Shown: positions 1 through 45,677 of the stretch, one piece after another | How positions within the stretch are numbered: position 1 is the first letter of the stretch | Layout of the letters: the number at the start of each line of letters is the position of its first letter | Assembly: GCA_023818655.1 (NCBI GenBank) | Contig: JAMWCI010000001.1 | Span: 1-45,677 of the forward strand | Direction: 5' to 3' | Source: Candidatus Omnitrophota bacterium | GTDB taxonomy: Bacteria; Omnitrophota; Gorgyraeia; Gygaellales; Profunditerraquicolaceae | DNA: 45,677 nucleotides | Translations under genes and position numbers: made by a program | Notes under the pieces: model-generated | Told to the model about the DNA's origin: nothing | The model's input: only the letters and a program-made list of their open reading frames with translations | Databases searched by the model: none

Positions 1-1
1 T

Positions 2-1462
2 AAATTCCATATGTTTAGCCAAGGCTAAACGGGTCTGCGCATCCAATGCAGGCAAAGACCCCAGTATTACTATTATAAAAGGGACGATGACCCATTCCAG
101 AACCATTACGATATTTTTACGCCAGCTTATATGGCTTGGTCGCTTGGGTAATATGGTTCTGCTGAGAATAACCCAGATGAGGCTAGTGATAAGTGTAAAA
201 TTAAACAACAGACCTGTAATCCTGGGCAAGTTATACCCGATAGCCGATTCCCTGAAAAACGTCCCTCCCAGTATAAGCGGCATAGGACCGATAAGCGCAA
301 GAATTATTGCCCAGACTGCCCAAGTAATGTGGCTTTCCAGAAGATTAAAGACTCTGCGTATTTTTGTGAATATGGGCGTTCCCGGATATTTTGCGAAACC
401 TTGCATAAGAAAAGGAAAATTCTCTACGCCCCAGGCCCATCTCCTCTTCTGCTTGTATTGCACCACAATGGTCATCCAAAGACTATTAGCGTAAGCCACA
501 TCCATAGATACGGTAATATATAATGGCACGACATGGTAATCACCTTTAAAAAACAGGAAGGCCTTCCAATAAATCACGGAATCATCCGAAATCATATCTA
601 CCGGCCAATAGTCCACATCTACCAGCGTCTTAAAGCTCATACTGTGGCTGGAAAAGGTAACGAATTTCTCCAGGCGCATACTGTCAATCATCTCGCAGAA
701 AGAAGCGCTTATTTCAACAAGTCTGGCAAAAGAAGGCGCATCCCAGATATTGTTGTTGTAGACCGGCATCGGCTGATAACTGGCCTGATGTGGTCGGGGG
801 TTAATCAAGAAATGATAGGTAAGACATCCGAAGTACTCTTTATCTACACAGGTATCCGCATCAAAACAGGAAACAATTACATCCTCTAGCGGTATTCCTT
901 GCGCATCCAAAAACTCTTTTGCCTTTTTGGCTGCCCAAGTAGCGTTGGCGCCCTTGGTCCTGGTTTCACCAGGCAGACCGTCCGGATGAAAGGTAGAAAA
1001 GAACGCAAAAAACTTCCCCCCAAACTCCCTCTCTAAGACAGAGGCGTTATCCCTGGATTCAGAATTACGCTCTTCAAAAGCCACCACCACAATAATTTTT
1101 TCCTTGGGATAATTACAAAACTCAAGCGCATGAAGCGAAGACCGAAGGATATCCAAACCCTCTTTATAAACCGGAAAGATAACCAAGTGGTGTATATATT
1201 GCCATTCCCTCTTTCCTTGTAGAGTATAACATGCGCTCATCCAGTCTTTCTCTTTCTGAATCAATAGCTTCCGATGCGCCAATACTAAAAGGGTAGTTAG
1301 ATAAACAGTGCGGATAATCCAATAAAAATCAAAAACAATGATAAGCACTGCGCACAGCACCGGTCTAACAACAGACAGAAAGATAAACGTAAAAATTATT
1401 CCCCAAGAAATAGCGCCCGGTATAATCTCATATATTCTTTTTGCGGATACGTTATTCTTCAT
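2..1462 (-). CDS. Membrane-embedded family-2 glycosyltransferase of the processive synthase type. The 3' end runs off the left edge, and the gene is absent from the supplied ORF track.
   Basis: My own translation of the minus strand from the ATG at 1462-1460 (MKNNVSAKRIYEIIPGAISWG...) stays open to position 2, 487 codons with no stop. N-terminal TM helices are followed by GT2 hallmarks: VSCFDADTC (DxD), ISDDSVIYW, and QYKQKRRWAWG (the Q-x-x-R-W motif of processive beta-glycan synthases). More hydrophobic helices follow. The start overlaps the stop of the upstream PEGA gene by 11 nt. Confidence 0.8.
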   Translation of the reverse strand, partial: MKNNVSAKRIYEIIPGAISWGIIFTFIFLSVVRPVLCAVLIIVFDFYWIIRTVYLTTLLVLAHRKLLIQKEKDWMSACYTLQGKREWQYIHHLVIFPVYKEGLDILRSSLHALEFCNYPKEKIIVVVAFEERNSESRDNASVLEREFGGKFFAFFSTFHPDGLPGETRTKGANATWAAKKAKEFLDAQGIPLEDVIVSCFDADTCVDKEYFGCLTYHFLINPRPHQASYQPMPVYNNNIWDAPSFARLVEISASFCEMIDSMRLEKFVTFSSHSMSFKTLVDVDYWPVDMISDDSVIYWKAFLFFKGDYHVVPLYITVSMDVAYANSLWMTIVVQYKQKRRWAWGVENFPFLMQGFAKYPGTPIFTKIRRVFNLLESHITWAVWAIILALIGPMPLILGGTFFRESAIGYNLPRITGLLFNFTLITSLIWVILSRTILPKRPSHISWRKNIVMVLEWVIVPFIIVILGSLPALDAQTRLALAKHMEF

Positions 1463-2375
1463 GAGCAAACGGAGATTTTATCAACCCCTGAAGATAATGT
1501 GTCTTGGTTCCTAAATCCAGCCTGTATACGTTATCATAAACCTTTCCGTCAGCTCCAAGCTGGGAATCAAGGAAATAAAGGGTATCAGATTCGTAGTATG
1601 CCTGGGCATTTTTTTTATTTAAGGTTACCAAGGCAACAGGGACAAACTTATCCTTTGCCTCGCATACATCTATCCTCCTGTCGGTAATCAAGATAAAATG
1701 GTAGCTATCCGAATGCCAGAAGATGTCAAGAATCCGAGAATCAGGAAATTCCAATATGAGCGCATTTTCCTTGCCTGACGCAAGCGGGGTTATTACCACT
1801 TTATGCAAGTTAAAACAAAGCAGCTTGCTCCTGTCCGGAGAAAGTTTCCAGCCCTTAAACTGCCTGCTGTTTGGCGGAAGGTTGGCGACCGACGTAAAAT
1901 GCTTTCCTTCAAGGTCAGAAACATAGATGATATTCTCTTGTCCATCAATATAATAAACTTTTCCATTTACAAAATCCGTCCAGAAAGAAGAAATCCTTGC
2001 CTTGTTCAATTGTTTAACCATAGGCCGCAAAGGAAAAAGAGTTATCTTCTCTAAGCGGCTGACCTGACCGGCATAGACAATCACCTCTCCTTCCCAGGGA
2101 TAGTAGCCGGTCAATTCTATCTTAACATTGTATCTGCCAGGCAGTAATTCTGTAATAGTGGTTGGGCTTTTCTCCTTCCATAAGCGCCCTGCCAGATAAA
2201 TATCGGCATTGGCAGGCTGGGTTTTAATTGAGATAAGGCCTGTCTTGGTAAACCTTAATGTATGAAAATCAAATTTGTACCCCAGGGCGAAAGAAACAAG
2301 AAAAGGTATGGTTAGTAAAAAAAATAGGACGTTAAAGTAAAACAGCAAGGCCCTTATTTTTTGTTCGCTAAACAC
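1452..2375 (-). CDS. PEGA-domain, membrane-anchored protein
   Basis: 307-aa ORF. It has an N-terminal TM helix (LLFYFNVLFFLLTIPFLVSFAL) followed by a PEGA-like signature (ISIKTQPANADIYLAGRLW..SPTTITELLPGRYNVKIELTGYYPWEGEVIV). The longest-ORF start is a GTG at 2375. Confidence 0.65.
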   Translation of the reverse strand: MFSEQKIRALLFYFNVLFFLLTIPFLVSFALGYKFDFHTLRFTKTGLISIKTQPANADIYLAGRLWKEKSPTTITELLPGRYNVKIELTGYYPWEGEVIVYAGQVSRLEKITLFPLRPMVKQLNKARISSFWTDFVNGKVYYIDGQENIIYVSDLEGKHFTSVANLPPNSRQFKGWKLSPDRSKLLCFNLHKVVITPLASGKENALILEFPDSRILDIFWHSDSYHFILITDRRIDVCEAKDKFVPVALVTLNKKNAQAYYESDTLYFLDSQLGADGKVYDNVYRLDLGTKTHYLQGLIKSPFAHEE

Positions 2376-2641
2376 ATTGCCACCTCTTTCTCCAACCCAA
2401 GCAGTCTTTTTTTGCGCATCTTGCCGAAGATATAGTCACCGACATCGGAATTGCTTTTTACTACTCGGTGGCAAGGTATAATGAGCGGCAAAGGATTGTT
2501 TTTCAATATAGTCCCTACCGCACGATACGCATCGGCCTTACCTGCCTCCTTAGCCACCCATTTGTAAGTACGCACCTCACCGATAGGTATCTTTAACACC
2601 GCCTTATAAACCTGCTTGGCAAAAGAACTCATCTTGATCAT
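2354..2641 (-). CDS. ogt: Methylated-DNA--protein-cysteine methyltransferase, single-domain 95-aa form
   Basis: The active-site motif IIPCHRVV is present together with the surrounding MGMT DNA-binding domain pattern (VYKAVLKIPIGEVRTYKWVA..AYRAVGTILKNNPLPLIIPCHRVV). There is no N-terminal domain. Confidence 0.85.
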   Translation of the reverse strand: MIKMSSFAKQVYKAVLKIPIGEVRTYKWVAKEAGKADAYRAVGTILKNNPLPLIIPCHRVVKSNSDVGDYIFGKMRKKRLLGLEKEVAMCLANKK

Positions 2642-2733
2642 ATAGTCAGCCTACCTCCTCATTTGCAAAATCAACGGTAAAAACCCTGATAACAAAGTTG
2701 TCTCTTGACTGCCTGATGACATATATTTATTGC

Positions 2734-3963
2734 CTATTTTCCTATTGTTTTTTTTCTGCGCAATATACGGTGATAAGAGACAGCAAAACGGTGAGCCTCG
2801 TCACGGATTCTACGTATTAAGTTAAGCGCAGGAGCGCCCTCTTTAAAATTTACCGCCTCATGCCTTCCTTTAATATATATATTCTCTCTGTCCTTGGCAA
2901 TACTGATTATAGGCAATTGTATCCCCAGTGCCTGCAATTGAGTATCTGCGGCAATTAGATGAGCCTTTCCTCCGTCAATAATGATTAAATCTGGCAAGGG
3001 AAGTTTTTCTTTAAGGATACGCGCATAGCGCCTGTGGACTACCTCCCGCAGCATCGCATAATCGTCTATTGAGTAAACCGTCTTAATGCGAAACCTACGG
3101 TAATTGTTCCTGTCCGCTACGCCGTGATAGAAGCTAACCATTGAACCCACTGCCTCTTTTCCATGGATATTGGAAATATCAAATGCCTCTATGCGTTCCG
3201 GCGACCCGCGTATACCTAAAAGCTGCCTTAGGCTCTCCACTTCTTCCTCGTGGCTTGCTAAACGCCCGTGCATGCCTATGCTGCTTAATACCTGTATCTT
3301 GTCCCTTATTTTAGCTGCCTCTTCAAACTGTCTTGCCTCTGCTTTCTTAAACATCACGGCGGAAAGCTCCTTAATCAATCCGTCTGTGTTTCCCTCCAAA
3401 AGCAGAGAAATCTCCTGTATAGTCTGGGCGTATTCCTCTTTGGTAATCTTGCCGATACAGGGGGCTGGCGAAAGCTTAAGCCGATAGTAGATGCAGGCAT
3501 GCTTGGGAAGTTTTTTGCAGGAGCGATACGGGAAATACCTGCGGATAATCTTAAGCGCCCTGCGCAATAATTTCACATCTGTATAAGGACCGAGATAATG
3601 AGAACCATCGGGCTCCTTTTTACGGGTGATATATATCGCCGGAAAATCCTCATTGGTAATCTTGACAAAAGGAAAACTCTTGTCATCGCGCAGCAAGATA
3701 TTGTATTTTGGTTGATAACGATGGATGAGATTTGACTCCAAGAGCAACGCCAGACTCTCGTCGGCAGCCGGGATATACTCAATATCGCAGACCTTGGAAA
3801 GCATAGAAATGGTTTTTGCGGATAGGTCGCGACTAAGATAACTAACCAGCCGCTTCCTGAGCGACTTTGCCTTGCCGATATAAATTATTTTACCTGCGCT
3901 ATCTTTCATAAGATAAACGCCGGCTTTTTCAGGCGCAGCCTTTATCTTCTCTGCAAAATCCAC
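2734..3963 (-). CDS. uvrC: Excinuclease ABC subunit C, short 409-aa form without a C-terminal (HhH)2 domain
   Basis: It carries a GIY-YIG nuclease motif (GVYLMKDSAGKIIYIGKAKSLRKRLVSY .. YQPKYN), a UVR motif (EARQFEEAAKIRDKIQVL), and the UvrC RNase-H-like endonuclease region (IEAFDISNIHGKEAVGSMV .. LPDLIIIDGGKAHL .. IRDEAHRFA). The protein ends about 15 aa after that region. The start is a GTG at 3963. Confidence 0.85.
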   Translation of the reverse strand: MDFAEKIKAAPEKAGVYLMKDSAGKIIYIGKAKSLRKRLVSYLSRDLSAKTISMLSKVCDIEYIPAADESLALLLESNLIHRYQPKYNILLRDDKSFPFVKITNEDFPAIYITRKKEPDGSHYLGPYTDVKLLRRALKIIRRYFPYRSCKKLPKHACIYYRLKLSPAPCIGKITKEEYAQTIQEISLLLEGNTDGLIKELSAVMFKKAEARQFEEAAKIRDKIQVLSSIGMHGRLASHEEEVESLRQLLGIRGSPERIEAFDISNIHGKEAVGSMVSFYHGVADRNNYRRFRIKTVYSIDDYAMLREVVHRRYARILKEKLPLPDLIIIDGGKAHLIAADTQLQALGIQLPIISIAKDRENIYIKGRHEAVNFKEGAPALNLIRRIRDEAHRFAVSYHRILRRKKTIGK

Positions 3964-5498
3964 AGCCGCAACTCCTCCATTTCTTTAACCCTAAAAATAA
4001 AGCAAAATCCTGCGTAAGACAGAAGCGCAATCGCTACGGTTATAGCCAAACCGACAAGCCAGTGCCAAGAAAGACGCTTAATTACTTCTTGGTACAGAAA
4101 AAAACACGTCCCACCCATACTTGCCGCAGCCAAAAGAATCTTTAAGAAAGATAGAGAGATTTGTTTACTACCAAAATCCCCTATTTTTTTCTCTAGCAAC
4201 CTAAAAAGAATTATAAACGATATTATGCCCGAGATAGAAGTAGCCAAGGCGATACCAGAGATTTTTAAAGGAAACATAAAGGCAGTATTCAATACTACAT
4301 TTATCGCCAAGGCGATGCCAGAAACCTTAACAGGGGTTACCGTATCCCTGAGAGAGAAAAAACAGGATTGCAATATCTTGGTAGAGCCGTAAGCAAATAA
4401 CCCTATGCTGTAACAGAATAAAGCGCTGGCAGTTAAACGCGCAGAAGAGACATCAAACCTCCCTCCTCCAAATACAGCGCTTACCAATGGGTTAGCCAAC
4501 ACCATAAATACTACAGAGACAGGAATCATAATGAAGATCGTAACGCGTATTGCCCAGCAAAGGGTGCGTTTTAATTCAACGCGCCCTTCTGTCAGCGACT
4601 GAAGAGAAAAAGTCGGCAATACTGCCTGAGAAAGGGCGGTGCTAAAAATACCAAGGGGAAATTGAATAAGACGGTAGGAAAAATACAAGACCGCCACCCC
4701 TGCCTCTCCCACAATCCAACCTAAAGAACCGAAAATAGAATCTACAAAGTTATTCAATTGATAAATACTTGTGCTAAGGATTCTGGGCGCCATAAGTCTT
4801 CCTATTGTGGCTACAACAGGGTCGCGGATACGTCGAAATAATCTCAAGCGGAATCCTTTTTTATACAGCACAGGTATCTGCACTGCCAGTTGCAACAGCC
4901 CGCCAACAAGAATACCCGTGGCAAGCCCGGTGATGCCCTCTCCAAACATATAGGCGCACAGGATAATACTGATATTCAGAAAACAGGATGCAAAGGCAGG
5001 GACGCTAAAATGTCCCAAGGTGTTCAGGATAGCCATGGCATAAGCAGCCAGACTGACCAGGAGCAAATACGGAAAGATAATGCGATTCAAAAAGACTGTA
5101 GCCGCCAATTTTTCTGGCTTAGCCATAAATCCAGGCGCAATAATACGCACTAGTTGAGGAGAAAAAAAGATGCCCAGAAGCACAAGCAAAACGAGTATAA
5201 TCAAAAGCAGGTTAAGGATGGTATTGGTTAGCTCCCAGAATTCCTGACGGCTATGTCGCTTGTTATACTCGCTGAATACCGGCACAAAAGCGGAATTAGC
5301 CGCTCCTTCCGCAAAAAAATCACGGAAAAGATTAGGGATACGAAAGGCAACTACAAATGCCTGTGCGTATATCTGGGTGCCGAATAACCGCGCTATGGTT
5401 ACGTCGCGGATAAAACCGAGAAAGCGGGAAAGCAAGGTGGCAAACCCGATTATCCCGGCAGACCTGATTATTAGTCTATGCGAGGTATCTATTGACAT
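3942..5498 (-). CDS. murJ: Lipid II flippase MurJ (MviN family)
   Basis: 518-aa polytopic membrane protein. The N-terminus is typical of MurJ (SAGIIGFATLLSRFLGFIRDVTIARLFG ... FRIPNLFRDFFAEGAANSAFVPVF). Confidence 0.85.
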   Translation of the reverse strand: MSIDTSHRLIIRSAGIIGFATLLSRFLGFIRDVTIARLFGTQIYAQAFVVAFRIPNLFRDFFAEGAANSAFVPVFSEYNKRHSRQEFWELTNTILNLLLIILVLLVLLGIFFSPQLVRIIAPGFMAKPEKLAATVFLNRIIFPYLLLVSLAAYAMAILNTLGHFSVPAFASCFLNISIILCAYMFGEGITGLATGILVGGLLQLAVQIPVLYKKGFRLRLFRRIRDPVVATIGRLMAPRILSTSIYQLNNFVDSIFGSLGWIVGEAGVAVLYFSYRLIQFPLGIFSTALSQAVLPTFSLQSLTEGRVELKRTLCWAIRVTIFIMIPVSVVFMVLANPLVSAVFGGGRFDVSSARLTASALFCYSIGLFAYGSTKILQSCFFSLRDTVTPVKVSGIALAINVVLNTAFMFPLKISGIALATSISGIISFIILFRLLEKKIGDFGSKQISLSFLKILLAAASMGGTCFFLYQEVIKRLSWHWLVGLAITVAIALLSYAGFCFIFRVKEMEELRLWILQRR

Positions 5499-5520
5499 AG
5501 ATTAACAATTATGTTATAAA
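5492..5520 (+). promoter_or_regulatory. Sigma-70-type promoter for rpsT
   Basis: TTGACA (5492-5497), an exact 17-nt spacer, then TATAAA (5515-5520). An AAGGAG Shine-Dalgarno follows, and the ATG is at 5543. The -35 element overlaps the murJ start codon on the other strand. Confidence 0.6.
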
Positions 5521-5542
5521 TTTATAGCTAAAAGGAGAAAAT

Positions 5543-5806
5543 ATGCCCAGACGTAGAACTTCATTAAAGAAAAACCGCGCAGACAGAAAAAAACATCTGC
5601 AGAATTTAAGGATAAAACGGGAACTGAAGAAGACAATCAAGAAATTCACCGACCTGCTTTTGGCGAAAAACACCGCAGAGGCAAAAACCCTGCTGGCAAA
5701 AATATTTTCTCAACTGGATAAGGCGGCGAAAAAACATGTCTTACATTTCCGCACGACAAACCGTAAAAAATCCCGCTTAATGCGCCGTCTTGCCAAGTCC
5801 GCATAA
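5543..5806 (+). CDS. rpsT: 30S ribosomal protein S20
   Basis: 87-aa, highly basic protein with an S20-type N-terminus (SLKKNRADRKKHLQNLRIKRELKKTIKKF). It has a strong SD. It is one of only two plus-strand genes in the window. Confidence 0.9.
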   Translation: MPRRRTSLKKNRADRKKHLQNLRIKRELKKTIKKFTDLLLAKNTAEAKTLLAKIFSQLDKAAKKHVLHFRTTNRKKSRLMRRLAKSA

Positions 5807-6427
5807 CCTGACTATTAGTTTCTCTAACGCAAATACAGCATTGAGCTTGCCGGTCTTGATATATATATCGCAACCAAGCAAAAGTTGCATACGCCTCTTT
5901 AATTCCGCCGCAGAGTGAATATCCTTTTCCCAGAGATAACGCAGCCCGCCTAAAATTTTCTCCGGTCTTTCTCCATTCCTAAGGAGCTCTGCCAGAATCC
6001 GCAGGGCATAATCGGCACGCCTAAGTTCAATGTATTTGTTCAATAAATATACGTTGGGTTTCTGCCTGTTTTCAAAATTAATCAGTCTGGCATATCTAGA
6101 GAGAGCGCTTAAAAAAGCATCTTTTTTATCCAGTGACTCAGCATCCAATATCAGAAGTATCTCTTTCTTTGGCCGACGCACATAATTTAAAATAAATTTC
6201 TTTGCCTCTTCTCTTAATAAATGCGCTTCTTTAACAATGAGCATCCGACAAGCGCTATGCACGGGAATAAACAATAACTTCTCCTGCAGCTCTTTGATAT
6301 TGGTTTCTCTAGCATACAGTATATCAAGATTAAAATCCCGGATTGCTTTGGGCAGGAACTGCTCTTTTAATTTTTTAATCTGGGCGTCTTTGGAAGGGCT
6401 ATCTTGGCCCAACAATAGATAAACCAT
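5777..6427 (-). CDS. holA: DNA polymerase III delta subunit, short form
   Basis: The N-terminal pattern MVYLLLGQD..., the region ...LIVKEAHLL..., and a C-terminal region (ALRILAELLRNGERPEKILGGLRYLW) are typical of HolA. The ORF-track start at 6457 is a TTG. I call the ATG at 6427, which removes the overlap with lptE. Its position directly after lptE matches the conserved lptE-holA pairing. Confidence 0.65.
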   Translation of the reverse strand: MVYLLLGQDSPSKDAQIKKLKEQFLPKAIRDFNLDILYARETNIKELQEKLLFIPVHSACRMLIVKEAHLLREEAKKFILNYVRRPKKEILLILDAESLDKKDAFLSALSRYARLINFENRQKPNVYLLNKYIELRRADYALRILAELLRNGERPEKILGGLRYLWEKDIHSAAELKRRMQLLLGCDIYIKTGKLNAVFALEKLIVRLCGLGKTAH

Positions 6428-6431
6428 GGAG

Positions 6432-6974
6432 TTACCACTGCTCAACGACGCGTTCAACTATTCTGCGGCTTAAGTCCTCCAGGGCATCGTTTACCGCCGC
6501 ATCGTCAGTCTTGGCCAAAGAACCGCTGATAAAATAAGTGGTGTAGCCAACAAAATTATTTTCTTCAAAAAGCATTTTATTCTCCCGCTTGTCCCAGAGC
6601 GCAATATTTACACAGATGCTCAAACGGTACTCTGTTACGTTATCGCTGTTATCATATCGCAGGGGGTCGCGGCGTAATTCTACCAACTCTCCTTTCAAAA
6701 CCAGATCCGCGGATTCTTTCGTTGCCGGCTTAAGGTTGCCATCAAAAAGGAACTTATTGGATACGTGTTGACTGACGTCTGTCTCCAGCGATGGACGATA
6801 TAACTTATATTTGTTGCCTGAGGAAGTCTCATGGGCAATATCCACCTTGTTGACAAATGGCTCTATATAAATCGTTTTGTATCTTTCATTAATCTGTGAA
6901 TGCGTGGTATATCCACAGCCTGATATTGTAGCTACAACAACTGCCGCCAACCATAAAGCAGCAAACCTTCTCAT
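6432..6974 (-). CDS. lptE: LPS-assembly lipoprotein LptE-like
   Basis: It has a signal peptide with a lipobox (AVVVATISGC). The size (180 aa) and position immediately upstream of holA fit LptE. The sequence motifs themselves are weak. Confidence 0.55.
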   Translation of the reverse strand: MRRFAALWLAAVVVATISGCGYTTHSQINERYKTIYIEPFVNKVDIAHETSSGNKYKLYRPSLETDVSQHVSNKFLFDGNLKPATKESADLVLKGELVELRRDPLRYDNSDNVTEYRLSICVNIALWDKRENKMLFEENNFVGYTTYFISGSLAKTDDAAVNDALEDLSRRIVERVVEQW

Positions 6975-7918
6975 TTCTTTTTCCTCTCCAACGCCTGCAT
7001 CCTCTCCAGCGCCTTGGCAGCTAAAGCTGTATCGGCATAATTAACAATTATATCGTTGTAATAAATCTTTGCCGACTCAAACTGCTTCTGTTTCTCGTAG
7101 AAAAGCGCTGTAGCATAATCGCTCTCCGCCTCTTTCTCCCTTAACACCTTGATATTCTTCTCGGCTTCCTGCGAAAGGACGGCATCCGGATGCTCTCTGA
7201 CAAATTCTTCAAATTTATCCTTTGCCTCTTCAGCAGCGCCCTGGTCATACGCAGAACTTCTGGAGACCGCTGCCCGACAAGAGGCAATCTGAAATTTTGC
7301 TGCCTCTACCCATTCGCTATCAGGATAATTGGTGATTATTTTATTAAAAGCATCTTCTGCCTCGTAATAACGCATCAGACTTTTTAAAAGAAGGCCGAGT
7401 TTATATTGTGCCTTTGGCGCTAAAGGGCCATAGGTAGAGTTTTCCACCACTTTGCTAAAAATCTCTATTGCCGGGTTTTCTACCGGCAGCGCAATTCCCA
7501 TCGCCTTGCGCTTCTGCCCGGACATAAAGGCCTCTGCGATTTTGTATTCCCGCTCTATAATCTCCTGGATTCTCTCTGAAAAAGGATACTTATCAACAAT
7601 CTTCTGGTAAGCTAAGTAAGCCTCATACAGCCTTCCCTGCTCTTCTTCAATGCGGCCAAGATAATATTGACTTTCTGCTGCCTCTACGGTCTTAGGATAT
7701 GCCTTCAGGAGTTTTTTGAACTCGCGCACAGCGTCGTTGTATTTCTTGTCATCGTAAAACGACTTGGCGTAGGCAAATTGCTCTTTAGGCGTTTCCTTGG
7801 GCGCACTCTTTGGATTCACCCATTTACCTGTCTTGGGATTCCATATCCAAAAAGGATAAGCTGACAGCTGACAGGTAAGTAAAAATACAGCCATACTCAT
7901 TAACATCAACCGTTTCAT
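6971..7918 (-). CDS. bamD: Outer membrane protein assembly factor BamD-like TPR protein
   Basis: It has a signal peptide and repeated TPR-like units with the BamD/YfiO-style pattern (..YYLGRIEEEQGRLYEAYLAYQKIVDKYPFSE .. ITNYPDSEWVEAAKFQIASC .. FYEKQKQFESAKIYYNDIIVNYADTALAAKALERM). Confidence 0.65.
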   Translation of the reverse strand: MKRLMLMSMAVFLLTCQLSAYPFWIWNPKTGKWVNPKSAPKETPKEQFAYAKSFYDDKKYNDAVREFKKLLKAYPKTVEAAESQYYLGRIEEEQGRLYEAYLAYQKIVDKYPFSERIQEIIEREYKIAEAFMSGQKRKAMGIALPVENPAIEIFSKVVENSTYGPLAPKAQYKLGLLLKSLMRYYEAEDAFNKIITNYPDSEWVEAAKFQIASCRAAVSRSSAYDQGAAEEAKDKFEEFVREHPDAVLSQEAEKNIKVLREKEAESDYATALFYEKQKQFESAKIYYNDIIVNYADTALAAKALERMQALERKKK

Positions 7919-7927
7919 ATTATTATA

Positions 7928-7956
7928 ACTTTAGCATAGCCAAATTTAGTTGTCAA
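7928..7956 (-). promoter_or_regulatory. Sigma-70-type promoter placed so that the bamD mRNA would be essentially leaderless
   Basis: On the minus strand: TTGACA (7956-7951), 17 nt, TAAAGT (7933-7928), then only 9 nt (TATAATAAT) before the ATG at 7918. There is no Shine-Dalgarno. Confidence 0.45.
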
Positions 7957-7980
7957 CATATATCGGGCGAATTTAATTTA

Positions 7981-9399
7981 TCAGGAACGCAAGTACGCAT
8001 GGGGCAAATGGATAAGAAAAATATTGATTTTTAACAGCAGAAAGGTGAGTAGTTCGCAGGTAGACGCAAATATTCCGGCTAAACAAGGAAAGAGAAAGTG
8101 CATCGTTATCACTGTCAGACCAGATAAGGTAAGCAATGTAGCCAAAGGGACAGTAAAGATATTCGCCACTACTGTAATCGGAGAAAATATCCCGAAATAG
8201 TAGAGAATAAAACCGCAGGTGGCTAGCCACGCGCACAAAGAAACCAAAAAGATATCTGCGAAGAAATCCGCTGGTCTGTTTTTTAATAATCTGTGTTTCC
8301 TCAGGAAAGACGCAACCGCAGGGTAGAAAATAACTAAAGAGGCGACGCTGGCAAAAGAAAGCTGAAAGCTGGCATCAAATAACTGCCGAGGGTTATTTAT
8401 CAATATCCACAATGCAGCCAGACTTAAAGAATTGCGCATATCCGCATCCCTCTTTACTAAATACGCCCACAGTGAGATGGTAGCCATAATCGTTGCGCGC
8501 ACTACCGGTGTGGCTGCTCCGGTAAACAAACAATAAAAGATTAAAACCAGCGAGGTCAGAATAATCCTAAGGTTTCTTCTTATCCGCACTATCTTGAATA
8601 ACAAAATCGCAACAAAACAAACTACACCGACATTGAATCCGCTTACCACCAAGATATGTATGGTGCCTGAACGTATCATTATCTGATTAACAAAGCTGGG
8701 GATGTTTCTTTTGTCTCCCAATACCATAGCATTTAGCAGTGAAGCTGTCAGAGAAGAAACATATTGGGAGAATAATCTCGTTGCCATCTCCCTCGTCCGC
8801 AAGGCAAGACGCCGGGGCGATAACTTTGTTAACGGCAGCCGCGCGATATTCGCCTGCCCGTCAACTTTCAACGTAAACAGGATACCCCGATTAAGCAAAT
8901 AGCGTTCATAACTACCGGTGGAGGAATGCGGTAATGGATAGATTTTCTTTAAAAAGCCGCGTAAGATTAATGTCTCATGATAATGGAATGTCTCTTTGCT
9001 ATGAACGCGCACAAGGATATCTCCGCAACAATTACGGTTTTGCCTTTCATCCTGAAGTTGTTCAACCCTGAAGACAAAAGTGTGCACGCCTATCTTCTCT
9101 GAGGGCTCATCTACGATAAAGCCCTTTACAGTAATAGGGTTATAAACTGATAGATAAATAAAATTGGCGATATGGCAAGCAGGAAGCGTCTCGTTGTTGG
9201 TTAATAGTAACGCTCCCGATAAAAATGTCAGCAGCCCAAGATAAAACTTACGAATAAGACTGTTTTTTAAAAGTTTGACACCTGTTAATGCCAATATCGC
9301 GATAATGGAAAGAATCAGCAGAAATGACATTCTGCAAAAATGCGCAAACGCTATACCCGCCATAAAAATTAACGTAAGGAGCGTCAGGCCTATTCTCAT
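7981..9399 (-). CDS. comEC: ComEC/Rec2 DNA internalization channel, without a metallo-beta-lactamase domain
   Basis: 472-aa polytopic protein. An N-terminal OB-like region is followed by a competence-domain pattern (GTIHILVVSGFNVGVV .. LIFYCLFTGAATPVVRATIMA). It is ATGA-coupled to comEA. Confidence 0.75.
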   Translation of the reverse strand: MRIGLTLLTLIFMAGIAFAHFCRMSFLLILSIIAILALTGVKLLKNSLIRKFYLGLLTFLSGALLLTNNETLPACHIANFIYLSVYNPITVKGFIVDEPSEKIGVHTFVFRVEQLQDERQNRNCCGDILVRVHSKETFHYHETLILRGFLKKIYPLPHSSTGSYERYLLNRGILFTLKVDGQANIARLPLTKLSPRRLALRTREMATRLFSQYVSSLTASLLNAMVLGDKRNIPSFVNQIMIRSGTIHILVVSGFNVGVVCFVAILLFKIVRIRRNLRIILTSLVLIFYCLFTGAATPVVRATIMATISLWAYLVKRDADMRNSLSLAALWILINNPRQLFDASFQLSFASVASLVIFYPAVASFLRKHRLLKNRPADFFADIFLVSLCAWLATCGFILYYFGIFSPITVVANIFTVPLATLLTLSGLTVITMHFLFPCLAGIFASTCELLTFLLLKINIFLIHLPHAYLRS

Positions 9400-9728
9400 T
9401 TTACATAGAGGTAGTCTTTTATCCGTCCGAAACGATAGGCAGTAATGCCTTTTATATTTTTTAACTCTTCTGTGTTGCGGAAAGGTCCGTATTTATCCCG
9501 GTATTCAATTATGCGCTGGGCGAGTTTCTCGCCTATTCCAGGAATATCCAGCAACGCCTCTTTACTGGCGGTGTTTAAGTTTAACCTCCCTATATTCTGG
9601 TTAATCGCAGAAATATTTTGCTGGCTTGGGGAAATCTTCCTAAAAAGATAATTTGCGCACAGCCCCAATAGCCCCAGACAAAGCAGAAAAACCGTCAACT
9701 TCTCCTCATCAGGCGTAAGATAAGACAT
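9396..9728 (-). CDS. comEA: ComEA-type helix-hairpin-helix DNA-binding protein
   Basis: It has an N-terminal TM anchor and the motif LNLNTASKEALLDIPGIGEKLAQRIIEYRDKYGPFRNTEELKNIKGI. Confidence 0.85.
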   Translation of the reverse strand: MSYLTPDEEKLTVFLLCLGLLGLCANYLFRKISPSQQNISAINQNIGRLNLNTASKEALLDIPGIGEKLAQRIIEYRDKYGPFRNTEELKNIKGITAYRFGRIKDYLYVK

Positions 9729-9785
9729 ACCCTTATCCTCTTTTACCTTAATTGACGCAGTGGCGAACTAAATCTAACTTGTCTT

Positions 9786-12182
9786 TTAGATTACAATATT
9801 GACCAGCTTCTGAGGCACAAAAATAAATTTTTTTGGGGGGGTTTCAGCAAGCAATGCGGCTATTTTTTGGTCGGCGAGAATTAACTCTTTTAATCTGTCT
9901 TCGCCTGTGTCGCGGGGGGTTTCTATTTTTGCGCGGACTTTTCCGTTGACCTGCACCACTATCGTTACCGTTTCGTCAACCAAGAATCTCGCATCATATA
10001 CTGGCCAGCTCTCTCTGGATATACTTTCCTGATGGCCAAGCCCCTGCCAGAGTTCTTCGCAAAGATGTGGAGCAATAGGCGCCAGCATCAAGACGAGTCG
10101 CTCAAAAACCTCTTTGTCAGCGCCAAATTGATAGATAGCGTTGGTGAGCTCCATTAAACTGGCTATAGCGGTATTGAATTTAAATTCCTGAAAATCCTCG
10201 GTAACTTTTTTAATCGTCCGATGCAATATCTTTAACACAGCCAAATCCGCCTTCTCCCGCAGATTCTTCCTGATACGCCAGACACGGTTTAAGAACTTAA
10301 ACGCGCCTTCTATCCCGCGGTCATCCCACTCCAGTTCTGTTTCCGGGGGAGCGGCAAAAAGGATAAAAAGCCGCAAGGTATCCGCGCCGTATTTAGTAAT
10401 AATGGAATCTGGGTCAACTATGTTGCCCTTGGATTTAGACATTACCTGACCGTCCTTTAAAACCATACCTTGGGTTAATAGTCTCCTGAACGGCTCATCT
10501 ATATTTATCAAGCCCAAATCCTTAAAAAATTTGGTAAAGAAACGCGCATAGAGAAGATGCAAAATTGCATGTTCAATCCCGCCGATATACTGGTCAACCG
10601 GCATCCAGTATCTAGCTTCCTCTATATCAAAGGGAAGTTGAGTAAAATGCGGCGAACAGAAACGTAGGAAATACCAGGAAGAATCAAAAAAAGTGGCCAT
10701 AGTGTCTGTTTCGCGCAATGCCTGACCTTTGCATCTGGGACACCTTGTATTTACGAATTCCTCCACTTTGCTTAATGGGCTGCCGCCCTCTCCGGTAAAA
10801 GGCGCATCTTTAGGCAGCTCTACCGGTAAATCTTCATAAGGCACAGGCGCTGTCCCGCATTTCCCGCAGTATATAATCGGTATGGGCGTGCCCCAATAGC
10901 GCTGGCGGGAAATTAACCAGTCGCGCAGCCGCCAGTGAACTTTTATTCTGCCAATCCCCGAATTTTGCATCCAAGCAGCAATCTTCTGTTTTGCCTCTTG
11001 ATTCGGCAGTCCGTTGAATTGACCGGAGTTTACCTGAACACCGTCACCCTCATACGCGGCCGTCATCGTCTCCGGCATAAGACGCATGCCTTCTTTTGGC
11101 TGAATCACAAGGCGCATACTAAGCCTATGCTCTTTGGCAAAGAGAAAATCGCGCTGGTCATGAGTAGGGACAGCCATAATGGCGCCCGTACCATATTCCA
11201 TCAACACATAATCCGCAATCCAAATAGGAATAACTTCGTTGTTCACCGGGTTGATAGCATAGGCGCCGGTAAATACGCCTTCTTTCTTTACGCCTTCAGC
11301 CGCGCGGATAGCCTTACTTTCTTTGGCAACCTTATCTATAAACTTCAAGACTTCTCTTTCCTGCGGTTTGCCTCTAATAATCTCTAAAACAGAGGGATGT
11401 TCCGGGGCAAGAACCAGGTAGGTTGCGCCAAAAATAGTATCAACCCTTGTGGTAAATACGGAAATAACCTTATCGCTCTCTTGCAAACGAAAATAAATCT
11501 CCACACCTTCGCTTTTGCCAATCCAGTTGGTTTGCATAGCAATAACCCGCCTAGGCCAGTGCTCAAGCAGCTTTAAGTCCTCAAGGAGCCGCTCTTTGTA
11601 TTCAGTAATCTTCAGATACCACTGCTCAAGCTCTTTTTGCTCAACCTTGGTATGACATCTCCAGCAACCGCCATCAATCACTTCTTCGTTGGCAAGTGTA
11701 GTGGCGCAGGCCGGACACCAGTTTACGTTTGACGCTTTTTTGTATGCCAACCCGCGTTCAAACATCTTCAAAAATATCCACTGGTTCCAACGATAATACT
11801 CTTTGTCGCAAGTAACAACCTCCCTATCCCAGTCATAGGAAAACCCCATCCGTTTCAACTCCTGTCGCATCCATTCAATACACTTGCGGGTCCAGATATC
11901 CGGTTTGGTGTTATTCTTTATCGCTGCATTCTCCGCCGGCTGCCCAAAGGCGTCAAAGCCCATCGGATGCAAGACTTGGTAACCCTGCATTATCTTGAAA
12001 CGGGCGACGACATCTCCAATAGTATAGTTGCGCACATGCCCCATATGGATTTTACCTGAAGGATACGGAAACATCTCTAAAAGATAATACTTCATACGAC
12101 CTGGCATCTTTTGCACTTTAAAACATCCTTGTTCCTGCCAGACCTTTTGCCATTTTTTTTCTATTTCCGCGAACTGATACAT
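9786..12182 (-). CDS. leuS: Leucine--tRNA ligase
   Basis: 798 aa. It has the class I HIGH motif ([15 protein letters not shown]), the KMSKS motif (VMSKSKGN), and Zn-binding cysteine pairs of the LeuS type. Confidence 0.95.
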
Positions 12183-12204
12183 GGTCTCTCTTAAAATATC
12201 GCTA

Positions 12205-12594
12205 CTAAGAATCCTTGCGACAGGGAATCAAAGATATCATAGTCCTTATGCCCTGCAAGATGTTTTCAATACTGCATGGTTTAGAAAGATAGTGGTCTGC
12301 CTCCATATCGTAACATTTCTTCATAGTCTCCAGCTCTGCCTGGGCACTGATGATAATCACCGGGCGCCACCTGTCTTTGTAACGAGCGCGAATCTCTTTC
12401 AATACCTCAAAGCCGTTTAACTTAGGCATAATTAAATCTAAAAGGATAACATCCGGATTTTCCTCAGCGACCTTGCGCAACGCCTCCTCTCCGTCAAAGG
12501 CAACCACAACCTCATACCCTGCGCGGGCAAGCATATGGGACAAGGTAATAGTAACATCTTTATCGTCATCAACCACTAATAACTTATGTGCCAT
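12205..12594 (-). CDS. Stand-alone response regulator receiver domain (CheY-like)
   Basis: 129 aa with [10 protein letters not shown]..., phospho-acceptor context [13 protein letters not shown], and ...ISAQ. There is no output domain. Confidence 0.85.
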
Positions 12595-12598
12595 AGCT

Positions 12599-13441
12599 TT
12601 ATCCTCTCAAGTTACGCACTACTTCCAAATTAATCCTATCCGCGTCTTCGCTGTCCTTGGGTGTCTCTAATATGAATGGCAGACTGCGTAAGCACGGATG
12701 ATTTACGATACGTCTCATCCCTTCCAAACCAATACTGCCCTTTCCTATATGCTCATGCCGGTCACGCCTTGAGCCGAGAGTGCCTTTAGCGTCATTAAGA
12801 TGGATAAGCTTTAATAGCTTTATTCCCACTAATCTGTCTATCTCCTCTATTAAGCCATCCAACCCTTCTTCGTTGGAAATATCGTAACCAGCCAGATACG
12901 CATGCGCAGTATCCAGACAAAGGCCGATGCGCTCTTTGTATTCTATCCCTGCTAGGATCGCCTTCTGATGACTAAATTTATACCCCAGCCAAGAGCCAGA
13001 GCCAGAGGTATTCTCCAATAATATCCCCACCTTTGTAGCCATAGTCTTTTTAATAATCCGGTTTAAGGCCGCAATCAACCTGTCTATGCCTGCTTTCTCG
13101 CTTGTCTCTTTATGGCTACCCATATGTGTAACGATATAATCCGCCTTTAAAACTGCTGCCTCTAGAATATCTTCAACATAGGCATCAATAGATGCTTCGT
13201 AAAGCTTGGGGTCAGGTGAAGCCAAATTAATCAGATACGATATATGCACAAAAAGCGGGTGTATATCTGCTTTGCCCTGTTCTCTTGCAAACTCCTCTAC
13301 ATCGGGCATGCTCAGAAAATCCTGGCGCCAGCGCTGAGGACTGCGAGCAAATATCTGCATGGTGTTACATTTTAAGCGCCTAGCCACTTCAAAAGCCTCA
13401 TATAACTTATCTACTCCAGAAATATGCACACCCAGAATCAT
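12599..13441 (-). CDS. nfo: Endonuclease IV (deoxyribonuclease IV)
   Basis: 280-aa TIM-barrel AP endonuclease 2 pattern (GVHIS .. MQIFARSPQRW .. VTHMGSH .. LENTSGSG .. CLDTAHAY .. IHLNDAK...GSRRDRHEHIGKG). Confidence 0.85.
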   Translation of the reverse strand: MILGVHISGVDKLYEAFEVARRLKCNTMQIFARSPQRWRQDFLSMPDVEEFAREQGKADIHPLFVHISYLINLASPDPKLYEASIDAYVEDILEAAVLKADYIVTHMGSHKETSEKAGIDRLIAALNRIIKKTMATKVGILLENTSGSGSWLGYKFSHQKAILAGIEYKERIGLCLDTAHAYLAGYDISNEEGLDGLIEEIDRLVGIKLLKLIHLNDAKGTLGSRRDRHEHIGKGSIGLEGMRRIVNHPCLRSLPFILETPKDSEDADRINLEVVRNLRG

Positions 13442-13641
13442 AATAAATTATATCTTTCGGCCATATATTGTCCCTAAAGAAAAATAGCATGACATAAAGA
13501 AAAGAACGACTTATAGCCGTCCTCTCTAAAGACATTGCGTTCGTTATCGTCATTGGTGATGTGCATTGGAAATGGGGCGTTGTCAAGATAGGGACGGCAG
13601 GTACCTTCCGTCCTGTTCTTGAAGCAGCACCCTATCATTCT

Positions 13642-13717
13642 TGGTGGAGCCGGGGGGAGTCGAACCCCCGACCTTTTGACTGCCAGTCAAACGCGCTCCC
13701 AGCTGCGCTACGGCCCC
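13642..13717 (-). tRNA. tRNA-Ala (anticodon GGC), CCA encoded
   Basis: The reverse complement is GGGGCCGTAGCGCAGCTGGGAGCGCGTTTGACTGGCAGTCAAAAGGTCGGGGGTTCGACTCCCCCCGGCTCCACCA. It folds by hand into a cloverleaf with anticodon loop CTGGCAG, T-loop TTCGACT, and the G3:U70 alanine identity pair. Confidence 0.9.
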
Positions 13718-13747
13718 ATTATAGATACACAAAAATAAAAACTAATC

Positions 13748-13788
13748 TTGACCTTTGCTATTTTAGAATATAAAATAGGTGGCGTCAA
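13748..13788. promoter_or_regulatory. Mirror-symmetric bidirectional promoter region for the divergent tRNA genes
   Basis: The plus strand reads TTGAC-7nt-ATTTTA-5nt-TAAAAT-7nt-GTCAA. This gives TTGACC-17-TAAAAT rightward toward tRNA-Leu and TTGACG-17-TAAAAT leftward toward tRNA-Ala, fully interdigitated. Confidence 0.5.
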
Positions 13789-13798
13789 TGTAAAAATT

Positions 13799-13884
13799 GC
13801 CGAGGTGGTGGAATGGCATACACGCCAGTCTCAAAAACTGGTGAGGTCACACTCGTGAGGGTTCAACTCCCTCCCTCGGCACCA
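13799..13884 (+). tRNA. tRNA-Leu (anticodon CAA), long variable arm, CCA encoded
   Basis: The sequence is GCCGAGGTGGTGGAATGGCATACACGCCAGTCTCAAAAACTGGTGAGGTCACACTCGTGAGGGTTCAACTCCCTCCCTCGGCACCA. The acceptor stem is GCCGAGG/CCTCGGC, the anticodon stem-loop is CCAGT-CTCAAAA-ACTGG, there is a long extra arm, and the T-loop is TTCAACT. Confidence 0.9.
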
Positions 13885-13906
13885 TTTAGTAGTATTTCCC
13901 CGAATG

Positions 13907-13928
13907 CTCTTGCCCTATAGGGCAAGAG
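13907..13928 (+). terminator. Hairpin downstream of tRNA-Leu, a possible weak intrinsic terminator
   Basis: CTCTTGCCC-TATA-GGGCAAGAG forms a 9-bp perfect stem and is followed by AAAATTTT. The U-tract is short. Confidence 0.35.
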
Positions 13929-14147
13929 AAAATTTTGGGGCAAATTTATTAAAGCCGACGTTTCCTCCTCAATTAAAACAACGGCTCATACCTCTCTTAT
14001 GACAGACAACGCTTAAAAGCACATCCAAGCCTGAAAATTTGCTCGGCGTCCGCGGGTGAATAGTCAACCTTCACAAGATAGGTTATCTACTGGATAAATC
14101 GTTATTTTCTGTCTTCAGCAAATAAGACGGTTATTAAGCTGAAGTAA

Positions 14148-14582
14148 CTACCAAATTACGATTCCCTTTTCGTTCATTTCCTTGATTTCTATTTCCGAGG
14201 GACGTTTATTAATTTTGGCGGCGCCTGGGGCAGATTCATCATTTAAGGCGCTGTCATCGAGGCGTCCTGAAACAGGAGACTGCTGCGGAGCCAAAGAAGA
14301 AGATTTTATCTGTGTACGCCTTTCTTCTAAATCCAATTCTGTTTTTTCCTTTTGAGGGCGTTTAACAACAGTAATCGCGGGCTTAGGCGTAACTTTGGAT
14401 GGAAACGACTGCTCAAGAGAGATATCCGAGATTCCGGTAATAGTTTCTTGTTCTGTTATTTCTTTTTTCTCCGGATTGAATTTTTCTTCAATTTGATGAT
14501 TCAGCCAAATATTAATCAAAAAGATAATGGATATTAAAAAAATAAAAACACCAAGGATTATATATGACCGTCTTAGTCTCAT
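14148..14582 (-). CDS. Hypothetical membrane-anchored protein with a low-complexity periplasmic tail, last gene of the pseudopilin module
   Basis: 144 aa. An N-terminal TM helix (YIILGVFIFLISIIFLINIWL) is followed by a P/S/E/K-rich region. There is a strong SD (GGAGGAGG) upstream. I recognise no family. Confidence 0.5.
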   Translation of the reverse strand: MRLRRSYIILGVFIFLISIIFLINIWLNHQIEEKFNPEKKEITEQETITGISDISLEQSFPSKVTPKPAITVVKRPQKEKTELDLEERRTQIKSSSLAPQQSPVSGRLDDSALNDESAPGAAKINKRPSEIEIKEMNEKGIVIW

Positions 14583-14585
14583 ATC

Positions 14586-15914
14586 CTAATCCTCCTCCCA
14601 AGACAAAGTAACATAATCTTCTGTGGTAGGCATAAAAAGTGGCGGCGAACCTAAAAATCTGCTGTCGTACGAGTAATTCTTAGAGTAACCGCTTACCTTT
14701 TGTCCAGTCTTTCCATTAAAGGTCCCTACCGGGCCTCTTTCATCCTGAATAATCCCGCCGTAGACAGTCAGTGTCCCTTTGGGCGGACCTACCCAGTAGT
14801 TCTCCAACATAAAAGAAGTGTCCATCGCCATAATACAACCGTCTATCTCCAGGTTATACGGCGCATGGTCATCTATAACCACATCGCCTTCTGAAATGAT
14901 ACCCAACATGTCATCCGAATGCGGATTTATCCGGGGATCATCCGCATAAAGTAAATTGTTGGTTATAATCGTGTCCCGTTCAGAGCCGACGGTTAACTGA
15001 CCGTTAAGCGTTCCGAAAATAGTTAGACTGCCGCCATTACGACATCTTGAACCATCGCAAGCAACAAAAAGCGCTCCGTTGGCGGGCAAAGGCATATTCC
15101 GATTAACCCATCCCTTCTTGGCATTGGTAACGTTCATTGTTCCGTCATTGTTTAATACTACAGTGGAATTCCCCTGTAGATAAAGTCCGCCGTTAGAAGC
15201 AGCAGAACGTAAATTTAACGCTTGGCTTGGCATAGTAATCGGCTCTGCCCCGAAATCCACGCCCTGTTGAAAATCAGGCAGGTCATAAGGAGGATTGGCG
15301 GTCTGCTGTAAGTTAATATTATTTCCGTTATTATAGAACCTTATGTAATCGTCTACCGAGCGCGCCTCGCTTTCAAAAACAGGGTTTCCCGCGATATTAA
15401 AATGCCCATTGGTATACGTCGGTCCGTTTATACGGTCCTGAGTCCAAAACCAGACATTTGTACCGCCGAATACCTCCTTATCCGTAAACCAGAGGTAGCG
15501 CGCGTAATTATCTACCTGCACGTAATTAGTCATAATACGGTTAATACCACCATAGGAACCAGTAGAGGTAATCTTGTATCTGCGTGTACTACCTGACCCG
15601 CCGACTAAACCAAGGTCTGTAATCACAACGCTATAAGTGCCTCCGCCTAAGTTTTGCACTCCGCCCCACGGATTTGTGTAATTTCCTACCGGAGGACTCG
15701 GCTGAACCCTAAGCCACGTAATAGTGTGGTCAAGACCGGATTCCGCAATATTAAAAGCCTGGGTCTGCCTCTTGAATATATCAGCCGCAAGATTTTGATT
15801 CATACTCACGGTAACAAACGCCCCGCTCCAAACAAGTAAAACAGTTATCGCTAATGATGCAATAATAAGCGCCGCTCCTTTTTGCCCGCCGAATCTTAGT
15901 CCGGTACGTTTCAT
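14586..15914 (-). CDS. PilX-like large minor pilin / pilus-tip-associated protein
   Basis: 442 aa. The N-terminus (GQKGAALIIASLAITVLLVWSGAFVTV .. AFNIAESGLDHTITWL) resembles the PilX N-terminal pattern. The rest is Gly/Asn/Thr-rich and predicted extracellular. Confidence 0.5.
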   Translation of the reverse strand: MKRTGLRFGGQKGAALIIASLAITVLLVWSGAFVTVSMNQNLAADIFKRQTQAFNIAESGLDHTITWLRVQPSPPVGNYTNPWGGVQNLGGGTYSVVITDLGLVGGSGSTRRYKITSTGSYGGINRIMTNYVQVDNYARYLWFTDKEVFGGTNVWFWTQDRINGPTYTNGHFNIAGNPVFESEARSVDDYIRFYNNGNNINLQQTANPPYDLPDFQQGVDFGAEPITMPSQALNLRSAASNGGLYLQGNSTVVLNNDGTMNVTNAKKGWVNRNMPLPANGALFVACDGSRCRNGGSLTIFGTLNGQLTVGSERDTIITNNLLYADDPRINPHSDDMLGIISEGDVVIDDHAPYNLEIDGCIMAMDTSFMLENYWVGPPKGTLTVYGGIIQDERGPVGTFNGKTGQKVSGYSKNYSYDSRFLGSPPLFMPTTEDYVTLSWEED

Positions 15915-15917
15915 TCT

Positions 15918-16436
15918 TTAGTTCCTCATTTTTACCCTAATCTGTCCGGTATCTTGCATTATCCTGTTTAAAACAGATGTCTTCTGGACGGTAATGTCAA
16001 TCTGCAAAATATTAACGGGAGATACCGGTCTTGTAAATTGCAACTCAGTGATATTGTTTGCAATAATATTACTGACGCCCGATGAATTCCTTATTATCTG
16101 GTTTGCCTCATTGAGCGCGTACGTAATAGTGTCCGACCATTCAACATTCCCATTAGCGTCTAAAATCGTTCCGTCACCGTTATTATCCTGCGGTATCCTA
16201 AAAGTAAGAGAGGTGCTTGATGAGCCACTTCCCAGATTCGTTTGTGAAGACCTGGTTTCCTTTAGTTCTCTTTCCATCGTCATAAATGCCCTGATTATCT
16301 CCTGACGTAATTGCACAGACGTATCGCCAGTAAACCAAGAACCTCTACCAGCTTCCATTACCTGGAATGCTGACATTATTAACAACGTAAGAATAAGCGC
16401 TGCGAAAATTATCTCTACAATCGTAAAGCCCTTCAT
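15918..16436 (-). CDS. Prepilin-type N-terminal cleavage/methylation domain protein (pseudopilin / minor pilin)
   Basis: It begins MKG|FTIVEIIFAALILTLLIMSAF, the class III signal (G-F-T-x-x-E plus a hydrophobic helix). The ORF-track start at 16463 is a TTG. The ATG at 16436 has an AAGGG SD-like element and gives a short leader. There is an EF-hand-like loop, DNNGDGTILDAN. Confidence 0.75.
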   Translation of the reverse strand: MKGFTIVEIIFAALILTLLIMSAFQVMEAGRGSWFTGDTSVQLRQEIIRAFMTMERELKETRSSQTNLGSGSSSTSLTFRIPQDNNGDGTILDANGNVEWSDTITYALNEANQIIRNSSGVSNIIANNITELQFTRPVSPVNILQIDITVQKTSVLNRIMQDTGQIRVKMRN

Positions 16437-16449
16437 ATCTGCCCTTTCT

Positions 16450-16956
16450 TTATCTGTTCGCAATTAACGTGGTCAATTGCACCGTAGAGTCAATTATTCC
16501 ATTACCGTTACTATCTTCTCCAGCGTCAAGCCAGCCATTCAAATTCAAATCTTCTCCGACAACTCTGTTTCCCTGGAGCCAACAGACGCTTATGACAACC
16601 TTCAGAAGCTCTGGATTATCATCGTCAACATAAACCACTCCCCGACTTTGAGGTATATCATTAACTGTAAAAACAAGGCCATTGTAATCATCTATTATCC
16701 TTGTAAACGAGCTGCTTCGTATCTCTTCGGCTAAACCCAATGCTGCGTTTGTGGCAATGTTGACATTTTTCGATGTGGTAACCAAAGTAGCGCATAAAAC
16801 ATAAGATGAAAGGATACCGCATATAGCAAAAAGCAGGATTCCCATTGTTAGAATCACCTCTAACAACGTAAACCCCCTTGTGAGTTCTCTTCTTAATACC
16901 ATATCTATAATATTGTTACGGGTTTGCTTATCTTGCCACACTTTAAAAGTATTCAT
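16450..16956 (-). CDS. Prepilin-type N-terminal cleavage/methylation domain protein (pseudopilin / minor pilin) with C-terminal tandem EF-hand-like loops
   Basis: It has the signal ...LTRG|FTLLEVILTMGILLFAICGIL. The C-terminus carries DLNLNGWLDAGE, a canonical 12-residue EF-hand loop of the form D-x-N-x-N-G-x-L-D-x-x-E, followed immediately by DSNGNGIIDSTV. An alternative start at M19 (16902) would give a typical 10-aa leader. Confidence 0.75.
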   Translation of the reverse strand: MNTFKVWQDKQTRNNIIDMVLRRELTRGFTLLEVILTMGILLFAICGILSSYVLCATLVTTSKNVNIATNAALGLAEEIRSSSFTRIIDDYNGLVFTVNDIPQSRGVVYVDDDNPELLKVVISVCWLQGNRVVGEDLNLNGWLDAGEDSNGNGIIDSTVQLTTLIANR

Positions 16957-16988
16957 CAGGCATAACAGAATAATTTTATAATAATCTC

Positions 16989-17017
16989 AGTGTATATGCA
17001 GTATCTCTCCAAGTCAA
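16989..17017 (-). promoter_or_regulatory. Candidate sigma-70-type promoter of the pseudopilin module
   Basis: On the minus strand: TTGACT (17017-17012), 17 nt, TACACT (16994-16989). The ATG at 16956 lies 32 nt downstream. Confidence 0.3.
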
Positions 17018-17105
17018 TATTTTTTTCTTAACGTAGCGGGCACATCCTACAAATCGTTTTAATGACAGGTGCTGCCAAGGTAAGCTTAACTCCAAAGAAA
17101 TTTGT

Positions 17106-17729
17106 CTATTTCTTAAGGTAAGGTTTTACGGCCAGATACACCTTCCGGGCAATCATCTTATAGCCCTTATCATTGGGGTGCAGAAAATCGCTTTTGAGAC
17201 TTGGGTTAGTAAGTATACCCTCAAGGATACTGGGGATAAAGATAACCCCAGACTTTTTGGCAATCTTGGAGAATTCCGCACGGTAACTTTTAAGAAAAAT
17301 CCCGGCGCTGGTATCGGCAATCGCCGCCATCGCGCCTCTATCCTGGATAAGGGTAATTATCTTCTTCATATTGCTGACAGTCTCTTCCATGGGAATCTTT
17401 TTTAAAAAATCATTTCCGCCAAATTCCACAATTACCAGCCGCGGGTTTTTTTCTAATACTGCGGATTCTATACGAGTAAGGGCGTCAGCGGTTGTGTCTC
17501 CGTCTACTCCGGCATTGATAACTTCTTCTCCCAGTAAATTAGCCAATAGGGAAGGATAATCTTCTCCCCGCTCCACGCCGTAACCAAAGGTGATACTGTC
17601 TCCAAAACAGATAATTATCTTGCCTGTAGAGTTGATATTCTTAACCTCGCGCTTTGCACAGGCAGGCATCAAGACAGAGCCGGCCGTTAATATAAGGACA
17701 AAAATTATATAAAGATTATTTTTCTTCAT
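17106..17729 (-). CDS. SGNH/GDSL hydrolase (TesA/arylesterase-like), exported
   Basis: It has a signal peptide and then block I (IICFGDSITFGYG), block III (EFGGNDF) and block V (DFLHPNDKGY). Confidence 0.8.
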   Translation of the reverse strand: MKKNNLYIIFVLILTAGSVLMPACAKREVKNINSTGKIIICFGDSITFGYGVERGEDYPSLLANLLGEEVINAGVDGDTTADALTRIESAVLEKNPRLVIVEFGGNDFLKKIPMEETVSNMKKIITLIQDRGAMAAIADTSAGIFLKSYRAEFSKIAKKSGVIFIPSILEGILTNPSLKSDFLHPNDKGYKMIARKVYLAVKPYLKK

Positions 17730-18747
17730 CTCTTAACCTTAACTGTCCGCAGGCTGCTTCTATATCCTGGCCCCGGCTTTTACGTAAAGTGACATGGATG
17801 CCCTGTCTTAAAAGCGCCTGCCGGAAAGAAAGTATTTCTATTTTATCAGGCGGATAGACGCCTAACTCCCTTACTGCATTTGCCGGGATAAGATTGACTT
17901 TACAGAGCCGCAAACCGCTTAACATCCTGGCCAGATTGTCTGCCTCTTGCAAGGTTGAATTAACCCCGGCGATTAAGATATATTCAAAGGTAATCTGGCG
18001 GCGGGTTTGCCGGATATAATCCTTGCAGACGCTTATCAATTCCGCCAGCGGATATCTTTTGTTAATCGGCATAAGTTTGGAACGTAACGTATCGGTAGCG
18101 GCATGCAAAGAAATCGATAGCTCCACCTGCATCCCCTCTTTTGCCATTTTTCTTATCCCCGGCACAAAACCCGCAGTAGATATAGTAATCCGGCGCGTTC
18201 CGATGTGAAGGCCGGCAGGAGAATTAATGATGCGTACGGCTTTAAAGAGATTGTCGTAATTATCTAAAGGCTCACCTGTGCCCATAAACACAATGTGCGT
18301 AAGATTAGCGTTTTTTAAGTATCCTTTTATGCGCAATACCTCATCAACAATCTCCGCGCAACTCAAGTTCCTCTTAAAACCCTGTATGCCGCTTGCGCAA
18401 AAAGAGCAGGCAAATTTGCATCCGACCTGCGTAGAGACGCATCCTGTAATCCTACGGGAGGCCGGGATTATCACTACTTCTATGACATAATTATCCTCTA
18501 ACCTAAGCAGCAGTTTTTCTGTTCCGTCGCAGGAGCTTGCTGTTCTTATTACTTTGGCCTGATTGAAAAAAAATTCCTCTGATAGTTTCCTCCTCAAAAC
18601 CAAAGGCAAGTCAGTCATCTGAGAAAATCCGGATACGCCCTTTTGGTAAATCCATGCGTATATCTGCCGGGCATGAAAATCAGGCAGACCAATCCTCATC
18701 ATAATCTTTTCCAACTCTTCCAGAGTTAACTCTCTAATATCTTGCAT
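17716..18747 (-). CDS. rlmN: 23S rRNA/tRNA adenine-C2 methyltransferase RlmN (radical SAM)
   Basis: 343 aa with FHARQIYAWIYQKG, the radical SAM cluster motif CKFACSFCASG, the region GTGEPLDN, and the conserved C-terminal DIEAACGQL. Confidence 0.9.
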   Translation of the reverse strand: MQDIRELTLEELEKIMMRIGLPDFHARQIYAWIYQKGVSGFSQMTDLPLVLRRKLSEEFFFNQAKVIRTASSCDGTEKLLLRLEDNYVIEVVIIPASRRITGCVSTQVGCKFACSFCASGIQGFKRNLSCAEIVDEVLRIKGYLKNANLTHIVFMGTGEPLDNYDNLFKAVRIINSPAGLHIGTRRITISTAGFVPGIRKMAKEGMQVELSISLHAATDTLRSKLMPINKRYPLAELISVCKDYIRQTRRQITFEYILIAGVNSTLQEADNLARMLSGLRLCKVNLIPANAVRELGVYPPDKIEILSFRQALLRQGIHVTLRKSRGQDIEAACGQLRLRDEEK

Positions 18748-18757
18748 CTTAGAGAAG

Positions 18758-20272
18758 CTATAGCCGGAGCTGTGCTGCGCCCCTGAGCGATTCCTTATCT
18801 ATCTTTCCTGTCCTGTTCTTGGGAAGGGCGCTGCGGAATTCAAAATAATGCGGTATTTTAAAGTGGGCTAAATGCTGACGACAGAAATAACGCATCTCCT
18901 CTTCGCTGACGCGGCTATTTTCTTTTAATACGATAAAGGCCTTGGGTACCTCTCCCCGCAATTTATCCGGAACGCCTACCACAGCTACCTCCACGACATC
19001 CGGATGTCTATGTATAACGCTCTCTACCTCTGGTTCAAAGACGATCTCGCCAGCCACTTTAATCATCTCTTTTTTTCTGCCTACGATGTAAAGGAATCCT
19101 TCTTCATCAAATTTACCCAAATCTCCGGTATGAAACCATCCGCCGCGCATAGTCTGGGAAGTAAGTTCTGGGTCCTTATAATAACCTTCAGTAACTACCC
19201 AGCCGCGCACAACTATCTCTCCTATTTCTCCATTCAAGACTTCCCGGTCATTATCATCCACTATCTTAAGCTCAATCCAGGGCGCAACCCTGCCTACGCT
19301 TTCAATTTTCTGTGAACCCTTAGGTAAAACCGCATTGGGCGCATTTGTCTCAGTCATCCCCCAGCCATGCAAGAGATGTGCGTTCGGACAATAAGTATGA
19401 AAACGACGCAGCTGTTCTGCCGAGCCGGGAGCGCCGAAAGAAACAATCCATTTCAGACTGGATAAATCAAAACTTTCAAATTCCTTTAGCTGCAAAAAGG
19501 CGTAATACATAGGAGGAACTAACCAAAAACAGGTTACTCTATAATCCTGCACATTCTTCAGGAATTCCAATGGGATAAACCTCTCCATCAGCACTACGGT
19601 GGTGCCGAAAAATATGGCGCTTTGCAAAAAAAGCATACCGCCCAAGTGAGAAAGAGGCAGGGCGCAAAGAGCAATATCTTCAGCTTTAAGCTCCGCAAAA
19701 TACTCCATCGCCTTGGGAGAGGCAGCAAGTTGCAGGTAGTTAATCAAAACCCCTTTGGGTTTTCCGGTTGTGCCAGAGGTATAAAAAATAATCGCCTGGT
19801 CCTTGTCATCTGCATCAATAGACGGAGGATTGACATTTGCCTTAGAAAGCAGTTTATCAAGACGCATATATCCATCGGTATGCTGGTCGCAAAAAATAAT
19901 GTATTCCAGTTTAGGACAACTCTTCTTGATTTTTTCCAGGCAGACGGTTGCTTTCGGCTTGGCAATCAATATTTTCGCCCCACAATGCGCTATGCAAGAA
20001 ACAAGCTCGTCTTCTGTAAGCATAAAATCAAGCGGCACAATGGTAGCTGCGGTACACCAGACGGCCAAATAACTGTAGAGATATTCCGGACAATTGGGCA
20101 AATAAACCGCAACCTTATCATTCCTCTTTACGCCTAAAATAGATAAGCTGCTTGCCAGACGAAACGATAACTCTTTTAGTTCTAAAAAACTGATGCGTTG
20201 CTCCTTAAAGATTATCGCGCTCTTTTCGGAAAAGGAAGTTGCGTTTTTCTGTAGAAGTTCTCTAATCTGCAT
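18758..20272 (-). CDS. AMP-forming acyl-CoA synthetase / ligase (ANL superfamily)
   Basis: It has the AMP-binding motif IIFYTSGTTGKPKGV, then WGMTE, HTGDLG, and a C-terminal PKNRTGKIDK. Confidence 0.85.
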   Translation of the reverse strand: MQIRELLQKNATSFSEKSAIIFKEQRISFLELKELSFRLASSLSILGVKRNDKVAVYLPNCPEYLYSYLAVWCTAATIVPLDFMLTEDELVSCIAHCGAKILIAKPKATVCLEKIKKSCPKLEYIIFCDQHTDGYMRLDKLLSKANVNPPSIDADDKDQAIIFYTSGTTGKPKGVLINYLQLAASPKAMEYFAELKAEDIALCALPLSHLGGMLFLQSAIFFGTTVVLMERFIPLEFLKNVQDYRVTCFWLVPPMYYAFLQLKEFESFDLSSLKWIVSFGAPGSAEQLRRFHTYCPNAHLLHGWGMTETNAPNAVLPKGSQKIESVGRVAPWIELKIVDDNDREVLNGEIGEIVVRGWVVTEGYYKDPELTSQTMRGGWFHTGDLGKFDEEGFLYIVGRKKEMIKVAGEIVFEPEVESVIHRHPDVVEVAVVGVPDKLRGEVPKAFIVLKENSRVSEEEMRYFCRQHLAHFKIPHYFEFRSALPKNRTGKIDKESLRGAAQLRL

Positions 20273-20277
20273 AGAAA

Positions 20278-21726
20278 TCAGAATCCGTACCAGTAACGAA
20301 CAATAGGTTGGGAATTTTCTGTCCTGTCGGTTAAAATACTCTTAAGCCGGGTATACTCAAGGAATCCTTCCTTGCCCAACTCTTTGCCAAAACCGCTTTG
20401 TTTAAACCCACCGTAAGGAACTTCATTGAAAAACATGCCGTAGGTATTTACCCAGATGGTTCCGGAATTGATTCTTCTGCTTATCTCCTGTGCAACCGAT
20501 ATATCTTTGGTCCAGATGCAGGCTGCCAAGCCAAAGCTTGAGTTATTGGCAAGCGTAATTGCCTCCTCTGTGTCGGAAAATCTATGGATAGTAACCACAG
20601 GGCCGAATATCTCTTCTTTAAATATGCTCATCTGCGGATGAACATCTGTGAATACAGTGGGCTCAAAAAAGAAACCCTTTTTTAAGGCCGGCTCATCCGG
20701 CGCCTTGCCACCGCACAATAATCTTGCCCCGGCCTTCTGTGTAAGACCGACATACTGGTATATCTTTTGACGTTGCGCCTCGGAAATTAGCGGTCCCATC
20801 TGAGTTTCGAAATCCTCCCCCGGACCTAGCTTTATGCGTTTTACCTTATCCACAAATTCATCGACGAATTTATTATAAATATCATCTTCCACCAAAAGGC
20901 GTGACATTGCCGTACACATCTGCCCTTGGTTGAGAAAGATAGAGCAGAGCGAACCGTTAACCGCCAGGTCTATATCCGCATCTTTTAAAACAAGACTGGC
21001 GGATTTTCCTCCTAATTCCATAAGCAGCTTCTTGGAGTATCTTGCCGCAAAACTAACTATCTCTCTTCCGACGCTATTACTGCCAGTAAAGGAAATCATG
21101 TCCACGCGATTATCAGAACAAAGCGCCTTGCCTATCTCTTGACCGCTTCCTACCACTATATTAAATACTCCTTTTGGCAAACCGGACCTCTCCACAATTT
21201 TCGCCAGTTCCAGCGCAGTAAGGGGCGTGAGACTGGAGGGTTTTAAAATTACGGTATTTCCCGCAGCAAGAGCCTGAGCTACTTTCCAGGAGGCGATTAA
21301 CAAAGGATAATTCCATGGCACAATCAATGCCGCTACGCCTAAAGGTTCTCTAATCAGCGCGGCGCTGGCTGAGGCAATCTGGGTCTTTATTTCCACCTTC
21401 TCTTCCACTAAATACTCCTGAAGGTGCTCGGCAAAATACTGAAAGGTTTGGGCGCTGGAGGGAATATCCATAAATGTAGATTCTTTAATGGGCTTTCCTG
21501 TGTTTATGGTCTCCAGCTGCGCCAAGGCTTGCGCATTCTCTAAAATTCCCTGGCTAATCTTAAGCAGAATCTCCTTGCGCTCGGCAAGAGAGAAATTCCT
21601 CCAAGGCCCAAGATCATAAGCCCGGCGCGCCTCTTCTAAGACAGCATCTACGGCATCCTTATCCGCGAGCCCAACCTCGCAAATAACTTCGCCATTGGAA
21701 GGATTGATTATCTTCTGGCTTTTCAT
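20278..21726 (-). CDS. NAD(P)+-dependent aldehyde dehydrogenase
   Basis: It has the ALDH catalytic motifs MELGGKSA (Glu) and FLNQGQMCTAMSR (Cys), the Rossmann region FTGSNSVG, and a C-terminal PYGGFKQSGFG. Confidence 0.9.
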   Translation of the reverse strand: MKSQKIINPSNGEVICEVGLADKDAVDAVLEEARRAYDLGPWRNFSLAERKEILLKISQGILENAQALAQLETINTGKPIKESTFMDIPSSAQTFQYFAEHLQEYLVEEKVEIKTQIASASAALIREPLGVAALIVPWNYPLLIASWKVAQALAAGNTVILKPSSLTPLTALELAKIVERSGLPKGVFNIVVGSGQEIGKALCSDNRVDMISFTGSNSVGREIVSFAARYSKKLLMELGGKSASLVLKDADIDLAVNGSLCSIFLNQGQMCTAMSRLLVEDDIYNKFVDEFVDKVKRIKLGPGEDFETQMGPLISEAQRQKIYQYVGLTQKAGARLLCGGKAPDEPALKKGFFFEPTVFTDVHPQMSIFKEEIFGPVVTIHRFSDTEEAITLANNSSFGLAACIWTKDISVAQEISRRINSGTIWVNTYGMFFNEVPYGGFKQSGFGKELGKEGFLEYTRLKSILTDRTENSQPIVRYWYGF

Positions 21727-22733
21727 TTGAATTTCACCTGCCTAAATATGGAAAAAAGCCGAGTAAAAGGCACATACCACTTGGAAAGCTGGCCCAGCTG
21801 GCCTGATAATTTCATCTTCCCTTGGGTAACCGCCACAAAAGAATCCAGTTTACCTAAAAAGACCTGCTCCCAGATATCTCTCGGTGCGGAAATTACAAAA
21901 GGGGCATTGGCATCAAAATCTAAGCACACAATCTTTCCTTTTTCAAAATTGAATTTATAAGCAGAATCAGAGCCGTCCATCTTTATGGCCAGTTGCACGG
22001 TCAAATCCAGCTCTTTTCCTTTTTGGGCGATAAACTCATCCTTGTTGACCAAATCCACAATTGCCTGGATATGCTCCCGGGAAAACATCGGATATGCTGC
22101 TTCTTGTCTGGTGAGTTCTTCTTTCAGGCCGTTATCTAAATCGTCAAAGGCCTCTTTATTAAAGAGTCTGGCAATAGCAGCGCTTTTGACTGCCTCCTCC
22201 AACGCCTCAATCAACGTCAGGGCATCTTTAAAATTCTGTCCTATAACTACTACACCATGGTTTTTCAGCACTACCAGATTATTTGACTTTAAGGCATTAA
22301 TAACCGGCTGGGGCTGTGTGACAGTAGGAGTTTCCTGTTTTACAGACGGAACTTCGCCTAAATAAAGTTTAGTTTCAAAGGTCAACGCCTTTAACGAATC
22401 GTAAACGCTAAAATACCCGTTTATCAAAGGAGGATGACAATGCACTACTACCTGAACAGGAAAATTTTTGTAAACTAAGCTATGCAGCGGAAGTTCTGAA
22501 CTGGGATTTTTAGAATCGAGGGACTCTCCGCTGGCTAAACTAACTCTGACAATATCTTCGGGCGTCAAATCGCCCAGAGAGGTTCCGGTAGCGGTAATAA
22601 GGATATTGTATTCGTCAATTCTGCAGCTGAGATTGCCTGAATTAGCTACTGCCAGGCCTGCTTCATACAGCCGCCTGCCTACTCTAATAATCTCTTCCTT
22701 CAATCTTCCTCCGGATTCCGGGATACGATACAA
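21723..22733 (-). CDS. Class II aldolase/adducin-fold enzyme fused to a C-terminal SCP2 (sterol-carrier-like) domain
   Basis: N-terminal residues 1 to about 200 show the aldolase-II pattern (NSGNLSCRIDE..ILITATGTSLGDLTPEDIV .. SSELPLHSLVY .. VVVHCHPP .. VLKNHGVVVIG). C-terminal residues about 235-336 show an SCP2 pattern (..FVISAPRDIWEQVFLGKLDSFVAVTQGKMKLSGQLGQLSKW). The start is uncertain: the longest ORF begins at a TTG and there is no nearby ATG. Confidence 0.7.
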   Translation of the reverse strand: MYRIPESGGRLKEEIIRVGRRLYEAGLAVANSGNLSCRIDEYNILITATGTSLGDLTPEDIVRVSLASGESLDSKNPSSELPLHSLVYKNFPVQVVVHCHPPLINGYFSVYDSLKALTFETKLYLGEVPSVKQETPTVTQPQPVINALKSNNLVVLKNHGVVVIGQNFKDALTLIEALEEAVKSAAIARLFNKEAFDDLDNGLKEELTRQEAAYPMFSREHIQAIVDLVNKDEFIAQKGKELDLTVQLAIKMDGSDSAYKFNFEKGKIVCLDFDANAPFVISAPRDIWEQVFLGKLDSFVAVTQGKMKLSGQLGQLSKWYVPFTRLFSIFRQVKFK

Positions 22734-22736
22734 TTT

Positions 22737-23708
22737 TCAATTTTTGCTTTGGTTTAAAAGGTGAACAACATCCCCGATATTCAAATAAATATGCTTGGTG
22801 ATTAAATTGCTGGGTGTTATGTCAAACGCCGGATAATATCCCTTGACTCCCTTTGGCGCAATAGAGATGCCGCAAAATTCCAATAATTCCCCCTCTGGAC
22901 GGATTTCAAGTTGAATATCCTCTCCTGTTTTAGCAAGAGAGACTGGAGAACAAAGCACATAAAAAGGAATCTTAAAATAATCTGCCATAATGGCAATCTG
23001 GTATGTTCCTATCTTATTGGCGATATCGCCGTTTTGGGCTAAGTTATCCGCGCCAACTATGACTTTGGAAATTTTTCCTTCCTTCATCACCTCTGCTACC
23101 ATATTATCGGCGATAACAGTGACATTACACCCTGCCTTTTTTAGTTCCCATGCAGTAAGACGGCTGCCCTGCAAATAAGGACGGGTCTCCGTAACAAAAA
23201 AACTTACGGATTTATTTTGCTGGCGGCATAATCTGGCAATTAAAGGCATAAGCCCGCTGACATTGCAATGGGTAAGAATTGTATCCTTATCGTCTATTAA
23301 TCCACTACATTCCTTTGCCTGCTCTATGCGTTTTGCCTTTAATCCTTCCAAAAAATTCAAGATGCCATTATCCAGCCGGACACCTTGCTTATGTAAACCA
23401 ATGGCAAGGTCAGTTAAAAACTTAAAAGATAGCGTTGGCCGAACGCTATTGAAGGCATCGGCAACATTAGACAGAATCTGAGCAATATTTTTTTTGTTCT
23501 GGTTTCGCCTGTATTCCAATAAAAAGGAATACATCACCAGCAATACCTGACCTATAGCGCGGGTCTTCATCTGTTTAATTGCCGATACCGCCTGTTTGTA
23601 ATTTCCTACTTTGATATATTTTAATTTATGCGGCAGCAATGTCTCATCTAAGATATAAATAAATTTACCTTTCAATTTCACCGGCCAAAACAAAGGAGAA
23701 TATTTCAT
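22737..23708 (-). CDS. eIF-2B alpha/beta/delta-family sugar-phosphate isomerase (MtnA-like; methylthioribose-1-P / 5-deoxyribose-1-P isomerase candidate)
   Basis: It has ILDETLLP near the N-terminus, ILTHCNVSGL (the catalytic Cys context of MtnA), and VIVGADNLAQNGDIANKIGTYQIA (the catalytic Asp context). Confidence 0.7.
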   Translation of the reverse strand: MKYSPLFWPVKLKGKFIYILDETLLPHKLKYIKVGNYKQAVSAIKQMKTRAIGQVLLVMYSFLLEYRRNQNKKNIAQILSNVADAFNSVRPTLSFKFLTDLAIGLHKQGVRLDNGILNFLEGLKAKRIEQAKECSGLIDDKDTILTHCNVSGLMPLIARLCRQQNKSVSFFVTETRPYLQGSRLTAWELKKAGCNVTVIADNMVAEVMKEGKISKVIVGADNLAQNGDIANKIGTYQIAIMADYFKIPFYVLCSPVSLAKTGEDIQLEIRPEGELLEFCGISIAPKGVKGYYPAFDITPSNLITKHIYLNIGDVVHLLNQSKN

Positions 23709-24457
23709 ATCCTTCCTTCTAACTTCTTTACCGTTGCCAGTCCGATATTAATCAGATTTGTCTCTGCCATATAATAAAGCGGATTCATAAAACCCATCTC
23801 TCCGGTTACGACATTGTCGCTGACTGCAAGGATTGAACCTGCTTTTACCTTATGCAGCTGCGCAATAGTCAGGAGCGCTGAAGAAACCATATCCACGGCA
23901 ATTGCGCCTTCTCTACGCCTGGCCTCCACAATCTGACGCGTCTCCCGCAATAACGCATCCGTAGTCCAGACAATCCCTCGATGGATATTTACGCCTAAGT
24001 CTTTGGCAACTTCATACAAGGTGTCGGAGATTGTTTTGTCAGCCACAGTTTGAAAATTCTCATCTACATAGTAAGGCGTTACCCCATCTCCTCGGATAAC
24101 CTTATCCACAATCACCAGATCGCCTATCTTGATATTATCATCCAAAGCCCCGCAGGTTCCGATGCGGATAATATTTTGTATGCCGGCATTGCACATCACC
24201 TCGGTGGTAATAGAGGTATCTGTGGAGAATCTACCGCCATTAATGGCGGTAATTCTTATCCCCTCATAGACGCCGGTATACATAGTGTATTCCATAAAAG
24301 AAAAATTGCGCACTGGATTCTCTATTTTTTTTACCAAGACTTCCAAACGGTCCTTTGGTCCGGGCACTATGGCATATTTGCCCACATCCTGAGGCCTCAA
24401 CTGCACCATATTGGTTAAATCTTTTCCGGTTAAATGAACATCCTTCTGCATCTGCAT
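23705..24457 (-). CDS. Nucleoside phosphorylase, NP-I (DeoD/Udp-like) family
   Basis: 250 aa with the pattern AIVPGPKDR .. YTGVYEGIRITAINGGRFSTDTSITTEVMCNAGIQNIIRIGTCGAL .. GDLVIVDK, typical of hexameric purine/uridine phosphorylases. Substrate cannot be read from the sequence. Confidence 0.7.
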   Translation of the reverse strand: MQMQKDVHLTGKDLTNMVQLRPQDVGKYAIVPGPKDRLEVLVKKIENPVRNFSFMEYTMYTGVYEGIRITAINGGRFSTDTSITTEVMCNAGIQNIIRIGTCGALDDNIKIGDLVIVDKVIRGDGVTPYYVDENFQTVADKTISDTLYEVAKDLGVNIHRGIVWTTDALLRETRQIVEARRREGAIAVDMVSSALLTIAQLHKVKAGSILAVSDNVVTGEMGFMNPLYYMAETNLINIGLATVKKLEGRI

Positions 24458-24474
24458 ATCGCCTGTCTCCTTTG

Positions 24475-25128
24475 TTATCCGGTATAACCTATGGGAATAA
24501 TATATACGGGCTCTTCCTCTTTTCCTAGAGAAAGAATCTTTTTTACCTGACTGTTATCAAATGCTCCGATAGGGACAGACCCCAATCCCAGAGCTGTTGC
24601 TTCCAGATGGAGATTCTGGGCTACATGCCCTACTTCTATATCCACATATTGTCTCCCGCGCTCTCCATACTTAGATGTGACACGCCGATAGACCGCGCAA
24701 ACCACGACATTAACCGGCGCCTGAACTATTGCGCCCTGTCCAAAAGCAGAGTTAGCCAGAGGGATTCTCAAGTCAGAGGAACTTAATTGTTCTATGCGGT
24801 GTCCTTCCGGAAGATAATGATACAGGCCGTCTTTAGTCAATAAATAAATTTCTATCGGGTATAATGCGCCGGCAGAAGGCGCGCTACGTAGACTATGATT
24901 ACCTTTTTTAGCGGTTATGCCCTGAGCTGCCCAGAGAAGTTGACTGATTTGCTCAAAGGTTAGGTCTCTGGCTATAAACCTGCGTTGAGAACGTCTCTTT
25001 AGAATTGCCTCTTCCAGAGAAATCTTGCCTTTTGTTGCCGGATCAGGCAACTGAATTATCTCTCCAGCCATAACTCCTCCCGGATTCAATAAAAACACGC
25101 AAACCAATATCGCTGTGTATCCTCTCAT
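24475..25128 (-). CDS. SagB-type / nitroreductase-family flavoprotein with an N-terminal signal peptide or anchor
   Basis: It has RRSQRRF, LLWAAQGIT, LRSAPSAGALYPIEIYL, VGHVAQNLHLEATALGLG and a C-terminal PIGY. The N-terminal hydrophobic segment is TAILVCVFLLNPGGVMA. I call the ATG at 25128, because the track start at 25131 is a TTG. Confidence 0.7.
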   Translation of the reverse strand: MRGYTAILVCVFLLNPGGVMAGEIIQLPDPATKGKISLEEAILKRRSQRRFIARDLTFEQISQLLWAAQGITAKKGNHSLRSAPSAGALYPIEIYLLTKDGLYHYLPEGHRIEQLSSSDLRIPLANSAFGQGAIVQAPVNVVVCAVYRRVTSKYGERGRQYVDIEVGHVAQNLHLEATALGLGSVPIGAFDNSQVKKILSLGKEEEPVYIIPIGYTG

Positions 25129-25175
25129 CAACGTACTTCTGCCTATCCTGCGTTCATTCCAAACAGTATTTAGTT

Positions 25176-26105
25176 TTATGGCGACGATGACAAAGAAAAG
25201 GCTAACAGGCTTTCTAAATTCCTGCCTAAAATATTATTTTTATCTTCCTCTGAAATCGCTAATTCTCTGACTGCTCCGATGGAGTTGCTAATATCTTTTT
25301 TAGCTGGCCAGTCGCTACCCCAGAGTATATGCCTTGGCCCAAATAATTCAAGCGCCAAAAGAAAATTTGCCTTTGTCTTATCTCCGCCGGTATCCACATA
25401 GATATTCTTTAAATAATCCGAGGGGTTACCTTTTAAATCCTTTACGAAATTAATGCTGCGCAGCATAGAATAGGTGGCGTCAAATCTGTGCTGCAAAAAA
25501 GGTATTACCCCGGCAAAATGGGCAAAGATGAATTTAAGGTCATAATAATCGCGCAGGATATCGCTCATCAGGAGCTTGCCCGCGCTTAAGGTGATATCAA
25601 AAACATACCCAATCACCGGGGTTAAAAGCGGATCCTGCAACCGCTCTGCTCCTATAGGGTTTACAATCTGGGCATGTACAAAGATGGGAATCTTCTTCTG
25701 ACGGGCAATATTGTATACAGGAAGAAAACGCTGGTCATCCAGATATATTCCGTTGTAACTTGAGGCTAGGGAAATCGCCTTAAATCCCAACTCTTCAGTC
25801 GCTCTCTTTAACTCCTCGCACATATCTTTCGGATTATCTATAGGCAGCATTGCCGCACCGATGAATCGGTGAGGATAGCGCTTAATGATTTTGGCGACAT
25901 TATCGTTGTAGATACAAGCTGTCCGGGAAACGCTACCTATTTTCAGGTGCGCATCTGAAGTAGGATAGGAAAGCACAGCCTTGCTGATGCCTGCCTCATC
26001 CATAGCCTTAAGCTGGGCTTCGATATCGCCCCAGCCCTTGTGAAAGAAATGGGCGTTGGTTATAATCTCTTCGGGTAACCAGTGGGCATGGCTATCTATT
26101 ATCAT
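25176..26105 (-). CDS. Amidohydrolase-2 family metal-dependent hydrolase/decarboxylase (ACMSD-like)
   Basis: It begins MIIDSHAHWLPEE, the metal-binding HxH at the start. The C-terminal LWGSDWP is typical of the amidohydrolase-2 fold. Confidence 0.8.
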   Translation of the reverse strand: MIIDSHAHWLPEEIITNAHFFHKGWGDIEAQLKAMDEAGISKAVLSYPTSDAHLKIGSVSRTACIYNDNVAKIIKRYPHRFIGAAMLPIDNPKDMCEELKRATEELGFKAISLASSYNGIYLDDQRFLPVYNIARQKKIPIFVHAQIVNPIGAERLQDPLLTPVIGYVFDITLSAGKLLMSDILRDYYDLKFIFAHFAGVIPFLQHRFDATYSMLRSINFVKDLKGNPSDYLKNIYVDTGGDKTKANFLLALELFGPRHILWGSDWPAKKDISNSIGAVRELAISEEDKNNILGRNLESLLAFSLSSSP

Positions 26106-26500
26106 CTGCGCTCCGTACTCTTTAGAATGCGTTCAATCATCTCCATCTCATAGAGAAGTTTTATCTCCTTGAGGGCATCTTTGCCCAGCTCCTTGAGGAT
26201 GGCCTTTTCCACCGCCTTAAGTTTCAAATGAAGAAAATTATACTCTGGATTAATTTCATTATTATTCAAAAACTTCTGCTCCTTTGCCTCCTTTTCCTTG
26301 TTGCATATATAATTATGGAAATCACTAATAAACTTAACCAGTTTCCTGGAGCTATCCATACGGATAATCTCCCTAAGCAAGAATCTGTCGATTTCTAACT
26401 GGGTAAATTTGCGCTCAATTTTATCCAGCTCTTCTTTTGTGGTTTTGTAAAGCCAAACCAGATACCGCTTTTTCAGGTTCTTCAGGTCAAGTTTCTCCAT
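26102..26500 (-). CDS. Hypothetical helical/coiled-coil protein
   Basis: 132-aa K/E-rich ORF with no recognisable motif. It is ATGA-coupled to the amidohydrolase gene, which supports real coding. Confidence 0.45.
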   Translation of the reverse strand: MEKLDLKNLKKRYLVWLYKTTKEELDKIERKFTQLEIDRFLLREIIRMDSSRKLVKFISDFHNYICNKEKEAKEQKFLNNNEINPEYNFLHLKLKAVEKAILKELGKDALKEIKLLYEMEMIERILKSTERR

Positions 26501-26510
26501 TTTATCTCTG

Positions 26511-27119
26511 CTATTTCTTTATCAACTCCACATCGTCAAAATATAAGGTGCCTTTTGCCACAGGCAGCGGTTCGAACTGGTAGCTTTTAATGGGGAAATC
26601 CAGAATCCCGTTTTTGTCTGCTGATTCCGGCTGCCAGTCAGTGCGGGCAAAGAAATGGTCAAAAATACAGATAACCTGCTTCCACCCCTTAACGTCATCG
26701 CTGGTGATAAAACGCCACATCTCTCCGCCATTATCTTTCACGTCAAAAGCTATATCTTCCTTTGAGCCTGCGCCGTACATCCAGAATGAAATCCCCTTAA
26801 AATCGCTCCACTTGATATCATTAGCTTTAACTAACCAAGCGGCATTTTTTGCATCTAGTTCCTCTCCTCTTGCTATATACATATACCCTCCGGAAACAGC
26901 GTCAAAGGCCGCCCGCAAAGACTGCTTTCCTGAATGCACTTGTTCTGTTGCGGCGCTTACTTGCAAGGATGAACCATTACCAGCGCCAAAGTCTACTGTG
27001 CCGTCTGGCCCGCCGGAGATTATCCCCTCAAAGTTATCAATCACTAACCCAGCCTCTTCAGAAAACGCTACCCCTGCCACAAATAAAACCGCTATCACCA
27101 TAAAAACTATCCTTTTCAT
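26511..27119 (-). CDS. Exported beta-sandwich protein (CBM/CIA30-like carbohydrate-binding-type domain)
   Basis: It has a signal peptide (VFMVIAVLFVAGVAFS). The pattern VIDNFEG ... GTLYFDDVELIKK resembles CBM11/CIA30-type modules. This assignment is tentative. Confidence 0.45.
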   Translation of the reverse strand: MKRIVFMVIAVLFVAGVAFSEEAGLVIDNFEGIISGGPDGTVDFGAGNGSSLQVSAATEQVHSGKQSLRAAFDAVSGGYMYIARGEELDAKNAAWLVKANDIKWSDFKGISFWMYGAGSKEDIAFDVKDNGGEMWRFITSDDVKGWKQVICIFDHFFARTDWQPESADKNGILDFPIKSYQFEPLPVAKGTLYFDDVELIKK

Positions 27120-27143
27120 TTTCTCCTCCTCCTTGACTAATGA

Positions 27144-27920
27144 CTATTTATCAGGGTGCTGTTGTTGAAATGGTATAACCGGCTTTGTCCAAGGCGTCTG
27201 CTGGTTTATAATGGAAATCTCCAAGGGGCAAACATTTGCCGGCACAGTCAGGGCAAATTTTACCGCATTCTCTATCGCCTCGGTAGTCATTAAGCGCGAT
27301 GTATCTGTGGTAACTTCTTTGAGCTTGCCGGTCAGGTCCGTATCCGTAACCCCGGGAAGAAGCGAGGTAATCTTAATCCCGTAGTCGCGAATCTCCCAAA
27401 AAAGCCCTTTTAAAAATGCGCGCAAGCCTACCTTTAAAGAGCTATACACCAGAAAATTTCTGGGCAAGGGGTCGCAAAGGGTTGAGCCGGAAACAATACT
27501 GATAATCGCCCCGGATTTATTTTTTATCATATCGTTAATCACCAGCCGGATGAGCCGGACATAGCCCATATAGTTAGTATGCGCCAGTTTCTCAATATCA
27601 TCAATGGGTTGCTCTGGAAAAGGATATTGACTGGAGACCCCGGCGTTGTTAATCAGAATATCTATCCTGCCAAACCGCTCCTTGGTTTTATTAACCAGGT
27701 TTTGCAGGTCTTCAAGTTTTGCCACATCGCAAACCACTGGCAAGACTTCTACCTTATATTTTTTAGCTATCTCTTCAGCTGCTTCTTTAAGCGGGCCTTC
27801 AGCCCTGGCTGCAATAACCACATTTATCCCAAGGCTGGCCACAGTAGAAGCCAAGGCCTTGCCTATGCCCCGGCTTGCTCCGGTAACAATGGCGGTTTTT
27901 CCTTTAAGTTCGCTAATCAT
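27144..27920 (-). CDS. Short-chain dehydrogenase/reductase (candidate polyketide ketoreductase)
   Basis: It has TGASRGIGKA for cofactor binding, NNAG, and the catalytic YSSLK (Y-x-x-x-K). There is a strong SD (GAGGAGG). Confidence 0.85.
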   Translation of the reverse strand: MISELKGKTAIVTGASRGIGKALASTVASLGINVVIAARAEGPLKEAAEEIAKKYKVEVLPVVCDVAKLEDLQNLVNKTKERFGRIDILINNAGVSSQYPFPEQPIDDIEKLAHTNYMGYVRLIRLVINDMIKNKSGAIISIVSGSTLCDPLPRNFLVYSSLKVGLRAFLKGLFWEIRDYGIKITSLLPGVTDTDLTGKLKEVTTDTSRLMTTEAIENAVKFALTVPANVCPLEISIINQQTPWTKPVIPFQQQHPDK

Positions 27921-27942
27921 CTCTTCCTCCTCTATTCTCTCG

Positions 27943-29070
27943 CTACGTCCGATTAACCAACAGCAATCTCTTCTCCAATAACAATAAAATGGTCAGACAC
28001 CCTCCGCAAAAGACAAAATTACTAACCGGGCTTTTCTGCAAAAGCATCCCTCCTAAACCGGCTCCTATGCCTCCGGAGATAAAACGGATGCTGCTGTTTA
28101 AGCTGGCGGCTTCGTAAAGAAAATTTTTCGGCAGATCAGTAAGAATGGTAGAAAGCCCAACGTGATTCATTGTCCAGCCCCAGCCCCAGATAATCATCAG
28201 TAGCGCCAATAAAAAAATCGGCATCTTAATCACCAGAGAAAACGCGCTTAAAATCATCAGGATAATCCCCAGTTTGATTGTTTTAAGCCTGCCCAATGAA
28301 TCTGCCAGCCTCCCTCCTAGCACTTCTCCAAAAATTCCGCTTACGCTGGTTAAGGTAATCAACATACTGATTAAGAATTGCCCCAGCCCCAACTGAAAAG
28401 AAAAATATACCGCCAACCACTGCTGCAGGCCATGATAGATTAGACTGATAAAAAATATATAGGTAAATACAGACAAAAATCTCCTGTCTTGAAAAGCATT
28501 AAGGTAATTCGTCCTAAAAATTCCTTCCTCACTAGTAAGACAGGGAAGATAAAAATACATCGCCAAACATAGACAAATACCTGCTACTGCCGGAATAATA
28601 AAAATCACCCGCCAGGGCAATACCCCGCTTAAGAAAAGCCCGCAAAGGGAGGCGATAAAAGTAGCGCCAAAGAAGAGCCCTATGTGTTTGCCTCTTTTAT
28701 CAGCCTCTATCTGCTGACCAATAAGGATAATCCCCACGGGAATAACCGATGCGCCGAATATCCCCGTCAAAAACCTTGCCCAGAATAGCTGATAGATATT
28801 TGCGGATAATCCCGCTAAAAGATTAGCAAGAGAAAATAAACCCAGACAGGTCATTTCTATCTTCTTGGCGTCAAAGAGCCGGACCAGCGGTCCATAGATA
28901 AGCGCGGCAAGACCGTAAGGAATCATATACAGCCAGATAATTCTTCCGGCAAAAAATTGAGAAACGAGAAAATCCTTGGCAATAGAAGGCACCAACGCGG
29001 CAGAAGCTGCCACATTAAAAGAAAGAATCGCTGCCTCTAAACACAGGATAAGAAAAACGTTTTTTTTCAT
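27943..29070 (-). CDS. Major facilitator superfamily transporter
   Basis: About 12 predicted TM helices with typical MFS loop composition. I call the ATG at 29070 (MKKNVFLILCLE...). The track start at 29112 is a TTG lying inside the upstream gene. Confidence 0.75.
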   Translation of the reverse strand: MKKNVFLILCLEAAILSFNVAASAALVPSIAKDFLVSQFFAGRIIWLYMIPYGLAALIYGPLVRLFDAKKIEMTCLGLFSLANLLAGLSANIYQLFWARFLTGIFGASVIPVGIILIGQQIEADKRGKHIGLFFGATFIASLCGLFLSGVLPWRVIFIIPAVAGICLCLAMYFYLPCLTSEEGIFRTNYLNAFQDRRFLSVFTYIFFISLIYHGLQQWLAVYFSFQLGLGQFLISMLITLTSVSGIFGEVLGGRLADSLGRLKTIKLGIILMILSAFSLVIKMPIFLLALLMIIWGWGWTMNHVGLSTILTDLPKNFLYEAASLNSSIRFISGGIGAGLGGMLLQKSPVSNFVFCGGCLTILLLLEKRLLLVNRT

Positions 29071-29086
29071 AGTAAGGACTGTTTGC

Positions 29087-29530
29087 CTATTGCCTGGCGG
29101 CTTCCCTTTCAATAATCTGCTTAAAAATCTTCAGATTTGTCTGAGAACCTTCGTTAATGAAGCCCTCCACCTGCTGGTCATTGAATTTTGCTTTCTCATC
29201 CATCTCAAAATGCTGAATCCAGCTCATCTCTATGCCTTCTGGTTTGGGAGTATAAAGCCAGATGATCTTCATATACTTAAAAGGAAATTTTGGCTCTTGC
29301 CTTTCGGCATAAGCAAAGTATTTGTCTTTAAACAAAAGTCGCCAGGATACCCAGGATTTACCTTCTTCATCAGTCAGGCGGAAGGTGAGCTTATTGTCTT
29401 TTCTCTCCAAGACCTCCGCCTTTTGGTATTCCCCGCCAAAAAGTTCTGTCCAGCGAGAGATATCGTTTGAGATATCAAAAACCAAATCGTATGGTGCGTT
29501 GATGATAATGGAATTGCAGGTATGCCCCAT
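29087..29530 (-). CDS. SRPBCC/START-fold polyketide aromatase-cyclase, mono-domain TcmN-like
   Basis: 147 aa. The pattern HTCNSIIINAPYDLVFDISNDISRWTELF..EYQKAEVLER....LTFRLT .. PFKYMKIIWLY .. GIEMSWIQHFEMD matches, as I remember it, the TcmN/WhiE-type ARO/CYC pattern. There is a strong SD (AAGGAGGGAG). Confidence 0.7.
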   Translation of the reverse strand: MGHTCNSIIINAPYDLVFDISNDISRWTELFGGEYQKAEVLERKDNKLTFRLTDEEGKSWVSWRLLFKDKYFAYAERQEPKFPFKYMKIIWLYTPKPEGIEMSWIQHFEMDEKAKFNDQQVEGFINEGSQTNLKIFKQIIEREAARQ

Positions 29531-29567
29531 TAATCTCTCCCTCCTTAAAAGGAAATGCCTTCTTGTT

Positions 29568-30359
29568 TTAAATTACCGCTACAACCCTTGCCCAGGCAGC
29601 GCCGGTACATTTAATCCTTATCGGAAAACAGATTACCTTAAAGCCAAAATCCGGCAGTTTCTCCAGATTAGCTAAACGCTCAATGTGGATAAACTCCCTT
29701 TTTCTGCCGTAAAAATGCGCCGGATACAATGGTTTTCTCTGTTCTAAAAACTCTCTGAGCATAAATTTATATGGCCGGTCAATCCCCATAGTATCCACGC
29801 CAAAGATTTTTACCCCCCTATCCAGAAGATAATCTATCGCTGAAATATCTACTCCTGGATAATCGGAAAAATATCTTGGAGTGCCATAAAATTTATCCGC
29901 GCCGGTCTGTAAGAGAACTACGTCTTTTTCTTTAATGGTGTAATTTATCTTTTTAAGCCCGCTTTCAATATCCGCCGCGCTAATTACCTCTGCCGGCCTC
30001 TTATGCCTGAAATCCAACCTGACCCCGTCAGAGTAACACCACTCCAAAGGAATCTCATCAGCGCTCTTAGAGGGTCGGCCCTCAGACTTTGAACCGTAGT
30101 GGAAAGAGTAATCCAGGTGCGTGCCGATATGCACCGGAGAATGCACTACTTCCAGAGAGAGAAATTCTCCTTCCGGCAGGTCCTCTTTTTTTAAGATGCG
30201 CAAACCCAGCAGATACTTTATCCTGCCAAGGAGGGTCTTAACCATAATAACGCGGTTGAATTTCTCTACGCCTGCCTTATGCGAAATCCGCTCAATATCC
30301 ACCTTATGTATCTCAAAGGCACTCTCGTCAATGGGCAGGCTTAAATCAATTATCTTCAT
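29568..30359 (-). CDS. Cyclase-family protein (kynurenine-formamidase-like Zn hydrolase/cyclase fold)
   Basis: It has the H-x-G-T-H-x-D-x-x-x-H motif (HSPVHIGTHLDYSFHYG). The size is right at 263 aa. It is ATGA-coupled to the ACP gene. Confidence 0.7.
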   Translation of the reverse strand: MKIIDLSLPIDESAFEIHKVDIERISHKAGVEKFNRVIMVKTLLGRIKYLLGLRILKKEDLPEGEFLSLEVVHSPVHIGTHLDYSFHYGSKSEGRPSKSADEIPLEWCYSDGVRLDFRHKRPAEVISAADIESGLKKINYTIKEKDVVLLQTGADKFYGTPRYFSDYPGVDISAIDYLLDRGVKIFGVDTMGIDRPYKFMLREFLEQRKPLYPAHFYGRKREFIHIERLANLEKLPDFGFKVICFPIRIKCTGAAWARVVAVI

Positions 30360-30592
30360 TTTGCAATCTTAGACTGAATTACCTTATCAATATCATTAAT
30401 GGTAGAAAACTTGGTAACCTCCTTTGCGCCCAAGGATATGCCGAAGACCTTTCCCAAAGCAATCACTGCCTCTACCATCTCAGTAGAATCCACACCTATT
30501 GAATCCTGCAAGGAGACATCATCCTTCAACTCTTCCGGCTTGACCTTAAGCAGATTAATCAATATTTCTTTTATCTTCGCTTTCGTATCCAT
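30356..30592 (-). CDS. Acyl carrier protein
   Basis: 78-aa acidic protein with the phosphopantetheine attachment motif GVDSTEMVE (Ser36). It has an SD (AGGAGAGGG). Confidence 0.85.
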   Translation of the reverse strand: MDTKAKIKEILINLLKVKPEELKDDVSLQDSIGVDSTEMVEAVIALGKVFGISLGAKEVTKFSTINDIDKVIQSKIAK

Positions 30593-30607
30593 ATCCCTCT
30601 CCTGTTG

Positions 30608-32068
30608 TTAAATCTGAATCTCACCTTTGGTTGCTGCGGCTTCCCATTTTCCAATGCCTGACATAACATCCTGAAAACAAAGTTTTGCCAAAGGGTCAAA
30701 GTTGCTCTCCATAATCCTGTTTATGCGTCCGGGCTTGGAATAAAATTCGCGCATACACCAAGCGCCCAAACGGCCTAACTCTTCAATCGTTAAATGGTCT
30801 GTGGGTATGACTGGATGCAAAAAATCCCAGGTGCTAAAATCTACTTTCTTGGGGTCAATCCAGTTTTTCTTCAGGGCTATCCTCCACATGGGGGAATTCG
30901 GGGCAGGGGTTACATAACCAATCCATAACACATCCGGGTCAACCTCATCGGCAAACTCAAACCTCTGCTTGATAATTGCCTCGGTATCGTAATCAAACCC
31001 AATCATAATATCCGCCACAATCGCAATATCATTCCTGCGCAAAATCTCAATGGTTTTTTTAATCTGTTCGATGGTGGTGCCTTTGGCAATCCGTTTCAGC
31101 TCCTCCGGAGTTGTAACCTCAATACCAAACACGCCCATAAATAAACCCGTTTCTTTCATTAGCGGCAGGATATGTTCACAATTTACCCAGTCCACTGCCC
31201 GACCCAAAGAAACCCACTTAATGGGGATATTCTTTTCTTTCTTTAATTCGCAAAATCTTTTTACCCGCTGCGGGTCAACATTAAAATTGTCGTCTTGAAT
31301 AACCACTACCTTTACGCCATACTTTTTATGAAGTAGTTCCATCTCTTCAATTACCCTCTCCGGAGACTTTGCTCGCCATTTCAAGAAGTCCGAAGGAGAA
31401 CGCGGGTCAAACTGGTCCCATTCATAGCAGAATGTGCAGGCAGATGGACAACCCCGGGAAGTAATCATATCCACGAAGGGCTTCCAGTGGGTATGCCCCA
31501 CGTATTTATCCATCGGGAACAGGTCATACGCCGGAAGGGGCAGCTTATCCAAATCACTCATCAACGGCTTATGCGGACCCATAACAATCTCTCCGTCAAT
31601 GCGCGAGGTGACTCCGCCGATATTTCTTAAGTCTTTCTTTTTATCAATCGCCTCAATTAAATCCGCAAAAGATTCTTCTTCTCCCATCACTACAAAATCT
31701 ACTGCCGGATTTTCCTCCAAGGTCTGTGTCGGCATAGCAGAGTACCATAAACCTCCCAGGATTATTTTTACCTTGGGAAGCGCCTGTTTAATCCTTACGC
31801 CTGCCTCCTTAAAATGGCGCAAGACGCCGTAGCCGGCATAACCGTGTATCTGTTCACCCATGACCACAATATCAGGGTTTTTGCTCTTGACCTGTTCGAT
31901 TAATTGCTCCATGGGAATCTCTAAGGCCCTTCCGTCAATAACCCCTACGTCAGCATATCCTCGCTGGCGTATATACGCTGCCCAATGGGCATAAAGCTGG
32001 TTCGGAGACTTATGGATTCCATGCGTTGCCCAGGCGCCGACTTTCGGCATAACAAATAAGATTTTCAT
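30608..32068 (-). CDS. B12-binding-domain radical SAM enzyme (class B)
   Basis: The N-terminal Rossmann-like B12-binding domain pattern runs MKILFVMP ... DIVVMGEQIH ... IILGG. It is followed by ITSRGCPSACTFCY (CxxxCxxC; Cys212/216/219 in ORF-track numbering). I call the ATG at 32068, which lies 8 nt after a GGAGG. The track start at 32083 is an alternative. Confidence 0.85.
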   Translation of the reverse strand: MKILFVMPKVGAWATHGIHKSPNQLYAHWAAYIRQRGYADVGVIDGRALEIPMEQLIEQVKSKNPDIVVMGEQIHGYAGYGVLRHFKEAGVRIKQALPKVKIILGGLWYSAMPTQTLEENPAVDFVVMGEEESFADLIEAIDKKKDLRNIGGVTSRIDGEIVMGPHKPLMSDLDKLPLPAYDLFPMDKYVGHTHWKPFVDMITSRGCPSACTFCYEWDQFDPRSPSDFLKWRAKSPERVIEEMELLHKKYGVKVVVIQDDNFNVDPQRVKRFCELKKEKNIPIKWVSLGRAVDWVNCEHILPLMKETGLFMGVFGIEVTTPEELKRIAKGTTIEQIKKTIEILRRNDIAIVADIMIGFDYDTEAIIKQRFEFADEVDPDVLWIGYVTPAPNSPMWRIALKKNWIDPKKVDFSTWDFLHPVIPTDHLTIEELGRLGAWCMREFYSKPGRINRIMESNFDPLAKLCFQDVMSGIGKWEAAATKGEIQI

Positions 32069-32088
32069 TCTCAAGCCCTCCATTTCTT

Positions 32089-32108
32089 TAGTTGATTATA
32101 GTTGATAT
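32089..32108. repeat. Tandem 10-bp direct repeat in the CLF/radical-SAM intergenic spacer
   Basis: TAGTTGATTA is followed by TAGTTGATAT, with the first 8 of 10 positions identical. The period is one helical turn. It overlaps a -10-like TATAAT on the minus strand. Confidence 0.6.
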
Positions 32109-32122
32109 TAAAAACCTTGCAA
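32095..32122 (-). promoter_or_regulatory. Candidate internal promoter ahead of the radical SAM-ACP-cyclase genes
   Basis: On the minus strand: TTGCAA (32122-32117), 16 nt, TATAAT (32100-32095). A GGAGG then precedes the ATG at 32068. Confidence 0.3.
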
Positions 32123-32133
32123 GAATAACGTCA

Positions 32134-33363
32134 TTATGGTTTTTCTACGACCAAGACCGCATTAATCCCTCCCCTGCCGCGGGAGATGGCCAAGGCTTTC
32201 TTAATCTTGTGCTCTTGCGCTTGTTTTCTGACGTAATTTAATGAATTCTGCGCAGGTTCATCAAGATTTATGGTAGGTGGAATTAAATTATGCTCCATAG
32301 CCAAAAGGGTAATTATCAAATCTATGGCCCCTGAAGCGCCTAAGAGATTTCCGAACATAGACTTTGGACAGCTGACAGGTATCTCTTTAAGCCTATCTCC
32401 AAAAACAATCCTTAAAGATTCTATCTCTGAGTTATCCCAGATATCCACAGCCAGACCATCAAGGCTGATAAAATCTATCTCCTCGGCTTCTGTCTTGGCA
32501 TCAGCAAGCGCCGTCTTAATTGCCCGGGCTAACTCTTGGCCGTCTGCGGCCGGATTAATCCTGTCTGCGCCGTCACAAGTTGTGCCGTAACCGGAAACTA
32601 AACCCAAGATATTTCCTCCCCGCGCAAAAGCGCGTTCAACACTCTCCATCACAACAATCCCTGCGCCTTCTGCGATAACAAAACCATTGCGTCTCTTATC
32701 AAATGGCCGGTAGGCCTCCTGCGGATGGGCGTTATCTGTGGAGAGCCCTCCGTAAGTGTTGCAGCATAACAGCGCATAGGGAGTAACCGGCGCCTCCATA
32801 CCGCCGGCTAAAATCAGATTTAATTTATCTTTGGCTAAAATCTTGCGCGCATAACCAATAGCCATTGTTGAACTTGCCCGGTCAGCGACTACGGTTTTGG
32901 AAAATCCCTTTATCCCGTAATAAATAGAAACCTGCCCTTGGGGGGCAGCAGGAAACCAGGCAGAAGCCATATAAGGAGAAACTCCTTCCCTGCCCTCAAT
33001 ATACATATCGCGCAATTCTGTCTCGGCATACAGCCAGCCGCCAATGGCATTGCCTAAAAATATCCCTACAAGATTAGGATTTTCTTTTTTAATATCTATG
33101 CCAGCATCCTGCAAGGCAAACTCTGAGGCAATCAAGGCCATATGCGAGAAGGCGTCAATCTTTTTTAAGAGCCGCGGCGAGATAGTGGAGTATTTTTCCA
33201 ACTCGTCAATCTGACCGGCAATATGCGAAGGGTATTTTGAGGCATCAAAACGGGTAATTTTCTTGACAAAGGAACGACCGCTTTTGATGTTTGCCCAGAA
33301 TTGACGTTTGCCAATCCCTGATGGACTAACTACGCCAATACCGCTAATGGCAATCTTATCCAT
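32134..33363 (-). CDS. Ketosynthase beta / chain-length-factor-like subunit, catalytically inactive
   Basis: It has the thiolase-fold KS pattern throughout. Column-by-column alignment to the adjacent KS-alpha puts Arg162 (codon CGG at 32880-32878) at the catalytic Cys position. Asp302 and Asn339 fall at the two catalytic His positions. Its start overlaps the KS-alpha stop by 8 nt. Confidence 0.8.
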   Translation of the reverse strand: MDKIAISGIGVVSPSGIGKRQFWANIKSGRSFVKKITRFDASKYPSHIAGQIDELEKYSTISPRLLKKIDAFSHMALIASEFALQDAGIDIKKENPNLVGIFLGNAIGGWLYAETELRDMYIEGREGVSPYMASAWFPAAPQGQVSIYYGIKGFSKTVVADRASSTMAIGYARKILAKDKLNLILAGGMEAPVTPYALLCCNTYGGLSTDNAHPQEAYRPFDKRRNGFVIAEGAGIVVMESVERAFARGGNILGLVSGYGTTCDGADRINPAADGQELARAIKTALADAKTEAEEIDFISLDGLAVDIWDNSEIESLRIVFGDRLKEIPVSCPKSMFGNLLGASGAIDLIITLLAMEHNLIPPTINLDEPAQNSLNYVRKQAQEHKIKKALAISRGRGGINAVLVVEKP

Positions 33364-34618
33364 TAAACCTCCGTAAAATTAAAGAAGAGTGAATCCCGGA
33401 GAAGCCGCTTGAAGTCTTCATCAGACAATTTATCCGCTTCTGGCGGGCTACATTAGGTATATAATCCAAATCGCACTGAGGGTCTTTCTCCTCCTGATTT
33501 ATTGTAGGAGGAAGAAAATTCTTTTCAAACATCATCGCATTGACGGTTAACTCCACGGCATTAGCTGCTGCCAGAGGATGACCAATCATAGATTTTAAGG
33601 AACTAATCGGCACCTTATAGGCATAATCGCCAAAAACTGTTTTGTAGGCAGCGGTCTCAAAGATATCGTTCATCCGGGTAGAAGAGCCATGCGCGCCGAT
33701 GTAATCAATCTCCTGTGGTTTAATCCCGGCGTCTTTTAAAGCCAAAACAATACAATTAGCCATAGCCGTGCCATCCGCCGGTAAATCCGTCATATGAAAT
33801 GCGTTGCAGCTCGTACCAAAACCGACCACCTCGCAATATATATGCGCATTTCTTTTTAAGGCGTGGTTTAATTCTTCTAAAATCAAAATTCCAGCCCCCT
33901 CCCCCAAGACAAAACCGTCGCGCCTATTATCAAATGGCCGCGAGGCTTTCTCAGGTGTATCATTGCGAGTAGATAAGACGCTGATCACGTCGAATGCGCC
34001 AAAGGTAATTGGCGTAATCGGAGCTTCTGCCGCCCCGCAAATCATAATCTCCTGTTCTCCGTCTTGAATGGTTTCTAAGGCAAAACCCACAGAGTCGGTT
34101 CCGGCGGTGCAACCGGTAGATAAAGTATTGCAGATTCCTTTTAGACCATATTTAGACGAGATTTCAATAGAGGGGGTATTAAACATCGCCGCATCATAAA
34201 GGTCAGGCCTGACCTTGGCAGGGTCAATAGGTTCTTTTCCGTCATTGGTCACTAAGGCAAACTCCTCTTCCATATATTTTGTGCCGCAGATGGCATTGGC
34301 TAAACAAACCCCTATCCGCCTAGGGTCTTCTTTGCTAAAATCCAAGCCGCTATCTTTAATCGCCATTTCTCCGGCAACTAATCCGAACTGCACATAGCGG
34401 TCCATCCGCATTACTTCCTGGTGAGTGAGACCCCATTGAAAAGGGTCAAAATCGCGCACCTCTGCGGCAATCTTGGTCTGAAAGATAGAGACATCAAATC
34501 CCTCTACTCGTTTTACTGCCGATACTCCGCCAACCATTGCCTTCCAGCAATTTTCTTTGCCAATACCATTAGGGGAAATCACCCCAATACCCGTAATCAC
34601 CACCCTGCGTTTATTCAT
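33356..34618 (-). CDS. Type II polyketide ketosynthase alpha subunit
   Basis: The catalytic triad is intact: Cys170 in LSTGCTAGTDSVG (codon TGC at 34111-34109), His310 in GAHGSSTRMND, and His347 in KSMIGHPLAA. The STGCT.G.D.VG and HGS.T..ND contexts are of the KS-alpha type rather than the FabF type. Confidence 0.85.
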   Translation of the reverse strand: MNKRRVVITGIGVISPNGIGKENCWKAMVGGVSAVKRVEGFDVSIFQTKIAAEVRDFDPFQWGLTHQEVMRMDRYVQFGLVAGEMAIKDSGLDFSKEDPRRIGVCLANAICGTKYMEEEFALVTNDGKEPIDPAKVRPDLYDAAMFNTPSIEISSKYGLKGICNTLSTGCTAGTDSVGFALETIQDGEQEIMICGAAEAPITPITFGAFDVISVLSTRNDTPEKASRPFDNRRDGFVLGEGAGILILEELNHALKRNAHIYCEVVGFGTSCNAFHMTDLPADGTAMANCIVLALKDAGIKPQEIDYIGAHGSSTRMNDIFETAAYKTVFGDYAYKVPISSLKSMIGHPLAAANAVELTVNAMMFEKNFLPPTINQEEKDPQCDLDYIPNVARQKRINCLMKTSSGFSGIHSSLILRRFNG

Positions 34619-36216
34619 TCTTCTATCCGCGTTAGTTTAAAGACTACCTTTCCGCCATCTGGACACGTTACTGTATCAATAGAATTTTGATTAGGCATAA
34701 AGAAAAATTTTGCGCCGAAATTCAAGGCAAAGAGAGCGGGAAAGGCGCAGTGGAAAGCTGCTCCGCAAAACCCCGGGATGCACTTTAAACCCTCGGTCCC
34801 CCATTTATCCCCGACTTTGTAGCCGAAGTGGCAAGTTCCGTCAGACCTCACTACCTCAATAAGCATTTTCTTCGGCTTAGGCCCTTTGTAATTTGGGTCT
34901 TTAGGGCTAAACTGCGCTTTGCCTTTATTGTCCAGAACCTCCACCTTAAACTCTAATTTTCCTCCGTCAGGACAGGTAACTTTTAAGGTCTGCTGGTTTT
35001 CCATAAAGGGAAACTTCGCCCCGAAACTTAAGGCGTAGGCTGCCGGAAACACTGCATGCGCAAGACCCAGACAGAAATATTTGGGCGGATGAGTAAAATC
35101 TTCTAAGATCAGCTCATCTCCGACTTTATATCCATGATAACAATGCCCTCCGACATTAACTACGCTGAGTTTAAGGCGCGGAAAAGGAGAATCAATCACC
35201 TTATTCTCAACAATCTCCGCCAGTCCATTAATTTCCCGAAAAAACTCTTCCCTGCTGAAAAACTTCCTATTCTTTTCAACCTCATGCACCATCTCCACCA
35301 TTTTTTTATTGAGCGGCGCATCCAATCCGTATTTCTCAGCTAACCGCACAAACTCTCCGTTAAGATAATCTATCTCCGAAGGTCTGCCTCTTTTTATGCT
35401 TTGCAATACCGAACCGTAGAGCGGCTCTTTACTCAATGTAGTCATGATGCCGGAGTATATCCCTGCTGACTGCACAGCAGGCAAAGAAACCAGTTTAGTC
35501 AGACGCTCAAGGGGAAAATCCGGCAAAGAAACCAGTTTAATTCCTCCTTTGTTAACAATCTCCCAACCCTCTTTCCATATCTGCATAGCCACGCAGGATA
35601 CATTAATATCGCTAAAGGCCTTCTGGATGCTAACACCTAAGATGGCAGGGATACAGTTATTGGCATTTATAAAGAGCTTAAGGTATTTCATCCCCTGGAT
35701 ATCGTCGGCAAGCCTAACATTAAAAGCCACGCTTAACGTTGCGAATAACTGCTTGAGCGTATCGTCGTTCTTCCCAAATGCGCTTCCGATAATCCACGGC
35801 CCTTCAAAGTTATGCGCAATCCTGCCTGGTTCAAGGCGGGTGGCGCCGAACATTACAATACTGGAGACGATATTTTCCTTTGGCGCATATTTAGCCACCA
35901 GTTCTTCGCTGGCTACACCGTTCTGGATAGTCAGGATTATCGCATCTTTAATATATGCCTGATTACTCTTTAACGCCTCTTCTATATCTTGGGTTTTGGT
36001 AGCTAGAATAATAAGGTCTGGTTTATAAGAGAGCTTTTCCGAGATGGGTATCTTTATATTATGCTGGCCCTTTGCTCCGGAAATATGCAGGCCGTTTTCT
36101 TCCACCGCCTTTACGCTGTCAGCATGAGCAACTAAAGATACATCTTGACCTTTTAGCTTTAAATAACCGGCTACCAAACCTCCGATTGCTCCTGCGCCAA
36201 TTACCGTAATCTTCAT
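34615..36216 (-). CDS. Ketopantoate-reductase (ApbA/PanE)-like NAD(P) oxidoreductase fused to two tandem small Cys/His-rich domains (TIGR04076-like)
   Basis: Residues 1 to about 310 begin MKITVIGAGAIGG (Rossmann) and show the KPR pattern (LATKTQD .. QNG .. EIDYLNGEFVRLAEKYGLDAP). Residues about 347-427 and 451-531 are two copies of one roughly 80-aa module (C.HGYKVGD ... FC..A.H..FPA..AL.FGAKF.FM.NQ....VTCPDGGK..FK). Confidence 0.75.
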   Translation of the reverse strand: MKITVIGAGAIGGLVAGYLKLKGQDVSLVAHADSVKAVEENGLHISGAKGQHNIKIPISEKLSYKPDLIILATKTQDIEEALKSNQAYIKDAIILTIQNGVASEELVAKYAPKENIVSSIVMFGATRLEPGRIAHNFEGPWIIGSAFGKNDDTLKQLFATLSVAFNVRLADDIQGMKYLKLFINANNCIPAILGVSIQKAFSDINVSCVAMQIWKEGWEIVNKGGIKLVSLPDFPLERLTKLVSLPAVQSAGIYSGIMTTLSKEPLYGSVLQSIKRGRPSEIDYLNGEFVRLAEKYGLDAPLNKKMVEMVHEVEKNRKFFSREEFFREINGLAEIVENKVIDSPFPRLKLSVVNVGGHCYHGYKVGDELILEDFTHPPKYFCLGLAHAVFPAAYALSFGAKFPFMENQQTLKVTCPDGGKLEFKVEVLDNKGKAQFSPKDPNYKGPKPKKMLIEVVRSDGTCHFGYKVGDKWGTEGLKCIPGFCGAAFHCAFPALFALNFGAKFFFMPNQNSIDTVTCPDGGKVVFKLTRIEE

Positions 36217-36491
36217 CTGTGTATTTCCTGTTTTGTCTTGGGAAAACCGTATTTTTTGTAGTCAAAGCCGGTCTGCTCCAATAGACGCACCATCATGCTG
36301 TAAAAAGGCGAAGGCACATCCGCAAAAAACGCGCCTATTACATCCTCCTCTTCAATTTTCGGCGAGCCCCTTTTTAAAGCCAGTTCTTCTGCCTTCTTAA
36401 TCACTATCTCCTCTGTTATGCGACGGTGAAAGAGGGGGATTTTGGAAATAAAGATTTTGAATTTATCCTGCACCGTTCTTTCCCATTCCAT
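36213..36491 (-). CDS. Small PCP-reductase-like (BchB/ChlB C-terminal-like) domain protein
   Basis: 92 aa. The pattern WERTVQDKFKIFISKIPLFHRRITEEIVIKKAEELALKRG resembles the W..eA...l.kiP.FvR......e..A...G pattern of that domain. It is the first gene after the promoter and is ATGA-coupled to the next gene. This assignment is tentative. Confidence 0.5.
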   Translation of the reverse strand: MEWERTVQDKFKIFISKIPLFHRRITEEIVIKKAEELALKRGSPKIEEEDVIGAFFADVPSPFYSMMVRLLEQTGFDYKKYGFPKTKQEIHR

Positions 36492-36537
36492 GCTATAATT
36501 TCCTAATATAATAAAATTTTACTATTAAAATTTTTAT

Positions 36538-36566
36538 ATCTTACATAAAAAATACGTTCCTGTCAA
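36538..36566 (-). promoter_or_regulatory. Strong sigma-70-type promoter of the PKS operon
   Basis: On the minus strand: TTGACA (36566-36561), an exact 17 nt, TAAGAT (36543-36538). It lies in a very AT-rich 97-bp gap immediately after the padR stop. The predicted TSS falls inside an AAAATTTTA-CTAT-TAAAATTTT inverted/direct repeat (36512-36534). Confidence 0.55.
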
Positions 36567-36588
36567 GCGCTTTTCTGAAAAAGTTCGT

Positions 36589-37107
36589 TTAGATTACGTT
36601 GATAAAGCGGGTTAAAAAATTAATCTCTGAATCAACCATCCGCAGGTTATGTTCTAGTATATAAATAAGACTCCTTGGGCTCTTGGTCTTTTTTAACTCT
36701 TCTATATTCTCTCTTAAATCCCGGGATAATTTTCTTAAAACCATAGTCCTTGCGCGTAACCTGCGTCTGGCTATCTGTGGCTTAATATAATTAAGAAAAT
36801 AGAGGCTTAAATCCAGGCTAAACTGCGGACGTTTAAAGTCCAGAAAACTTTTACTTAAAAGCTCCTCAAATCTCTCCTGCCCTCTCGCGGTCAGATAATA
36901 TACAAAACGCTCTGGCCGCTTCCCCTTTTTTCTGATTCGTTTGGCAATAAGACCCCTGCGTTCAAGAATCCTTAGGGGATAGTAAATGGATTTTAAATCC
37001 ACTCCCGCAAAGATAGAGAGTATCTCTTTTATCGTTTTCTTGATTTCATAGCCGTGCTTCTGGCTTTCCTTTAACAAACCCAAGAATAATAATTCGTATT
37101 CAATCAT
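36589..37107 (-). CDS. PadR-family transcriptional regulator
   Basis: It has a winged-helix pattern ([23 protein letters not shown] .. [14 protein letters not shown]) and a helical C-terminal extension. It is ATGA-coupled to accA. Confidence 0.8.
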
Positions 37108-38045
37108 GCAAACACCCCAATAGCACGGAATTTTTTGTAGCGTGCCTTAAGCAGGGTCTCAGTCTCCAGTTTTTTTAATTCGCTGAGATTTTTCAGCAGG
37201 GAATCTTTTAAATTCTTAGCCATCATCTGCGGGTCGCGGTGTGCCCCGCCTAATGGCTCCGGTATTATCTCATCGATAATACCCATCCCCAACAGGTCCT
37301 GTGCGGTTAGCTTTAATACCTGGGCTGCCTCAGGAGCCCTTGAGCCATCCTTCCACAATATCGCTGCGCATCCTTCGGGTGAGATGACGGAATAATAGGC
37401 ATTTTCCAGTACGCAGACCCTGTCGGCAACACCTATCCCCAACGCACCTCCTGAACCGCCTTCGCCTATAACTGTAGCCACCATCGGCACTGCTATATTC
37501 ATCATCTCGCGCAGATTCTCGGCTATGGCCTGCGACTGACCACGCTCTTCCGCCCCTATTCCGGGATATGCGCCCGGCGTATCAATAAATAACAATACCG
37601 GCAGGCCTGACTGCTCAGCCAGACGCATAATCCTTAGGGCCTTACGGTAACCCTCGGGATGCGTGCAGCCAAAATTGCGTTTAAGGTTTTCCTTTGTGTC
37701 TCTTCCTTTCTGGTGTCCTATTACCGCTACCTTCTGACCTTCAAATTTTGCCAGGCCAGCTATTAATGCCTTGTCGTCGAAAAAAGCCCTGTCTCCGTGC
37801 AACTCCAAGAAATCAGTCATAAGCATATTGATGTAATCAAGGGTATAAGGACGCTGGGGATGGCGGGCAATCTGTACCTTCTGCCATGCCGTAAGGTTGG
37901 CATAGGTTTCTTTCTTTAGGGCTTCCAGTTTATCTTCCAGACGTTTAACCTCAGCAGAGATATTGATCTTCTTCTCGGAGAAATCCTTAAGCTCCTTGAT
38001 TTTCTTCTCCAGCTCTGCTATAGGTTTTTCAAATTCAAGGCTCAT
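37104..38045 (-). CDS. accA: Acetyl-CoA carboxylase carboxyltransferase alpha subunit
   Basis: 313 aa with [28 protein letters not shown] and [12 protein letters not shown]. Confidence 0.9.
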
Positions 38046-38080
38046 CTTAGTTTGTAGTCAAACGCCTCATGATAGAAGAT

Positions 38081-38896
38081 TTAATCCAGGACGGTAACTT
38101 CCGTACCTATAGGAACTATGGTGTATAGTTCTTCAACGTCTGCGTTAGACATGCGCACGCAGCCAAGGGTCACCTGTTTTCCAAGGGATTGTGGCTCGGT
38201 GGTCCCGTGTATCCCGTATCCAGAAAGATTAAATCCCATCCAGCGGCTGCCCAGTATATTCTGCGGACTGTTCGGAGGAACGACTGTCCCAGCCTTAAAC
38301 CAAGTGGGATTAGGCAGCTTGTTGATTATATTAAAGGTGCCGACAGGGGTGGAGTTATTTTTACCCGTAGAAACGATGTATGTCTTCAATACCTCCTCGT
38401 TGGTCTTAAGCAAAAGGATATTTTGCGATTTATACACTACAATGCTAAAAGGCGCGGTCAAAACCTTGATTTTTCTTCCGGGGTTAATCTTTTCTGAAGT
38501 AATACCGTTGCTCTTCATAATCAACTCTACCGTCGTTTTAAATTCCTTGGCAATCTTGGCGAGCGTATCCCCTGGCTTTATTTCATAAAGGATGCTTCCA
38601 GGCGTAATGGTTGGAGAAAATAAAATCCTTATATTCAGCTCATCTATCTTCCTTTGCCAATTCATTACCGAAGAGGCATTCGGATATTCCTCTATCATCT
38701 TCTGATAAATATTTTTGGCTTCTATCAGATTACCCCCTGACTCCAGCTGGCGGGCATGCGCCAGCATCCTTGAGGCAGAAACTTTCCCGCCTGGCTTTAT
38801 CAATACGCGACGACCTACCTTTTTAAAGATAATTATTGCAGTCAGACTTACCAATACAAACAATATGATAAATAATATCGCTCTTCTCTTATTCAC
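38081..38896 (-). CDS. L,D-transpeptidase (YkuD fold) with a LysM domain
   Basis: It has a LysM motif (YEIKPGDTLAKIAKEFKTTVELIMKSNGI) and the YkuD catalytic motif (YGIHGT .. GCVRM). I call the GTG at 38896, which lies 5 nt after a GGAGG. The track start at 38926 is a TTG. Confidence 0.8.
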   Translation of the reverse strand: MNKRRAILFIILFVLVSLTAIIIFKKVGRRVLIKPGGKVSASRMLAHARQLESGGNLIEAKNIYQKMIEEYPNASSVMNWQRKIDELNIRILFSPTITPGSILYEIKPGDTLAKIAKEFKTTVELIMKSNGITSEKINPGRKIKVLTAPFSIVVYKSQNILLLKTNEEVLKTYIVSTGKNNSTPVGTFNIINKLPNPTWFKAGTVVPPNSPQNILGSRWMGFNLSGYGIHGTTEPQSLGKQVTLGCVRMSNADVEELYTIVPIGTEVTVLD

Positions 38897-38915
38897 CTTC
38901 TCCTCCTGAAATAAC

Positions 38916-39362
38916 CTAAACTGCAATTACGGCTATGACGATACCCAATAAAAATCCTGCGATTACCTCTATGGGCGTGTGTCCGATAAGCTCGCGCAGT
39001 CTCTTTTCTCCAATCCTCCCCTGCCAGTAAATATCTTCGGTAATCTTATTTAGGATACGCGCCTGTTTTCCCGCAGCGCGACGTACCCCTTGCGCATCAA
39101 ACATTACTACAAGCGCAAAAGTGGCAGTTAAAGCAAAATAGATGCTGTTAAAACCGTATTCTAAACCTGTAGCTGTCGCCAGACAAGATGCCCCCGCCAC
39201 GTGCGAAGAAGGCATTCCACCGGTTCCGACAAACCAGCGAAAGTCGAGTTTTTTCTGACGGATTATCCCAAGGATAACCTTGATGGTCTGGGCGATTAAC
39301 CAAGACGCCATAGTAACCATCAATACCTTGTTTCTTATTATCTGAAACAGTATTTCCTTCAT
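38916..39362 (-). CDS. Divergent PAP2 / DUF212-family membrane protein (acid phosphatase / haloperoxidase-related)
   Basis: 148 aa with GTGGMPSSHVA and ...FDAQGVRRAAG... Confidence 0.75.
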   Translation of the reverse strand: MKEILFQIIRNKVLMVTMASWLIAQTIKVILGIIRQKKLDFRWFVGTGGMPSSHVAGASCLATATGLEYGFNSIYFALTATFALVVMFDAQGVRRAAGKQARILNKITEDIYWQGRIGEKRLRELIGHTPIEVIAGFLLGIVIAVIAV

Positions 39363-39946
39363 TGTTTGTCCGCGGGGGCAGGAATAACATTAATCTTGAT
39401 TCGCGCCGGAAGGGTAGGTTGACCGTCTTTAATCAGAAAACCGCGGTTGCCTTGAAGAATCTCTTCTTGCTCTACTATATCTCTCATCGTCTCCATAACC
39501 TTGGGGGCTTGTTTTCTCACCTCTTGGACAGCTTTCTTAACTTCTTGAATGGAAAAGAGTTTCGCTTTTAAAAACTCGTTTTCAGCCTCAATCTCTTTTT
39601 CCTTTTCTAAAAGCTCCTCGTTTTCCGCTTTTAACAAGGATATTTTTGTCTTCATCTCTTTCGCTTCCTTGCGTACCATCTCGTATTTACTGAATAAACG
39701 GGAAAGCCTATCCATCCCCTTTCTTAAATATCTCTTCAGACTGAATATCTCCGTCCAGAGCATCTCTTTCTCTTTCTTCAGTGCGGTTGTCTCTTTTGCT
39801 AAAACCGCAATACGGCTGTTTGCCTGGCTAAGCTCGGCCTTTAAATCCTGTTTCTCTTTAAGTATGGCAATATATTTATACACACTAAAGGAAGCGATAG
39901 CCAGCAGGAAGAAAATGATTATATTCTTTACTATATCTTTATGCAT
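39359..39946 (-). CDS. Membrane-anchored coiled-coil protein (unknown function)
   Basis: It has an N-terminal TM helix (IIIFFLLAIASFSVYKYIAIL) followed by a long heptad-rich E/K segment. I recognise no family motif. Confidence 0.5.
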   Translation of the reverse strand: MHKDIVKNIIIFFLLAIASFSVYKYIAILKEKQDLKAELSQANSRIAVLAKETTALKKEKEMLWTEIFSLKRYLRKGMDRLSRLFSKYEMVRKEAKEMKTKISLLKAENEELLEKEKEIEAENEFLKAKLFSIQEVKKAVQEVRKQAPKVMETMRDIVEQEEILQGNRGFLIKDGQPTLPARIKINVIPAPADKQ

Positions 39947-39954
39947 AAATAATT

Positions 39955-39983
39955 ATTATATATAGCAGCAATATAAAAAGCAA
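39955..39983 (-). promoter_or_regulatory. Sigma-70-type promoter giving a near-leaderless transcript
   Basis: On the minus strand: TTGCTT (39983-39978), 17 nt, TATAAT (39960-39955), then 8 nt (AATTATTT) before the ATG at 39946. There is no SD. Confidence 0.4.
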
Positions 39984-40035
39984 GCATTTTCATAGTTTGC
40001 CAAAGCAGGGCTTTTATTGTTTTAACGTGCACCCC

Positions 40036-41562
40036 CTAAAACAATTCTCGGTCTAAACTTCTATACTGCACTGCTTCCGATATGTGTTCCGCGGTGATTA
40101 TCTCTGAGCCCGCCAAATCAGCAATTGTCCTGGCTACTTTTAAAATCCGCTCATAACTTCGTGCAGAAAAACCCAGCTCTTTGATTGCCATACCCATCAG
40201 ATTCTCTGCTTCGTTATTCAGTATACAGAATCTCTTAAGCATCTTTTGATTCATCCGGGAATTGAAAGATATGCCCGCCTCTTGGAATCTTTCCAGTTGC
40301 ATCTTCCTTGCCTTCTCTACTCTCTGGCGAATTGCAAATGATGGTTCTTCCTCTTTCTTTCCAATTAAGTGTTTATGCCTTAATTCTGGCACTTCAATAT
40401 GGATATCAATTCTATCTAGAAGCGGCCCAGAAATCTTATTTCTGTATTTTTGAACCTGAGACGTGCTACACCTACAGGCTTTAAAAGAAGATGTGTAGTA
40501 TCCGCAGTAGCAAGGATTCATGGCGCAAATGAGAAGAAAATTACTTAGAAAGGTGACGGTTCTATTTGCCCTAGCTACAGTTACTTTGCCATCTTCAAGA
40601 GGCTGTCTTAAGCTCTCTAATGCATCGCGATGAAACTCGGGTATCTCATCCAGAAACAATACTCCATTATGAGCAAGGCTGACTTCTCCGGGTCTAGGAT
40701 TTTGGCCGCCACCTACAAGAGCGATATCTGACGCAGTATGATGCACTGCCCTAAAAGCACGCGTTGTAATCAAGGGCGTCTCTTTGTTTAAAAGCCCTGC
40801 GATACTATAGATCTTGGTGACTTCCAAGATTTCCTTATCCGTCATCTCCGGCAAGATAGTAGGAAGCCTCTTTGCCAACATAGTTTTCCCTGCCCCGGGC
40901 GGACCAATCATCAGGACGTTGTGAAAACCGCTTGCCGCGATCTCTAAGGCCCTTTTAGCAAAATATTGGCCTTTAACCTCTGAGAAATCAACATCATATT
41001 CTTTTTTCTTTATCAAATCATTTATTTCCAATTTTAGCGGTTTCTTTTCCAAGAAATTGGACAGCAGATAAATAACCTCTCGGAGGCTCTCTACGGGATA
41101 GACATCAATCTCTTTTATTATTGCCGCCTCAGGGGCATTTTCTTTGGGTACTATTAGTTTCTTAATAAAAGAATCCCTCAGAGACAAGGCGATAGGTAAT
41201 ACCCCTTTAACCGGCCTTATCTTGCCATCCAGGGCTAATTCTCCCAAAAACACAAAATCTTTTAAAGTTTCCAGAGGGATCTGTTGGCTTGAAGCAAGAA
41301 TCCCCAAGGCAATGGCTAAATCAAAAGAAGAGCCTTCTTTTTTAATGTCTGCGGGGGCAAGATTCACGGTAATTCTTCCGACGGGGTATTCATAACCGCA
41401 GTTCTTTACTGCGCTTTTTACCCTGTCCCTGCTTTCCCTTACCGCGGCGTCAGGAAGTCCTACAACCGAAACAGTAGGCAACCCTTGCGCAACATCCAAT
41501 TCTACTTCCAACAAATAAGCCTCTGTACCAAAGGTTGAGGCAGAGTATAACTTAGAGAGCAT
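40036..41562 (-). CDS. comM: YifB/ComM-family Mg-chelatase-like AAA+ ATPase
   Basis: It has an N-terminal Lon-protease-like ChlI domain, Walker A (GPPGAGKT), Walker B (VLFLDE), and a C-terminal Mg-chelatase subunit ChlI-like tail. I call the ATG at 41562, which lies 8 nt after AGGAGG. The track start at 41571 is a GTG. Confidence 0.85.
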   Translation of the reverse strand: MLSKLYSASTFGTEAYLLEVELDVAQGLPTVSVVGLPDAAVRESRDRVKSAVKNCGYEYPVGRITVNLAPADIKKEGSSFDLAIALGILASSQQIPLETLKDFVFLGELALDGKIRPVKGVLPIALSLRDSFIKKLIVPKENAPEAAIIKEIDVYPVESLREVIYLLSNFLEKKPLKLEINDLIKKKEYDVDFSEVKGQYFAKRALEIAASGFHNVLMIGPPGAGKTMLAKRLPTILPEMTDKEILEVTKIYSIAGLLNKETPLITTRAFRAVHHTASDIALVGGGQNPRPGEVSLAHNGVLFLDEIPEFHRDALESLRQPLEDGKVTVARANRTVTFLSNFLLICAMNPCYCGYYTSSFKACRCSTSQVQKYRNKISGPLLDRIDIHIEVPELRHKHLIGKKEEEPSFAIRQRVEKARKMQLERFQEAGISFNSRMNQKMLKRFCILNNEAENLMGMAIKELGFSARSYERILKVARTIADLAGSEIITAEHISEAVQYRSLDRELF

Positions 41563-41798
41563 ACCTATCACCTCCTGCTTATAATAGATGTAAAGGATGA
41601 AAAAATCTAACGGGGATTTTTAAAAGGCTTTGCTGTGTTGGGATAATCGATTAGAAAAAATCGGGCGGATAGTTATTTATTAATTAGACAACCCCCTGTC
41701 GCTTATTTTGCGCCAAGATATTTAATAAGAGGGATTTCTGGATTAGGCTTTTATTTTTAGCAAATGCGTAGTGTTGTTACTGTTTGGGGAAATTGTCC

Positions 41799-43103
41799 TT
41801 AGAATAAAGAGCTCTCTATCTTAAGTCTGTCTTTTTCTGCCTTTAAGTCAACTAATTGTTTGGCGCCCTCTGTATTTAACTGGATTTCAACCTTAGGGTA
41901 AAAGATCTCATCGCTATTGATTTCCTTAACCACTGCTATCCTGCCGTCATTAAGTTTAACCCTGGCGCCTACTGGCCAGACGCCTATTAATTCAAAAAAC
42001 CTGTCCAGGAGATTTGGCTCAAAGGCAACGCCTTTTTCCTTCATCATTATTTCATAAACAAGCTCAGGAGGATAACTGCGCTTATATCCCCGCCTCTGGG
42101 AAAGGGCGTCATAGACATCGCAGATGGCCACAATTAAAGAAGCAAGATGAGGTTTATACGGAAAAGATAATTTGGGATAACCACTCAAGTTGTATTTCAT
42201 ATGATGTTCAAAGCTTACCACTGCAGGCAGTATCCCCAGCTTATCGCTGTAGTTAAGCAATATCTCTGCGCCCAACACAGCATGATTTTTAATCTTGGCG
42301 AACTCTTCGTCGCTTAAAACGCTCTCTTTGCGTATTAACTTGCGCGATATATAAATCTTGCCGATATCGTGAAAAATAGCGGCTTTGCCTATCTCTAGCA
42401 CGCCTTCTTTATCTAATCCGAGTTTTGAAGAAAAGTACATTGCCAGTATGCAGACATTAAGTATGTGCGAAAAGGTCCGCGTGTCATATTTCTTAACAGT
42501 GGCAAAATCCAGAAACTCCTGATATTGCCCAATAAGTTTTTCCATAACCTCCTTTAACGTGTAACGCAGAGTTAAATGGTCCAGGTCGTCTTCATTAATT
42601 ACGGCGTTTACGGAGGCATCTACTTTGCGCAAGGAATCCTCATAGAGACTAAGTCGGGTAACAGCGTCCCATACCTTGTCTTCACCCTGAATCATTTTTA
42701 TTTTTCCGACCAGGATATTCTTTACGCCCATCCGAGACAGATAATCTTCTATTGTTTCGTCTCTTGCTCCGTCCTCTGGATCTAGTAGAAACGAAATAAA
42801 TTTTTCCAGTTCGTCCTGCTGTAAACCGGATAAAAAATGAATCTTTTCTATCCCCTTTGCTTTCAAAAAGATTACTACGGGCCTGGCCATCTTGCTCAAG
42901 GAAAAAAATATCTCCTTTTCAAAAACTATTTCTTCGCTAACTATGCCAATGATAAATTCCTTGCGTTCTTTAAAAATCTCCGTTATGCTGGCATATGCCT
43001 TTTCTATAGACCTTTTTACCTGAGGATGTCCAAACGTATAAAGCCTGCTTATCTGCAAGACAGCAAGCAAATCCCTTATACAGGACTCAATCTTCTCTTT
43101 CAT
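41799..43103 (-). CDS. HD-GYP domain protein (candidate c-di-GMP phosphodiesterase) with an N-terminal sensory module
   Basis: It has HD motifs (HILNV, IFHDIGKI) and the HD-GYP signature HHMKYNLSGYP. N-terminal residues 1 to about 200 have unknown function. It is ATGA-coupled to the upstream 642-aa gene. Confidence 0.8.
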   Translation of the reverse strand: MKEKIESCIRDLLAVLQISRLYTFGHPQVKRSIEKAYASITEIFKERKEFIIGIVSEEIVFEKEIFFSLSKMARPVVIFLKAKGIEKIHFLSGLQQDELEKFISFLLDPEDGARDETIEDYLSRMGVKNILVGKIKMIQGEDKVWDAVTRLSLYEDSLRKVDASVNAVINEDDLDHLTLRYTLKEVMEKLIGQYQEFLDFATVKKYDTRTFSHILNVCILAMYFSSKLGLDKEGVLEIGKAAIFHDIGKIYISRKLIRKESVLSDEEFAKIKNHAVLGAEILLNYSDKLGILPAVVSFEHHMKYNLSGYPKLSFPYKPHLASLIVAICDVYDALSQRRGYKRSYPPELVYEIMMKEKGVAFEPNLLDRFFELIGVWPVGARVKLNDGRIAVVKEINSDEIFYPKVEIQLNTEGAKQLVDLKAEKDRLKIESSLF

Positions 43104-45028
43104 GTTAATTGCTTCAATGCCGCTTGCGCCCGCATACGCAACTGTTTATTCCAGATAAACCGCCTCTTGCTCAAATTGACTAACCAGTTGCTGGACTCAC
43201 GCAATCTAAGTTCTTCTGCCAGCGCAATATGCTGCATCAATCTCCCGTTATTAATCCCAAAAGGGCTGGGCATTGCAAAAAGGATGAACAAAGCCTGGTT
43301 TAAATACTCTGGCTTGCTCCTGCACACCGATATTGCCTCTCTCTTAAAAAGCATCTCTCTTCTCTTAAATATAGGAAGAACAACGTCCGAGTCGCATATA
43401 TTCATGCGGCGATAAGTCCTTAACACTTCTAACTTAGCCATATTGTTTGAAACAGAGAATATCCTTTTTAATATCTCCTTGGCAAAAAACTCATCTATCC
43501 TGCCCAGACTCATCATAAGTTTGCCTAAAAAATCAACATCTGCGCGCCTGCTCTCTACTAAGTTCAAAAACGCCGCGAGCTGATCCGGGAAGAATCTGAA
43601 AAACAATTGTAGAATATAAGGATTCACCTTCCCGTTTTTAAATATATTTTCCAGATAACCCTGCGAATCCAAGAAGGAGACCTTGAGATTATCCGAGAAA
43701 AAACCTATTTCATCGCCTTCCTCAATACCAGCGTCTACAATTATCTTTTCTATAAAATCCGCCATTCTTCTTCTAAGGTCTGCAAACATAGGCTCTAATG
43801 ACGGCTCGTTGGCAAGTTTTGTCTCTAGGCCCTGCCAGAGCATCTTCAAGAAAACCAGATTTTTTCCTTCCATAGCCTTCTCAAATTGAATAACGATGTG
43901 GACGAGAATATGGCTCAGTCTTTCTTTGTTGCTCTCCAACATCAAAAGATTCAAAAGCAGATAAAAATAACTTGTCTCCAGTGCCTGCTCATCAAAAGAG
44001 AAAACATCCTTCGCAGACGTATCCTGCGTAAGCGAAATAAGCGCCTGACGGTACAGTTCTGGCACTATTGTTGCCTCGCCTGAAGAAAAAATCTCTCTGA
44101 GCTTCTTGCGTAATCTCGGGTCGGTCTTTAAAGTTTCGCAGTTGCGCATCTTATCCACGAGCGAAACACTGATGTCTTTATTCCTGTTGTCTTCGACGAG
44201 CCGGGAAAATACCGCAAGGCTTAGATAATCAAAATTATCGTTATGCAAAATCTCTTCTTCCAAAACCTCCACAAAATCATCATTGGCAAGGTCATTAAAA
44301 AAGAGTCTTATCTTGTCAAGCTTTTCGGCTTCTGTAAGATTTGCATCATGAATAACCCATCTTAGGAGTTCTTTATTACAATCAAGGTACTTTTCCTTTT
44401 CCTTCTCCTTAAGATAGGAGATAAAATTATATACGCTCTCCCTCAACTCGTCGTCACTCAATAAATCGCTAACCTTGATTTTCTTTATGATGTCGGCGAA
44501 ATTGTCTGTAAATTCTTTAATCTTAGCGGGATCTCTCATAGTTGCCGTGGATTTGAAAAAAGCAACCCAGACATTAGCAACCTCATCGCCTTCATCCGTC
44601 AGCAAGGAAGAGTAATCCAGTTCCTCCAGACAAAGATGAGGATACTCTGTGGGGTTAAGTATATTTTGCACACCCCCTTTCTCTATAATCTCCTTTTTTG
44701 GCATAGAGATGGCGCTTAAAAAATCCGCCAACTCCTCGACAGTAACGCCGCTGCGGAATTCAATGCTTTTTATTTTGCGGATATGCAGAGCGGAGGCAAT
44801 CTCCCTGTAAAACTCCTTATTGTCCCAAAAGCGGCTATCTATAAAAAGAGATGTCTGAGTCACGCCCATCTTGATAGGGTTAAGGAAGGTCAAAAGGGCA
44901 TCAACGTTCTTCTTAAAATTGGCGGATGATTTTACAAAAAAAGGATGCCTCTTTTGATATACAGAGGCATTACTTAAGGCTATCCGCAGCCCTTTGAAAA
45001 AATCAACGATTGCCTCGTCTTTGGTCAT
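43100..45028 (-). CDS. Hypothetical 642-aa helical protein whose N-terminal ~100 aa are paralogous to the N-terminus of the adjacent HD-GYP protein
   Basis: It has no catalytic motif that I can recognise. Shared N-terminal pattern: VYQKRHPFFVKSS .. MGVTQTSLFID .. IKSIEFRSGVTVEELADFLSAI here, against LYTFGHPQVKRSI .. IGIVSEEIVFE .. IEKIHFLSGLQQDELEKFISFL in the HD-GYP protein. Confidence 0.55.
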   Translation of the reverse strand: MTKDEAIVDFFKGLRIALSNASVYQKRHPFFVKSSANFKKNVDALLTFLNPIKMGVTQTSLFIDSRFWDNKEFYREIASALHIRKIKSIEFRSGVTVEELADFLSAISMPKKEIIEKGGVQNILNPTEYPHLCLEELDYSSLLTDEGDEVANVWVAFFKSTATMRDPAKIKEFTDNFADIIKKIKVSDLLSDDELRESVYNFISYLKEKEKEKYLDCNKELLRWVIHDANLTEAEKLDKIRLFFNDLANDDFVEVLEEEILHNDNFDYLSLAVFSRLVEDNRNKDISVSLVDKMRNCETLKTDPRLRKKLREIFSSGEATIVPELYRQALISLTQDTSAKDVFSFDEQALETSYFYLLLNLLMLESNKERLSHILVHIVIQFEKAMEGKNLVFLKMLWQGLETKLANEPSLEPMFADLRRRMADFIEKIIVDAGIEEGDEIGFFSDNLKVSFLDSQGYLENIFKNGKVNPYILQLFFRFFPDQLAAFLNLVESRRADVDFLGKLMMSLGRIDEFFAKEILKRIFSVSNNMAKLEVLRTYRRMNICDSDVVLPIFKRREMLFKREAISVCRSKPEYLNQALFILFAMPSPFGINNGRLMQHIALAEELRLRESSNWLVNLSKRRFIWNKQLRMRAQAALKQLT

Positions 45029-45034
45029 ATGTTT

Positions 45035-45064
45035 ATTTTACCGCAAAAACCCCCTCCTCTTCAA
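45035..45064 (-). promoter_or_regulatory. Sigma-70-type promoter giving a leaderless transcript of the 642-aa/HD-GYP pair
   Basis: On the minus strand: TTGAAG (45064-45059), 18 nt, TAAAAT (45040-45035), then 6 nt (AAACAT) before the ATG at 45028. It sits directly downstream of the intrinsic terminator. Confidence 0.4.
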
Positions 45065-45080
45065 TAAAAAACACAGGATT

Positions 45081-45118
45081 ACAAAAACAAAAAAGGGCGG
45101 TCAAAAATAAGACCGCCC
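45081..45118 (-). terminator. Rho-independent terminator of the glutamate-synthase-like gene
   Basis: On the minus strand: GGGCGGTC-TTATTTTT-GACCGCCC, an 8-bp GC-rich stem, followed by TTTTTTGTTTTTGT. Confidence 0.85.
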
Positions 45119-45145
45119 TTTTGGCAAAGATGGTTTTAAAAACTC

Positions 45146-45677
45146 TTAAGACTTAAGAATCTTCTTTGCCGCCGCATCCCCCTTGTCGGTAATAAAGGGG
45201 ATGCCGGTTTCTCTTTCGGTCTCACGATTTGCAGAAAATATATCGTCTCGGGAGATTTCTTTTACCGAAAACTTCCTTGCCCCTGCCATAAGTTGTTGCA
45301 CCCCGGCTGCGAGCTTATCGCATAATGTCCAGAAAGCGATAGCGCCGAACGGAATATTCTTCATTTCTTCTCGACCTACTTTTTTCTGGACATCGTAATA
45401 TCCGGCGAATATCTCATCAGGGGTAGTTCCGAATTCGGCTACCGAAGGAGGCAGCTTATCCCAGTTGCCATTTACTTTTTCCTTTGCTTCTGGATTAAGC
45501 GCGCCTTCGATATTGGAACCGAGGAACCCCGGAATCATAGTAGCCCTGCCCATACACACCAACTTCACAAACGGCGCACCCAAGGCAATGGCCTTAAAGA
45601 TATGGTCTTCTCTAGCCAGCCCTCCGGCAAAAGCCATATCTACAACCTTCTTGCCTTTCTTTGCCAGAATCTGTGCA
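45146..45677 (-). CDS. FMN-binding glutamate-synthase-family protein (GltB domain-2-like). Only the C-terminal part is present; the 5' end lies beyond the right edge.
   Basis: The frame stays open upstream of the track's internal Met to the window edge (..AQILAKKGKKVVDMAFAGGLAREDHIFKAIALGAPFVKLVCMGRA..). This is the typical C-terminal half of the FMN TIM barrel of glutamate synthase-related proteins. Confidence 0.7.
   Translation of the reverse strand, partial: AQILAKKGKKVVDMAFAGGLAREDHIFKAIALGAPFVKLVCMGRATMIPGFLGSNIEGALNPEAKEKVNGNWDKLPPSVAEFGTTPDEIFAGYYDVQKKVGREEMKNIPFGAIAFWTLCDKLAAGVQQLMAGARKFSVKEISRDDIFSANRETERETGIPFITDKGDAAAKKILKS

Follow-up and report, generated by a model that had tools for sequence, protein, structure and literature searches.

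Results

Gene content of the locus

The window analyzed here is a stretch of 45,677 nucleotides from a Candidatus Omnitrophota bacterium (contig JAMWCI010000001.1). On its minus strand (24457-18758), ORF calls and Pfam families define five genes coding for a PNP-family phosphorylase, an MtnA-type isomerase, a class II aldolase, an aldehyde dehydrogenase (ALDH), and an AMP-forming ligase (Table 1). This order, with exactly these coordinates, had been described in an earlier reading of the sequence alone (the sequence-only reading), and the two ATGA overlaps reported there are real, situated at the phosphorylase/isomerase and aldolase/ALDH junctions. Among essentially all non-overlapped ORFs of the window with at least 110 aa, Pfam scans reveal no enolase-phosphatase, dioxygenase, or RuBisCO-like gene, and the reported absence of canonical methionine-salvage genes holds at this scope.

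The five genes are real, but the sequence-only reading overlooked the larger, co-directional cluster of about 18 kb (37107-18758, minus strand) in which they reside, as well as a gene for a 78-aa ACP, which was located by tblastn with the ACPs of loci L077-L081. The module is not a free-standing salvage operon but one arm of a conserved KS/CLF-ACP/B12-rSAM cluster. Also, it had been described as bracketed by radical SAM genes; rlmN is indeed located directly downstream and a B12-radical SAM (B12-rSAM) gene about 6 kb upstream, with nine genes between, but the adjacency of rlmN reflects local synteny only.

Table 1. Genes of the module and of the surrounding cluster.
Feature	Position	Strand	Evidence
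PadR-family regulator, cluster head	36589..37107	-	Pfam PadR 49.8 bits
Conserved 92-aa protein	36213..36491	-	weak DUF2621/PCP_red similarity
ApbA/PanE-type NAD(P)H reductase with two TIGR04076 Cys-rich domains	34615..36216	-	TIGR00745 198 bits
FabF-type ketosynthase (KS)	33356..34618	-	PRK07314 460 bits, cut-off 387
CLF-like KS paralogue	32134..33363	-	FabF 375 bits
B12-rSAM, BchE/HpnJ-like	30608..32083	-	BchE 218 vs 481; HpnJ 157 vs 578
ACP, 78 aa, motif GVDSTE	30356..30592	-	PP-binding 35.4 bits
PF04199 "cyclase", kynurenine-formamidase fold, HxGTHxD	29568..30359	-	Pfam
SRPBCC/START polyketide-cyclase-like protein	29087..29530	-	Pfam
MFS transporter, optional member	27943..29112	-	Pfam
SDR, ketoacyl-ACP-reductase-like	27144..27920	-	Pfam and family models
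Amidohydrolase_2, ACMSD/LigW/gamma-resorcylate decarboxylase type	25176..26105	-	Pfam 101.7 bits
PNP_UDP_1 phosphorylase	23705..24457	-	Pfam 131 bits
IF-2B/MtnA-type isomerase	22737..23708	-	Pfam 179 bits
Aldolase_II, SCP2-fused	21723..22733	-	Pfam 128 bits (Aldolase_II)
Aldedh (NAD(P)+ ALDH, non-acylating type)	20278..21726	-	Pfam 564 bits
AMP-binding and AMP-binding_C ligase	18758..20272	-	Pfam 281 and 86 bits

The PadR gene is also found at the head of the rearranged versions L077, L080, and L081, and orthologues of the 92-aa protein (44-73% identity) are encoded in every version with a reductase/KS arm. TIGR04076 matches the reductase ORF in two stretches (95.6 bits); in L080, the ApbA-type reductase and the TIGR04076 parts are encoded by separate genes. 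The KS possesses an intact Cys-His-His triad (STGCTAG, AHGSST, IGHPL), whereas its CLF-like partner, compared by eye with this neighbouring KS, lacks all three catalytic residues (ADRASS, LDGLAV, and FGNLL instead). In type II polyketide synthases, the Cys/Gln position of the CLF serves decarboxylative self-priming, and this position is lacking in the CLF-like partner as well. The B12-rSAM protein is a member of no defined family; its nearest PDB entries are AprD4 and TokK, and HpnJ, its second-best family match, scores far below cut-off. It is encoded in every Omnitrophota cluster version examined, with 50-92% identity across versions. The KS-containing versions retain the PF04199 cyclase, the SRPBCC/START protein, and the SDR (55-89% identity), and the MFS transporter occurs in most loci, not all. 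The amidohydrolase (PDB matches 4ofc, 4icm, and 3s4t) is present in versions A and B (described below) and missing from A'.

Enzymes of the module

Motif comparison places the phosphorylase among the hexameric-type NP-I enzymes in a subfamily of its own, which has a purine-type Asp but differs in its contacts to phosphate and ribose. The phosphate-binding Arg residues (PGPKDR, IRIGTCG) and the Ser-Asp of purine phosphorylases are retained, but Met replaces the second-subunit Arg and D-M-V replaces E-M-E; that is, the second-subunit phosphate Arg and the ribose-binding Glu are both missing. This signature is kept in L077, L080, L081, and L084, down to 44% identity. The enzyme is of the DeoD/uridine-phosphorylase rather than the MTAP type and fits none of the MTAP, DeoD, or uridine phosphorylase family models; the HpnG model gives a weak match far below its cut-off. 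The proposed NP-I family is correct, but its assignment to an MTA/5'-deoxyadenosine step suffers from the unmatched models and the altered contacts. Given the missing Arg and Glu, it might not act as a phosphorylase on ordinary ribonucleosides at all.

By sequence, the isomerase is of the MtnA type, predicted to convert an aldose-1-phosphate to a ketose-1-phosphate. It scores 241 bits as MtnA-like against 110 bits with the ribose-1,5-bisphosphate (R15P) isomerase model, the alternative assignment that had been raised, passes TIGR00524 (196.8 vs cut-off 185.85), and has the MtnA structures 1t9k and 2yrf as nearest PDB entries. The Cys of THCN and the Asp of GADNLAQNGD, both contexts (THCN, GADxxxxNGD) having been pointed out before, align with the catalytic region of MtnA from B. 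subtilis and T. maritima in these structures.

The aldolase ORF, the likely start of which is a TTG at 22703 preceded by GGAGG, comprises a class II aldolase domain (residues ~10-190) and a C-terminal SCP2 lipid-binding domain (~215-336); the sequence-only reading recognized the former and missed the latter. The metal His triad, the Glu, and the phosphate motif (G33, N34, S36, E80, H98, H100, and H159) do not vary among 52 sequences that reach down to 35% identity. E80 is the positional counterpart of Glu76, the metal-bound acid/base residue of DrdA (PMC6079011). Structure prediction confirms the C-terminal SCP2 fold at the level of models: the AF2 model of the ORF has a pLDDT of 92.5 and the SCP2 fold model one of 90.7, the latter superimposing on T. 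thermophilus SCP2 with a TM of 0.78-0.81 (Foldseek 1wfr/2cx7, E 4e-9 to 2e-8), with further matches to UbiJ-SCP2 and alkylsulfatase C-domains. Aldolase models outscore MtnB dehydratase models, which remain far below their cut-offs (77 vs 226 and 69 vs 137). A haloarchaeal ribulose-1-phosphate aldolase NCBIfam model is matched weakly (60.5 bits vs cut-off 300). As the domain scores below every curated family cut-off, it might instead have dehydratase, epimerase, or decarboxylase chemistry.

The ALDH is nearest to betaine-aldehyde, phenylacetaldehyde, and ALDH2 enzymes, scores under every equivalog cut-off, and contains the hydrolytic Glu and the Cys of irreversible aldehyde oxidases (ELGGKS, GQMCTA). 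Judged by its similarity to FadD5, 4CL, and FadD13, the ligase is an AMP-forming acyl-CoA (or acyl-ACP) ligase of the FadD/4-coumarate ligase/luciferase (ANL) type; an acetyl-CoA synthetase can be rejected, the acetate-CoA ligase model having failed (251 vs 729 bits). Of the proposed conversion to acetyl-CoA or methylthioacetyl-CoA, the hydrolytic ALDH and the ANL ligase remain, but this failure makes acetyl-CoA doubtful as the end product. An oxidative fate of a shunt-type aldehyde is provided by the ALDH step of the fluoroacetate pathway. In anaerobic E. coli, the shunt aldehyde ends as acetate/acetyl-CoA (PMC10986504), and an oxidative ending is thus not the departure from the described shunt that it had been taken for.

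Conservation and rearranged versions of the cluster

Synteny of the module genes extends over 76 species genomes, and an independent retrieval of metagenome loci with the B12-rSAM protein showed it in 28 of 28; the arrangement is not due to chance. With 35-75% identity, the genes of the cluster are found together in at least three different orders. Version A is that of the window, of most of the 76 genome loci, and of all 28 B12-rSAM-retrieved loci. In version A' (L077, L080, and L081; 40-75% identity), the order is PadR-ligase-phosphorylase-isomerase-aldolase-ALDH-...-reductase-KS-KS-ACP-cyclase-rSAM, the ligase lying next to PadR at the cluster head; in L101, the ligase is found upstream of the 92-aa gene. 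Version B (rSAM-amidohydrolase-(aminotransferase)-isomerase-aldolase-ALDH, KS genes nearby or not) keeps isomerase, aldolase, and ALDH but has neither phosphorylase nor ligase; in the loci checked, the phosphorylase is replaced by a class IV aminotransferase beside the isomerase, and in L078 and L079 an MMPL-type gene followed by LolA-like (TP_0789/DUF1329) genes lies downstream. L084 shows the order phosphorylase-isomerase-aldolase-ligase-100-aa ORF-phosphopantetheinyl transferase (PPTase), the ALDH being missing and the PPTase lying two genes after the ligase. Common to every Omnitrophota version examined are rSAM, isomerase, aldolase, and ALDH.

Recurrence of the same gene set in different orders points to functional coupling rather than inherited gene order. 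However, most loci are from related genomes, in which the unrelated neighbours rlmN and leuS are syntenic too, so that it is the few rearranged versions that carry the argument for coupling. The lack of phosphorylase and ligase in version B means that nucleoside entry and ligase exit are not obligatory.

The aldolase-SCP2 fusion, which is conserved in hundreds of Omnitrophota proteins, is found in 1204 proteins as well as in roughly 25 more 50%-identity clusters (31-44% identity). In Thermodesulfobacteriota, the fusion occurs by itself, without the rest of the module, and in a Thermosediminibacteraceae genome an unfused relative adjoins a PNP-family gene and metK.

Discussion

A possible supply arm and its alternatives

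Gene content, domain architecture, retained catalytic and phosphate-binding motifs, and linkage across rearranged loci characterize an unstudied cluster, seemingly of polyketide/lipid type, that is conserved in Omnitrophota bacteria. We consider it an even chance that the module forms its DHAP-shunt-type substrate-supply (or by-product-capture) arm; substrates, flux direction, transfer to the ACP, and the nature of the substituent X are what we infer. The phosphorylase would take the purine base off a SAM-derived 5'-deoxy-5'-X-nucleoside, the resulting 5-X-ribose 1-phosphate would be isomerized to its ribulose 1-phosphate form, and the metal-dependent aldolase would split the latter into DHAP and X-CH2-CHO, its SCP2 domain possibly gripping the hydrophobic part of substrate or product. 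The ALDH would then form X-CH2-COOH, which the ligase might adenylate and pass as acyl group to CoA or to the cluster ACP, where the KS/CLF pair could extend it. X might be H (5'-deoxyadenosine), SCH3 (MTA), or a larger hydrophobic group. Version B without phosphorylase and ligase, L084 without ALDH, and the solitary Thermodesulfobacteriota fusion speak against such a supply arm, as do the below-cut-off scores of the aldolase domain and the contacts missing from the phosphorylase.

Rather unlikely, in our view, is plain salvage, the proposal of the sequence-only reading, or detoxification, in which 5'-deoxyadenosine or MTA formed by radical SAM and further SAM enzymes would yield DHAP plus acetate or methylthioacetate and then a CoA ester destined for general metabolism, no carbon would reach KS and ACP, and the co-located B12-rSAM gene would reflect only removal of an inhibitory by-product. 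Trios of phosphorylase or kinase, isomerase, and aldolase are established 5'-deoxyadenosine/MTA units in several phyla (PMC6079011, PMC10986504), the four genes common to all Omnitrophota versions are what a route for an rSAM by-product needs, a housekeeping phosphorylase could serve version B, and the unfused relative beside metK fits as well. However, plain salvage leaves unexplained the invariant SCP2 domain, the specialized phosphorylase subfamily, and a ligase that is of the FadD/4CL type, does not satisfy the acetate-CoA ligase model, travels with PadR and KS genes in rearranged loci, and in L084 has a PPTase two genes behind it; moreover, the first enzyme alone would suffice to relieve inhibition.

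It seems improbable that the aldolase catalyzes condensation or acts on a non-nucleoside sugar phosphate, joining DHAP and an SCP2-held hydrophobic aldehyde to a lipid- or polyketide-linked ketose 1-phosphate, from which isomerase and phosphorylase-like enzyme would build a glycolipid- or nucleoside-like head group. Class II aldolases run in both directions with little selectivity for the aldehyde (PMC6079011), the presence of an SCP2 domain, of START proteins, and of MFS/MMPL exporters suggests a hydrophobic product, and an unusual sugar would suit the atypical contacts of the phosphorylase. Yet the ALDH carries the motifs of an irreversible oxidase, and its position straight after the aldolase (A, A') and, in the window, before the ligase fits a sequence from aldehyde via acid to thioester; no acyl-CoA/ACP reductase was identified as aldehyde source.

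In some bacteria, methionine salvage ends with a reaction of class IV aminotransferases. An oxygen-independent variant of that pathway, with an MtnB-type dehydratase and with ALDH, amidohydrolase, and the version B aminotransferase finishing the route, would agree with the MtnA-type isomerase, the fold common to MtnB and class II aldolases, and the class IV (branched-chain-type) aminotransferase beside the isomerase, but is highly improbable given the poor MtnB scores, the absence of enolase-phosphatase, RuBisCO-like protein, and dioxygenase from the window and any locus examined, and the SCP2 domain, ligase, KS/CLF, and ACP left without a role. Equally remote is ribose catabolism from purine nucleosides via ribose 1-phosphate and ribulose 1-phosphate to DHAP and glycolaldehyde, then glycolate and glycolyl-CoA, resembling the terminal steps of the haloarchaeal non-carboxylating pentose bisphosphate pathway: the DeoD/uridine-phosphorylase type of the phosphorylase and the weak ribulose-1-phosphate aldolase match would agree, but that match is far under cut-off, the isomerase is not of the R15P type, no ribose-1-phosphate kinase or phosphatase was seen in any locus examined, and the context is biosynthetic, not catabolic.

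Comparison with known systems

The three enzyme families of the DHAP shunt (MtnP or MtnK-MtnA-Ald2; DrdK-DrdI-DrdA) are those of the module, and the logical order of the steps is identical; phosphorylase-initiated versions and the link to radical SAM by-products have already been described (PMC6079011, PMC10986504). Families and order thus agree with the shunt proposed in the sequence-only reading, but the module is embedded in a cluster, and its phosphorylase and ligase are dispensable in version B. In contrast to the stand-alone salvage operon, it resides in a KS/CLF-ACP-B12-rSAM cluster with a PadR regulator and adds a dedicated ALDH and a FadD/4CL-type ligase; its phosphorylase belongs to a separate subfamily, not MTAP, and its aldolase is SCP2-fused, whereas DrdA/FucA-type structures have ~200-220 aa and no SCP2.

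The fluoroacetate pathway of Streptomyces cattleya consists of fluorinase, FlB phosphorylase, isomerase, aldolase, and fluoroacetaldehyde dehydrogenase. It is likewise a biosynthetic sequence of phosphorylase, isomerase, class II aldolase, and ALDH acting on a SAM-derived 5'-substituted 5'-deoxyadenosine, ending in a substituted acetate as proposed for the module; the analogy of its cleavage steps to the shunt has been drawn (PMC6079011). Only in the Omnitrophota cluster do a CoA/ACP ligase and a KS/ACP system come next and is the aldolase SCP2-fused, and no fluorinase/chlorinase (SAM_HAT) gene is present in the window or related loci.

In the futalosine pathway, MqnE and MqnB carry out radical adenosylation followed by base removal. 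HpnH and HpnG do so in hopanoid side-chain synthesis (PMC13459092). In both, a radical SAM enzyme is combined, as in the Omnitrophota cluster, with a PNP_UDP_1-family enzyme; in these pathways the latter strips the purine from a hydrophobic 5'-substituted adenosine, but the ribose carbons are kept, whereas here isomerase and aldolase would remove them. The cluster contains no HpnH- or MqnE-type rSAM; the HpnJ match of its rSAM and the HpnG match of its phosphorylase score far below the family cut-offs.

In salinosporamide biosynthesis, the chloroethylmalonyl-CoA route (SalL/SalT) starts from SAM-derived ribose. Synechococcus forms 7-deoxysedoheptulose from 5'-deoxyadenosine (PMC8102628). As proposed here, a SAM-derived 5'-deoxynucleoside is phosphorolysed and sugar carbons enter a specialized product, but by dehydrogenase/dehydratase or transketolase steps instead of isomerase, aldolase, ALDH, and ligase.

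KS/CLF-type clusters primed by acid:CoA/ACP ligases include those for aryl polyenes, the "ladderane-type" clusters, and those with enterocin EncN or aurachin AuaE. Among such clusters, our literature search encountered none in which the acid is reported to come from a nucleoside phosphorylase, an MtnA-type isomerase, and an aldolase. The Omnitrophota cluster resembles them in its active KS with a triad-less paralogue, dedicated ACP, ketoreductase, SRPBCC/cyclase proteins, radical SAM enzyme, exporters, and an ANL ligase able to deliver a starter acid. A FabF/FabF-mut heterodimer has been described in anammox bacteria (bioRxiv 10.64898/2026.05.19.726425), and antiSMASH predictions for Omnitrophota MAGs include ladderane-type clusters (PMC9902471).

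Gene content of the module and the surrounding cluster

The five open reading frames (ORFs) of the module match exactly the coordinates proposed in the sequence-only reading, and every gene in this part of the window is encoded on the minus strand. The two ATGA overlaps described there are present, one at the phosphorylase/isomerase junction and the other at the aldolase/aldehyde dehydrogenase (ALDH) junction. For the aldolase, gene callers place the start at a TTG codon at 22703 with GGAGG ahead of it, which gives a protein of 326 aa. Upstream of the module, tightly packed genes on the same strand encode the further proteins listed below.

Features of the window and of related loci (L-numbered contigs)
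Feature	Sequence	Position	Strand	Remarks
Phosphorylase	window	24457-23705	-	250 aa; Pfam PNP_UDP_1, 131 bits
Isomerase	window	23708-22737	-	323 aa; Pfam IF-2B, 179 bits
Aldolase-SCP2	window	22733-21723	-	336 aa; Pfam Aldolase_II, 128 bits
ALDH	window	21726-20278	-	482 aa; Pfam Aldedh, 564 bits
Ligase	window	20272-18758	-	504 aa; Pfam AMP-binding 281 bits, AMP-binding_C 86 bits
SagB-type nitroreductase	window	24475-25131	-	TIGR03605, 137 bits; hydrophobic N-terminal leader
132-aa protein	window	26102-26500	-	no family match
CBM11-like protein	window	26511-27119	-	secreted
ACP	window	30356-30592	-	78 aa; GVDSTE motif; between B12-rSAM and cyclase
Ketosynthase paralogue	window	32134-33363	-	downstream copy; Cys/His/His replaced by Arg/Asp/Asn
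FabF-type ketosynthase	window	33356-34618	-	Cys-His-His triad
ApbA/PanE-type reductase	window	34615-36216	-	fused to two Cys-rich TIGR04076 domains
92-aa protein	window	36213-36491	-	weak DUF2621/PCP_red similarity
B12-rSAM	window	upstream of module	-	BchE- and HpnJ-like, far under both cut-offs
PadR regulator	window	upstream of module	-	
PF04199 cyclase; SRPBCC protein	window	upstream of module	-	
MFS transporter; SDR	window	upstream of module	-	
Amidohydrolase_2	window	upstream of module	-	ACMSD/LigW/resorcylate-decarboxylase type
tRNA	window	13645-13717	-	
tRNA	window	13799-13881	+	
Four-ORF run	window	14148-16956	-	no Pfam family except weak DUF4900 match
642-aa ORF	window	43100-45028	-	no detectable domain
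Class IV aminotransferase	L011	7299-8108		version B
Class IV aminotransferase	L014	8183-8995		version B
Class IV aminotransferase	L048	8242-9048		version B
Class IV aminotransferase	L078	7812-8615		version B
Isomerase half-paralogue	L077	9583-10008		version A'
Isomerase half-paralogue	L080	9523-10011		version A'
Isomerase half-paralogue	L081	9531-10004		version A'
Isomerase half-paralogue	L078	9543-10019		version B
Isomerase half-paralogue	L079	9468-9956		version B
Isomerase with fused half-paralogue	L084	8477-9997		506 aa
Aldolase-SCP2 alone	L082	10001-11002		Thermodesulfobacteriota-type
Aldolase-SCP2 alone	L083	10001-11008		Thermodesulfobacteriota-type

As judged from their active-site motifs, the active ketosynthase (KS), the catalytically dead KS paralogue, and the discrete ACP probably constitute the gene set of a type II (dissociated) synthase, and the combination of an active KS with a triad-less paralogue is similar to that in KS/CLF pairs and in the FabF/FabF-mut heterodimer of anammox bacteria. 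The ACP gene escapes ORF lists of at least 80 aa. The 92-aa protein is found with 44-73% identity in every gene order that has the reductase/KS arm, always just ahead of the reductase; in one rearranged locus (L080), the ApbA-type reductase and the TIGR04076 part are encoded by separate genes. The genes for the CBM11-like and 132-aa proteins lie within the cluster in most loci with the gene order of the window, with no obvious link to the pathway. The SagB-type nitroreductase gene, situated between those for amidohydrolase and phosphorylase, was discarded as a pathway member and is considered an insertion private to this genome, because it is missing in every related locus tested.

The absence of canonical methionine-salvage genes from the window, as claimed earlier, is borne out by Pfam scans: no enolase-phosphatase, acireductone dioxygenase, or RuBisCO-like protein was found among nearly all non-overlapped window ORFs of at least 110 aa. 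MtnC, MtnW/X, and MtnD are absent from the window and from the called genes of nine related loci with gene tables.

Rearranged gene orders link the module to the cluster

The 76 species genomes located via the aldolase fusion mostly show the gene order of the window (version A), most of the loci compared being related MAGs, with lake and groundwater among the habitats sampled. The closest one, labelled Candidatus Omnitrophota, shares 78-81% protein identity with the window. Synteny within version A alone proves little, because the unrelated rlmN and leuS genes are conserved too. Likewise, a metagenome search with the B12-binding radical SAM enzyme (B12-rSAM) recovered phosphorylase, isomerase, and aldolase fusion in 28 of the 28 loci with enough flank, all matches being close relatives with 84-92% identity.

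The decisive evidence for functional linkage of module and cluster comes from rearranged gene orders. In version A' (L077, L080, and L081), the order is PadR-ligase-phosphorylase-isomerase-half-paralogue-aldolase-SCP2-ALDH, continuing with 92-aa protein-reductase-KS-dead KS-ACP-cyclase-B12-rSAM-SRPBCC-SDR; its module proteins are 40-65% identical to those of the window, and rlmN is absent. Version B, present in 13 of the 76 loci and additionally in L078 and L079, reads B12-rSAM-amidohydrolase-isomerase-aldolase-SCP2-ALDH and is devoid of phosphorylase and ligase. The complete Omnitrophota genome CP070807.1 carries this version. Its decarboxylase-type amidohydrolase is about 40% identical to that of the window, and KS genes are usually located upstream. 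In the four version B loci checked, a class IV aminotransferase gene ahead of the isomerase takes the place of the phosphorylase gene, and L079 is without it. Genes for MMPL and LolA-like export proteins lie downstream in L078 and L079; in L078, the genes behind ALDH encode a DeoC-family aldolase and a Zn-ADH, then an MMPL transporter together with LolA-like proteins. A soil contig (L084, 33-44% identity) has the order phosphorylase-506-aa fused isomerase-aldolase-SCP2-ligase-100-aa ORF-phosphopantetheinyl transferase and no ALDH, and in another related locus (L101) the ligase gene is placed upstream of the 92-aa gene.

B12-rSAM, isomerase, aldolase-SCP2, and ALDH are common to every Omnitrophota version examined; of the three versions, two also include phosphorylase and ligase. 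The earlier proposal that two radical SAM genes bracket the module holds for B12-rSAM only; rlmN, like the GDSL lipase gene, accompanies the module in version A alone, and both were rejected as members. Whereas the known DHAP shunt is encoded in stand-alone salvage operons, sometimes with sugar transporters, the genes described here are embedded in the cluster in three gene orders. Rather than being a housekeeping operon, the module forms one arm of a larger cluster that combines KS/CLF, ACP, and B12-rSAM and has a PadR regulator.

The aldolase carries a C-terminal SCP2 domain

According to Pfam, residues 13-183 of the aldolase ORF form a class II aldolase domain, and residues 244-315 match SCP2 barely over threshold (21.8 versus 21.3). 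AlphaFold2 models the whole protein with a pLDDT of 92.5, a pTM of 0.86, and a confident domain arrangement, and residues 205-336 alone with a pLDDT of 90.7. In Foldseek comparisons, the C-terminal domain matches T. thermophilus SCP2 (1wfr, 2cx7; TM 0.78-0.81, E 4e-9 to 2e-8), and further structural matches are UbiJ-SCP2, human and insect SCP2, and the C-terminal domain of alkylsulfatase. The C-terminal part of the aldolase is predicted to adopt the alpha/beta SCP2 fold and is putatively lipid-binding. Aldolases of the DHAP shunt/Drd family, in contrast, are without SCP2.

At E <= 1e-5, 1204 proteins match the fusion; the best 120 of these are full-length with at least 72% identity, and all source-named ones among them are from Omnitrophota. 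The architecture also occurs in about 25 more 50%-identity clusters, at 31-44% identity. Two Thermodesulfobacteriota-type contigs carry the fusion with neither phosphorylase nor isomerase nearby, and for this reason the fusion must have at least one other use. As background only, the nearest unfused relatives reside in a rhamnose-isomerase/aldehyde-oxidoreductase context (Chloroflexota) or in a PNP/metK context.

Over 52 sequences, down to 35% identity, H98, H100, and H159 (metal), E80, and G33-N34-x-S36 (phosphate) are invariant, as is a set of aromatic residues in the SCP2 part; the P-S-S-E context is fully or almost fully conserved. In DrdA, Glu76 is the metal-bound acid/base residue (PMC6079011), and E80 is its equivalent by position. 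The protein thus appears to possess the metal-dependent class II features (His triad, Glu, phosphate pocket) required of a DHAP-shunt aldolase. The domain reaches none of the NCBIfam cut-offs. Models for an archaeal 'aldolase' (107 bits) and OtnC (100 bits) outscore those for FucA and for the dehydratase MtnB (NF006672, 77 versus 226; TIGR03328, 69 versus 137), and the ribulose-1-phosphate aldolase model gives 60.5 versus 300. Its PDB neighbours are YgbL, aq_1979, T. thermophilus FucA, and DrdA (Foldseek E about 1e-14 to 1e-13 for YgbL, FucA, and DrdA). By these scores, it is equidistant from YgbL/OtnC, archaeal 'aldolases', FucA, and DrdA. An affiliation with MtnB, which would have contradicted the earlier proposal, was checked with the NCBIfam and PDB scores as a proxy, and the MtnB models lie below the generic aldolase models; the distinction between aldolase and dehydratase is based on motif retention and model scores.

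Phosphorylase, isomerase, ALDH, and ligase

The phosphorylase belongs to the hexameric NP-I group, with S. pyogenes uridine phosphorylase and T. thermophilus PNP as top PDB matches, and lies below the cut-offs for MTAP (21 versus 275), DeoD (99 versus 230), and uridine phosphorylase (124 versus 280). It is without the insertion bearing the uracil-binding residues and retains the Ser-Asp that comes after the last strand in the purine-type E. coli DeoD, where the Asp is the acid that protonates purine N7. In the phosphate site, the Arg from the neighbouring subunit is changed to Met, and the ribose motif E-M-E to D-M-V; both changes, first read against an E. coli DeoD reference sequence, are visible in PDB alignments too. 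This signature (Ser-Asp, Met, D-M-V) is kept in L077, L080, L081, and L084. The protein is a candidate for the first step of the DHAP shunt, in which 5-deoxy- or methylthioribose 1-phosphate is formed by an MTA/5'-deoxyadenosine phosphorylase or by a nucleosidase with a kinase, the later steps giving DHAP and acetaldehyde or methylthioacetaldehyde.

The isomerase passes TIGR00524 (196.8 versus 185.85), whereas the MtnA subfamily model gives 241 versus 271. Its THCN Cys and GADNLAQNGD Asp contexts, pointed out in the sequence-only reading, do align with the catalytic regions of the MtnA structures 1t9k and 2yrf; the enzyme is of the MtnA/DrdI type, with catalytic Cys and Asp as the DHAP shunt requires. 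A check for the ribose-1,5-bisphosphate type was negative (TIGR00511, 110 versus 314; no RuBisCO in the window). In versions A' and B, a paralogue of about 160 aa of the C-terminal half of the IF-2B isomerase is encoded between isomerase and aldolase; it is fused into the isomerase in L084, and the window is without it.

The ELGGKS and GQMCTA motifs assign the ALDH to the hydrolytic NAD(P)+ type, and its nearest relatives are betaine-aldehyde, phenylacetaldehyde, and ALDH2-type enzymes. Luciferase-like, FadD5, 4-coumarate, and FadD13 ligases are the closest relatives of the ligase, which scores 450 versus 476 with the long-chain ligase subfamily model and 251 versus 729 with the acetate-CoA ligase model.

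A proposed cluster-dedicated branch fed by SAM-derived nucleosides

With about even confidence, we favour a branch dedicated to the cluster, in which a SAM-derived 5'-deoxy-purine nucleoside is converted to DHAP and an acid, the latter being handed to the synthase. Phosphorolysis would be followed by isomerisation of the 1-phosphate, retro-aldol cleavage to DHAP and an aldehyde, oxidation, and thioesterification. The shunt with oxidation and CoA-ligation proposed in the sequence-only reading survives as the most economical chemistry for five proteins, but as a cluster arm instead of a housekeeping operon. In type II systems, decarboxylative self-priming depends on a residue of the KS partner. 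The dead KS partner is without this residue, so that an acid supplied by an ANL ligase would be a natural starter; the phosphopantetheinyl transferase near the ligase in L084 points likewise to a ligase-supplied starter.

In the fluoroacetate pathway, an ALDH oxidises fluoroacetaldehyde. The analogy between the fluoroacetate and shunt cleavage steps has been drawn before (PMC6079011), where phosphorylase-initiated forms of the first three shunt steps are also described, and in anaerobic E. coli shunt-derived acetaldehyde is converted to acetate and acetyl-CoA (PMC10986504). Given these precedents, the oxidative ending, earlier contrasted with the reductive ending described for this shunt, is not new in itself. 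A fluoroacetate-type pathway needs a SAM-dependent halogenase, whereas no SAM_HAT (fluorinase/chlorinase) domain was found in the scanned window ORFs or among the Pfam families listed for the called genes of related loci.

Within this cluster-dedicated branch, a small 5' substituent, H (5'-deoxyadenosine) or SCH3 (MTA), would suit version B, which could use a housekeeping phosphorylase. A hydrophobic one would explain the type of the ligase, the specialisation of the phosphorylase, and why the SCP2 domain is invariant, and would parallel two known systems. In MqnE/MqnB, radical SAM adenosylation of the substrate is followed by base removal by a PNP_UDP_1 enzyme. HpnH/HpnG work in the same manner (PMC13459092). 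Among the genes conserved here, however, none encodes an enzyme like HpnH or MqnE.

Pure disposal of by-products, as in the sequence-only reading, is an unlikely explanation; it suits the conserved rSAM-isomerase-aldolase-ALDH core but gives no reason for the SCP2 domain, the type of ligase, or the co-migration of the ligase with KS genes. A route of radical adenosylation and subsequent trimming is rather unlikely, and if true far more interesting. SAM would donate its 5'-deoxyadenosyl group by radical chemistry to a hydrophobic intermediate, like in HpnH and MqnE, and the group would be cut down to -CH2-CHO by phosphorylase, MtnA-type isomerase, and SCP2-fused aldolase, the SCP2 domain gripping the hydrophobic tail during aldol cleavage. 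ALDH and ligase would turn this into -CH2-CO-S-CoA/ACP, so that, in net terms, SAM would drive an extension by two carbons (carboxymethyl) at an unactivated carbon, and the product would re-enter KS/CLF elongation. A condensing aldolase that makes a lipid-linked ketose phosphate is improbable; it would suit the hydrophobic theme but is at odds with the position of an irreversible ALDH behind the aldolase. Methionine salvage with an MtnB dehydratase is contradicted by the MtnB model scores and ribose catabolism to glycolaldehyde by the TIGR00511 and ribulose-1-phosphate aldolase scores as well as by the lack of other enzymes needed for that pathway, both being highly improbable.

DHAP-shunt-type enzymes are known from salvage or growth-substrate pathways. 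SAM-derived ribose carbons enter specialised metabolism in the salinosporamide extender unit, and 7-deoxysedoheptulose is another such use (PMC8102628). Our literature search found no description of an SCP2-fused aldolase with a dedicated phosphorylase subfamily and ALDH/ligase within a KS/CLF-ACP/B12-rSAM cluster throughout a phylum. In uncultivated Omnitrophota, a phylum-wide biosynthetic cluster appears to have taken over DHAP-shunt chemistry and to combine it with an aldolase fused to a putatively lipid-binding domain, a separate phosphorylase subfamily, and a ligase as the exit. If SAM ribose carbon primes or extends the KS/CLF-ACP product, SAM by-products or adenosylated intermediates would feed specialised lipid/polyketide synthesis in another way. 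Genome-mining tools label Omnitrophota clusters as 'ladderane-type' (PMC9902471); if those calls are this cluster, the window contains one of that kind, and such clusters would obtain a testable function. Labels such as 'methionine salvage' or 'fuculose aldolase' are unsuitable for genes of this type.

Other features of the window

A promoter/terminator scan of 17-37 kb gave counts equal to shuffled background and was uninformative on operon limits. Rfam searches covered the window plus four loci with rearranged gene order; they detected only two tRNAs, whose genes are divergent, and no SAM, SAH, or B12 riboswitch that could point to the ligand.

Follow-up and report, generated by a model that had tools for sequence, protein, structure and literature searches.

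A run of closely spaced minus-strand genes in an Omnitrophota bacterium combines two ketosynthase homologues, an acyl carrier protein (ACP) and cyclases with a radical SAM enzyme, and raises the question of whether it encodes an aromatic type II polyketide synthase (PKS) or a branch of lipid metabolism. The window studied here (45,677 nt) is one entire contig of a Candidatus Omnitrophica MAG, with a GC content that is even along its whole length. Judged from its sequence, the cluster very probably encodes a functional type II PKS pathway for aromatic polyketides that Omnitrophota have inherited vertically. Omnitrophica KS-CLF pairs were previously catalogued in 2023 (PMC10132072); the present analysis adds the conservation, the gene order, the larger extent of the unit, and the promoter and palindrome.

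Gene content and extent of the unit

All ten minus-strand ORFs of a preliminary description were found where it had placed them, and its domain calls stand in Pfam and NCBIfam searches, with Pfam matches to ApbA and ApbA_C, ketoacyl-synt N/C (twice), B12-binding and Radical_SAM, PP-binding, Cyclase (PF04199), Polyketide_cyc/cyc2, MFS_1 and adh_short (Table 1). The unit had been drawn at 27144-36566; the genes do lie there, but the downstream limit does not hold, as conservation extends further, over about 25176-36566, and takes in a 132-aa protein and an Amidohydro_2 decarboxylase. The overlapping junctions and strong SD sequences described before are also present: the coordinates show overlaps of 4 or 8 bp at four junctions (gene 1/gene 2, gene 2/KS-alpha, KS-alpha/KS-beta and ACP/cyclase), and GGAGG-type SDs lie upstream of KS-beta, ACP, SRPBCC and SDR. 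MCAT, PPTase, FabZ and ER domains had been reported as missing, and none was found in window ORFs of at least 110 aa.

Table 1. Features of the cluster and its surroundings, listed from the upstream end (positions in the window)
Feature	Position	Strand	Evidence and occurrence
PadR-family regulator (candidate)	36589..37107	-	PadR 50 bits; directly upstream of cluster
Sigma-70-type promoter	36538..36566	-	-35 TTGACA 36566-36561, 17-nt spacer, -10 TAAGAT 36543-36538 (consensus scan)
16-bp palindrome, candidate operator	36509..36524	.	Consensus TAGTAAAATTTTACTA; one mismatch in window
Gene 1, 92-aa protein, weakly PCP_red/DUF2621-like	36213..36491	-	64/64 eligible loci, 67% median identity
Gene 2 N-terminal part, ApbA/PanE-family NAD(P)H reductase	35257..36216	-	64/64 loci, 59% median identity
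Gene 2 C-terminal part, two TIGR04076 repeats	34615..35217	-	78/78 loci, 74% median identity
KS-alpha, active ketosynthase	33356..34618	-	Cys170/His310/Lys342/His347; profile, PDB, tree
KS-beta/chain-length factor, catalytically dead	32134..33363	-	Arg/Asp/Lys/Asn at catalytic positions; tree
B12-binding radical SAM enzyme	30608..32083	-	CxxxCxxC; nearest BchE and HpnJ; 62/62 loci
ACP	30356..30592	-	PP-binding; Ser36 in GVDS; 61/61 loci
PF04199 metal-dependent cyclase-family protein	29568..30359	-	103 bits; HxGTHxDxxxH; 59/59 loci
TcmN/WhiE-type aromatase/cyclase, monodomain SRPBCC	29087..29530	-	58/58 loci
MFS transporter, optional accessory	27943..29112	-	MFS_1 133 bits; 36/53 loci (68%)
Classical SDR, candidate ketoreductase	27144..27920	-	adh_short 168 bits; 53/53 loci, 83% median identity
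CBM_11-like 202-aa protein, optional insert	26511..27119	-	32/52 loci
132-aa helical protein	26102..26500	-	47/51 loci; 4-bp overlap with decarboxylase gene start
Amidohydro_2 protein, non-oxidative decarboxylase branch	25176..26105	-	Pfam 102 bits; 46/47 loci

Ketosynthase pair, carrier protein and cyclases

The sequence evidence for an aromatic PKS consists of an active KS-alpha, a dead KS-beta/CLF, a discrete ACP, a TcmN/WhiE-type aromatase/cyclase and a PF04199 cyclase. The catalytic triad reported for KS-alpha is intact and is accompanied by Lys342, the ACP serine lies where it had been described, and KS-beta is indeed inactive by its residues, with Arg, Asp, Lys and Asn at the positions of Cys170, His310, Lys342 and His347. 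These dead-site residues, and the gatekeepers W/A/L (act CLF positions 109/112/116), are invariant across 77 Omnitrophota sequences; actinomycete CLFs, in contrast, typically have Gln in place of the Arg, a point against the aromatic reading. Trees were built by neighbour-joining only. In the one from named references, without aryl-polyene ketosynthases, neither protein falls with FabF: KS-alpha joins the act KS, AntD, and PKS ketosynthases of Bacillus, Laceyella and C. botulinum (99.8% bootstrap), whereas Streptomyces CLF is the companion of KS-beta (100% bootstrap), a grouping that long-branch attraction could inflate. With all unnamed representatives added, the backbone is poorly resolved (about 30% support). 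KS-alpha scores 384 bits against the act KS and 379 bits against AntD, its top PDB matches, with FabF at 361 bits, and its motifs STGC and SGFSGIHS are common to AntD and absent from FabF.

Both cyclase assignments were borne out. The SRPBCC protein matches the ARO/CYC proteins WhiE (E = 9e-26) and TcmN (4e-25) and keeps the pocket residues Y35, W65, S67, R69, M91, W95, W108, Q110 and N136. A type II PKS cluster of Bacillus encodes a cyclase with 46% identity to the PF04199 protein, whose kind occurs also in further type II PKS clusters from outside the actinomycetes. The searchable literature yielded no characterised product of the operon. Given the placement of the ketosynthases, the cyclase matches and this literature result, the aromatic type II PKS reading thus withstands the refutation tests that the preliminary description had proposed for it, as far as the references in the tree and the searchable literature reach.

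Accessory genes, conservation and regulation

The radical SAM gene is placed between KS-beta and ACP and is the most conserved gene of the cluster. Gene 1 had been called PCP-reductase-like; the resemblance runs through its family (DUF2621 in 13/14 members, PCP_red in 8/14), but stays below the Pfam cut-offs, and whilst a distant cluster (L007) also holds a PCP_red protein, its homology to gene 1 is not demonstrable (hhalign probability 18%). The product of gene 2 (533 aa) was correctly described as a KPR-like reductase (ApbA 123 bits, ApbA_C 68 bits; TIGR00745 198 bits, over the cut-off) fused to two Cys/His domains (TIGR04076, 96 bits against an NCBIfam cut-off of 33), each with an invariant Cys...Cys...His...Cys-Pro-Asp-Gly. 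The fusion is, however, peculiar to this contig: it occurs in 0/65 relatives, and TIGR04076 is its own gene in all 65. The predicted model of the TIGR04076 part (low confidence) matched no known fold. Any function proposed for the radical SAM enzyme, the ApbA reductase, the TIGR04076 pair or either of the proteins of 92 and 132 aa is guesswork.

Further downstream, PDB matches of the SDR are generic only. The MFS exporter, listed before as an operon member, is present but is not a core member, being replaced or absent in, for example, loci L001 and L006; its start codon may be the TTG at 29112 or the ATG at 29070. The CBM_11-like protein probably stands outside the pathway, and Pfam returned no match for any of 12 members of the 132-aa family. 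The Amidohydro_2 protein has ACMSD, 5-carboxyvanillate decarboxylase and gamma-resorcylate decarboxylase as its top PDB matches, and a counterpart (37% identity) lies beside KS/CLF/SRPBCC in L007, whose KS is 47% identical.

Relatives of KS-alpha were found in at least 352 stretches of species-representative genomes, and those of the lineages that have names fall within the order Gygaellales of the class Velamenicoccia. Gene order is identical across the 83 loci examined (the 80 closest and three metagenome contigs), flanking genes match those in relatives, and core genes are found, in unchanged order, in 92-100% of eligible loci. Median identities reach 85% for the radical SAM enzyme, 83% for the SDR, 81% for KS-alpha (biased upward because the 80 loci were picked by KS-alpha similarity) and 79% for KS-beta, against 75% for the neighbouring AccA.

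A single promoter had been proposed to drive all ten genes, which is plausible. The scan gave 16 promoter-like sites in total against 21.9 expected, so the promoter alone is not above chance; when 69 related loci are aligned with the window, conservation of the -35 CTTGACA is at 80-99%, and the -10 resembles TAnAAT. The palindrome follows the -10, ahead of the first gene, and its columns are 90-99% conserved. The window holds one good copy; of 68 loci with the palindrome, 67 have it once, mostly some 1.9-2.2 kb upstream of KS-alpha. The PadR gene lies upstream of the cluster in the same orientation in 44/63 loci; in the window it overlaps the neighbouring accA by 4 bp. Phenolic ligands are the usual signal of the PadR family. 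The palindrome probably serves as the operator to which the neighbouring PadR protein would bind.

Alternative readings and the proposed pathway

A ladderane-like or otherwise unusual lipid pathway, in which a KS/CLF-like heterodimer, ACP, SDR and B12-radical SAM enzyme build and rearrange a fatty-acyl chain, is improbable. A similar pathway has been proposed in the anammox Planctomycetota, relatives of Omnitrophota within the PVC group. Antismash-type 'ladderane' calls exist in Omnitrophota MAGs (PMC9902471), the KS/CLF-like FabF2/FabFmut heterodimer of anammox bacteria is encoded beside radical SAM genes (preprint 10.64898/2026.05.19.726425), and the radical SAM gene here stands within the KS-ACP block. 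Its match to TIGR04072 (rSAM_ladder_B12) is weak, however, scoring 77 bits where the cut-off is 360, and the anammox FabFmut replaces Cys by Val or Thr where KS-beta has Arg. KS-alpha clusters with aromatic PKS ketosynthases, the intact-pocket TcmN-type aromatase/cyclase and the PKS-type cyclase would be useless to a lipid pathway, and no dehydratase or enoyl reductase was found in the cluster or elsewhere among window ORFs of at least 110 aa. The missing FabZ-type dehydratase also weighs against a type II PKS of the highly reducing sort (aryl-polyene- or ishigamide-like) making a polyene or alkyl chain, a reading of still slighter probability; non-Gln CLFs are typical of its KS/CLF pairs, the cluster has an SDR, and PF03364 includes lipid-binding START-like proteins to which the SRPBCC protein would then belong instead of being a cyclase, but that protein specifically matches TcmN and WhiE with its catalytic pocket residues kept, and the ishigamide KS matches KS-alpha at 244 bits against 384 for the best PDB match. 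That the locus houses condensing enzymes of the housekeeping fatty-acid synthase, as FabF/FabB paralogues beside accA, is very hard to credit: KS-alpha exceeds the cut-off of the FabF subfamily model PRK07314 (460 vs 387 bits) and conservation is at housekeeping level, yet KS-alpha falls under the fabF equivalog cut-off (469 vs 494 bits), its partner is dead, the pair stands apart from FabF at the bootstrap values above, and a locus with two polyketide cyclases has no FabH, FabD, FabZ or FabI.

On the favoured aromatic PKS reading, acetyl-CoA carboxylase would supply malonyl-CoA, which a fatty-acid-synthase transacylase and a PPTase encoded elsewhere would load onto holo-ACP. The KS-alpha/KS-beta heterodimer would prime by decarboxylation and extend a poly-beta-keto chain to a length governed by the KS-beta tunnel and its gatekeepers; the TcmN-like protein would fold and aromatise the first ring, the PF04199 enzyme close a later one, the SDR reduce a carbonyl and the Amidohydro_2 enzyme remove a terminal carboxyl group. 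Tailoring would be oxygen-independent. The anaerobe-style partners noted earlier are thrown into relief by the nearest KS relatives outside Omnitrophota, which instead carry FAD monooxygenases and multicopper oxidases, alongside SnoaL and O-methyltransferases. The BchE/HpnJ-like radical SAM enzyme, with the PCP_red-like protein, the ApbA reductase and the Cys-rich TIGR04076 pair as its probable partners, may methylate an unactivated carbon, for which CoeI offers a precedent on a type II PKS anthraquinone (PMC9714029), or may perform anaerobically an oxidation or cyclisation done by oxygenases in aerobes. Transcription would start from the conserved promoter.

That these enzymes are as conserved as AccA although the genomes are very small suggests that their physiological role is constant, not that of an occasional antibiotic. 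An ultra-small, uncultured Omnitrophota bacterium very probably carries aromatic type II PKS genes that are conserved like a housekeeping gene in hundreds of related species.

Ketosynthase pair, carrier protein and cyclases

The core of the cluster is formed by two adjacent ketosynthase genes, which overlap by 8 bp, alongside a gene for a discrete acyl carrier protein (ACP; PP-binding, 35 bits) whose phosphopantetheine-attachment residue, Ser36, lies in a GVDS motif. The catalytic residues proposed for the ketosynthase KS-alpha in the preliminary description are intact, with Cys170, His310 and His347 (together with Lys342) aligning with those of the actinorhodin (act) KS, Photorhabdus AntD and FabF. 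Its paralogue KS-beta, the chain length factor (CLF), is inactive as described: Arg/Asp/Lys/Asn replace Cys/His/Lys/His, and these residues are invariant in 77 relatives. In a neighbour-joining tree of named references and a few selected representatives (500 bootstraps), neither protein groups with FabF/FabB, as the assignment to a polyketide synthase (PKS) had required; KS-alpha falls in a 99.8% clade with act KS, Streptomyces KS-alpha, AntD and the Bacillus, Laceyella and Clostridium botulinum ketosynthases, and KS-beta in a 100% clade with Streptomyces CLF and Bacillus KS2. An earlier tree of all 90 sequences, unnamed representatives included, agrees in topology with backbone support of ~30% or less. 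The PKS-type motifs STGC and SGFSGIHS, which AntD also has, set KS-alpha apart from FabF. Both proteins score below the TIGR03150 fabF equivalog cut-off of 493.75 bits (KS-alpha 469, KS-beta 375), and KS-alpha passes the looser FabF subfamily model PRK07314. Ranking of KS-alpha against the PDB places the actinorhodin KS (384 bits) and AntD (379) before FabF (361) and the highly reducing ishigamide KS (244), whilst KS-beta is ambiguous by PDB score alone (FabF 281, act CLF 237). Among 1.8 billion representatives, searched exhaustively, the nearest neighbours of KS-alpha are only 45–56% identical, some of them named ‘minimal PKS ketosynthase (KS/KS alpha)’ or originating from Laceyella, Thermoactinomyces and C. 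botulinum.

The actinomycete-hallmark Gln at the act CLF Gln161 position is missing from KS-beta, which has Arg instead. Bacillus KS2 also has Arg at this position and the distant cluster L007 has Ser, whilst the act and Streptomyces CLFs have Gln; Gln here defines actinomycete CLFs and not the whole CLF family. The gatekeepers of KS-beta (act CLF F109/T112/F116) are W/A/L, invariant in Omnitrophota and common to Bacillus KS2. Prediction of chain length from these gatekeepers was set aside, the W/A/L residues being too weak a basis.

Two cyclases accompany this minimal PKS. The 147-aa SRPBCC protein, described earlier as an aromatase/cyclase, indeed matches polyketide cyclases, namely the WhiE and TcmN aromatase/cyclases (E~1e-25), and alignment found Y35, W65, S67, R69, M91, W95, W108, Q110 and N136 to be kept, residues which we take to line the TcmN pocket. 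The second is a PF04199 cyclase-family protein (Pfam 103 bits), whose solved relatives are hydrolases only.

Extent, conservation and regulation

All ten minus-strand ORFs first seen at 27144-36566 are present, and Pfam bears out ApbA/ApbA_C, two ketoacyl-synthases, B12-binding and Radical_SAM, PP-binding, Cyclase (PF04199), Polyketide_cyc/cyc2, MFS_1 and adh_short domains. The packing is as tight as described, with four junctions overlapping by 4–8 bp and a GGAGG-type SD before several genes. The lower boundary of 27144 did not hold; because presence across loci extends past it, the conserved unit is placed at about 36566 to 25176. The same gene order is found on contigs of four relatives: DUF212, LysM/YkuD, AccA, PadR, a ~90-aa gene, ApbA, double TIGR04076, KS-alpha, KS-beta, the B12-binding radical SAM enzyme (rSAM), ACP, cyclase, SRPBCC, SDR, a ~130-aa gene and Amidohydro_2, with MFS, cupin and alpha/beta-hydrolase genes being optional.

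When one genome per GTDB species was scanned, at least 352 stretches proved to encode a KS-alpha relative, a lower bound since the scan depends on exact peptide patterns. In the best 80 of the 352, nearly all labelled Omnitrophota/Omnitrophica and derived from groundwater, lakes, marine sites and peat, KS-alpha is 78–84% identical to that of the window. Of the median identities, that of KS-alpha alone is biased upwards, by the choice of loci on KS-alpha similarity. With AccA of the same genomes as a fair comparator, the cluster enzymes are as conserved as this neighbouring gene. In L007, where the KS is only 47% identical, a 37%-identical Amidohydro_2 counterpart and a 45%-identical SRPBCC protein lie beside KS/CLF, and the rSAM is only 24% identical. 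The cluster-bearing MAGs UBA6233, UBA6249, UBA6253, UBA1562, AM-2014-D7_bin-608 and GWF2_43_52 belong to Velamenicoccia, Gygaellales (GTDB GIF10), with estimated genome sizes of ~1.6–2.5 Mb (PMC10066038 supplement). GC content is even over the window (0.41–0.47), with no compositional island at the cluster, and LptE, BamD/YfiO and MurJ encoded in the window confirm the diderm host that had been proposed. Two contigs of a single MAG (JAZDPH01, isolate MEGAHIT-group-0.826), L030 and L086, each carry a KS-alpha with 81–82% identity to that of the window, which means that the genome has two copies or that the bin is mixed.

Features of the window, with presence among the loci covering each position (present/eligible) and median identity to the window, across 83 loci (the closest 80 KS-alpha-bearing stretches and three metagenome contigs)
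Feature	Coordinates (strand)	Present/eligible	Median identity
92-aa protein		64/64	67%
ApbA reductase	within 34615-36216 (-)	64/64	59%
TIGR04076 x2	within 34615-36216 (-)	78/78	74%
KS-alpha	33356-34618 (-)	anchor	81% (biased upwards)
KS-beta/CLF	32134-33363 (-)	64/64	79%
rSAM		62/62	85%
ACP		61/61	71%
Cyclase (PF04199)		59/59	77%
SRPBCC		58/58	79%
MFS		36/53	62%
SDR		53/53	83%
CBM_11-like, 202 aa	26511-27119	32/52	59%
132-aa protein		47/51	54%
Amidohydro_2		46/47	72%
AccA (neighbour)		40/62	75%
16-bp palindrome	36509-36524		
PNP_UDP_1, isomerase, aldolase and aldehyde dehydrogenase genes	20278-24457 (-)		
AMP-binding enzyme	18758-20272		
Four consecutive ORFs (144, 442, 181, 168 aa)	14148-16956 (-)		
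642-aa ORF	43100-45028		
tRNA gene	13645-13717 (-)		
tRNA gene	13799-13881 (+)		

The reductase had been described as fused to two small Cys/His domains. In the window it is a single 533-aa ORF ending in two TIGR04076 repeats (NCBIfam), but in 65 of 65 relatives the two parts are separate ORFs 1–7 nt apart, and the fused ORF reflects either a missing stop codon or an assembly error. The metagenome protein P0310 is a possible second fusion of this kind. Whether fused or separate, the ApbA and double TIGR04076 genes are tightly coupled.

Taken alone, the promoter assigned to the cluster does not exceed chance expectation for an AT-rich region such as this one, where only comparative conservation is informative: its -35 element, CTTGACA, is 80–99% conserved in 69 relatives and is followed by a TAnAAT-like -10. 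A terminator scan likewise gave nothing above chance in the AT-rich region. In the alignment of the 69 relatives, a 25-nt block just downstream of the -10 is 90–99% conserved and includes the palindrome TAGTAAAATTTTACTA, which in the window departs from the consensus by one mismatch and lies between the -10 and the first gene. The palindrome is single-copy in 67 of the 68 loci carrying it, mostly at the same position, and it is likely to be an operator. A PadR-family gene lies directly upstream of the cluster, and its product may act on the palindrome; it is common for members of this family to respond to phenolic or aromatic ligands. Rfam found no riboswitch at the cluster, its sole matches in the window being two divergent tRNA genes.

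Several neighbouring genes were also observed. Directly downstream of the cluster are genes for a PNP_UDP_1 phosphorylase, an IF-2B/MtnA-type isomerase and a class II aldolase, then an aldehyde dehydrogenase, which look like a ‘DHAP shunt’ salvaging 5'-deoxyadenosine/MTA, radical SAM by-products; the first three also follow the cluster in the relative L006. An AMP-binding (acyl-CoA ligase-type) enzyme, encoded ~5 kb downstream of the cluster, could activate a starter or the ACP by analogy with AntG of the Photorhabdus ant cluster. Between the SDR and 132-aa genes, 62% of related loci have the gene for the CBM_11-like protein, which seems to have no tie to polyketide chemistry. Neither the four consecutive ORFs nor the 642-aa ORF has any Pfam match.

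Tailoring genes and related systems

The rSAM combines a CxxxCxxC motif with a B12 domain. The families that it matches best are BchE (TIGR02026; 218 bits against a cut-off of 481, residues 8–438) and HpnJ (157 bits, also far below cut-off); as BchE is the top-scoring family yet falls below its equivalog cut-off, the enzyme is BchE-like but not BchE. The Amidohydro_2 protein lies in the non-oxidative decarboxylase branch (ACMSD, LigW, gamma-resorcylate decarboxylase), whilst the SDR is generic by structure matches. The PCP_red-like label given to the 92-aa product of the first gene has sub-threshold Pfam matches only, but these are consistent over the family, with PCP_red matched in 8 and DUF2621 in 13 of 14 members. 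For homology of this protein to the PCP_red protein of L007, hhalign gave a probability of only 18%. None of 12 members of the 132-aa family gives a consistent Pfam match, and a Foldseek search of the PDB with an AlphaFold2 model of TIGR04076 (26 sequences, mean pLDDT 66) gave nothing with E below 0.1.

An ‘ancestral’ non-actinomycete type II PKS core has been defined as KS-CLF-ACP-TcmN-OxyN (PMC7693217). The cluster shares with clostrubin (Clostridium), dendrubin (Dendrosporobacter), AQ-256/ant (Photorhabdus) and pyxidicycline the KS-CLF-ACP core together with a TcmN-type cyclase (PMC7693217), and its PF04199 protein may correspond to their OxyN-type cyclase; KS-alpha groups with AntD and Firmicutes ketosynthases, and anaerobes are among the hosts of ancestral clusters. 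It differs in having a monodomain TcmN, which is duplicated (TcmN-TcmN) in den and Gram-negative clusters (PMC7693217), in placing a B12-radical SAM gene between CLF and ACP, and in its extra conserved genes (ApbA reductase, double TIGR04076, PCP_red-like, Amidohydro_2 decarboxylase and 132-aa). KS-alpha and AntD are only ~46% identical and, whereas ancestral-type clusters are sporadic, the present one is kept over hundreds of species. The closest named KS pair is found on the Bacillus bombysepticus plasmid NZ_CP085408 (KS1 49–50%, KS2 44%), in a type II PKS cluster where a ‘cyclase family protein’ is 46% identical to the PF04199 cyclase. Like KS-beta, its KS2 has Arg at the Cys position and W/A/L gatekeepers, so the two systems may share the same chain length. 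The Bacillus cluster has its own AcpS, and its tailoring is of an aerobic style, with an FAD oxidoreductase, a cupin and two SAM methyltransferases. Unlike the cluster in the window, it has no gene annotated as SRPBCC, rSAM, ApbA, TIGR04076 or decarboxylase.

The WhiE and TcmN ARO/CYC proteins of Streptomyces whiE/tcm are the best solved relatives of the SRPBCC protein. The whiE pathway is a vertically conserved one for a cell-associated pigment, not a strain-specific antibiotic, and in this it can be likened to the present cluster. KS-alpha is only ~44–45% identical to the actinomycete references (act KS and a Streptomyces plasmid KS, with whiE/tcm KS not among them). In contrast with whiE/tcm, the CLF has Arg and not Gln, there are no oxygenases, TcmI/TcmJ-type proteins are absent from most loci examined, and the host is an anaerobic diderm. 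A parallel for radical SAM tailoring in a type II PKS setting is provided by coelulatin, whose cluster, obtained by cloning from a soil metagenome, was expressed with Streptomyces coelicolor as host, and in which the radical SAM enzyme CoeI C-methylates an anthraquinone (PMC9714029); CoeI is HemN-like and not B12-dependent, whereas the rSAM here has a B12 domain. Outside Omnitrophota, the nearest KS relatives are accompanied by FAD monooxygenase, SnoaL, O-methyltransferases, UbiA prenyltransferase or multicopper oxidases, which supports the view that this lineage swapped O2-dependent tailoring for anaerobic chemistry. In the closest representative (L088, NCBI DAOTTL010000293.1), KS and CLF are fused into one protein of 869 aa. 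Beside it are encoded a UbiA prenyltransferase, UbiE-like and O-methyltransferases, SnoaL and an FAD monooxygenase, a set that points to an aromatic polyketide cluster of a prenylated, quinone-like kind.

Candidate products and their meaning

The best-supported steps of the putative pathway are those of the minimal PKS and the aromatase/cyclases, which rest on sequence tests, whilst decarboxylation, ketoreduction and a radical SAM step are predicted from family membership. A tentative reading, and by our own estimate a rather unlikely one, is that in a whole order of ultra-small streamlined anaerobes a self-made aromatic polyketide serves as a core physiological molecule, such as a quinone-like redox carrier or cell-associated pigment, built without O2, and that the BchE-like B12-rSAM, the PCP_red-like protein and an ApbA/TIGR04076 redox module would replace oxygenases in oxidative or C–C chemistry.

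The most serious rival is ladderane-like lipid synthesis. Omnitrophota have received ‘ladderane’ calls, and in anammox bacteria radical SAM genes lie next to those for a KS/CLF-like heterodimer; the anammox FabF2/FabFmut cluster resembles that in the window in its active and dead ketosynthases, ACP, B12-type radical SAM and PVC-group anaerobic host. It is, however, without aromatase/cyclases, its rSAM is of another family, and other residues replace the catalytic triad. Against the ladderane rSAM model, TIGR04072 (rSAM_ladder_B12), the rSAM of the window stays far below the cut-off (76.7 bits, cut-off 360), and the cluster has two conserved polyketide cyclases. Among window ORFs of at least 110 aa none has an MCAT, PPTase, FabZ or ER domain, as the preliminary description had reported, and neither a dehydratase nor an enoyl reductase is present. 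Readings as a housekeeping FAS or a polyene-type PKS fail on similar grounds; the dehydratase (FabZ/hotdog) domain that, along with a KR, marks highly reducing PKS/aryl polyene systems is absent from cluster and window alike.

Most known aromatic type II polyketides are actinomycete antibiotics and pigments that depend on O2. Type II PKSs are also known outside the actinomycetes, and Candidatus Omnitrophica is one of the 14 phyla for which a 2023 catalogue records KS-CLF pairs, with no analysis beyond the listing (PMC10132072). The searchable literature yielded catalogue-level mentions only of an Omnitrophota polyketide, ketosynthases and secondary metabolism go unmentioned in the main Omnitrophota genomics paper, and no published description was found of the 11–12 gene architecture, of the rSAM/ApbA/TIGR04076/PCP_red-like/decarboxylase set, or of its conservation or promoter/operator. 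In an uncultured phylum with genomes of ~1.6–2.5 Mb, at least 352 species-level genomes have this core machinery as a fixed feature, and every tailoring gene of the cluster is compatible with life without oxygen. As a very compact unit with a conserved promoter and a candidate operator, it lends itself to synthesis and to heterologous expression under anoxic conditions. If active, the pathway would show how aromatic polyketides can be finished without oxygenases, and would give a function to the orphan TIGR04076 family, the small PCP_red/DUF2621-like proteins and a BchE/HpnJ-like rSAM subfamily. Its product would be a conserved small molecule, possibly of importance to the host-dependent or syntrophic way of life that has been proposed for Omnitrophota.

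Follow-up and report, generated by a model that had tools for sequence, protein, structure and literature searches.

The diversification of aromatic polyketides after the polyketide synthase (PKS) has acted is understood to rely mostly on O2-dependent oxygenases. The type II PKS clusters described in anaerobes and Gram-negative bacteria consist of a minimal PKS, TcmN- and OxyN-type cyclases and few tailoring genes, with a terminal decarboxylation proposed, and the dendrubins, anthraquinones of an anaerobe, come from a cluster that includes neither an oxygenase nor a methyltransferase (PMC7693217). The type II PKS cluster of coelulatin encodes a radical SAM enzyme for tailoring, CoeI, which acts on an anthraquinone; it is a HemN-like class C methylase with no cobalamin domain, and the cluster is of the actinomycete type and was obtained from a soil metagenome (PMC9714029). 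A full-text search of the literature found no description of the Omnitrophota cluster presented here, nor of a class B radical SAM enzyme in a type II PKS.

The cluster lies in a 45 677 nucleotide stretch of DNA from Candidatus Omnitrophota, the whole of which is called the window here. An earlier note on this DNA had described a radical SAM gene with a B12-type domain and a CxxxCxxC motif, located between the CLF and ACP genes of a minimal PKS and encoding 486–491 aa. The ORF is present as given there (30608..32083, minus strand, 491 aa), and the motif, the Pfam matches and the neighbouring genes agree with the description. The CLF gene is 50 nt upstream and the ACP gene 15 nt downstream, all on the same strand. 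As a GGAGG is found 8 nt before the second ATG, and the homologues are 486 aa long and open with MKILF, the start is probably M6 at position 32068, giving a gene of 30608..32068 and a protein of 486 aa. Hence, both of the lengths given earlier are accounted for.

The protein, referred to here as rSAM, contains ITSRGCPSACTFCY with the cluster cysteines C212, C216 and C219 (ORF numbering), which do not vary among 23 close and 100 distant relatives. The motif lies inside a Radical_SAM match (PF04055, residues 206–377, E 3.2e-23, 83 bits with a cut-off of 29.5), as in members of the radical SAM superfamily, and this is preceded by a B12-binding match (PF02310, residues 35–138, E 3.7e-12, 46.6 bits with a cut-off of 32.1). 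An N-terminal Rossmann-type cobalamin-binding domain ahead of the radical SAM domain is the layout of class B enzymes, and in the AF2 model (pTM 0.84) strands and helices alternate at residues 8–162. The class B architecture proposed earlier is upheld by both Pfam cut-offs and by Foldseek matches of the AF2 model to class B folds, with cobalamin binding itself a prediction. The PF02310 match begins at profile position 21, presumably past the DxHxxG loop, which would fit base-off/His-off binding as in other class B enzymes. An auxiliary Fe-S cluster was considered and rejected; conservation of the extra cysteines C278, C302, C443 and C469 does not extend to the sister clades P0140–P0143, and a second cluster is therefore probably absent. 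No cobalamin riboswitch was seen in the window, where the only RNA elements were two tRNAs. More than 1,000 homologues of rSAM were found, sharing 73–89 % identity among the 120 matches listed, and their public names are all generic ('radical SAM protein', 'YgiQ' or 'anaerobic Mg-protoporphyrin cyclase').

The genes on either side encode a KS-alpha with an intact Cys-His-His triad and a GCTAG active site (33356..34618), a CLF-like KS-beta in which, on pairwise alignment with the KS, Cys/His/His is replaced by Arg/Asp/Asp (32134..33363), and an ACP with a DS motif and a Pfam PP-binding match (30356..30592), all on the minus strand. An active KS-alpha, a catalytically dead CLF and a discrete ACP together make up a type II PKS. 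They are followed on the same strand by a PF04199 'Cyclase' protein (29568..30359, Pfam E 2e-29), kept in all variants of the cluster, that we take to be an aromatic-polyketide cyclase of the OxyN/DpsY type, and by a monodomain SRPBCC aromatase/cyclase of the TcmN/WhiE type (29087..29530) that matches WhiE ARO/CYC (3TL1/3TVR) and TcmN (2RER) in the PDB with E values of ~1e-25. Dedicated aromatase/cyclase functions are thus encoded. The best PDB sequence matches of the KS are the actinorhodin KS-alpha (1TQY_A, 384 bits) and AntD (6SMO_B, 379 bits), with FabF just below. The alternative of a FAS-like or ladderane-type lipid cluster arose because the TIGR04072 profile 'rSAM_ladder_B12' scores 77 bits on rSAM and 'ladderane' gene clusters have been reported from Omnitrophota (PMC9902471); a ladderane KS/CLF-like pair exists as well (bioRxiv 10.64898/2026.05.19.726425). 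It was rejected on account of the aromatase of the TcmN/WhiE type, the PF04199 cyclase and the proximity of the KS to the act and Ant KS-alpha.

Canonical CLFs have a Gln where the KS has its active-site Cys, and this Gln serves decarboxylative priming. Here, the conserved Gln is not found and the residue is Arg in 76/76 and 39/48 loci, so priming may differ from that in canonical systems. This Arg and a single TcmN domain set the Omnitrophota cluster apart from the system in PMC7693217, as do the additional class B rSAM, small helical protein, ApbA-TIGR04076 reductase and 5'-deoxyadenosine disposal block.

The remaining genes of the cluster are also on the minus strand. The first gene of the operon (36213..36491) encodes a small four-helix protein of 92 aa, which the earlier note had called PCP-reductase-like and had put forward as a possible accessory partner of rSAM. 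The gene is real and cluster-specific, with 916 homologues, and it lies directly after the rSAM gene in one of the alternative gene orders described below (order B), but it is absent from two others (C and D) and the likeness is below threshold. The protein scores 17.7 bits with PCP_red (PF08369, E 0.0036, cut-off 32.5) and 24.3 bits with DUF2621 (PF11084, E 3e-5, cut-off 27.7), some orthologues bear a precomputed DUF2621 match, and the best fold match is 2L09 with an E value of just 0.26. The product of the next gene (34615..36216) combines an NAD(P)H reductase of the ApbA/PanE type with two TIGR04076 domains in one polypeptide, the two parts being separate genes in two loci (L001 and L164). 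Beyond the cyclases are genes for an MFS transporter (27943..29112, Pfam), found in about half of the loci, an SDR ketoreductase (27144..27920, median identity 83 %), a conserved helical protein of 132 aa that has no family match (26102..26500), and an Amidohydro_2 protein of the ACMSD/LigW/gamma-resorcylate decarboxylase type (25176..26105). From its family matches, the last of these is probably an aromatic-acid decarboxylase, and an enzyme of the decarboxylase type parallels the terminal decarboxylation proposed for the PMC7693217 system. An AMP-forming acyl-CoA/ACP ligase is encoded at 18758..20272. Upstream of the operon is the gene for a PadR regulator (36589..37107), preceded by accA (37104-38045), and the AccA-PadR-cluster synteny is seen in many loci. 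Promoter and terminator scans for the operon boundaries gave counts no higher than those in shuffled sequences, and the sites are therefore taken only as hints. The inserts between the Amidohydro_2 and phosphorylase genes vary from locus to locus; most have no family match, one is a TPR protein and one an alpha/beta hydrolase. Neither a methyltransferase nor an oxygenase was found in these inserts at other loci or in any cluster variant examined.

The adjacency of rSAM and PKS genes is not fortuitous. PKS genes are present at all 76 of the informative rSAM loci (species-representative genomes, nearly all Candidatus Omnitrophota), and the order CLF-rSAM-ACP is found in 70 of these. Among the sister clades of rSAM, which share 43–63 % identity, 51 of 58 loci are inside the same PKS cluster, with other gene orders; the other seven have no PKS genes within 3–8 kb. 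The earlier note had made its reading depend on linkage of this family to KS and ACP genes in other genomes, and the linkage is there. Synteny around rSAM is kept in >100 independent contigs. However, the earlier suggestion that rSAM acts on an ACP-tethered substrate, drawn from its position, is not sustained, as CLF-rSAM-ACP is just one gene order among at least four that are conserved. Loci with the other orders keep KS-CLF-ACP unbroken and have the rSAM gene beside salvage genes, the small protein or the 132 aa protein, the last being its neighbour in order C; in order B the AMP-forming ligase heads the cluster. With several conserved gene orders, position is weak evidence for an ACP-tethered substrate, and a co-occurrence that survives the shuffling of gene order is strong evidence of functional coupling. 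The hosts are Omnitrophota and Thermodesulfobacteriota MAGs, and the non-Omnitrophota version of the cluster has an MMPL protein with DUF1302/DUF1329. The anoxic setting assumed in the earlier note is consistent with these anaerobe MAGs, with the absence of any O2-dependent enzyme from the cluster and with the occurrence, in one variant, of a tungsten aldehyde:ferredoxin oxidoreductase.

Of the cluster's proteins, rSAM is the most conserved, with a median identity of 86 % compared to 80 % for KS, 79 % for CLF and 75 % for AccA at the same loci, though the loci were ranked by rSAM identity, which inflates its apparent conservation somewhat. This conservation points to a core rather than a decorative role, unlike that of CoeI, which performs a decorative step in one cluster whereas rSAM is a conserved core member across a phylum. 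We are confident that rSAM is a dedicated enzyme, not a chance neighbour, of a conserved and vertically maintained type II aromatic polyketide pathway in anaerobes, and, with the same high confidence in the two statements jointly, that this pathway is of the 'ancestral' KS-CLF-ACP-cyclase-TcmN type.

Four further genes, co-conserved with rSAM and identified by profile matches, form a block on the minus strand: an NP-I family nucleoside phosphorylase, kept in all cluster variants (23705..24457), an MtnA-like (eIF-2B family) sugar-1-phosphate isomerase (22737..23708), a class II aldolase ending in an SCP2-like domain (21723..22733) and an NAD(P)-dependent aldehyde dehydrogenase (20278..21726). 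The block is retained in all gene orders wherever the contig is long enough, and is directly beside rSAM in orders B and C. In order D, the gene adjoining rSAM is for the tungsten aldehyde:ferredoxin oxidoreductase (AOR; loci L147 and L161), and an FMN reductase is encoded upstream (L147 and L154). A phosphorylase together with an isomerase plus a class II aldolase constitute the published 5-deoxyribose or DHAP-shunt route (PMC6079011; PMC10986504), and DrdK/I/A and MtnP-MtnA-Ald2 likewise have the three in one operon. Here, all three are found together with predicted substrates, that of the phosphorylase being presumably 5'-deoxyadenosine. The block differs from DrdK/I/A and MtnP-MtnA-Ald2 in being embedded in a biosynthetic cluster beside the presumed radical SAM source, in being extended by the aldehyde dehydrogenase and the AMP-ligase, and in its SCP2-fused aldolase. 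A biosynthetic cluster with its own disposal route for a radical SAM by-product is an unusual case.

The same genes could instead serve an adenosyl transfer like that of MqnE/MqnB in the futalosine route or HpnH/HpnG in hopanoid synthesis. The 5'-deoxyadenosyl radical would add to the polyketide, the phosphorylase would remove adenine, the isomerase and SCP2-fused aldolase would cut the ribose back until a two-carbon aldehyde side chain was left, and this would be oxidised by Aldedh or AOR and then activated by the AMP-ligase. The series from phosphorylase through isomerase, aldolase and aldehyde dehydrogenase to ligase is co-conserved with rSAM in every variant and often contiguous, the phosphorylase weakly matches HpnG, and a sterol carrier protein domain is odd on an aldolase that simply forms acetaldehyde. 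The same enzyme series converts 5'-fluoro-5'-deoxyadenosine to fluoroacetaldehyde, according to work cited in PMC6079011. Nevertheless, the SCP2 match is marginal (21.8 bits with a cut-off of 21.3), plain 5'-deoxyadenosine salvage is a simpler account of the same genes, and adenosylating radical SAM enzymes are not known to include any of class B, leaving the B12 domain without a role. We regard adenosyl transfer as very unlikely.

What rSAM does to the polyketide was approached through its relatives. Most characterised class B enzymes are methyltransferases, and the earlier note leaned implicitly towards methylation. The curated NCBIfam profiles point elsewhere, the highest scoring being those of non-methylating enzymes, BchE (TIGR02026, 218 bits, E 2e-64, residues 8–438, cut-off 481) and HpnJ (TIGR03471, 157 bits, E 9e-46, cut-off 577.6), while methylase families reach at most 122 bits and all scores are far below the cut-offs. 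For PhpK, HpnR, KedN5, RiPP C-MT, TsrM and MgmA the scores are 21–110 bits against cut-offs of 282–700. The BchE score is less than half of the cut-off and the neighbours are PKS genes, and the sub-cut-off HpnJ match is likewise in a context that is not hopanoid, with no hpn genes in the window and a cluster phosphorylase that is only weakly HpnG-like. When the 100 nearest 50 %-cluster representatives were scored against NCBIfam, none reached the BchE or HpnJ cut-off, and HpnJ gave the best single E-value. Transfer of function at ~30 % identity among radical SAM enzymes is unreliable.

Structural comparison is similarly broad. TsrM (6WTE), OxsB (5UL4), TokK (7KDY), CysS (9N1D), MgmA (9CCB) and AprD4 (6FD2) all share with rSAM a Rossmann-like N-terminal domain and a radical SAM barrel, with TMq of 0.59–0.68 and identity of 14–19 %. 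In Foldseek, the first five match the rSAM model with E values of 1e-14 to 1e-17, and AprD4 ranks first in structure (E 4e-19, TMq 0.67) as well as in sequence (E 7e-16). AprD4 has this fold but is not known to use cobalamin, and hence the fold alone is no proof of B12 use. On this basis the cobalamin-like domain of rSAM could be vestigial and the enzyme a radical SAM dehydratase or reductase that needs no cobalamin and has a hydroxylated polyketide intermediate as its substrate. However, the AprD4 sequence and profile matches are limited to the radical SAM half (residues 167–441), the N-terminal domain itself passes the Pfam B12-binding threshold, and it retains the GG and acidic motifs, which hardly vary across the BchE-like cloud. 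We regard this reading as very unlikely.

C-methylation deserves more weight. A cobalamin-dependent rSAM could methylate the polyketide or its starter at an unactivated sp3 carbon: SAM would methylate cob(I)alamin, a second SAM would supply the radical that abstracts hydrogen, and methylcobalamin would give up a methyl radical, perhaps in repeated rounds as with TokK or CysS. The class B architecture, the fold matches to TsrM, TokK, CysS and MgmA, the preponderance of methylases among characterised class B enzymes, the lack of a conventional methyltransferase in the cluster and the Omnitrophota gene order with rSAM between CLF and ACP are all consistent with this. CoeI, encoded in a type II PKS cluster and C-methylating an anthraquinone, is a radical SAM precedent, if a class C one (PMC9714029). 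Against methylation are the lower profile scores given above, the size of rSAM, which at 486 aa is shorter than TokK, CysS and OxsB (628–729 aa) and has no counterpart of their long C-terminal domain, and the lack of a cluster gene dedicated to SAH; nor would one expect a decorative step to be conserved above all other functions of its cluster. We consider C-methylation somewhat unlikely, but nearly as likely as O2-independent oxidative tailoring.

The reading that we favour, tentatively, is this last one, that rSAM is a BchE-like, O2-independent oxidising tailoring enzyme, because BchE is the top profile and HpnJ the second, and no oxygenase or methyltransferase is present in any variant. BchE has the same two-domain layout as rSAM and a similar length. 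It is an anaerobic enzyme whose oxygen comes from water and not from O2, and this is the kind of chemistry that an aromatic-polyketide pathway in an anaerobe would otherwise lack. It differs in that the last ~80 of the 497 positions of the BchE profile are not matched by rSAM and in that no (bacterio)chlorophyll genes are nearby, and the substrate must be a polyketide and not a porphyrin. The two best profiles, those of a cyclisation and a ring contraction enzyme, would also suit radical C–C bonding or skeletal rearrangement with no net oxidation by water, such as ring closure, an HpnJ- or OxsB-like contraction or aryl coupling. OxsB is among the structural matches, the cluster has only two cyclases, and a scaffold-defining step would fit the extreme conservation of rSAM. 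However, every profile match is below its cut-off, and the rings of type II PKS products normally close by aldol chemistry, for which a radical is not needed; we judge it an improbable option.

In the favoured oxidative reading, the [4Fe-4S] cluster of rSAM would cleave SAM to a 5'-deoxyadenosyl radical, which would remove hydrogen from the cyclised polyketide at a carbon of the benzylic or anthrone type. The substrate radical would then be oxidised, the cobalamin domain serving as second cofactor, and captured by a water-derived oxygen or an intramolecular carbon. Either a carbonyl or quinone would result, or one more ring, where aerobes would use an O2-dependent anthrone oxygenase. Every turnover would free 5'-deoxyadenosine, an inhibitor of radical SAM enzymes, whose removal as DHAP and acetate would fall to the phosphorylase, the MtnA-like isomerase, the class II aldolase and the aldehyde dehydrogenase (or AOR); the AMP-forming ligase may turn the acetate back to acetyl-CoA. 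The product would be hydrophobic and exported via the MFS transporter, or via the MMPL and DUF1302/DUF1329 proteins in the non-Omnitrophota version.

A bolder proposal, which we offer as speculation with little expectation that it is right, is that rSAM is the missing O2-independent 'anthrone oxygenase', working with SAM, cobalamin and water, and that its polyketide quinone is not an antibiotic but a quasi-primary metabolite found throughout the phylum. As part of the same long shot, it would extend to Omnitrophota and some Desulfobacterota, with the quinone acting, for example, as a membrane redox carrier or a protective pigment. It would account for a cluster that is chromosomal, lies in synteny by accA, is more conserved than housekeeping genes and has its own 5'-deoxyadenosine disposal.

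In hundreds of uncultured anaerobes the rSAM family is strongly conserved and tightly tied to a type II PKS of the ancestral type, and it offers a single handle on how strict anaerobes oxidise or alkylate aromatic polyketide scaffolds. Almost no metabolites of the phylum Omnitrophota are known from experiment, and there the cluster marks a conserved and probably quasi-primary aromatic polyketide pathway.

The radical SAM protein (rSAM) encoded between the CLF and ACP genes (30608-32083, minus strand, 491 aa) is present as the earlier note described it, with a B12-binding-type N-terminal domain and a CxxxCxxC motif, and its class B architecture was confirmed. Pfam places a B12-binding domain at residues 35-138 (46.6 bits against a gathering score of 32.1) and a Radical_SAM domain at residues 206-377 (E 3e-23), and the SAM cluster motif, ITSRGCPSACTFCY, is intact, its three cysteines being invariant in 23 close and 100 distant relatives. 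Further conserved cysteines are not retained in sister clades, so a second Fe-S cluster appears unlikely. A start at 32068 is probable, since the homologues are 486 aa long and start MKILF and since GGAGG lies 8 nt upstream of the second ATG. An AlphaFold2 model (pLDDT 78, pTM 0.84) matched the solved class B radical SAM enzymes TsrM, MgmA, OxsB, CysS and TokK (E 1e-14 to 1e-17, TMq about 0.6-0.68), so that both the HMM and the structural comparison, the checks on which the B12 claim had been made to depend, support the class B architecture. The single best structural match was AprD4 (E 4e-19), which has the same fold and is not known to use cobalamin. Cobalamin-independent, AprD4-like chemistry is quite improbable, and cobalamin use is likely.

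The gene lies in a close-packed series, all on the minus strand, that runs from accA (37104-38045) through genes for a PadR regulator (36589-37107), a 92 aa helical protein (36213-36491), an ApbA/PanE reductase with two fused TIGR04076 domains (34615-36216), KS-alpha (KS, 33356-34618), CLF (32134-33363), rSAM, the acyl carrier protein (ACP, 30356-30592), a PF04199 cyclase (29568-30359), an SRPBCC protein (29087-29530), an MFS transporter (27943-29112), an SDR (27144-27920), a CBM_11-like protein (26511-27119), a 132 aa protein with no family match (26102-26500), an Amidohydro_2 protein (25176-26105), a SagB-type nitroreductase (24475-25131), a nucleoside phosphorylase (23705-24457), an MtnA-like isomerase (22737-23708), a class II aldolase with an SCP2-like tail (21723-22733) and an aldehyde dehydrogenase (20278-21726) to an AMP-forming ligase (18758-20272). 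The KS retains Cys-His-His, and its best PDB sequence matches are the actinorhodin KS-alpha (1TQY_A) and AntD (6SMO_B), slightly above FabF. In the CLF the triad positions are Arg, Asp and Asp (both His positions being Asp), with the Arg, residue 162, standing where the KS has its catalytic Cys in 76/76 Omnitrophota and 39/48 sister loci. Canonical CLFs have Gln at this position. The KS partner is a dead CLF-type protein without the canonical Gln, and chain priming may not follow the textbook type II PKS scheme; a starter could be loaded by the AMP-ligase, which is co-conserved. A FAS-like or ladderane-like lipid cluster was rejected on the KS matches, the PF04199 cyclase and the similarity of the SRPBCC protein to the WhiE and TcmN aromatase/cyclases (E about 1e-25). 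The Amidohydro_2 protein groups with aromatic-acid decarboxylases. The cluster is a genuine aromatic type II PKS with the 'ancestral' non-actinomycete layout described for the dendrubin, AQ-256 and pyxidicycline clusters (PMC7693217).

Several features of the region were recorded separately. The two TIGR04076 domains of the ApbA/PanE reductase are in tandem, contain Cys and are of undescribed function, and the two parts are separate genes in locus L001 (Thermodesulfobacteriota) and in L164. The SagB-family FMN dehydrogenase/nitroreductase (TIGR03605, E 5e-40, above cut-off), between the Amidohydro_2 and phosphorylase genes, had a tblastn counterpart in none of 163 related loci, and its slot in other genomes holds variable genes, mostly without annotation. 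The accA gene overlaps the padR start by 4 nt and is syntenic with the cluster in >20 Omnitrophota and some sister-clade loci, which may mean that malonyl-CoA supply is coupled to the pathway. Promoter-like hexamers occur on the minus strand in the CLF-rSAM gap (TTGCAA-16-TATAAT, 32095-32122) and between padR and the small gene (TTGACA-17-TAAGAT, 36538-36566); such sites are no more numerous across the region than in shuffled controls. The window also encodes LeuRS, ComEC, RlmN and AccA, divergent tRNA-Ala and tRNA-Leu genes (13642-13884) and ORFs of 642, 163, 144, 442, 181 and 168 aa without a Pfam family above threshold (43100-45028, 45146-45637 and 14148-16956, all minus strand).

More than 1,000 rSAM homologues were found at E <= 1e-10, the 120 best listed sharing 73-89 % identity. 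Among the matches listed, those named come mostly from MAGs of Candidatus Omnitrophota, with one MAG each from Thermodesulfobacteriota and 'Pseudomonadota', and annotations are generic only. When one genome per GTDB species was scanned by pattern, 258 stretches with an rSAM relative were returned, and nearly all of the best 80 are labelled Omnitrophota or generically; therefore, the window is Omnitrophota chromosome. When the window proteins were mapped onto the best stretches, PKS genes were found in all 76 informative loci and the order CLF-rSAM-ACP in 70, and the entire order from the small protein to the aldehyde dehydrogenase is retained in species-representative loci. On 50 % clustering the rSAM family forms a tight island, the next clusters being 49, 45, 39 and 38 % identical, and past these lies a broad cloud of BchE-like proteins at 26-35 % identity. 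A metagenome scan seeded by the four sister clusters gave 80 loci, 58 of them informative, and in 51 of the 58 the sister-clade rSAM (43-63 % identical) lies inside the same cluster in other gene orders. Order B runs PadR, ligase, phosphorylase, isomerase, aldolase, aldehyde dehydrogenase, rSAM, small protein, ApbA, KS, CLF, ACP, cyclase, TcmN; order C runs SDR, 132 aa protein, rSAM, Amidohydro_2, phosphorylase and onward; and order D runs FMN reductase, rSAM, aldehyde:ferredoxin oxidoreductase, ApbA, KS and onward.

The linkage, which the earlier note would have taken as fortuitous had the family never accompanied KS and ACP genes elsewhere, thus recurs widely, and its persistence through repeated rearrangement is strong evidence that rSAM is functionally coupled to the PKS cluster. 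The position between CLF and ACP is a lineage-specific gene order given the other orders in sister loci, and should not be read as a mechanistic sign that rSAM acts on a chain bound to the ACP. The observation made in the earlier note holds and its interpretation only in part, the ACP-tethered substrate suggested by position not being borne out.

The further suggestion that the small first gene encodes a PCP-reductase-like accessory of rSAM fared unevenly. Its product has 916 homologues (among the matches listed all small, 85-102 aa, several annotated DUF2621), is sub-threshold for both Pfam DUF2621 and PCP_red, and gives a four-helix AF2 model (pLDDT 87) whose best PDB fold match, at a weak E of 0.26, is the 62-residue Nostoc Asr4154 (2L09), probably a PCP_red-domain protein. 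The gene is directly 3' of rSAM in order B and was not detected by HMM in orders C, D or unlinked loci. Its product is a plausible, though non-universal, candidate partner of rSAM.

Seven sister loci (L119, L121, L122, L125, L126, L127 and L162) are truly unlinked, their rSAMs being 51-63 % identical to that of the window with neither PKS nor salvage genes in the surrounding 3-8 kb. Among the genes around them are TetR/TrkH, and genes for cytochrome c biogenesis together with NrdDG (the anaerobic ribonucleotide reductase and its activase). These rSAMs have another role, or else the PKS lies in a different part of the genome. The Thermodesulfobacteriota and 'Pseudomonadota' clusters have the same core with MarR-MMPL upstream and DUF1329-DUF1302 downstream (L001, 3208-5574 and 19031-21461; L165, 8972-11333); as the MMPL/RND-type transporter, DUF1329 and DUF1302 are presumably outer-membrane-associated families, this would hint at a hydrophobic, envelope-directed product. 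In the co-assembled MAG CAZOGI01 the whole locus, of roughly 21 kb, occurs twice (L013 and L014, contigs 1 and 4) with identical match coordinates and identities, reflecting either real duplication or assembly/binning redundancy. Six distant relatives (P0146, P0148, P0150, P0183, P0194 and P0202) are giants of 1,900-2,600 aa; in several of them two to five separate stretches resemble B12 radical SAM proteins, and these giants would be multi-rSAM fusions.

The phosphorylase, MtnA-like isomerase and class II aldolase correspond to a published route that converts 5'-deoxyadenosine, which arises as a by-product of radical SAM reactions and is inhibitory, to DHAP and acetaldehyde (PMC6079011; PMC10986504). 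All gene orders conserve this block, which adjoins rSAM in orders B and C and is extended by the aldehyde dehydrogenase and AMP-ligase. In order D a tungsten-type aldehyde:ferredoxin oxidoreductase immediately follows rSAM in two loci (L147, 9465-11303; L161, 1741-3609), is absent from L154 and L156, and could be a strictly anaerobic stand-in for the aldehyde dehydrogenase; the FMN reductase/flavodoxin-like gene before rSAM (L147, 5733-6482; L154, 1529-2251) could encode a reductant for the radical SAM cluster. The simplest reading of the block is that it is dedicated to removing the by-product and recycling it to acetate or acetyl-CoA. The C-terminal domain of the aldolase (residues about 215-336) resembles SCP2, the sterol carrier protein 2 family (Pfam, 21.8 bits against a 21.3 cut-off; PDB SCP2 proteins, E about 0.02), orthologues in L001, L164 and L165 are of equal length (334-338 aa), and such a tail is unexpected if the enzyme made acetaldehyde only. 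This unexplained tail keeps alive a futalosine- or hopanoid-like route in which adenosyl is first attached to the polyketide, though we consider it the least probable of the readings.

The best curated family for rSAM is BchE (218 bits, residues 8-438) followed by HpnJ (157 bits), the methylase families PhpK, HpnR, RiPP C-methyltransferases, KedN5 and TsrM scoring 21-110 bits and the RiPP enzyme ApyD 122 bits, all far under the cut-offs. Nor are the BchE or HpnJ cut-offs reached by any of the 100 nearest 50 %-cluster representatives, which places the family in a region of the BchE/HpnJ-like cloud that is uncharacterised. CH2 to C=O oxidation and methylation are both nominally +14 Da. No oxygenase or ordinary methyltransferase is encoded in any cluster variant examined. 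Within the Omnitrophota loci rSAM is the most conserved cluster protein (median 86 % identity to the window, against 83 % for SDR, 80 % for KS and phosphorylase, 79 % for CLF and 75 % for the housekeeping AccA), figures that carry some selection bias, as rSAM identity had been used to rank the loci. Profile affinity, the lack of an oxygenase and this core-like conservation lead us to favour, tentatively, an O2-independent oxidation or oxidative ring chemistry of the BchE type. Cobalamin-dependent C-methylation is nearly as probable, and a radical cyclisation or rearrangement without oxidation appears unlikely.

A full-text literature search aimed at the cluster found neither a description of it nor a type II PKS that counts a class B radical SAM enzyme among its conserved members. 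The closest precedent is CoeI, a class C radical SAM enzyme that methylates an anthraquinone (PMC9714029), whereas the window rSAM has class B architecture. The window rSAM is coupled in the genome both to the aromatic PKS of an anaerobe and to a route for disposing of 5'-deoxyadenosine, and would cleave SAM and abstract hydrogen from a polyketide intermediate, with cobalamin assisting completion of the reaction.

Follow-up and report, generated by a model that had tools for sequence, protein, structure and literature searches.

The window, a 45,677-nucleotide stretch of DNA from a Candidatus Omnitrophota bacterium, carries on its minus strand two adjacent ketosynthase (KS) genes, the products of which are KS-alpha (420 aa; 33356..34618), with C170, H310, H347 and K342 intact, and KS-beta (409 aa; 32134..33363), which contains the N- and C-terminal Pfam ketoacyl-synt domains and lacks the Cys-His-His residues. 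The stop codon of KS-alpha overlaps the start of KS-beta by 8 nt, and KS-beta, as read from the sequence, is translationally coupled to and directly downstream of the intact KS-alpha. The best solved relatives of KS-alpha are the actinorhodin KS-alpha (1tqy_A; 1e-113) and, in second place, AntD of Photorhabdus (6smo_B; 2e-112), both ahead of FabF. The sequence-only reading had taken KS-beta for a chain-length-factor (CLF)-like subunit paired with an active KS-alpha, and this identification is right, as the KS-alpha triad is intact, the two genes overlap and they occur together in 80 of 80 loci. [quoted passage not shown]

The genes described here around the pair, between 25176 and 36491, also lie on the minus strand. 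The syntenic block begins with a small conserved protein of 92 aa (36213..36491) that has a weak DUF2621/PCP_red match, is present in 64 of the 80 loci and is 47% identical to an 82-aa ORF in the Nitrospirota locus L083; the family search gave no informative match for this ORF or for a 132-aa ORF. It is followed by an ApbA/PanE-type reductase fused to two TIGR04076 domains (34615..36216; Pfam and NCBIfam). In related clusters the ApbA and TIGR04076 domains are encoded by separate ORFs or fused to an ACP, and no functional literature on TIGR04076 was found. A tungsten-type aldehyde oxidoreductase or a U32 protein is a further component of related clusters. In the window, KS-beta and the ACP are separated by a B12-binding radical SAM enzyme resembling BchE/HpnJ (30608..32083; Pfam B12-binding and Radical_SAM; NCBIfam BchE 218 bits, below the cut-off), with a median identity of 85% over the loci. 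The ACP (78 aa; 30356..30592) was identified by a motif scan (GVDSTEMVE) and by PF00550 (E=1.3e-8, above the cut-off), and precedes an OxyN/DpsY-type cyclase (PF04199 by Pfam; 29568..30359), which is found at the corresponding place of the Clostridium, Nitrospirota and Desulfobacterota-like loci, and a monodomain TcmN/WhiE-type aromatase/cyclase of the SRPBCC fold (29087..29530; WhiE 3tvr/3tl1 and TcmN 2rer at ~1e-25; Pfam Polyketide_cyc).

Farther downstream, an MFS transporter (27943..29112) is missing from some orthologous loci, while a possible ketoreductase of the SDR type (27144..27920) shows 82% median identity in 56 loci; this SDR is a generic FabG-like enzyme and not specifically alike to the actinorhodin-type ketoreductase. 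An Amidohydro_2 protein (25176..26105), also found in the Clostridium and L084 clusters, is a candidate aromatic-acid decarboxylase, a function which we presume from general knowledge of the family. An AMP-binding ligase (18758-20272), near the cluster in 3 of the 80 loci, adjoins salvage genes (PNP, MtnA-like isomerase, class II aldolase, aldehyde dehydrogenase) rather than the PKS core, and this 5'-deoxyadenosine salvage set adjoins the PKS cluster. The core gene order is thus KS-alpha, KS-beta, radical SAM, ACP, OxyN-type cyclase and TcmN-type cyclase, which fits the layout described for 'ancestral' type II PKSs, KS-CLF-ACP-TcmN-OxyN (PMC7693217), with the radical SAM gene as an insertion and the two cyclases in reverse order.

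At the column of the KS cysteine, KS-beta contains R162 (CGG; 32878..32880, minus strand), while the first and second catalytic histidine columns hold D302 (GAT; 32458..32460) and N339 (AAT; 32347..32349), respectively. The catalytic-site lysine of KS enzymes is kept as K334. In the loop corresponding to GFGFGG of FabF, R395-G396-R397 (32173..32181) stands in place of F-G-F ('sfgfgg' against 'srgrgg' in the HMMER alignment), so that both loop phenylalanines are replaced by arginine and R397 occupies the gating Phe position. The register is the same in four independent alignments. BLASTP of KS-alpha against KS-beta (34% identity; E=1e-87) is ungapped around the site and pairs R162/D302/N339 with C170/H310/H347; HMMER alignments to the solved FabF structures 5sxo, 3o04 and 4ls5 give the identical pairing; HMMER alignment of the segment places R162 on Q161 of the actinorhodin CLF (VADRASS against VAEQAGG) and on an aspartate in AntE; and MAFFT alignments concur. 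A register shift is therefore rejected. The earlier placement of Arg162 (CGG, 32880-32878) opposite Cys170 is borne out, as is the replacement of both histidines, which the codons, BLASTP and HMMER alignments to FabF structures confirm; the profile-guided alignment that had been proposed as a check leaves Arg, and neither Gln nor Cys, in the catalytic column.

KS-beta can not be assigned to FabF (KAS II), as its triad reads R/D/N and its score against NCBIfam fabF (TIGR03150), 374.8, is under the equivalog cut-off of 493.75. Nor is it a canonical actinobacterial CLF of the act/tcm type, with Arg162 aligned on the actinorhodin Gln161. An AF2 monomer model (pLDDT 90) has the full FabF-like thiolase fold (TM 0.90-0.92), with low confidence at residues 109-136, which contain the expected interface and tunnel helices. 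The actinorhodin KS-CLF (1TQY) shares this fold (TM 0.88), the gene order and the coupling, and has an acidic residue before the column (E160, D161 here), but holds Gln161 where KS-beta holds Arg162; by sequence the actinorhodin CLF (2e-69) is a more distant match than FabF (1e-82).

The occurrence of arginine in this column was surveyed among single-domain relatives. Searching 50%-identity representatives returned mostly multi-KS type I PKS proteins, and among the 24 usable nearest single-domain representatives, a small sample for an Arg frequency, 14 carry Arg and none carries Gln. Column Arg was also found in KS-beta proteins of Bacillus cytotoxicus, Leptolyngbya, Archangium and Deltaproteobacteria MAGs; one Deltaproteobacteria MAG KS-beta is 58% identical to the window KS-beta. 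It is likewise present in gloCLF of Gloeocapsa sp. PCC 7428 (sequence in the SI of PMC11744666), in KrCLF of Ktedonobacter racemifer (sequence printed in bioRxiv 10.1101/2020.05.18.102780) and in KS-beta (P0135) of Clostridium beijerinckii / C. puniceum, with 39-43% identity to KS-beta. The column is part of a D/E-R dipeptide (VADRASS here, CDRASG in glo, SDRASG in Kr and ADRASG in Clostridium), and Lys334 is kept in nearly all KS-beta relatives, the second histidine in many. In a neighbour-joining distance tree calculated without support values, read together with the identities, KS-beta groups with the glo, Kr and Clr proteins and not with KS-alpha or FabF; its identity to its own KS-alpha in this comparison is 33%. 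A literature search for an explicit statement on, or a mutation of, Arg in CLFs found none, the evidence being the printed sequences. Arg162 is thus, as judged from sequence comparison, the typical residue of a non-actinobacterial 'ancestral' Arg-type KS-beta clade (glo/Clr/Kr), while Gln is the actinobacterial CLF state and is not universal. AntE, with Asp at the column (own alignment and the S2 Fig legend of PMC6638757), together with gloCLF, KrCLF and the Clostridium KS-beta, contradicts the view in the sequence-only reading that characterised CLFs hold a conserved Gln at the Cys position. That reading had also held that its finding would lose interest if Arg were common in a characterised KS-beta family, and such is the case in glo, Kr and the clostrubin-producing Clostridium.

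The named systems share different parts of the window's architecture. gloCLF is 39% identical to KS-beta, has the same D-R motif (SFVCDRASG) and pairs with an active KS, and in the glo ACP, as in that of the window, the phosphopantetheinyl Ser is followed by Thr; however, gloCLF reads D-R-E-H, with Glu at the first His column and the second His kept, against D-R-D-N in KS-beta. In vitro, gloKS-CLF works as a minimal aromatic PKS (PMC11744666). The glo cluster has a salicylate ligase and an oxygenic cyanobacterium as its host, and the text of PMC11744666 mentions no B12-radical SAM or TIGR04076 gene. The Clostridium KS-beta, from a strict anaerobe, is 43% identical with a D-R motif, and its locus has in common with the window KS-alpha, KS-beta, a TIGR04076 domain, PF04199 and SRPBCC cyclases, Amidohydro_2 and a DST-motif ACP. 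It differs in its D-R-E-H residues, in the fusion of TIGR04076 to the ACP and not to ApbA, in the presence of two PPTases, KSIII and hydrolases, and in having no B12-radical SAM gene. P0135 is provisionally identified as clostrubin ClrB (name per PMC7693217) on the basis of organism and locus architecture, not of an accession match. KrCLF (TFLSDRASG; 41% identical), from an aerobic member of Chloroflexota, has Ala and Asn at the His columns and has thus lost both histidines, as here; KrKS-CLF was produced in E. coli and purified in heterodimeric form, with no product or activity reported (bioRxiv 10.1101/2020.05.18.102780). AntD-AntE of Photorhabdus (6SMO/6SMP), a non-actinobacterial aromatic KS-CLF, also lacks Gln, but AntE has Asp rather than Arg and is shorter (371 aa).

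The pocket residues are strongly conserved in Omnitrophota. D161, R162, D302 and N339 are invariant in 200 of 200 distinct KS-beta orthologues, while positions 395 and 397 are Arg in 80 of 80 species. All six Arg codons are used for R162 over the 80 species, which indicates selection on the amino acid itself, and this codon usage together with the invariance in 200 orthologues shows that the pocket residues are not sequencing noise. Synteny of the PKS cluster extends over at least 80 Omnitrophota species; the profile-based genome scan returned only Omnitrophota orthologues (77-83% identity), and so gives synteny but no taxonomic breadth, the breadth of the Arg column coming from the other searches. 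Over at least 80 uncultured species the conservation of the PKS genes exceeds that of the housekeeping genes next to them, and the cluster looks vertically inherited. That six residues of the pocket, all charged or polar, should be absolutely invariant goes beyond the strict need of a filler, and would also fit a ligand-binding site.

We consider that KS-beta is probably the CLF-like subunit of an ancestral-type, non-actinobacterial aromatic type II PKS, acting as a dead structural partner in which a charged network fills the vestigial pocket, with priming by malonyl-ACP decarboxylation. KS-beta can not condense, since it has neither the Cys nor either His. It would most likely form a heterodimer with the adjacent KS-alpha, as the homologous gloKS-CLF (PMC11744666) and KrKS-CLF (bioRxiv 10.1101/2020.05.18.102780) were purified in this form; the chemistry would then fall entirely to KS-alpha (C170/H310/H347), with KS-beta giving the polyketide tunnel its shape and assisting in ACP docking. 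Judging by the established geometry of KS active sites, R162 together with D161, D302, N339, R395 and R397 most likely makes up a buried network of salt bridges and hydrogen bonds, which would fill and close the vestigial pocket in a structural role. Alternatively, the Arg-lined pocket may be a working site that binds the malonyl carboxylate or another anion, as a chain-initiation (decarboxylase) or regulatory site, where Arg does what Gln was proposed to do in the actinorhodin CLF. The six residues that are invariant or fixed over 80-200 orthologues, the retention of Lys334 in nearly all relatives and of the second His in many, and the generation of the acetate starter from malonyl-CoA by the Arg-type gloKS-CLF (PMC11744666) are in favour of such a site, but KS-beta has lost the two histidines that in KS enzymes polarise the malonyl thioester, and the Arg in place of the gating Phe would tend to block the entrance. 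Moreover, a 2025 review places the priming decarboxylation at the KS active-site Cys, and an anammox heterodimer with Val or Thr at the column still decarboxylates malonyl-ACP (bioRxiv 10.64898/2026.05.19.726425). A working site is thus considered unlikely.

Chain initiation on the proposed heterodimer would most likely proceed by malonyl-ACP decarboxylation, by analogy with the Arg-type Gloeocapsa enzyme. Supplied with holo-ACP, MCAT and 13C3-malonyl-CoA only, gloKS-CLF yields C24 and C26 products in which every carbon is labelled (PMC11744666), and since an Arg-type enzyme makes fully malonyl-derived polyketides, Arg does not imply unusual priming. The sequence-only reading had offered two meanings for Arg, a different priming chemistry or a purely structural partner; the first is contradicted by gloKS-CLF in vitro, while the second stands as the best reading. 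That Arg might nevertheless mark a PKS without acetate self-priming, with a non-acetate starter delivered by another route, draws on the salicylate thought to be used by the natural glo pathway via a dedicated ligase (PMC11744666), on the KSIII-type gene of the Clostridium locus and on the AMP-binding ligase of the window. It is rather improbable, as a KSIII, an acyltransferase and a ligase are all lacking from the conserved Omnitrophota core, the AMP-binding gene being an infrequent neighbour beside the salvage genes, and gloKS-CLF self-primes from malonyl-CoA. An association of Arg with non-acetate starters in general is possible, two characterised Arg-type systems carrying dedicated priming machinery (the glo salicylate ligase and the Clostridium KSIII). 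Actinobacterial non-acetate systems, to our knowledge, keep Gln, and the residue therefore does not track the type of starter. The idea of the CLF as a 'chain initiation factor' has long been debated.

Instead of an aromatic PKS, the pair might represent a specialised KS/CLF-like system of fatty-acid or ladderane-like type, such as that of anammox bacteria, where amxFabF2/amxFabFmut (bioRxiv 10.64898/2026.05.19.726425) is a KS/CLF-like heterodimer with a FabF-like inactive partner, a mutated triad and clustered radical SAM genes. KS-beta is indeed nearer to FabF than to the actinorhodin CLF in sequence and fold, the genes for KS-beta and the ACP flank one for a B12-radical SAM enzyme, and ladderane-type cluster calls have been reported in Omnitrophota MAGs (PMC9902471). 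However, the conserved core encodes a TcmN/WhiE aromatase/cyclase (1e-25) and an OxyN-type cyclase, KS-alpha is closest to the actinorhodin KS-alpha and AntD, family annotation finds no FabZ-type dehydratase in the cluster, and the anammox proteins 9s5h_B and 9s5h_C are more distant matches. The mutant gene of the anammox lipid pathway, which has no aromatic cyclases, is upstream of the active one, whereas KS-beta is downstream and accompanied by aromatic cyclases. With Arg at the column in addition, KS-beta does not fit an amxFabFmut-type partner, and we hold a ladderane-like pair to be highly improbable.

The textbook rule that CLFs carry Gln holds for actinomycetes only. As originally stated the Arg finding has little weight, KS-beta being an ordinary member of a published and biochemically studied group, and greater interest attaches to the cluster around it than to the residue. 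The window adds one further orthologue group to the Arg-type, FabF-like CLFs, which already serve as type II PKS parts that are soluble and can be expressed in E. coli. A wider reading, which we put forward tentatively and with considerable doubt, is that the pair stands at the centre of an aromatic polyketide pathway that belongs to the core genome, is inherited vertically and is shared by many Omnitrophota; Nitrospirota and Desulfobacterota-like MAGs would hold sister clusters of it, and the clostrubin locus a relative. The product of this pathway would be built and tailored without O2, by the B12-radical SAM enzyme, the Cys-rich TIGR04076 domains and the ApbA reductase with a dedicated 5'-deoxyadenosine salvage set adjoining, and would be physiologically important. 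If so, it could be, for example, a polyphenol with a redox-active or oxygen-protective function or a quinone-like compound, and not an occasional antibiotic, and the invariant Arg-lined pocket of KS-beta could be a functional site. Seymour et al. report that chorismate lyase is missing, and a link between the cluster and quinone biosynthesis in Omnitrophota is speculation. The coupling of an aromatic PKS to anaerobic-type tailoring enzymes, together with its unusual conservation, makes the cluster a reasonable target for heterologous expression.

The window has a GC content of about 44% and carries almost every gene on the minus strand, as it does the two ketosynthase genes. KS-alpha (33356–34618, minus strand; 420 aa), the active partner subunit, contains two Pfam ketoacyl-synthase domains and passes only the broader NCBIfam beta-ketoacyl-ACP synthase II subfamily model PRK07314; its best solved relatives are the actinorhodin KS-alpha and AntD, with all FabF structures ranking lower. 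KS-beta (32134–33363, minus strand; 409 aa) contains both Pfam ketoacyl-synthase domains, does not reach the NCBIfam cut-off for FabF and starts at an ATG within the 3' end of KS-alpha (8 nt overlap). As aligned by BLASTP (34% identity, E = 1e-87, ungapped near the active site), R162, D302 and N339 of KS-beta, encoded on the minus strand by CGG (32880–32878), GAT (32460–32458) and AAT (32349–32347), stand opposite C170, H310 and H347 of KS-alpha. The register is unchanged in HMMER alignments with three solved FabF structures, and segment searches pair the KS-beta stretch VADRASS with VAEQAGG of the actinorhodin CLF, where R162 falls on Gln161, and with TSDVAG of AntE. Codons, BLASTP, HMMER and segment searches thus agree on the three residues assigned by the sequence-only reading to the Cys, His and His columns, and the set is extended by R395 and R397, as a C-terminal segment search aligns the FabF loop S-F-G-F-G-G, in which the second Phe is the gating residue, with S-R-G-R-G-G in KS-beta. 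D161, R162, D302 and N339 are constant in 200 of 200 distinct KS-beta orthologues, and all six Arg codons are used for R162 across 80 species; the R162/D302/N339 signature is therefore not noise.

The same reading had taken Gln as the conserved CLF residue at the position of the catalytic Cys, which does not hold outside actinobacteria. Among the 24 nearest single-domain representatives of KS-beta (one per 50% cluster), none has Gln at this column, 14 have Arg and three have Cys (two FabF-like proteins with an intact C-H-H triad, and the relative P0182 with Cys-Ala-His), the remainder having Lys, Ile, Ala, Thr or Met. Cluster look-up assigns P0135 to Clostridium beijerinckii and C. puniceum, P0149 to Ktedonobacter, P0179 to Archangium and P0121 to Deltaproteobacteria MAGs. 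An alignment of 113 sequences, comprising the Clostridium protein as query, its 110 nearest relatives, and KS-beta and KS-alpha of the window, has Arg in 97 sequences and Ser in 12, the named ones of the latter being from Nitrospirota. The Nitrospirota KS-beta proteins P0306–P0319 (locus L083), a sister group 51–54% identical to the window protein, read D-S-N-N, so that even close relatives sharing the cluster layout can do without Arg. A distance tree groups the window KS-beta with the Deltaproteobacteria-MAG and Nitrospirota proteins, adjoining a Clostridium/cyanobacterial group, while KS-alpha and FabF stand apart.

That Arg is not unusual is settled directly by two published CLF sequences, those of Ktedonobacter racemifer (KrCLF, printed in the Ktedonobacter preprint: ...GRTFLSDRASGALA...; both His columns occupied, by Ala and Asn) and Gloeocapsa sp. 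PCC 7428 (gloCLF, SI of PMC11744666: ...SKSFVCDRASGASG...; Glu and His at these columns). AntE has Asp at the Cys column (PMC6638757, S2 Fig legend), which is also visible in the segment alignment with KS-beta, and this position is Val or Thr in the anammox CLF-like partner (bioRxiv 10.64898/2026.05.19.726425). Judged from these sequences, Gln is the actinobacterial state at this column and Arg the commonest one in FabF-like, non-actinobacterial KS-beta proteins, although no comment on a CLF Arg at this position was found in the literature. The window KS-beta fits the general type II PKS KS-beta definition, lacks the canonical Gln and agrees in its features with the Arg-type non-actinobacterial group; it thus belongs to an already known group, of which the Kr and glo members have been purified, the glo one also reconstituted, and the clostrubin one linked to its product. 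The Clostridium locus, from the clostrubin-producing species, encodes KS-alpha, KS-beta, a PF04199 cyclase, a Polyketide_cyc protein, Amidohydro_2 and an ACP; from organism and locus architecture, P0135 is provisionally identified as ClrB, the clostrubin CLF (PMC7693217).

Arg at the Cys column had further been read as implying either a different priming chemistry or a purely structural partner, of which the second stands and the first is contradicted. The minimal gloPKS, consisting of KS-CLF, an engineered holo-ACP, MCAT and malonyl-CoA, forms C24 and C26 compounds, which are 24 and 26 mass units heavier when 13C3-malonyl-CoA is supplied (PMC11744666), so every product carbon, including the starter, is malonate-derived and this Arg-type system primes itself from malonyl-CoA. 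The anammox heterodimer still decarboxylates malonyl-ACP with the partner triad fully mutated (bioRxiv 10.64898/2026.05.19.726425), and a 2025 review places the priming decarboxylation at the KS cysteine. By analogy, the best available experiment says that Arg does not imply different priming. An Arg marking a PKS with a non-acetate starter is accordingly considered improbable: gloKS-CLF also extends salicyl-ACP (PMC11744666), but the conserved Omnitrophota core contains no KSIII, acyltransferase or ligase.

Most likely, KS-beta is a catalytically dead structural partner, which dimerises with KS-alpha and supplies both the polyketide tunnel's far wall and surface for ACP docking. Every KS structure has its Cys, both His and the gating Phe facing one small cavity. 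Since KS-beta has Arg, Asp, Asn and Arg at these positions, with Asp161 preceding the first, KS fold geometry leads us to infer a buried cluster of salt bridges and hydrogen bonds, which would fill and close the vestigial pocket. That the same charged residues form a functional anion-binding or decarboxylase site appears unlikely. The AF2 monomer model of KS-beta (pLDDT 90, pTM 0.91) superposes on FabF at TM 0.90–0.92 and on the actinorhodin CLF at 0.88. Its sole weak stretch, residues 109–136 (32956–33039; pLDDT below 50), corresponds to the dimer interface and polyketide tunnel of solved KS-CLF structures, and probably becomes ordered only in the heterodimer.

The gene order around the pair is a 92-aa protein, an ApbA reductase fused to two TIGR04076 domains, KS-alpha, KS-beta, a B12-radical SAM enzyme, ACP, PF04199 'Cyclase', SRPBCC cyclase, MFS transporter, SDR, CBM11-like protein, a 132-aa protein and Amidohydro_2. 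This matches the KS-CLF-ACP-TcmN-OxyN layout, regarded as the ancestral non-actinomycete architecture by Hertweck and colleagues following Hillenmeyer (PMC7693217), with the radical SAM gene inserted. For the SRPBCC protein, matches to the aromatase/cyclases WhiE and TcmN reach about 1e-25, and it is very doubtful that the KS pair serves a lipid rather than an aromatic pathway. The ACP (30356–30592, minus strand; 78 aa), found by motif scan and confirmed by Pfam, contains GVDSTEMVE, with Thr right behind the phosphopantetheinyl Ser; the Clostridium TIGR04076-ACP fusion likewise has DST, and gloACP, with the same Ser-Thr feature, was activated by Sfp only after T35L and Q31G changes (PMC11744666). 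The window contains neither a PPTase nor a malonyl transferase gene. The MFS gene (27943–29112, minus strand), absent from a subset of orthologous loci, probably starts at an internal ATG (MKKNVF...), as the listed TTG start overlaps the SRPBCC gene by 26 nt. A SagB-family nitroreductase-type dehydrogenase gene (24475–25131, minus strand), scoring 136.8 bits with TIGR03605 (cut-off 78.4), separates Amidohydro_2 from the phosphorylase gene; as none of the 80 orthologous loci has a counterpart, it is an insertion specific to this genome.

The Cys-rich TIGR04076 domains (C..C..CPDGG) accompany Arg/Ser-type KS pairs of anaerobes in all four loci compared: fused to ApbA in the window (34615–36216), as two free ORFs in Nitrospirota L083 (8183–8741), as one two-domain ORF in L084 from a Desulfobacterota-like MAG (8029–8619), and fused to ACP in the Clostridium clostrubin locus L081 (11260–11787). 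No literature was found on the function of TIGR04076. Related loci also encode aldehyde:ferredoxin oxidoreductase (AFOR)-type genes, a U32-family protein or a B12-radical SAM enzyme, which are typical of oxygen-independent chemistry. Compared with L083 and L084, only the Omnitrophota arrangement has the B12-radical SAM gene (30608–32083, minus strand) between KS-beta and ACP; in L084 it lies upstream, adjoining the AFOR-type gene, while the 21-kb stretch examined of L083 contains none, encoding a U32-family protein and an FMN reductase instead, and these may be different routes to anaerobic tailoring. The PKS block is immediately followed by a row of genes (18758–24457, minus strand) for an AMP-binding (acyl-CoA) ligase, an aldehyde dehydrogenase, a class II aldolase (+SCP2), an MtnA-like isomerase scoring above the TIGR00524 cut-off and a PNP_UDP_1 phosphorylase, which we take to resemble a DHAP shunt salvaging 5'-deoxyadenosine (or MTA) from radical SAM reactions. 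Many Omnitrophota loci, as well as L084, likewise have the phosphorylase, isomerase and aldolase genes behind the cluster.

The best 120 KS-beta relatives are 79–84% identical, the named ones being from Candidatus Omnitrophota/Omnitrophica MAGs, and scanning a single genome for each GTDB species gives at least 80 loci at 77–83% identity; by title, the 80 loci are mostly Omnitrophota, some being labelled Planctomycetales or otherwise by depositors. KS-CLF pairs of Candidatus Omnitrophica are already in a published type II PKS cluster catalogue (PMC10132072). The PKS block is syntenic in every orthologous locus long enough to show it. Over 25176–38045, median identities to the 80 loci are 85% for the radical SAM enzyme, 82% for SDR, 80% for KS-alpha and 79.5% for KS-beta, against 75% for AccA, 63% for YkuD and 57% for ChlI-like among the flanking housekeeping genes, and the upstream neighbours ChlI-like, DUF212, YkuD, AccA and PadR are syntenic in about 25–30 of the 80, which suggests that the block is vertically inherited and under strong constraint. 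Together with TIGR04076, the AFOR, U32 and radical SAM relatives and the salvage-like genes, this conservation raises, as a tentative possibility beyond the sequence-only reading, a vertically inherited anaerobic aromatic-polyketide pathway. The cluster is of greater interest than the residue.

Follow-up and report, generated by a model that had tools for sequence, protein, structure and literature searches.

A ketopantoate-reductase-family protein fused to two TIGR04076 modules in a conserved ketosynthase operon of Candidatus Omnitrophota

The locus proposed for ladderane synthesis in anammox bacteria, 'cluster I', comprises amxACP, amxFabZ, a heterodimer of amxFabF2 and amxFabF-mut, a phytoene-dehydrogenase homologue and a B12 radical SAM enzyme (bioRxiv 10.64898/2026.05.19.726425), and antiSMASH-type 'ladderane' clusters have been reported in MAGs of Omnitrophota (PMC9902471). 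TIGR04076 proteins stand alone, at about 90 aa with a single copy or about 200 aa with two, under the name 'uncharacterized repeat protein'; the family has no Pfam model, no solved structure and no functional statement in the literature. Minimal aromatic type II PKS systems of the actinorhodin type, together with their first tailoring set, consist of KS, CLF, ACP, KR, ARO and CYC, and the CLFs of this aromatic type typically carry a Gln at the active-site position.

We describe here a reading frame from the window, i.e. the whole stretch of 45,677 nucleotides that was analysed, in which a reductase of the ketopantoate-reductase family (KPR) is continuous with two TIGR04076 modules (T76; T76x2 for the two-repeat form). 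Unlike in the stand-alone TIGR04076 proteins, T76x2 is joined here to an upstream KPR, and the fusion physically ties a family without assigned function to a specific reductase.

The fused reading frame and its reductase half

The reading frame, at 34615..36216 (-), encodes 533 aa, and its architecture was established from the ORF, Pfam, NCBIfam and repeat alignment. The ApbA/PanE-family NAD(P)H reductase domain (Pfam and NCBIfam) covers residues 1-317 (35266..36216 (-)) and retains its catalytic residues. It is followed by a linker, residues 318-346 (35179..35265 (-)), that holds the fusion junction as placed by junction alignment A1. Repeat 1 (residues 347-429, 34930..35178 (-)) has its Cys at GHC, FC and TCPDGG, and repeat 2 (residues 450-533, 34618..34869 (-)) at GTC, FC and TCPDGG; both were delimited by the TIGR04076 model and repeat alignment, repeat 2 also by a single-domain structure model. 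The two window copies align with 46% identity over 84 aa (E 5e-23), and the NCBIfam TIGR04076 model matches the C-terminal half in two stretches with 95.6 bits, the cut-off being 33. ATGA start/stop overlaps occur at both ends of the ORF, from a small ORF into the fusion and from the fusion into the ketosynthase (KS) gene.

A sequence-only reading of this stretch had proposed the 533-aa ORF with its KPR N-terminus, two TIGR04076 modules in the C-terminal half, and translational coupling to the KS through an ATGA overlap. These proposals hold: the ORF is present with Pfam and NCBIfam in agreement, the repeat coordinates match, the overlap is found in the window sequence, and the HMM searches that it had suggested place ApbA, ApbA_C and TIGR04076 all above their cut-offs.

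In the reductase half, Pfam ApbA spans residues 3-145 (E 1.2e-35, 122.8 bits, cut-off 22.2) and ApbA_C residues 172-314 (E 1.7e-18, 67.6 bits, cut-off 22.7), and the Rossmann motif reads VIGAGAIGG. The closest solved relative is the KPR of Thermococcus kodakarensis (5hws, E 3e-31). With this PanE/ApbA enzyme (PDB 5hws/5ayv) the window protein has in common the ApbA and ApbA_C signature, the GxGxxG motif and the catalytic Asn/Lys/Glu, and its Lys, Glu, Asn and Ser catalytic or substrate positions align with those of the archaeal protein; the window protein differs by about 20 additional residues around 232-262. Among 69 KPR orthologues, G7xG9AIG12, Q98-N99-G100, K177/K180, N184/N187, S269/Q272 and E281 are invariant. 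The KPR half is thus predicted, from its sequence, to be a catalytically intact NAD(P)H-dependent carbonyl reductase of the KPR family.

A housekeeping PanE, making pantoate for CoA and for the phosphopantetheine arm of ACP and carrying the T76 repeats as unrelated passengers, would share the KPR-type catalytic residues and would account for the score of the subfamily-level NCBIfam model TIGR00745 (198.3 bits, cut-off 141.35). Identity as a true PanE (2-dehydropantoate 2-reductase) was nevertheless rejected, as all NCBIfam equivalog models score far under their cut-offs (157.9 vs 500; 147.8 vs 371). No further pantothenate genes were found within the window, and the gene has a fixed position in its operon with translational coupling on either side, so that we regard the housekeeping role as highly unlikely. 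Unlike known KPRs, the window protein belongs to a KS/CLF operon and continues covalently into two T76 modules.

The operon and the state of the gene pair in related genomes

All genes of the operon lie on the (-) strand. A PadR-family regulator (36589..37107 (-), domain/family models) is directly upstream. It is followed by a small 92-aa DUF2621/PCP_red-like protein (36213..36491 (-), domain search), which runs through its ATGA overlap into the fusion gene and matches, with 41% identity (E 6e-23), the C-terminal extension found in the B12 radical SAM orthologue of a more distant lineage (L085). Downstream, the start of a FabF-like KS (33356..34618 (-), domain/family models and motifs) overlaps the fusion stop; it has an intact Cys-His-His triad in the motifs TGC, AHG and IGH. 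The second FabF-like protein (32134..33363 (-); domain/family models, PDB matches and motifs) has lost the triad, with Cys to Arg, His to Asp and His to Asn replacements, and would be a CLF-like or 'FabF-mut'-like partner. A class B, BchE/HpnJ-like B12-binding radical SAM enzyme (30608..32083 (-), domain/family models; 49% identity to the L085 orthologue) and a 78-aa acyl carrier protein (ACP; 30356..30592 (-), PP-binding match) follow. A PF04199 'Cyclase' family protein (29568..30359 (-), domain search), an SRPBCC polyketide cyclase/dehydrase-like protein (29087..29530 (-)), an MFS transporter (27943..29112 (-)) and an SDR, FabG-like ketoreductase (27144..27920 (-)) complete the set.

This arrangement was surveyed in 80 species-representative genomes, nearly all of Candidatus Omnitrophota, of which 77 could be judged for the arrangement of KPR and T76x2. 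On contigs that were long enough, the neighbouring genes were present in nearly all cases (KS 74/74, CLF 64/64, ACP 55/55, cyclase 52/52, small ORF 70/70, radical SAM 52/56), and most operon proteins have a median identity of 75-85% between species representatives; the median is 75% for T76x2 and 60% for the less conserved KPR. The linkage of KPR/T76x2 to KS/CLF extends over at least 74 species-level genomes and at least 2 more distant lineages, and is thus not peculiar to the window. The survey links KPR and T76x2 with a pathway of KS/CLF, ACP and a B12 radical SAM enzyme that is highly conserved in this uncultivated phylum.

The fusion itself proved not to be the normal state. In 76 of the 77 judgeable representatives KPR and an approximately 197-aa T76x2 protein are encoded by separate adjacent genes, and in one they are fused; the pair also occurs in L085. 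The gap from the KPR stop to the T76x2 ATG is usually between -4 and +5 nt, most commonly +1 (27 loci) and next -4 (13 loci). Fused proteins do occur elsewhere, a question that the sequence-only reading had raised. Two public sequences besides the survey representatives have the fused form: L003 encodes a 534-aa protein with 77% identity to that of the window over 531 aa, gapless and with the linker kept, and L002 shows the same in-frame junction and linker in the junction alignment. Another fused representative, P0126, has ApbA, ApbA_C and T76. The flanks are normally those of the conserved operon in the split relatives. A junction-spanning search returned no fused protein in its top 120 and also missed a known fused fragment (P0002), and it hence indicates rarity and is not a census.

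Compared with the split genomes, the window has a 5-nt indel at about 35212-35216, inside the linker (alignment A1). A spurious indel from assembly or sequencing, joining two frames, could be invoked since split genes are the rule among relatives and since the only public run that holds the window sequence, from a hot-spring metagenome, covers it at a depth of 2-4x; contigs of that run match perfectly at 34967-35196 and 35235-35615 and leave 35197-35234, with the indel site, uncovered. The same fused arrangement is however present in L003, L002 and P0126, and the linker ...G-L-x-E-I-x-E-x-KVIDSPFPRLKL is kept in L003 and L002. The same in-frame junction and a conserved linker in these two independent assemblies argue strongly against an artefact. 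Additionally, in their KPR halves the fused proteins are nearest to one another, with 77-81% identity against at most 65% for all split forms, which fits one inherited event. An error can be set aside as extremely improbable. Judged by these alignments, the fusion is a real but rare, lineage-specific merger of an otherwise invariant adjacent gene pair.

The TIGR04076 modules and their possible roles

The T76 half consists of tandem beta-beta-alpha-beta-beta modules of about 85 aa, each with Cys residues in G-x-C, in front of the helix and in C-P-D. Neither these three Cys nor the VGD Gly vary in 51 diverse T76 members that are 29-56% identical to repeat 2 of the window, and the same 51 keep the Pro-Asp of CPD to at least 90%. 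The three Cys and this Gly are also invariant in 24 Omnitrophota T76 proteins and are found in both window repeats, whereas the His residues are conserved only within the Omnitrophota proteins and not family-wide. Of the conserved Cys/His pattern that had been proposed, the Cys part applies to the family and the His part to Omnitrophota only. The suggestion that the conserved Cys may point to a metal site gains support from the invariant Cys3, and T76 is probably a metal-binding, redox-associated domain; the three Cys could instead hold a structural Zn or act through their thiols.

The nearest relatives of the window T76 part are the two-repeat Omnitrophota proteins of about 197 aa (75-82% identity). 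T76 sequences gave no match in the PDB, where the profile search returned only insignificant ASH2 hits (E at least 0.16), and a Pfam scan of the 51 members at E up to 1 gave no recurrent family. The single-domain model is confident (pLDDT 88.8) and has no significant match to any solved fold. Its best Foldseek hits, and the best structural likeness of T76, are the XdhC/CoxI cofactor-insertion chaperones (PDB 2we7, 2we8, 3on5), a weak and non-significant match with a TM of 0.50-0.56, an RMSD of 3.5-4.5 A over about 87 columns, 9-13% identity, a probability of 0.44-0.60 and E about 0.7. With the two-repeat AlphaFold model, of moderate pLDDT (73.7), none of the Foldseek results was counted as a match, and 3on5 turns up. 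No profile-level similarity between XdhC/CoxI and T76 was found in PDB or Pfam searches. In XdhC proteins, too, a small domain of this kind is combined with a Rossmann-like one; the family is not known to share the Cys3 signature.

Other fusions join T76 to a flavin-reductase domain, with a ferredoxin gene following, or to DUF362 and a 4Fe-4S ferredoxin. In L089 and L090, T76 adjoins genes for B12-binding radical SAM enzymes, and in a single-copy subfamily the commonest neighbours are CCG/Fer4_8 Fe-S proteins. The named sources are anaerobe-type lineages.

Considering that two genes were merged into one, which is a strong clue that the KPR and T76x2 proteins work together, the reading that we favour, and hold to be somewhat probable, is that a lineage-specific fusion has joined two subunits of a single pathway-specific oxidoreductase, T76x2 being the probable metal or Fe-S partner. 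A small indel at the stop/start junction would have merged the coupled KPR and T76x2 genes, and the fusion would merely make covalent what is elsewhere a non-covalent association. Each T76 module would bind metal, with an Fe-S cluster the first candidate and Zn the second, and the two modules would pair as a pseudo-dimer, which in the sequence-only reading might cap the reductase active site. T76x2 would presumably be an obligate partner subunit of the reductase. The substrate of the two together would be the starter unit of the neighbouring KS/CLF system or its product while bound to ACP, and T76x2 would either carry electrons into or out of the Fe-S and B12 radical SAM machinery or dock the reductase onto KS-CLF/ACP. 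Against this explanation, hydride transfer in KPR-family enzymes is direct and flavin-free, which leaves a one-electron Fe-S partner no obvious mechanistic role.

Two further contexts count against the same explanation. In the distant lineage L083, T76x2 stands before KS-CLF with no KPR directly upstream, a position which suggests that T76x2 may serve KS-CLF or the radical SAM enzyme as much as the reductase, and in L087 a two-repeat T76 protein lies in an unrelated context. A family-wide coupling of T76 to B12 radical SAM enzymes was considered and rejected, as no such gene lies near any of 80 metagenome loci from a single-copy subfamily that is unrelated; this too weighs against the explanation.

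T76x2 might mainly serve the B12 radical SAM enzyme as a small protein that carries Fe-S or handles cofactors, through electron supply or cluster/cobalamin loading, the fusion to KPR being an accident of adjacency without mechanistic coupling. This would suit the DUF362-Fer4 fusion or adjacency of T76, its position beside class B radical SAM genes in the two unrelated contexts given above, the presence of the enzyme in both the window operon and L085, and the likeness, however weak, to cofactor-insertion chaperones. That likeness is however the non-significant one, lacking profile-level support, and the 80 single-copy loci speak against the coupling. T76x2 is moreover always placed between KPR and KS and does not adjoin the radical SAM gene (window operon, L085), and the fused form has been kept through substantial divergence, as between the window and L003, with its linker conserved, which suggests that it is tolerated or useful. 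We consider a role mainly in the service of the radical SAM enzyme unlikely.

The two repeats could also form a Zn-stabilised structural adaptor that binds the two subunits of the pseudo-symmetric KS/CLF heterodimer, or ACP, and recruits tailoring enzymes such as KPR. The constant position of T76x2 immediately upstream of KS-CLF with translational coupling, true even in L083, its very high conservation, and a repeat number that would suit a heterodimer of two homologous subunits are consistent with such an adaptor. Single-copy and 3-4-copy T76 proteins nevertheless exist without a nearby KS, and in its other fusions T76 is joined to redox modules and not to enzymes of the thiolase fold; such an adaptor appears quite unlikely.

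Returning to T76 as a redox partner, the family as a whole may be an unrecognised small metallo-domain of new fold, with a Cys3(Asp)-ligated centre of the Fe-S or a similar type, that serves as a dedicated partner for redox or cofactor handling and links NAD(P)H or flavin reductases to B12 radical SAM and KS/CLF enzymes in anaerobes. We put this wider reading forward tentatively and hold it to be doubtful; if it is true, the Omnitrophota operon would make a modified lipid or polyketide that needs a T76 partner.

Comparison with type II polyketide and ladderane clusters

The active KS, the Cys-less homologue and the discrete ACP make the locus a KS-CLF system of the type II PKS/FAS-II-like kind. 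Both KS proteins are nearest to FabF in family models and the PDB, and the second has the actinorhodin CLF (1tqy_B) as one of its strong PDB matches. With the actinorhodin-type set the operon has in common KS, a CLF-like protein, ACP, an SDR ketoreductase, an SRPBCC protein and a PF04199 cyclase, whereas the CLF-like protein has an Arg at the active-site position, unlike the Gln of aromatic-type CLFs. The literature holds nothing that ties a KPR to type II PKS systems and, to our knowledge, the KPR/T76 pair is absent from every known type II PKS.

The radical SAM enzyme was rejected as ladderane-type, since TIGR04072 gives 76.7 bits where its cut-off is 360; a BchE-like model fits best, with 218 bits for a cut-off of 481. 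Domain searches of the operon (27.1-37.1 kb) detected neither a FabZ nor a phytoene-dehydrogenase homologue. The results bear on non-anammox clusters with FabF/FabF-mut and B12 radical SAM, to which genome-mining tools at present give the label 'ladderane'. Anammox cluster I and the window operon are alike in pairing an active FabF-like KS with a FabF homologue that lacks the triad, and in having an ACP of their own and a B12 radical SAM enzyme; the window operon differs from cluster I in its KPR, T76x2, PF04199 cyclase, SRPBCC, MFS and SDR proteins.

A reductase fused to two T76 modules

The minus-strand ORF at 34615..36216 encodes a protein of 533 aa, of which residues 1-317 form a ketopantoate-reductase (KPR) family domain, recognised by the Pfam models ApbA (3-145) and ApbA_C (172-314) and by the NCBIfam model TIGR00745 (198 bits, cut-off 141). 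A linker of 29 residues leads to two modules of about 85 aa each (347-429 and 450-532), 46% identical to each other over 84 aa (E 5e-23), and TIGR04076 (NCBIfam; hereafter T76) matches the protein in two stretches with 95.6 bits versus a cut-off of 33. The gene shares an ATGA start/stop overlap with each neighbour, its start with the end of a 92-aa ORF upstream and its end with the beginning of the ketosynthase downstream. The sequence-only reading had rightly likened the module to TIGR04076, and its ORF (34615-36216), ApbA/PanE-type reductase N-terminus, two-repeat layout with positions and ATGA overlap with the ketosynthase, there called KS-alpha, are borne out.

The nearest solved structure to the KPR half is the Thermococcus kodakarensis KPR (E 3e-31). 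All 69 operon orthologues keep the Rossmann motif (G7xG9AIG12) and the same residues at the Asn, Lys, Glu and Ser positions (Q98-N99-G100, K177/K180, N184/N187, S269/Q272 and E281). Judged from these residues, the KPR half very probably works as an NAD(P)H-dependent carbonyl reductase. Its family membership would also suit a housekeeping PanE; the domain falls below the cut-off of all equivalog-level PanE models and no further pantothenate genes lie within the window, which makes a pathway-specific substrate more likely than 2-dehydropantoate.

Fused and split forms in a conserved operon

Using the C-terminal 203 aa of the fusion as query against 5.8 billion proteins, we obtained 765 matches. 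The best 120 of these, 73-82% identical, are nearly all Candidatus Omnitrophota proteins that stand alone at 192-207 aa, under the name 'uncharacterized repeat protein (TIGR04076 family)', and only one of the 120, P0002, carries an ApbA_C domain in addition. On L001, a 409-kb Omnitrophota contig with an equivalent operon, the genes are separate and in different frames, the KPR gene (334 aa) stopping at 7999 and the two-repeat (T76x2) gene (199 aa) beginning at 8001. Among 80 species-representative genomes, 76 encode the KPR separately, immediately before the two-repeat gene, one has the fused form (L003), and three contigs stop too early to judge. The distance from the KPR stop to the next ATG in split genomes is usually -4 to +5 nt, most commonly +1 (27 loci) and then the ATGA overlap (13 loci); a 5-nt indel at about 35212-35216 sets the window apart from the split form.

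The sequence-only reading had raised an assembly artefact as a possible source of the fusion. In the one run that contains the window sequence, depth is 2-4x and no contig covers 35197-35234. Nevertheless, the 534-aa fused protein of L003 is 77% identical to that of the window over 531 aa, gap-free, and the linker is kept between them (GLVEIIEGKVIDSPFPRLKL versus GLAEIVENKVIDSPFPRLKL); L002, from a different metagenome, has the same junction, and P0126, a 50%-cluster representative, combines ApbA, ApbA_C and T76. The KPR halves of fused forms are 77-81% identical to that of the window and those of all split forms at most 65%, which fits one event in a single sub-lineage. The fused state is therefore biological and lineage-specific, exceptional among relatives, and joins an invariant, translationally coupled gene pair. 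A junction-spanning query returned no fused protein among its best 120 matches and also missed the known P0002, so that fused forms are rare, their count being incomplete.

The window operon, all on the minus strand, runs PadR regulator, 92-aa DUF2621/PCP_red-like protein (36213-36491), KPR-T76x2 fusion, FabF-like ketosynthase (KS), second FabF-like protein with its catalytic triad replaced (CLF-like, 32134-33363), BchE/HpnJ-like B12-binding radical SAM protein (rSAM), acyl carrier protein (ACP), PF04199 cyclase, SRPBCC protein, MFS transporter and SDR. This order is kept in related contigs long enough to show each gene; on sufficiently long contigs the small ORF (70/70), KS (74/74), CLF-like protein (64/64), rSAM (52/56), ACP (55/55) and cyclase (52/52) are present, with median identities of 66-85%, the pair itself reaching 75% for T76x2 versus 60% for KPR. 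L085, of a more distant lineage, has an equivalent gene set around a two-repeat protein 50% identical, with the rSAM at the operon end, followed by a tungsten-type aldehyde:ferredoxin oxidoreductase. In L083, from another distant lineage (two-repeat protein 45% identical), the order is PPTase and small ORFs, T76x2, KS, CLF, and no KPR lies directly upstream of T76x2. The link between T76x2 and KS/CLF, surprising to the sequence-only reading, is thus a conserved feature, and the KPR/T76x2 pair lies within a conserved KS/CLF, ACP and B12-rSAM operon. The L083 order would suit T76x2 as an adaptor on the KS/CLF heterodimer; the adjoining KPR gene of the split genomes and the fusion itself would suit T76x2 as a partner of the reductase.

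Four loci (L061, L074, L075, L080) miss the rSAM from its usual site after the CLF-like gene, and the same four carry the most divergent KPRs (45-48% identity). The window 92-aa protein is 42% identical to the stand-alone DUF2621 gene of L085 (6234-6494) and 41% (E 6e-23) to the C-terminal extension of the L085 B12 rSAM (14649-16376), a second fusion clue in the operon, between small protein and rSAM. Just upstream of the PadR regulator, the ORF at 37104-38045 (minus strand), its position kept in 29 related loci, looks, by sequence, like the carboxyltransferase alpha subunit of acetyl-CoA carboxylase and might provide the operon with malonyl units. Downstream, a gene run at 18758-24457 (minus strand) resembles a 5'-deoxyadenosine/MTA salvage route ('DHAP shunt'), with nucleoside phosphorylase, MtnA-like isomerase, class II aldolase-SCP2 fusion, aldehyde dehydrogenase and AMP-binding ligase, and could dispose of the radical SAM by-product; phosphorylase and AMP-binding ligase lie directly upstream of the operon in L085. 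From the SDR to the salvage genes (24475-27119, minus strand) stand a CBM11-like protein, an ORF of 132 aa matching no family, an Amidohydro_2 protein and a SagB-type nitroreductase; the last three have no match in related loci and may therefore be lineage-specific additions.

The T76 module and its contexts

Conserved Cys/His residues had been proposed from the sequence. The Omnitrophota repeats each keep three Cys and a His five residues past the second Cys. In an alignment of 51 diverse members sharing 29-56% identity with window repeat 2, no column is invariant except those of the three Cys and the 'VGD' Gly; the 'CPD' Pro-Asp reaches at least 90% conservation, and the His is not conserved. 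The Cys part of the proposal thus holds family-wide, each module carrying a Cys3 signature, and the His part within Omnitrophota only.

AlphaFold gives the module a beta-beta-alpha-beta-beta fold (single repeat, pLDDT 88.8 and pTM 0.80; two repeats, pLDDT 73.7). Foldseek, sequence and profile searches of the PDB yielded no significant match; for the single domain, Foldseek ranked three structures of XdhC/CoxI chaperones highest (TM 0.50-0.56), at a non-significant E of about 0.7. No Pfam model matched the window T76 half or recurred among the 51 members. The literature naming the family assigns it no tested function. At 50% clustering, 203 clusters are detectable with the query used, mostly singles of about 90 aa or doubles of about 200 aa, a few with 3-4 copies.

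Elsewhere, T76 is fused to a flavin-reductase domain and followed by a ferredoxin gene; a T76x2-DUF362-4Fe4S-ferredoxin fusion precedes a B12-binding rSAM gene, and a multi-repeat T76 protein is flanked by a DUF362-ferredoxin gene and a B12-binding rSAM, both rSAMs being class-B relatives of that of the window (26-30% identical). These neighbours would suit T76x2 serving the B12-rSAM, the fusion reflecting adjacency only; an unrelated single-copy subfamily, examined at 80 loci, has neither rSAM nor KS nor KPR near T76. The commonest neighbours in that subfamily are CCG/Fer4_8 Fe-S proteins (10/107), AMP-binding ligases (6-7) and D-2-hydroxyacid dehydrogenases (4). What these contexts have in common is not a single fixed partner but redox and Fe-S chemistry, in lineages of anaerobe type.

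A general T76-rSAM link was rejected (0/80 single-copy loci). The two DUF362-ferredoxin contexts, on the unrelated metagenome contigs L089 (18-3414) and L090 (1561-6520), bring T76 repeats, DUF362-ferredoxin and B12-binding rSAM together, fused as T76x2/DUF362-Fer4 in one, and may represent a separate conserved three-part system. In a Dehalococcoidales MAG (L088, 3337-4267) CODH/ACS genes and a gene for a MobA-like nucleotidyltransferase precede a T76 gene of the single-copy type; together with the weak XdhC-like fold match, this single case hints at a cofactor-handling role.

We propose a metal centre in each T76 module, more likely an Fe-S cluster than a structural Zn site given the module's Cys-Pro motif and three-Cys-plus-Asp pattern, the distribution of the family in anaerobes and the redox modules among its fusion partners. 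The two repeats would form a pseudo-dimer that pairs with the reductase as a subunit of one pathway-specific oxidoreductase, whose substrate may be a starter unit or an ACP-bound intermediate. KPR enzymes are flavin-free and work by hydride transfer, which leaves a one-electron centre without an obvious role, the main weakness of the proposal.

Comparison with known clusters

Names already exist for the KPR family, the TIGR04076 family and FabF/FabF-mut/B12-rSAM clusters, and the fused architecture was present, unremarked, in public data. The new findings are the invariant pairing of KPR and T76x2 in a conserved Omnitrophota operon, the fusion that links them and, for the T76 domain, a Cys3 signature kept throughout the family and no recognisable fold. 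This gives the T76 family and the operon, both orphans so far, a functional link that can be tested.

In a catalogue of type II PKS clusters, Candidatus Omnitrophica is among the KS-CLF-bearing phyla, none being characterised there. 'Ladderane'-type cluster calls have been made in Omnitrophota MAGs (PMC9902471). The window rSAM fails the ladderane-type model (76.7 bits vs 360). The second FabF-like protein (32134-33363, minus strand) has lost the whole triad, with Arg replacing Cys, and Asp and Asn replacing the two His. Aromatic-type CLFs have Gln where the active-site Cys would be; with its Arg, the second FabF-like protein is more akin to the anammox 'FabF-mut'. Unlike the anammox cluster, the window operon contains no FabZ or phytoene-dehydrogenase homologue; its layout nevertheless resembles that of anammox 'cluster I', with its FabF2/FabF-mut heterodimer, ACP and B12-rSAM (bioRxiv 10.64898/2026.05.19.726425).
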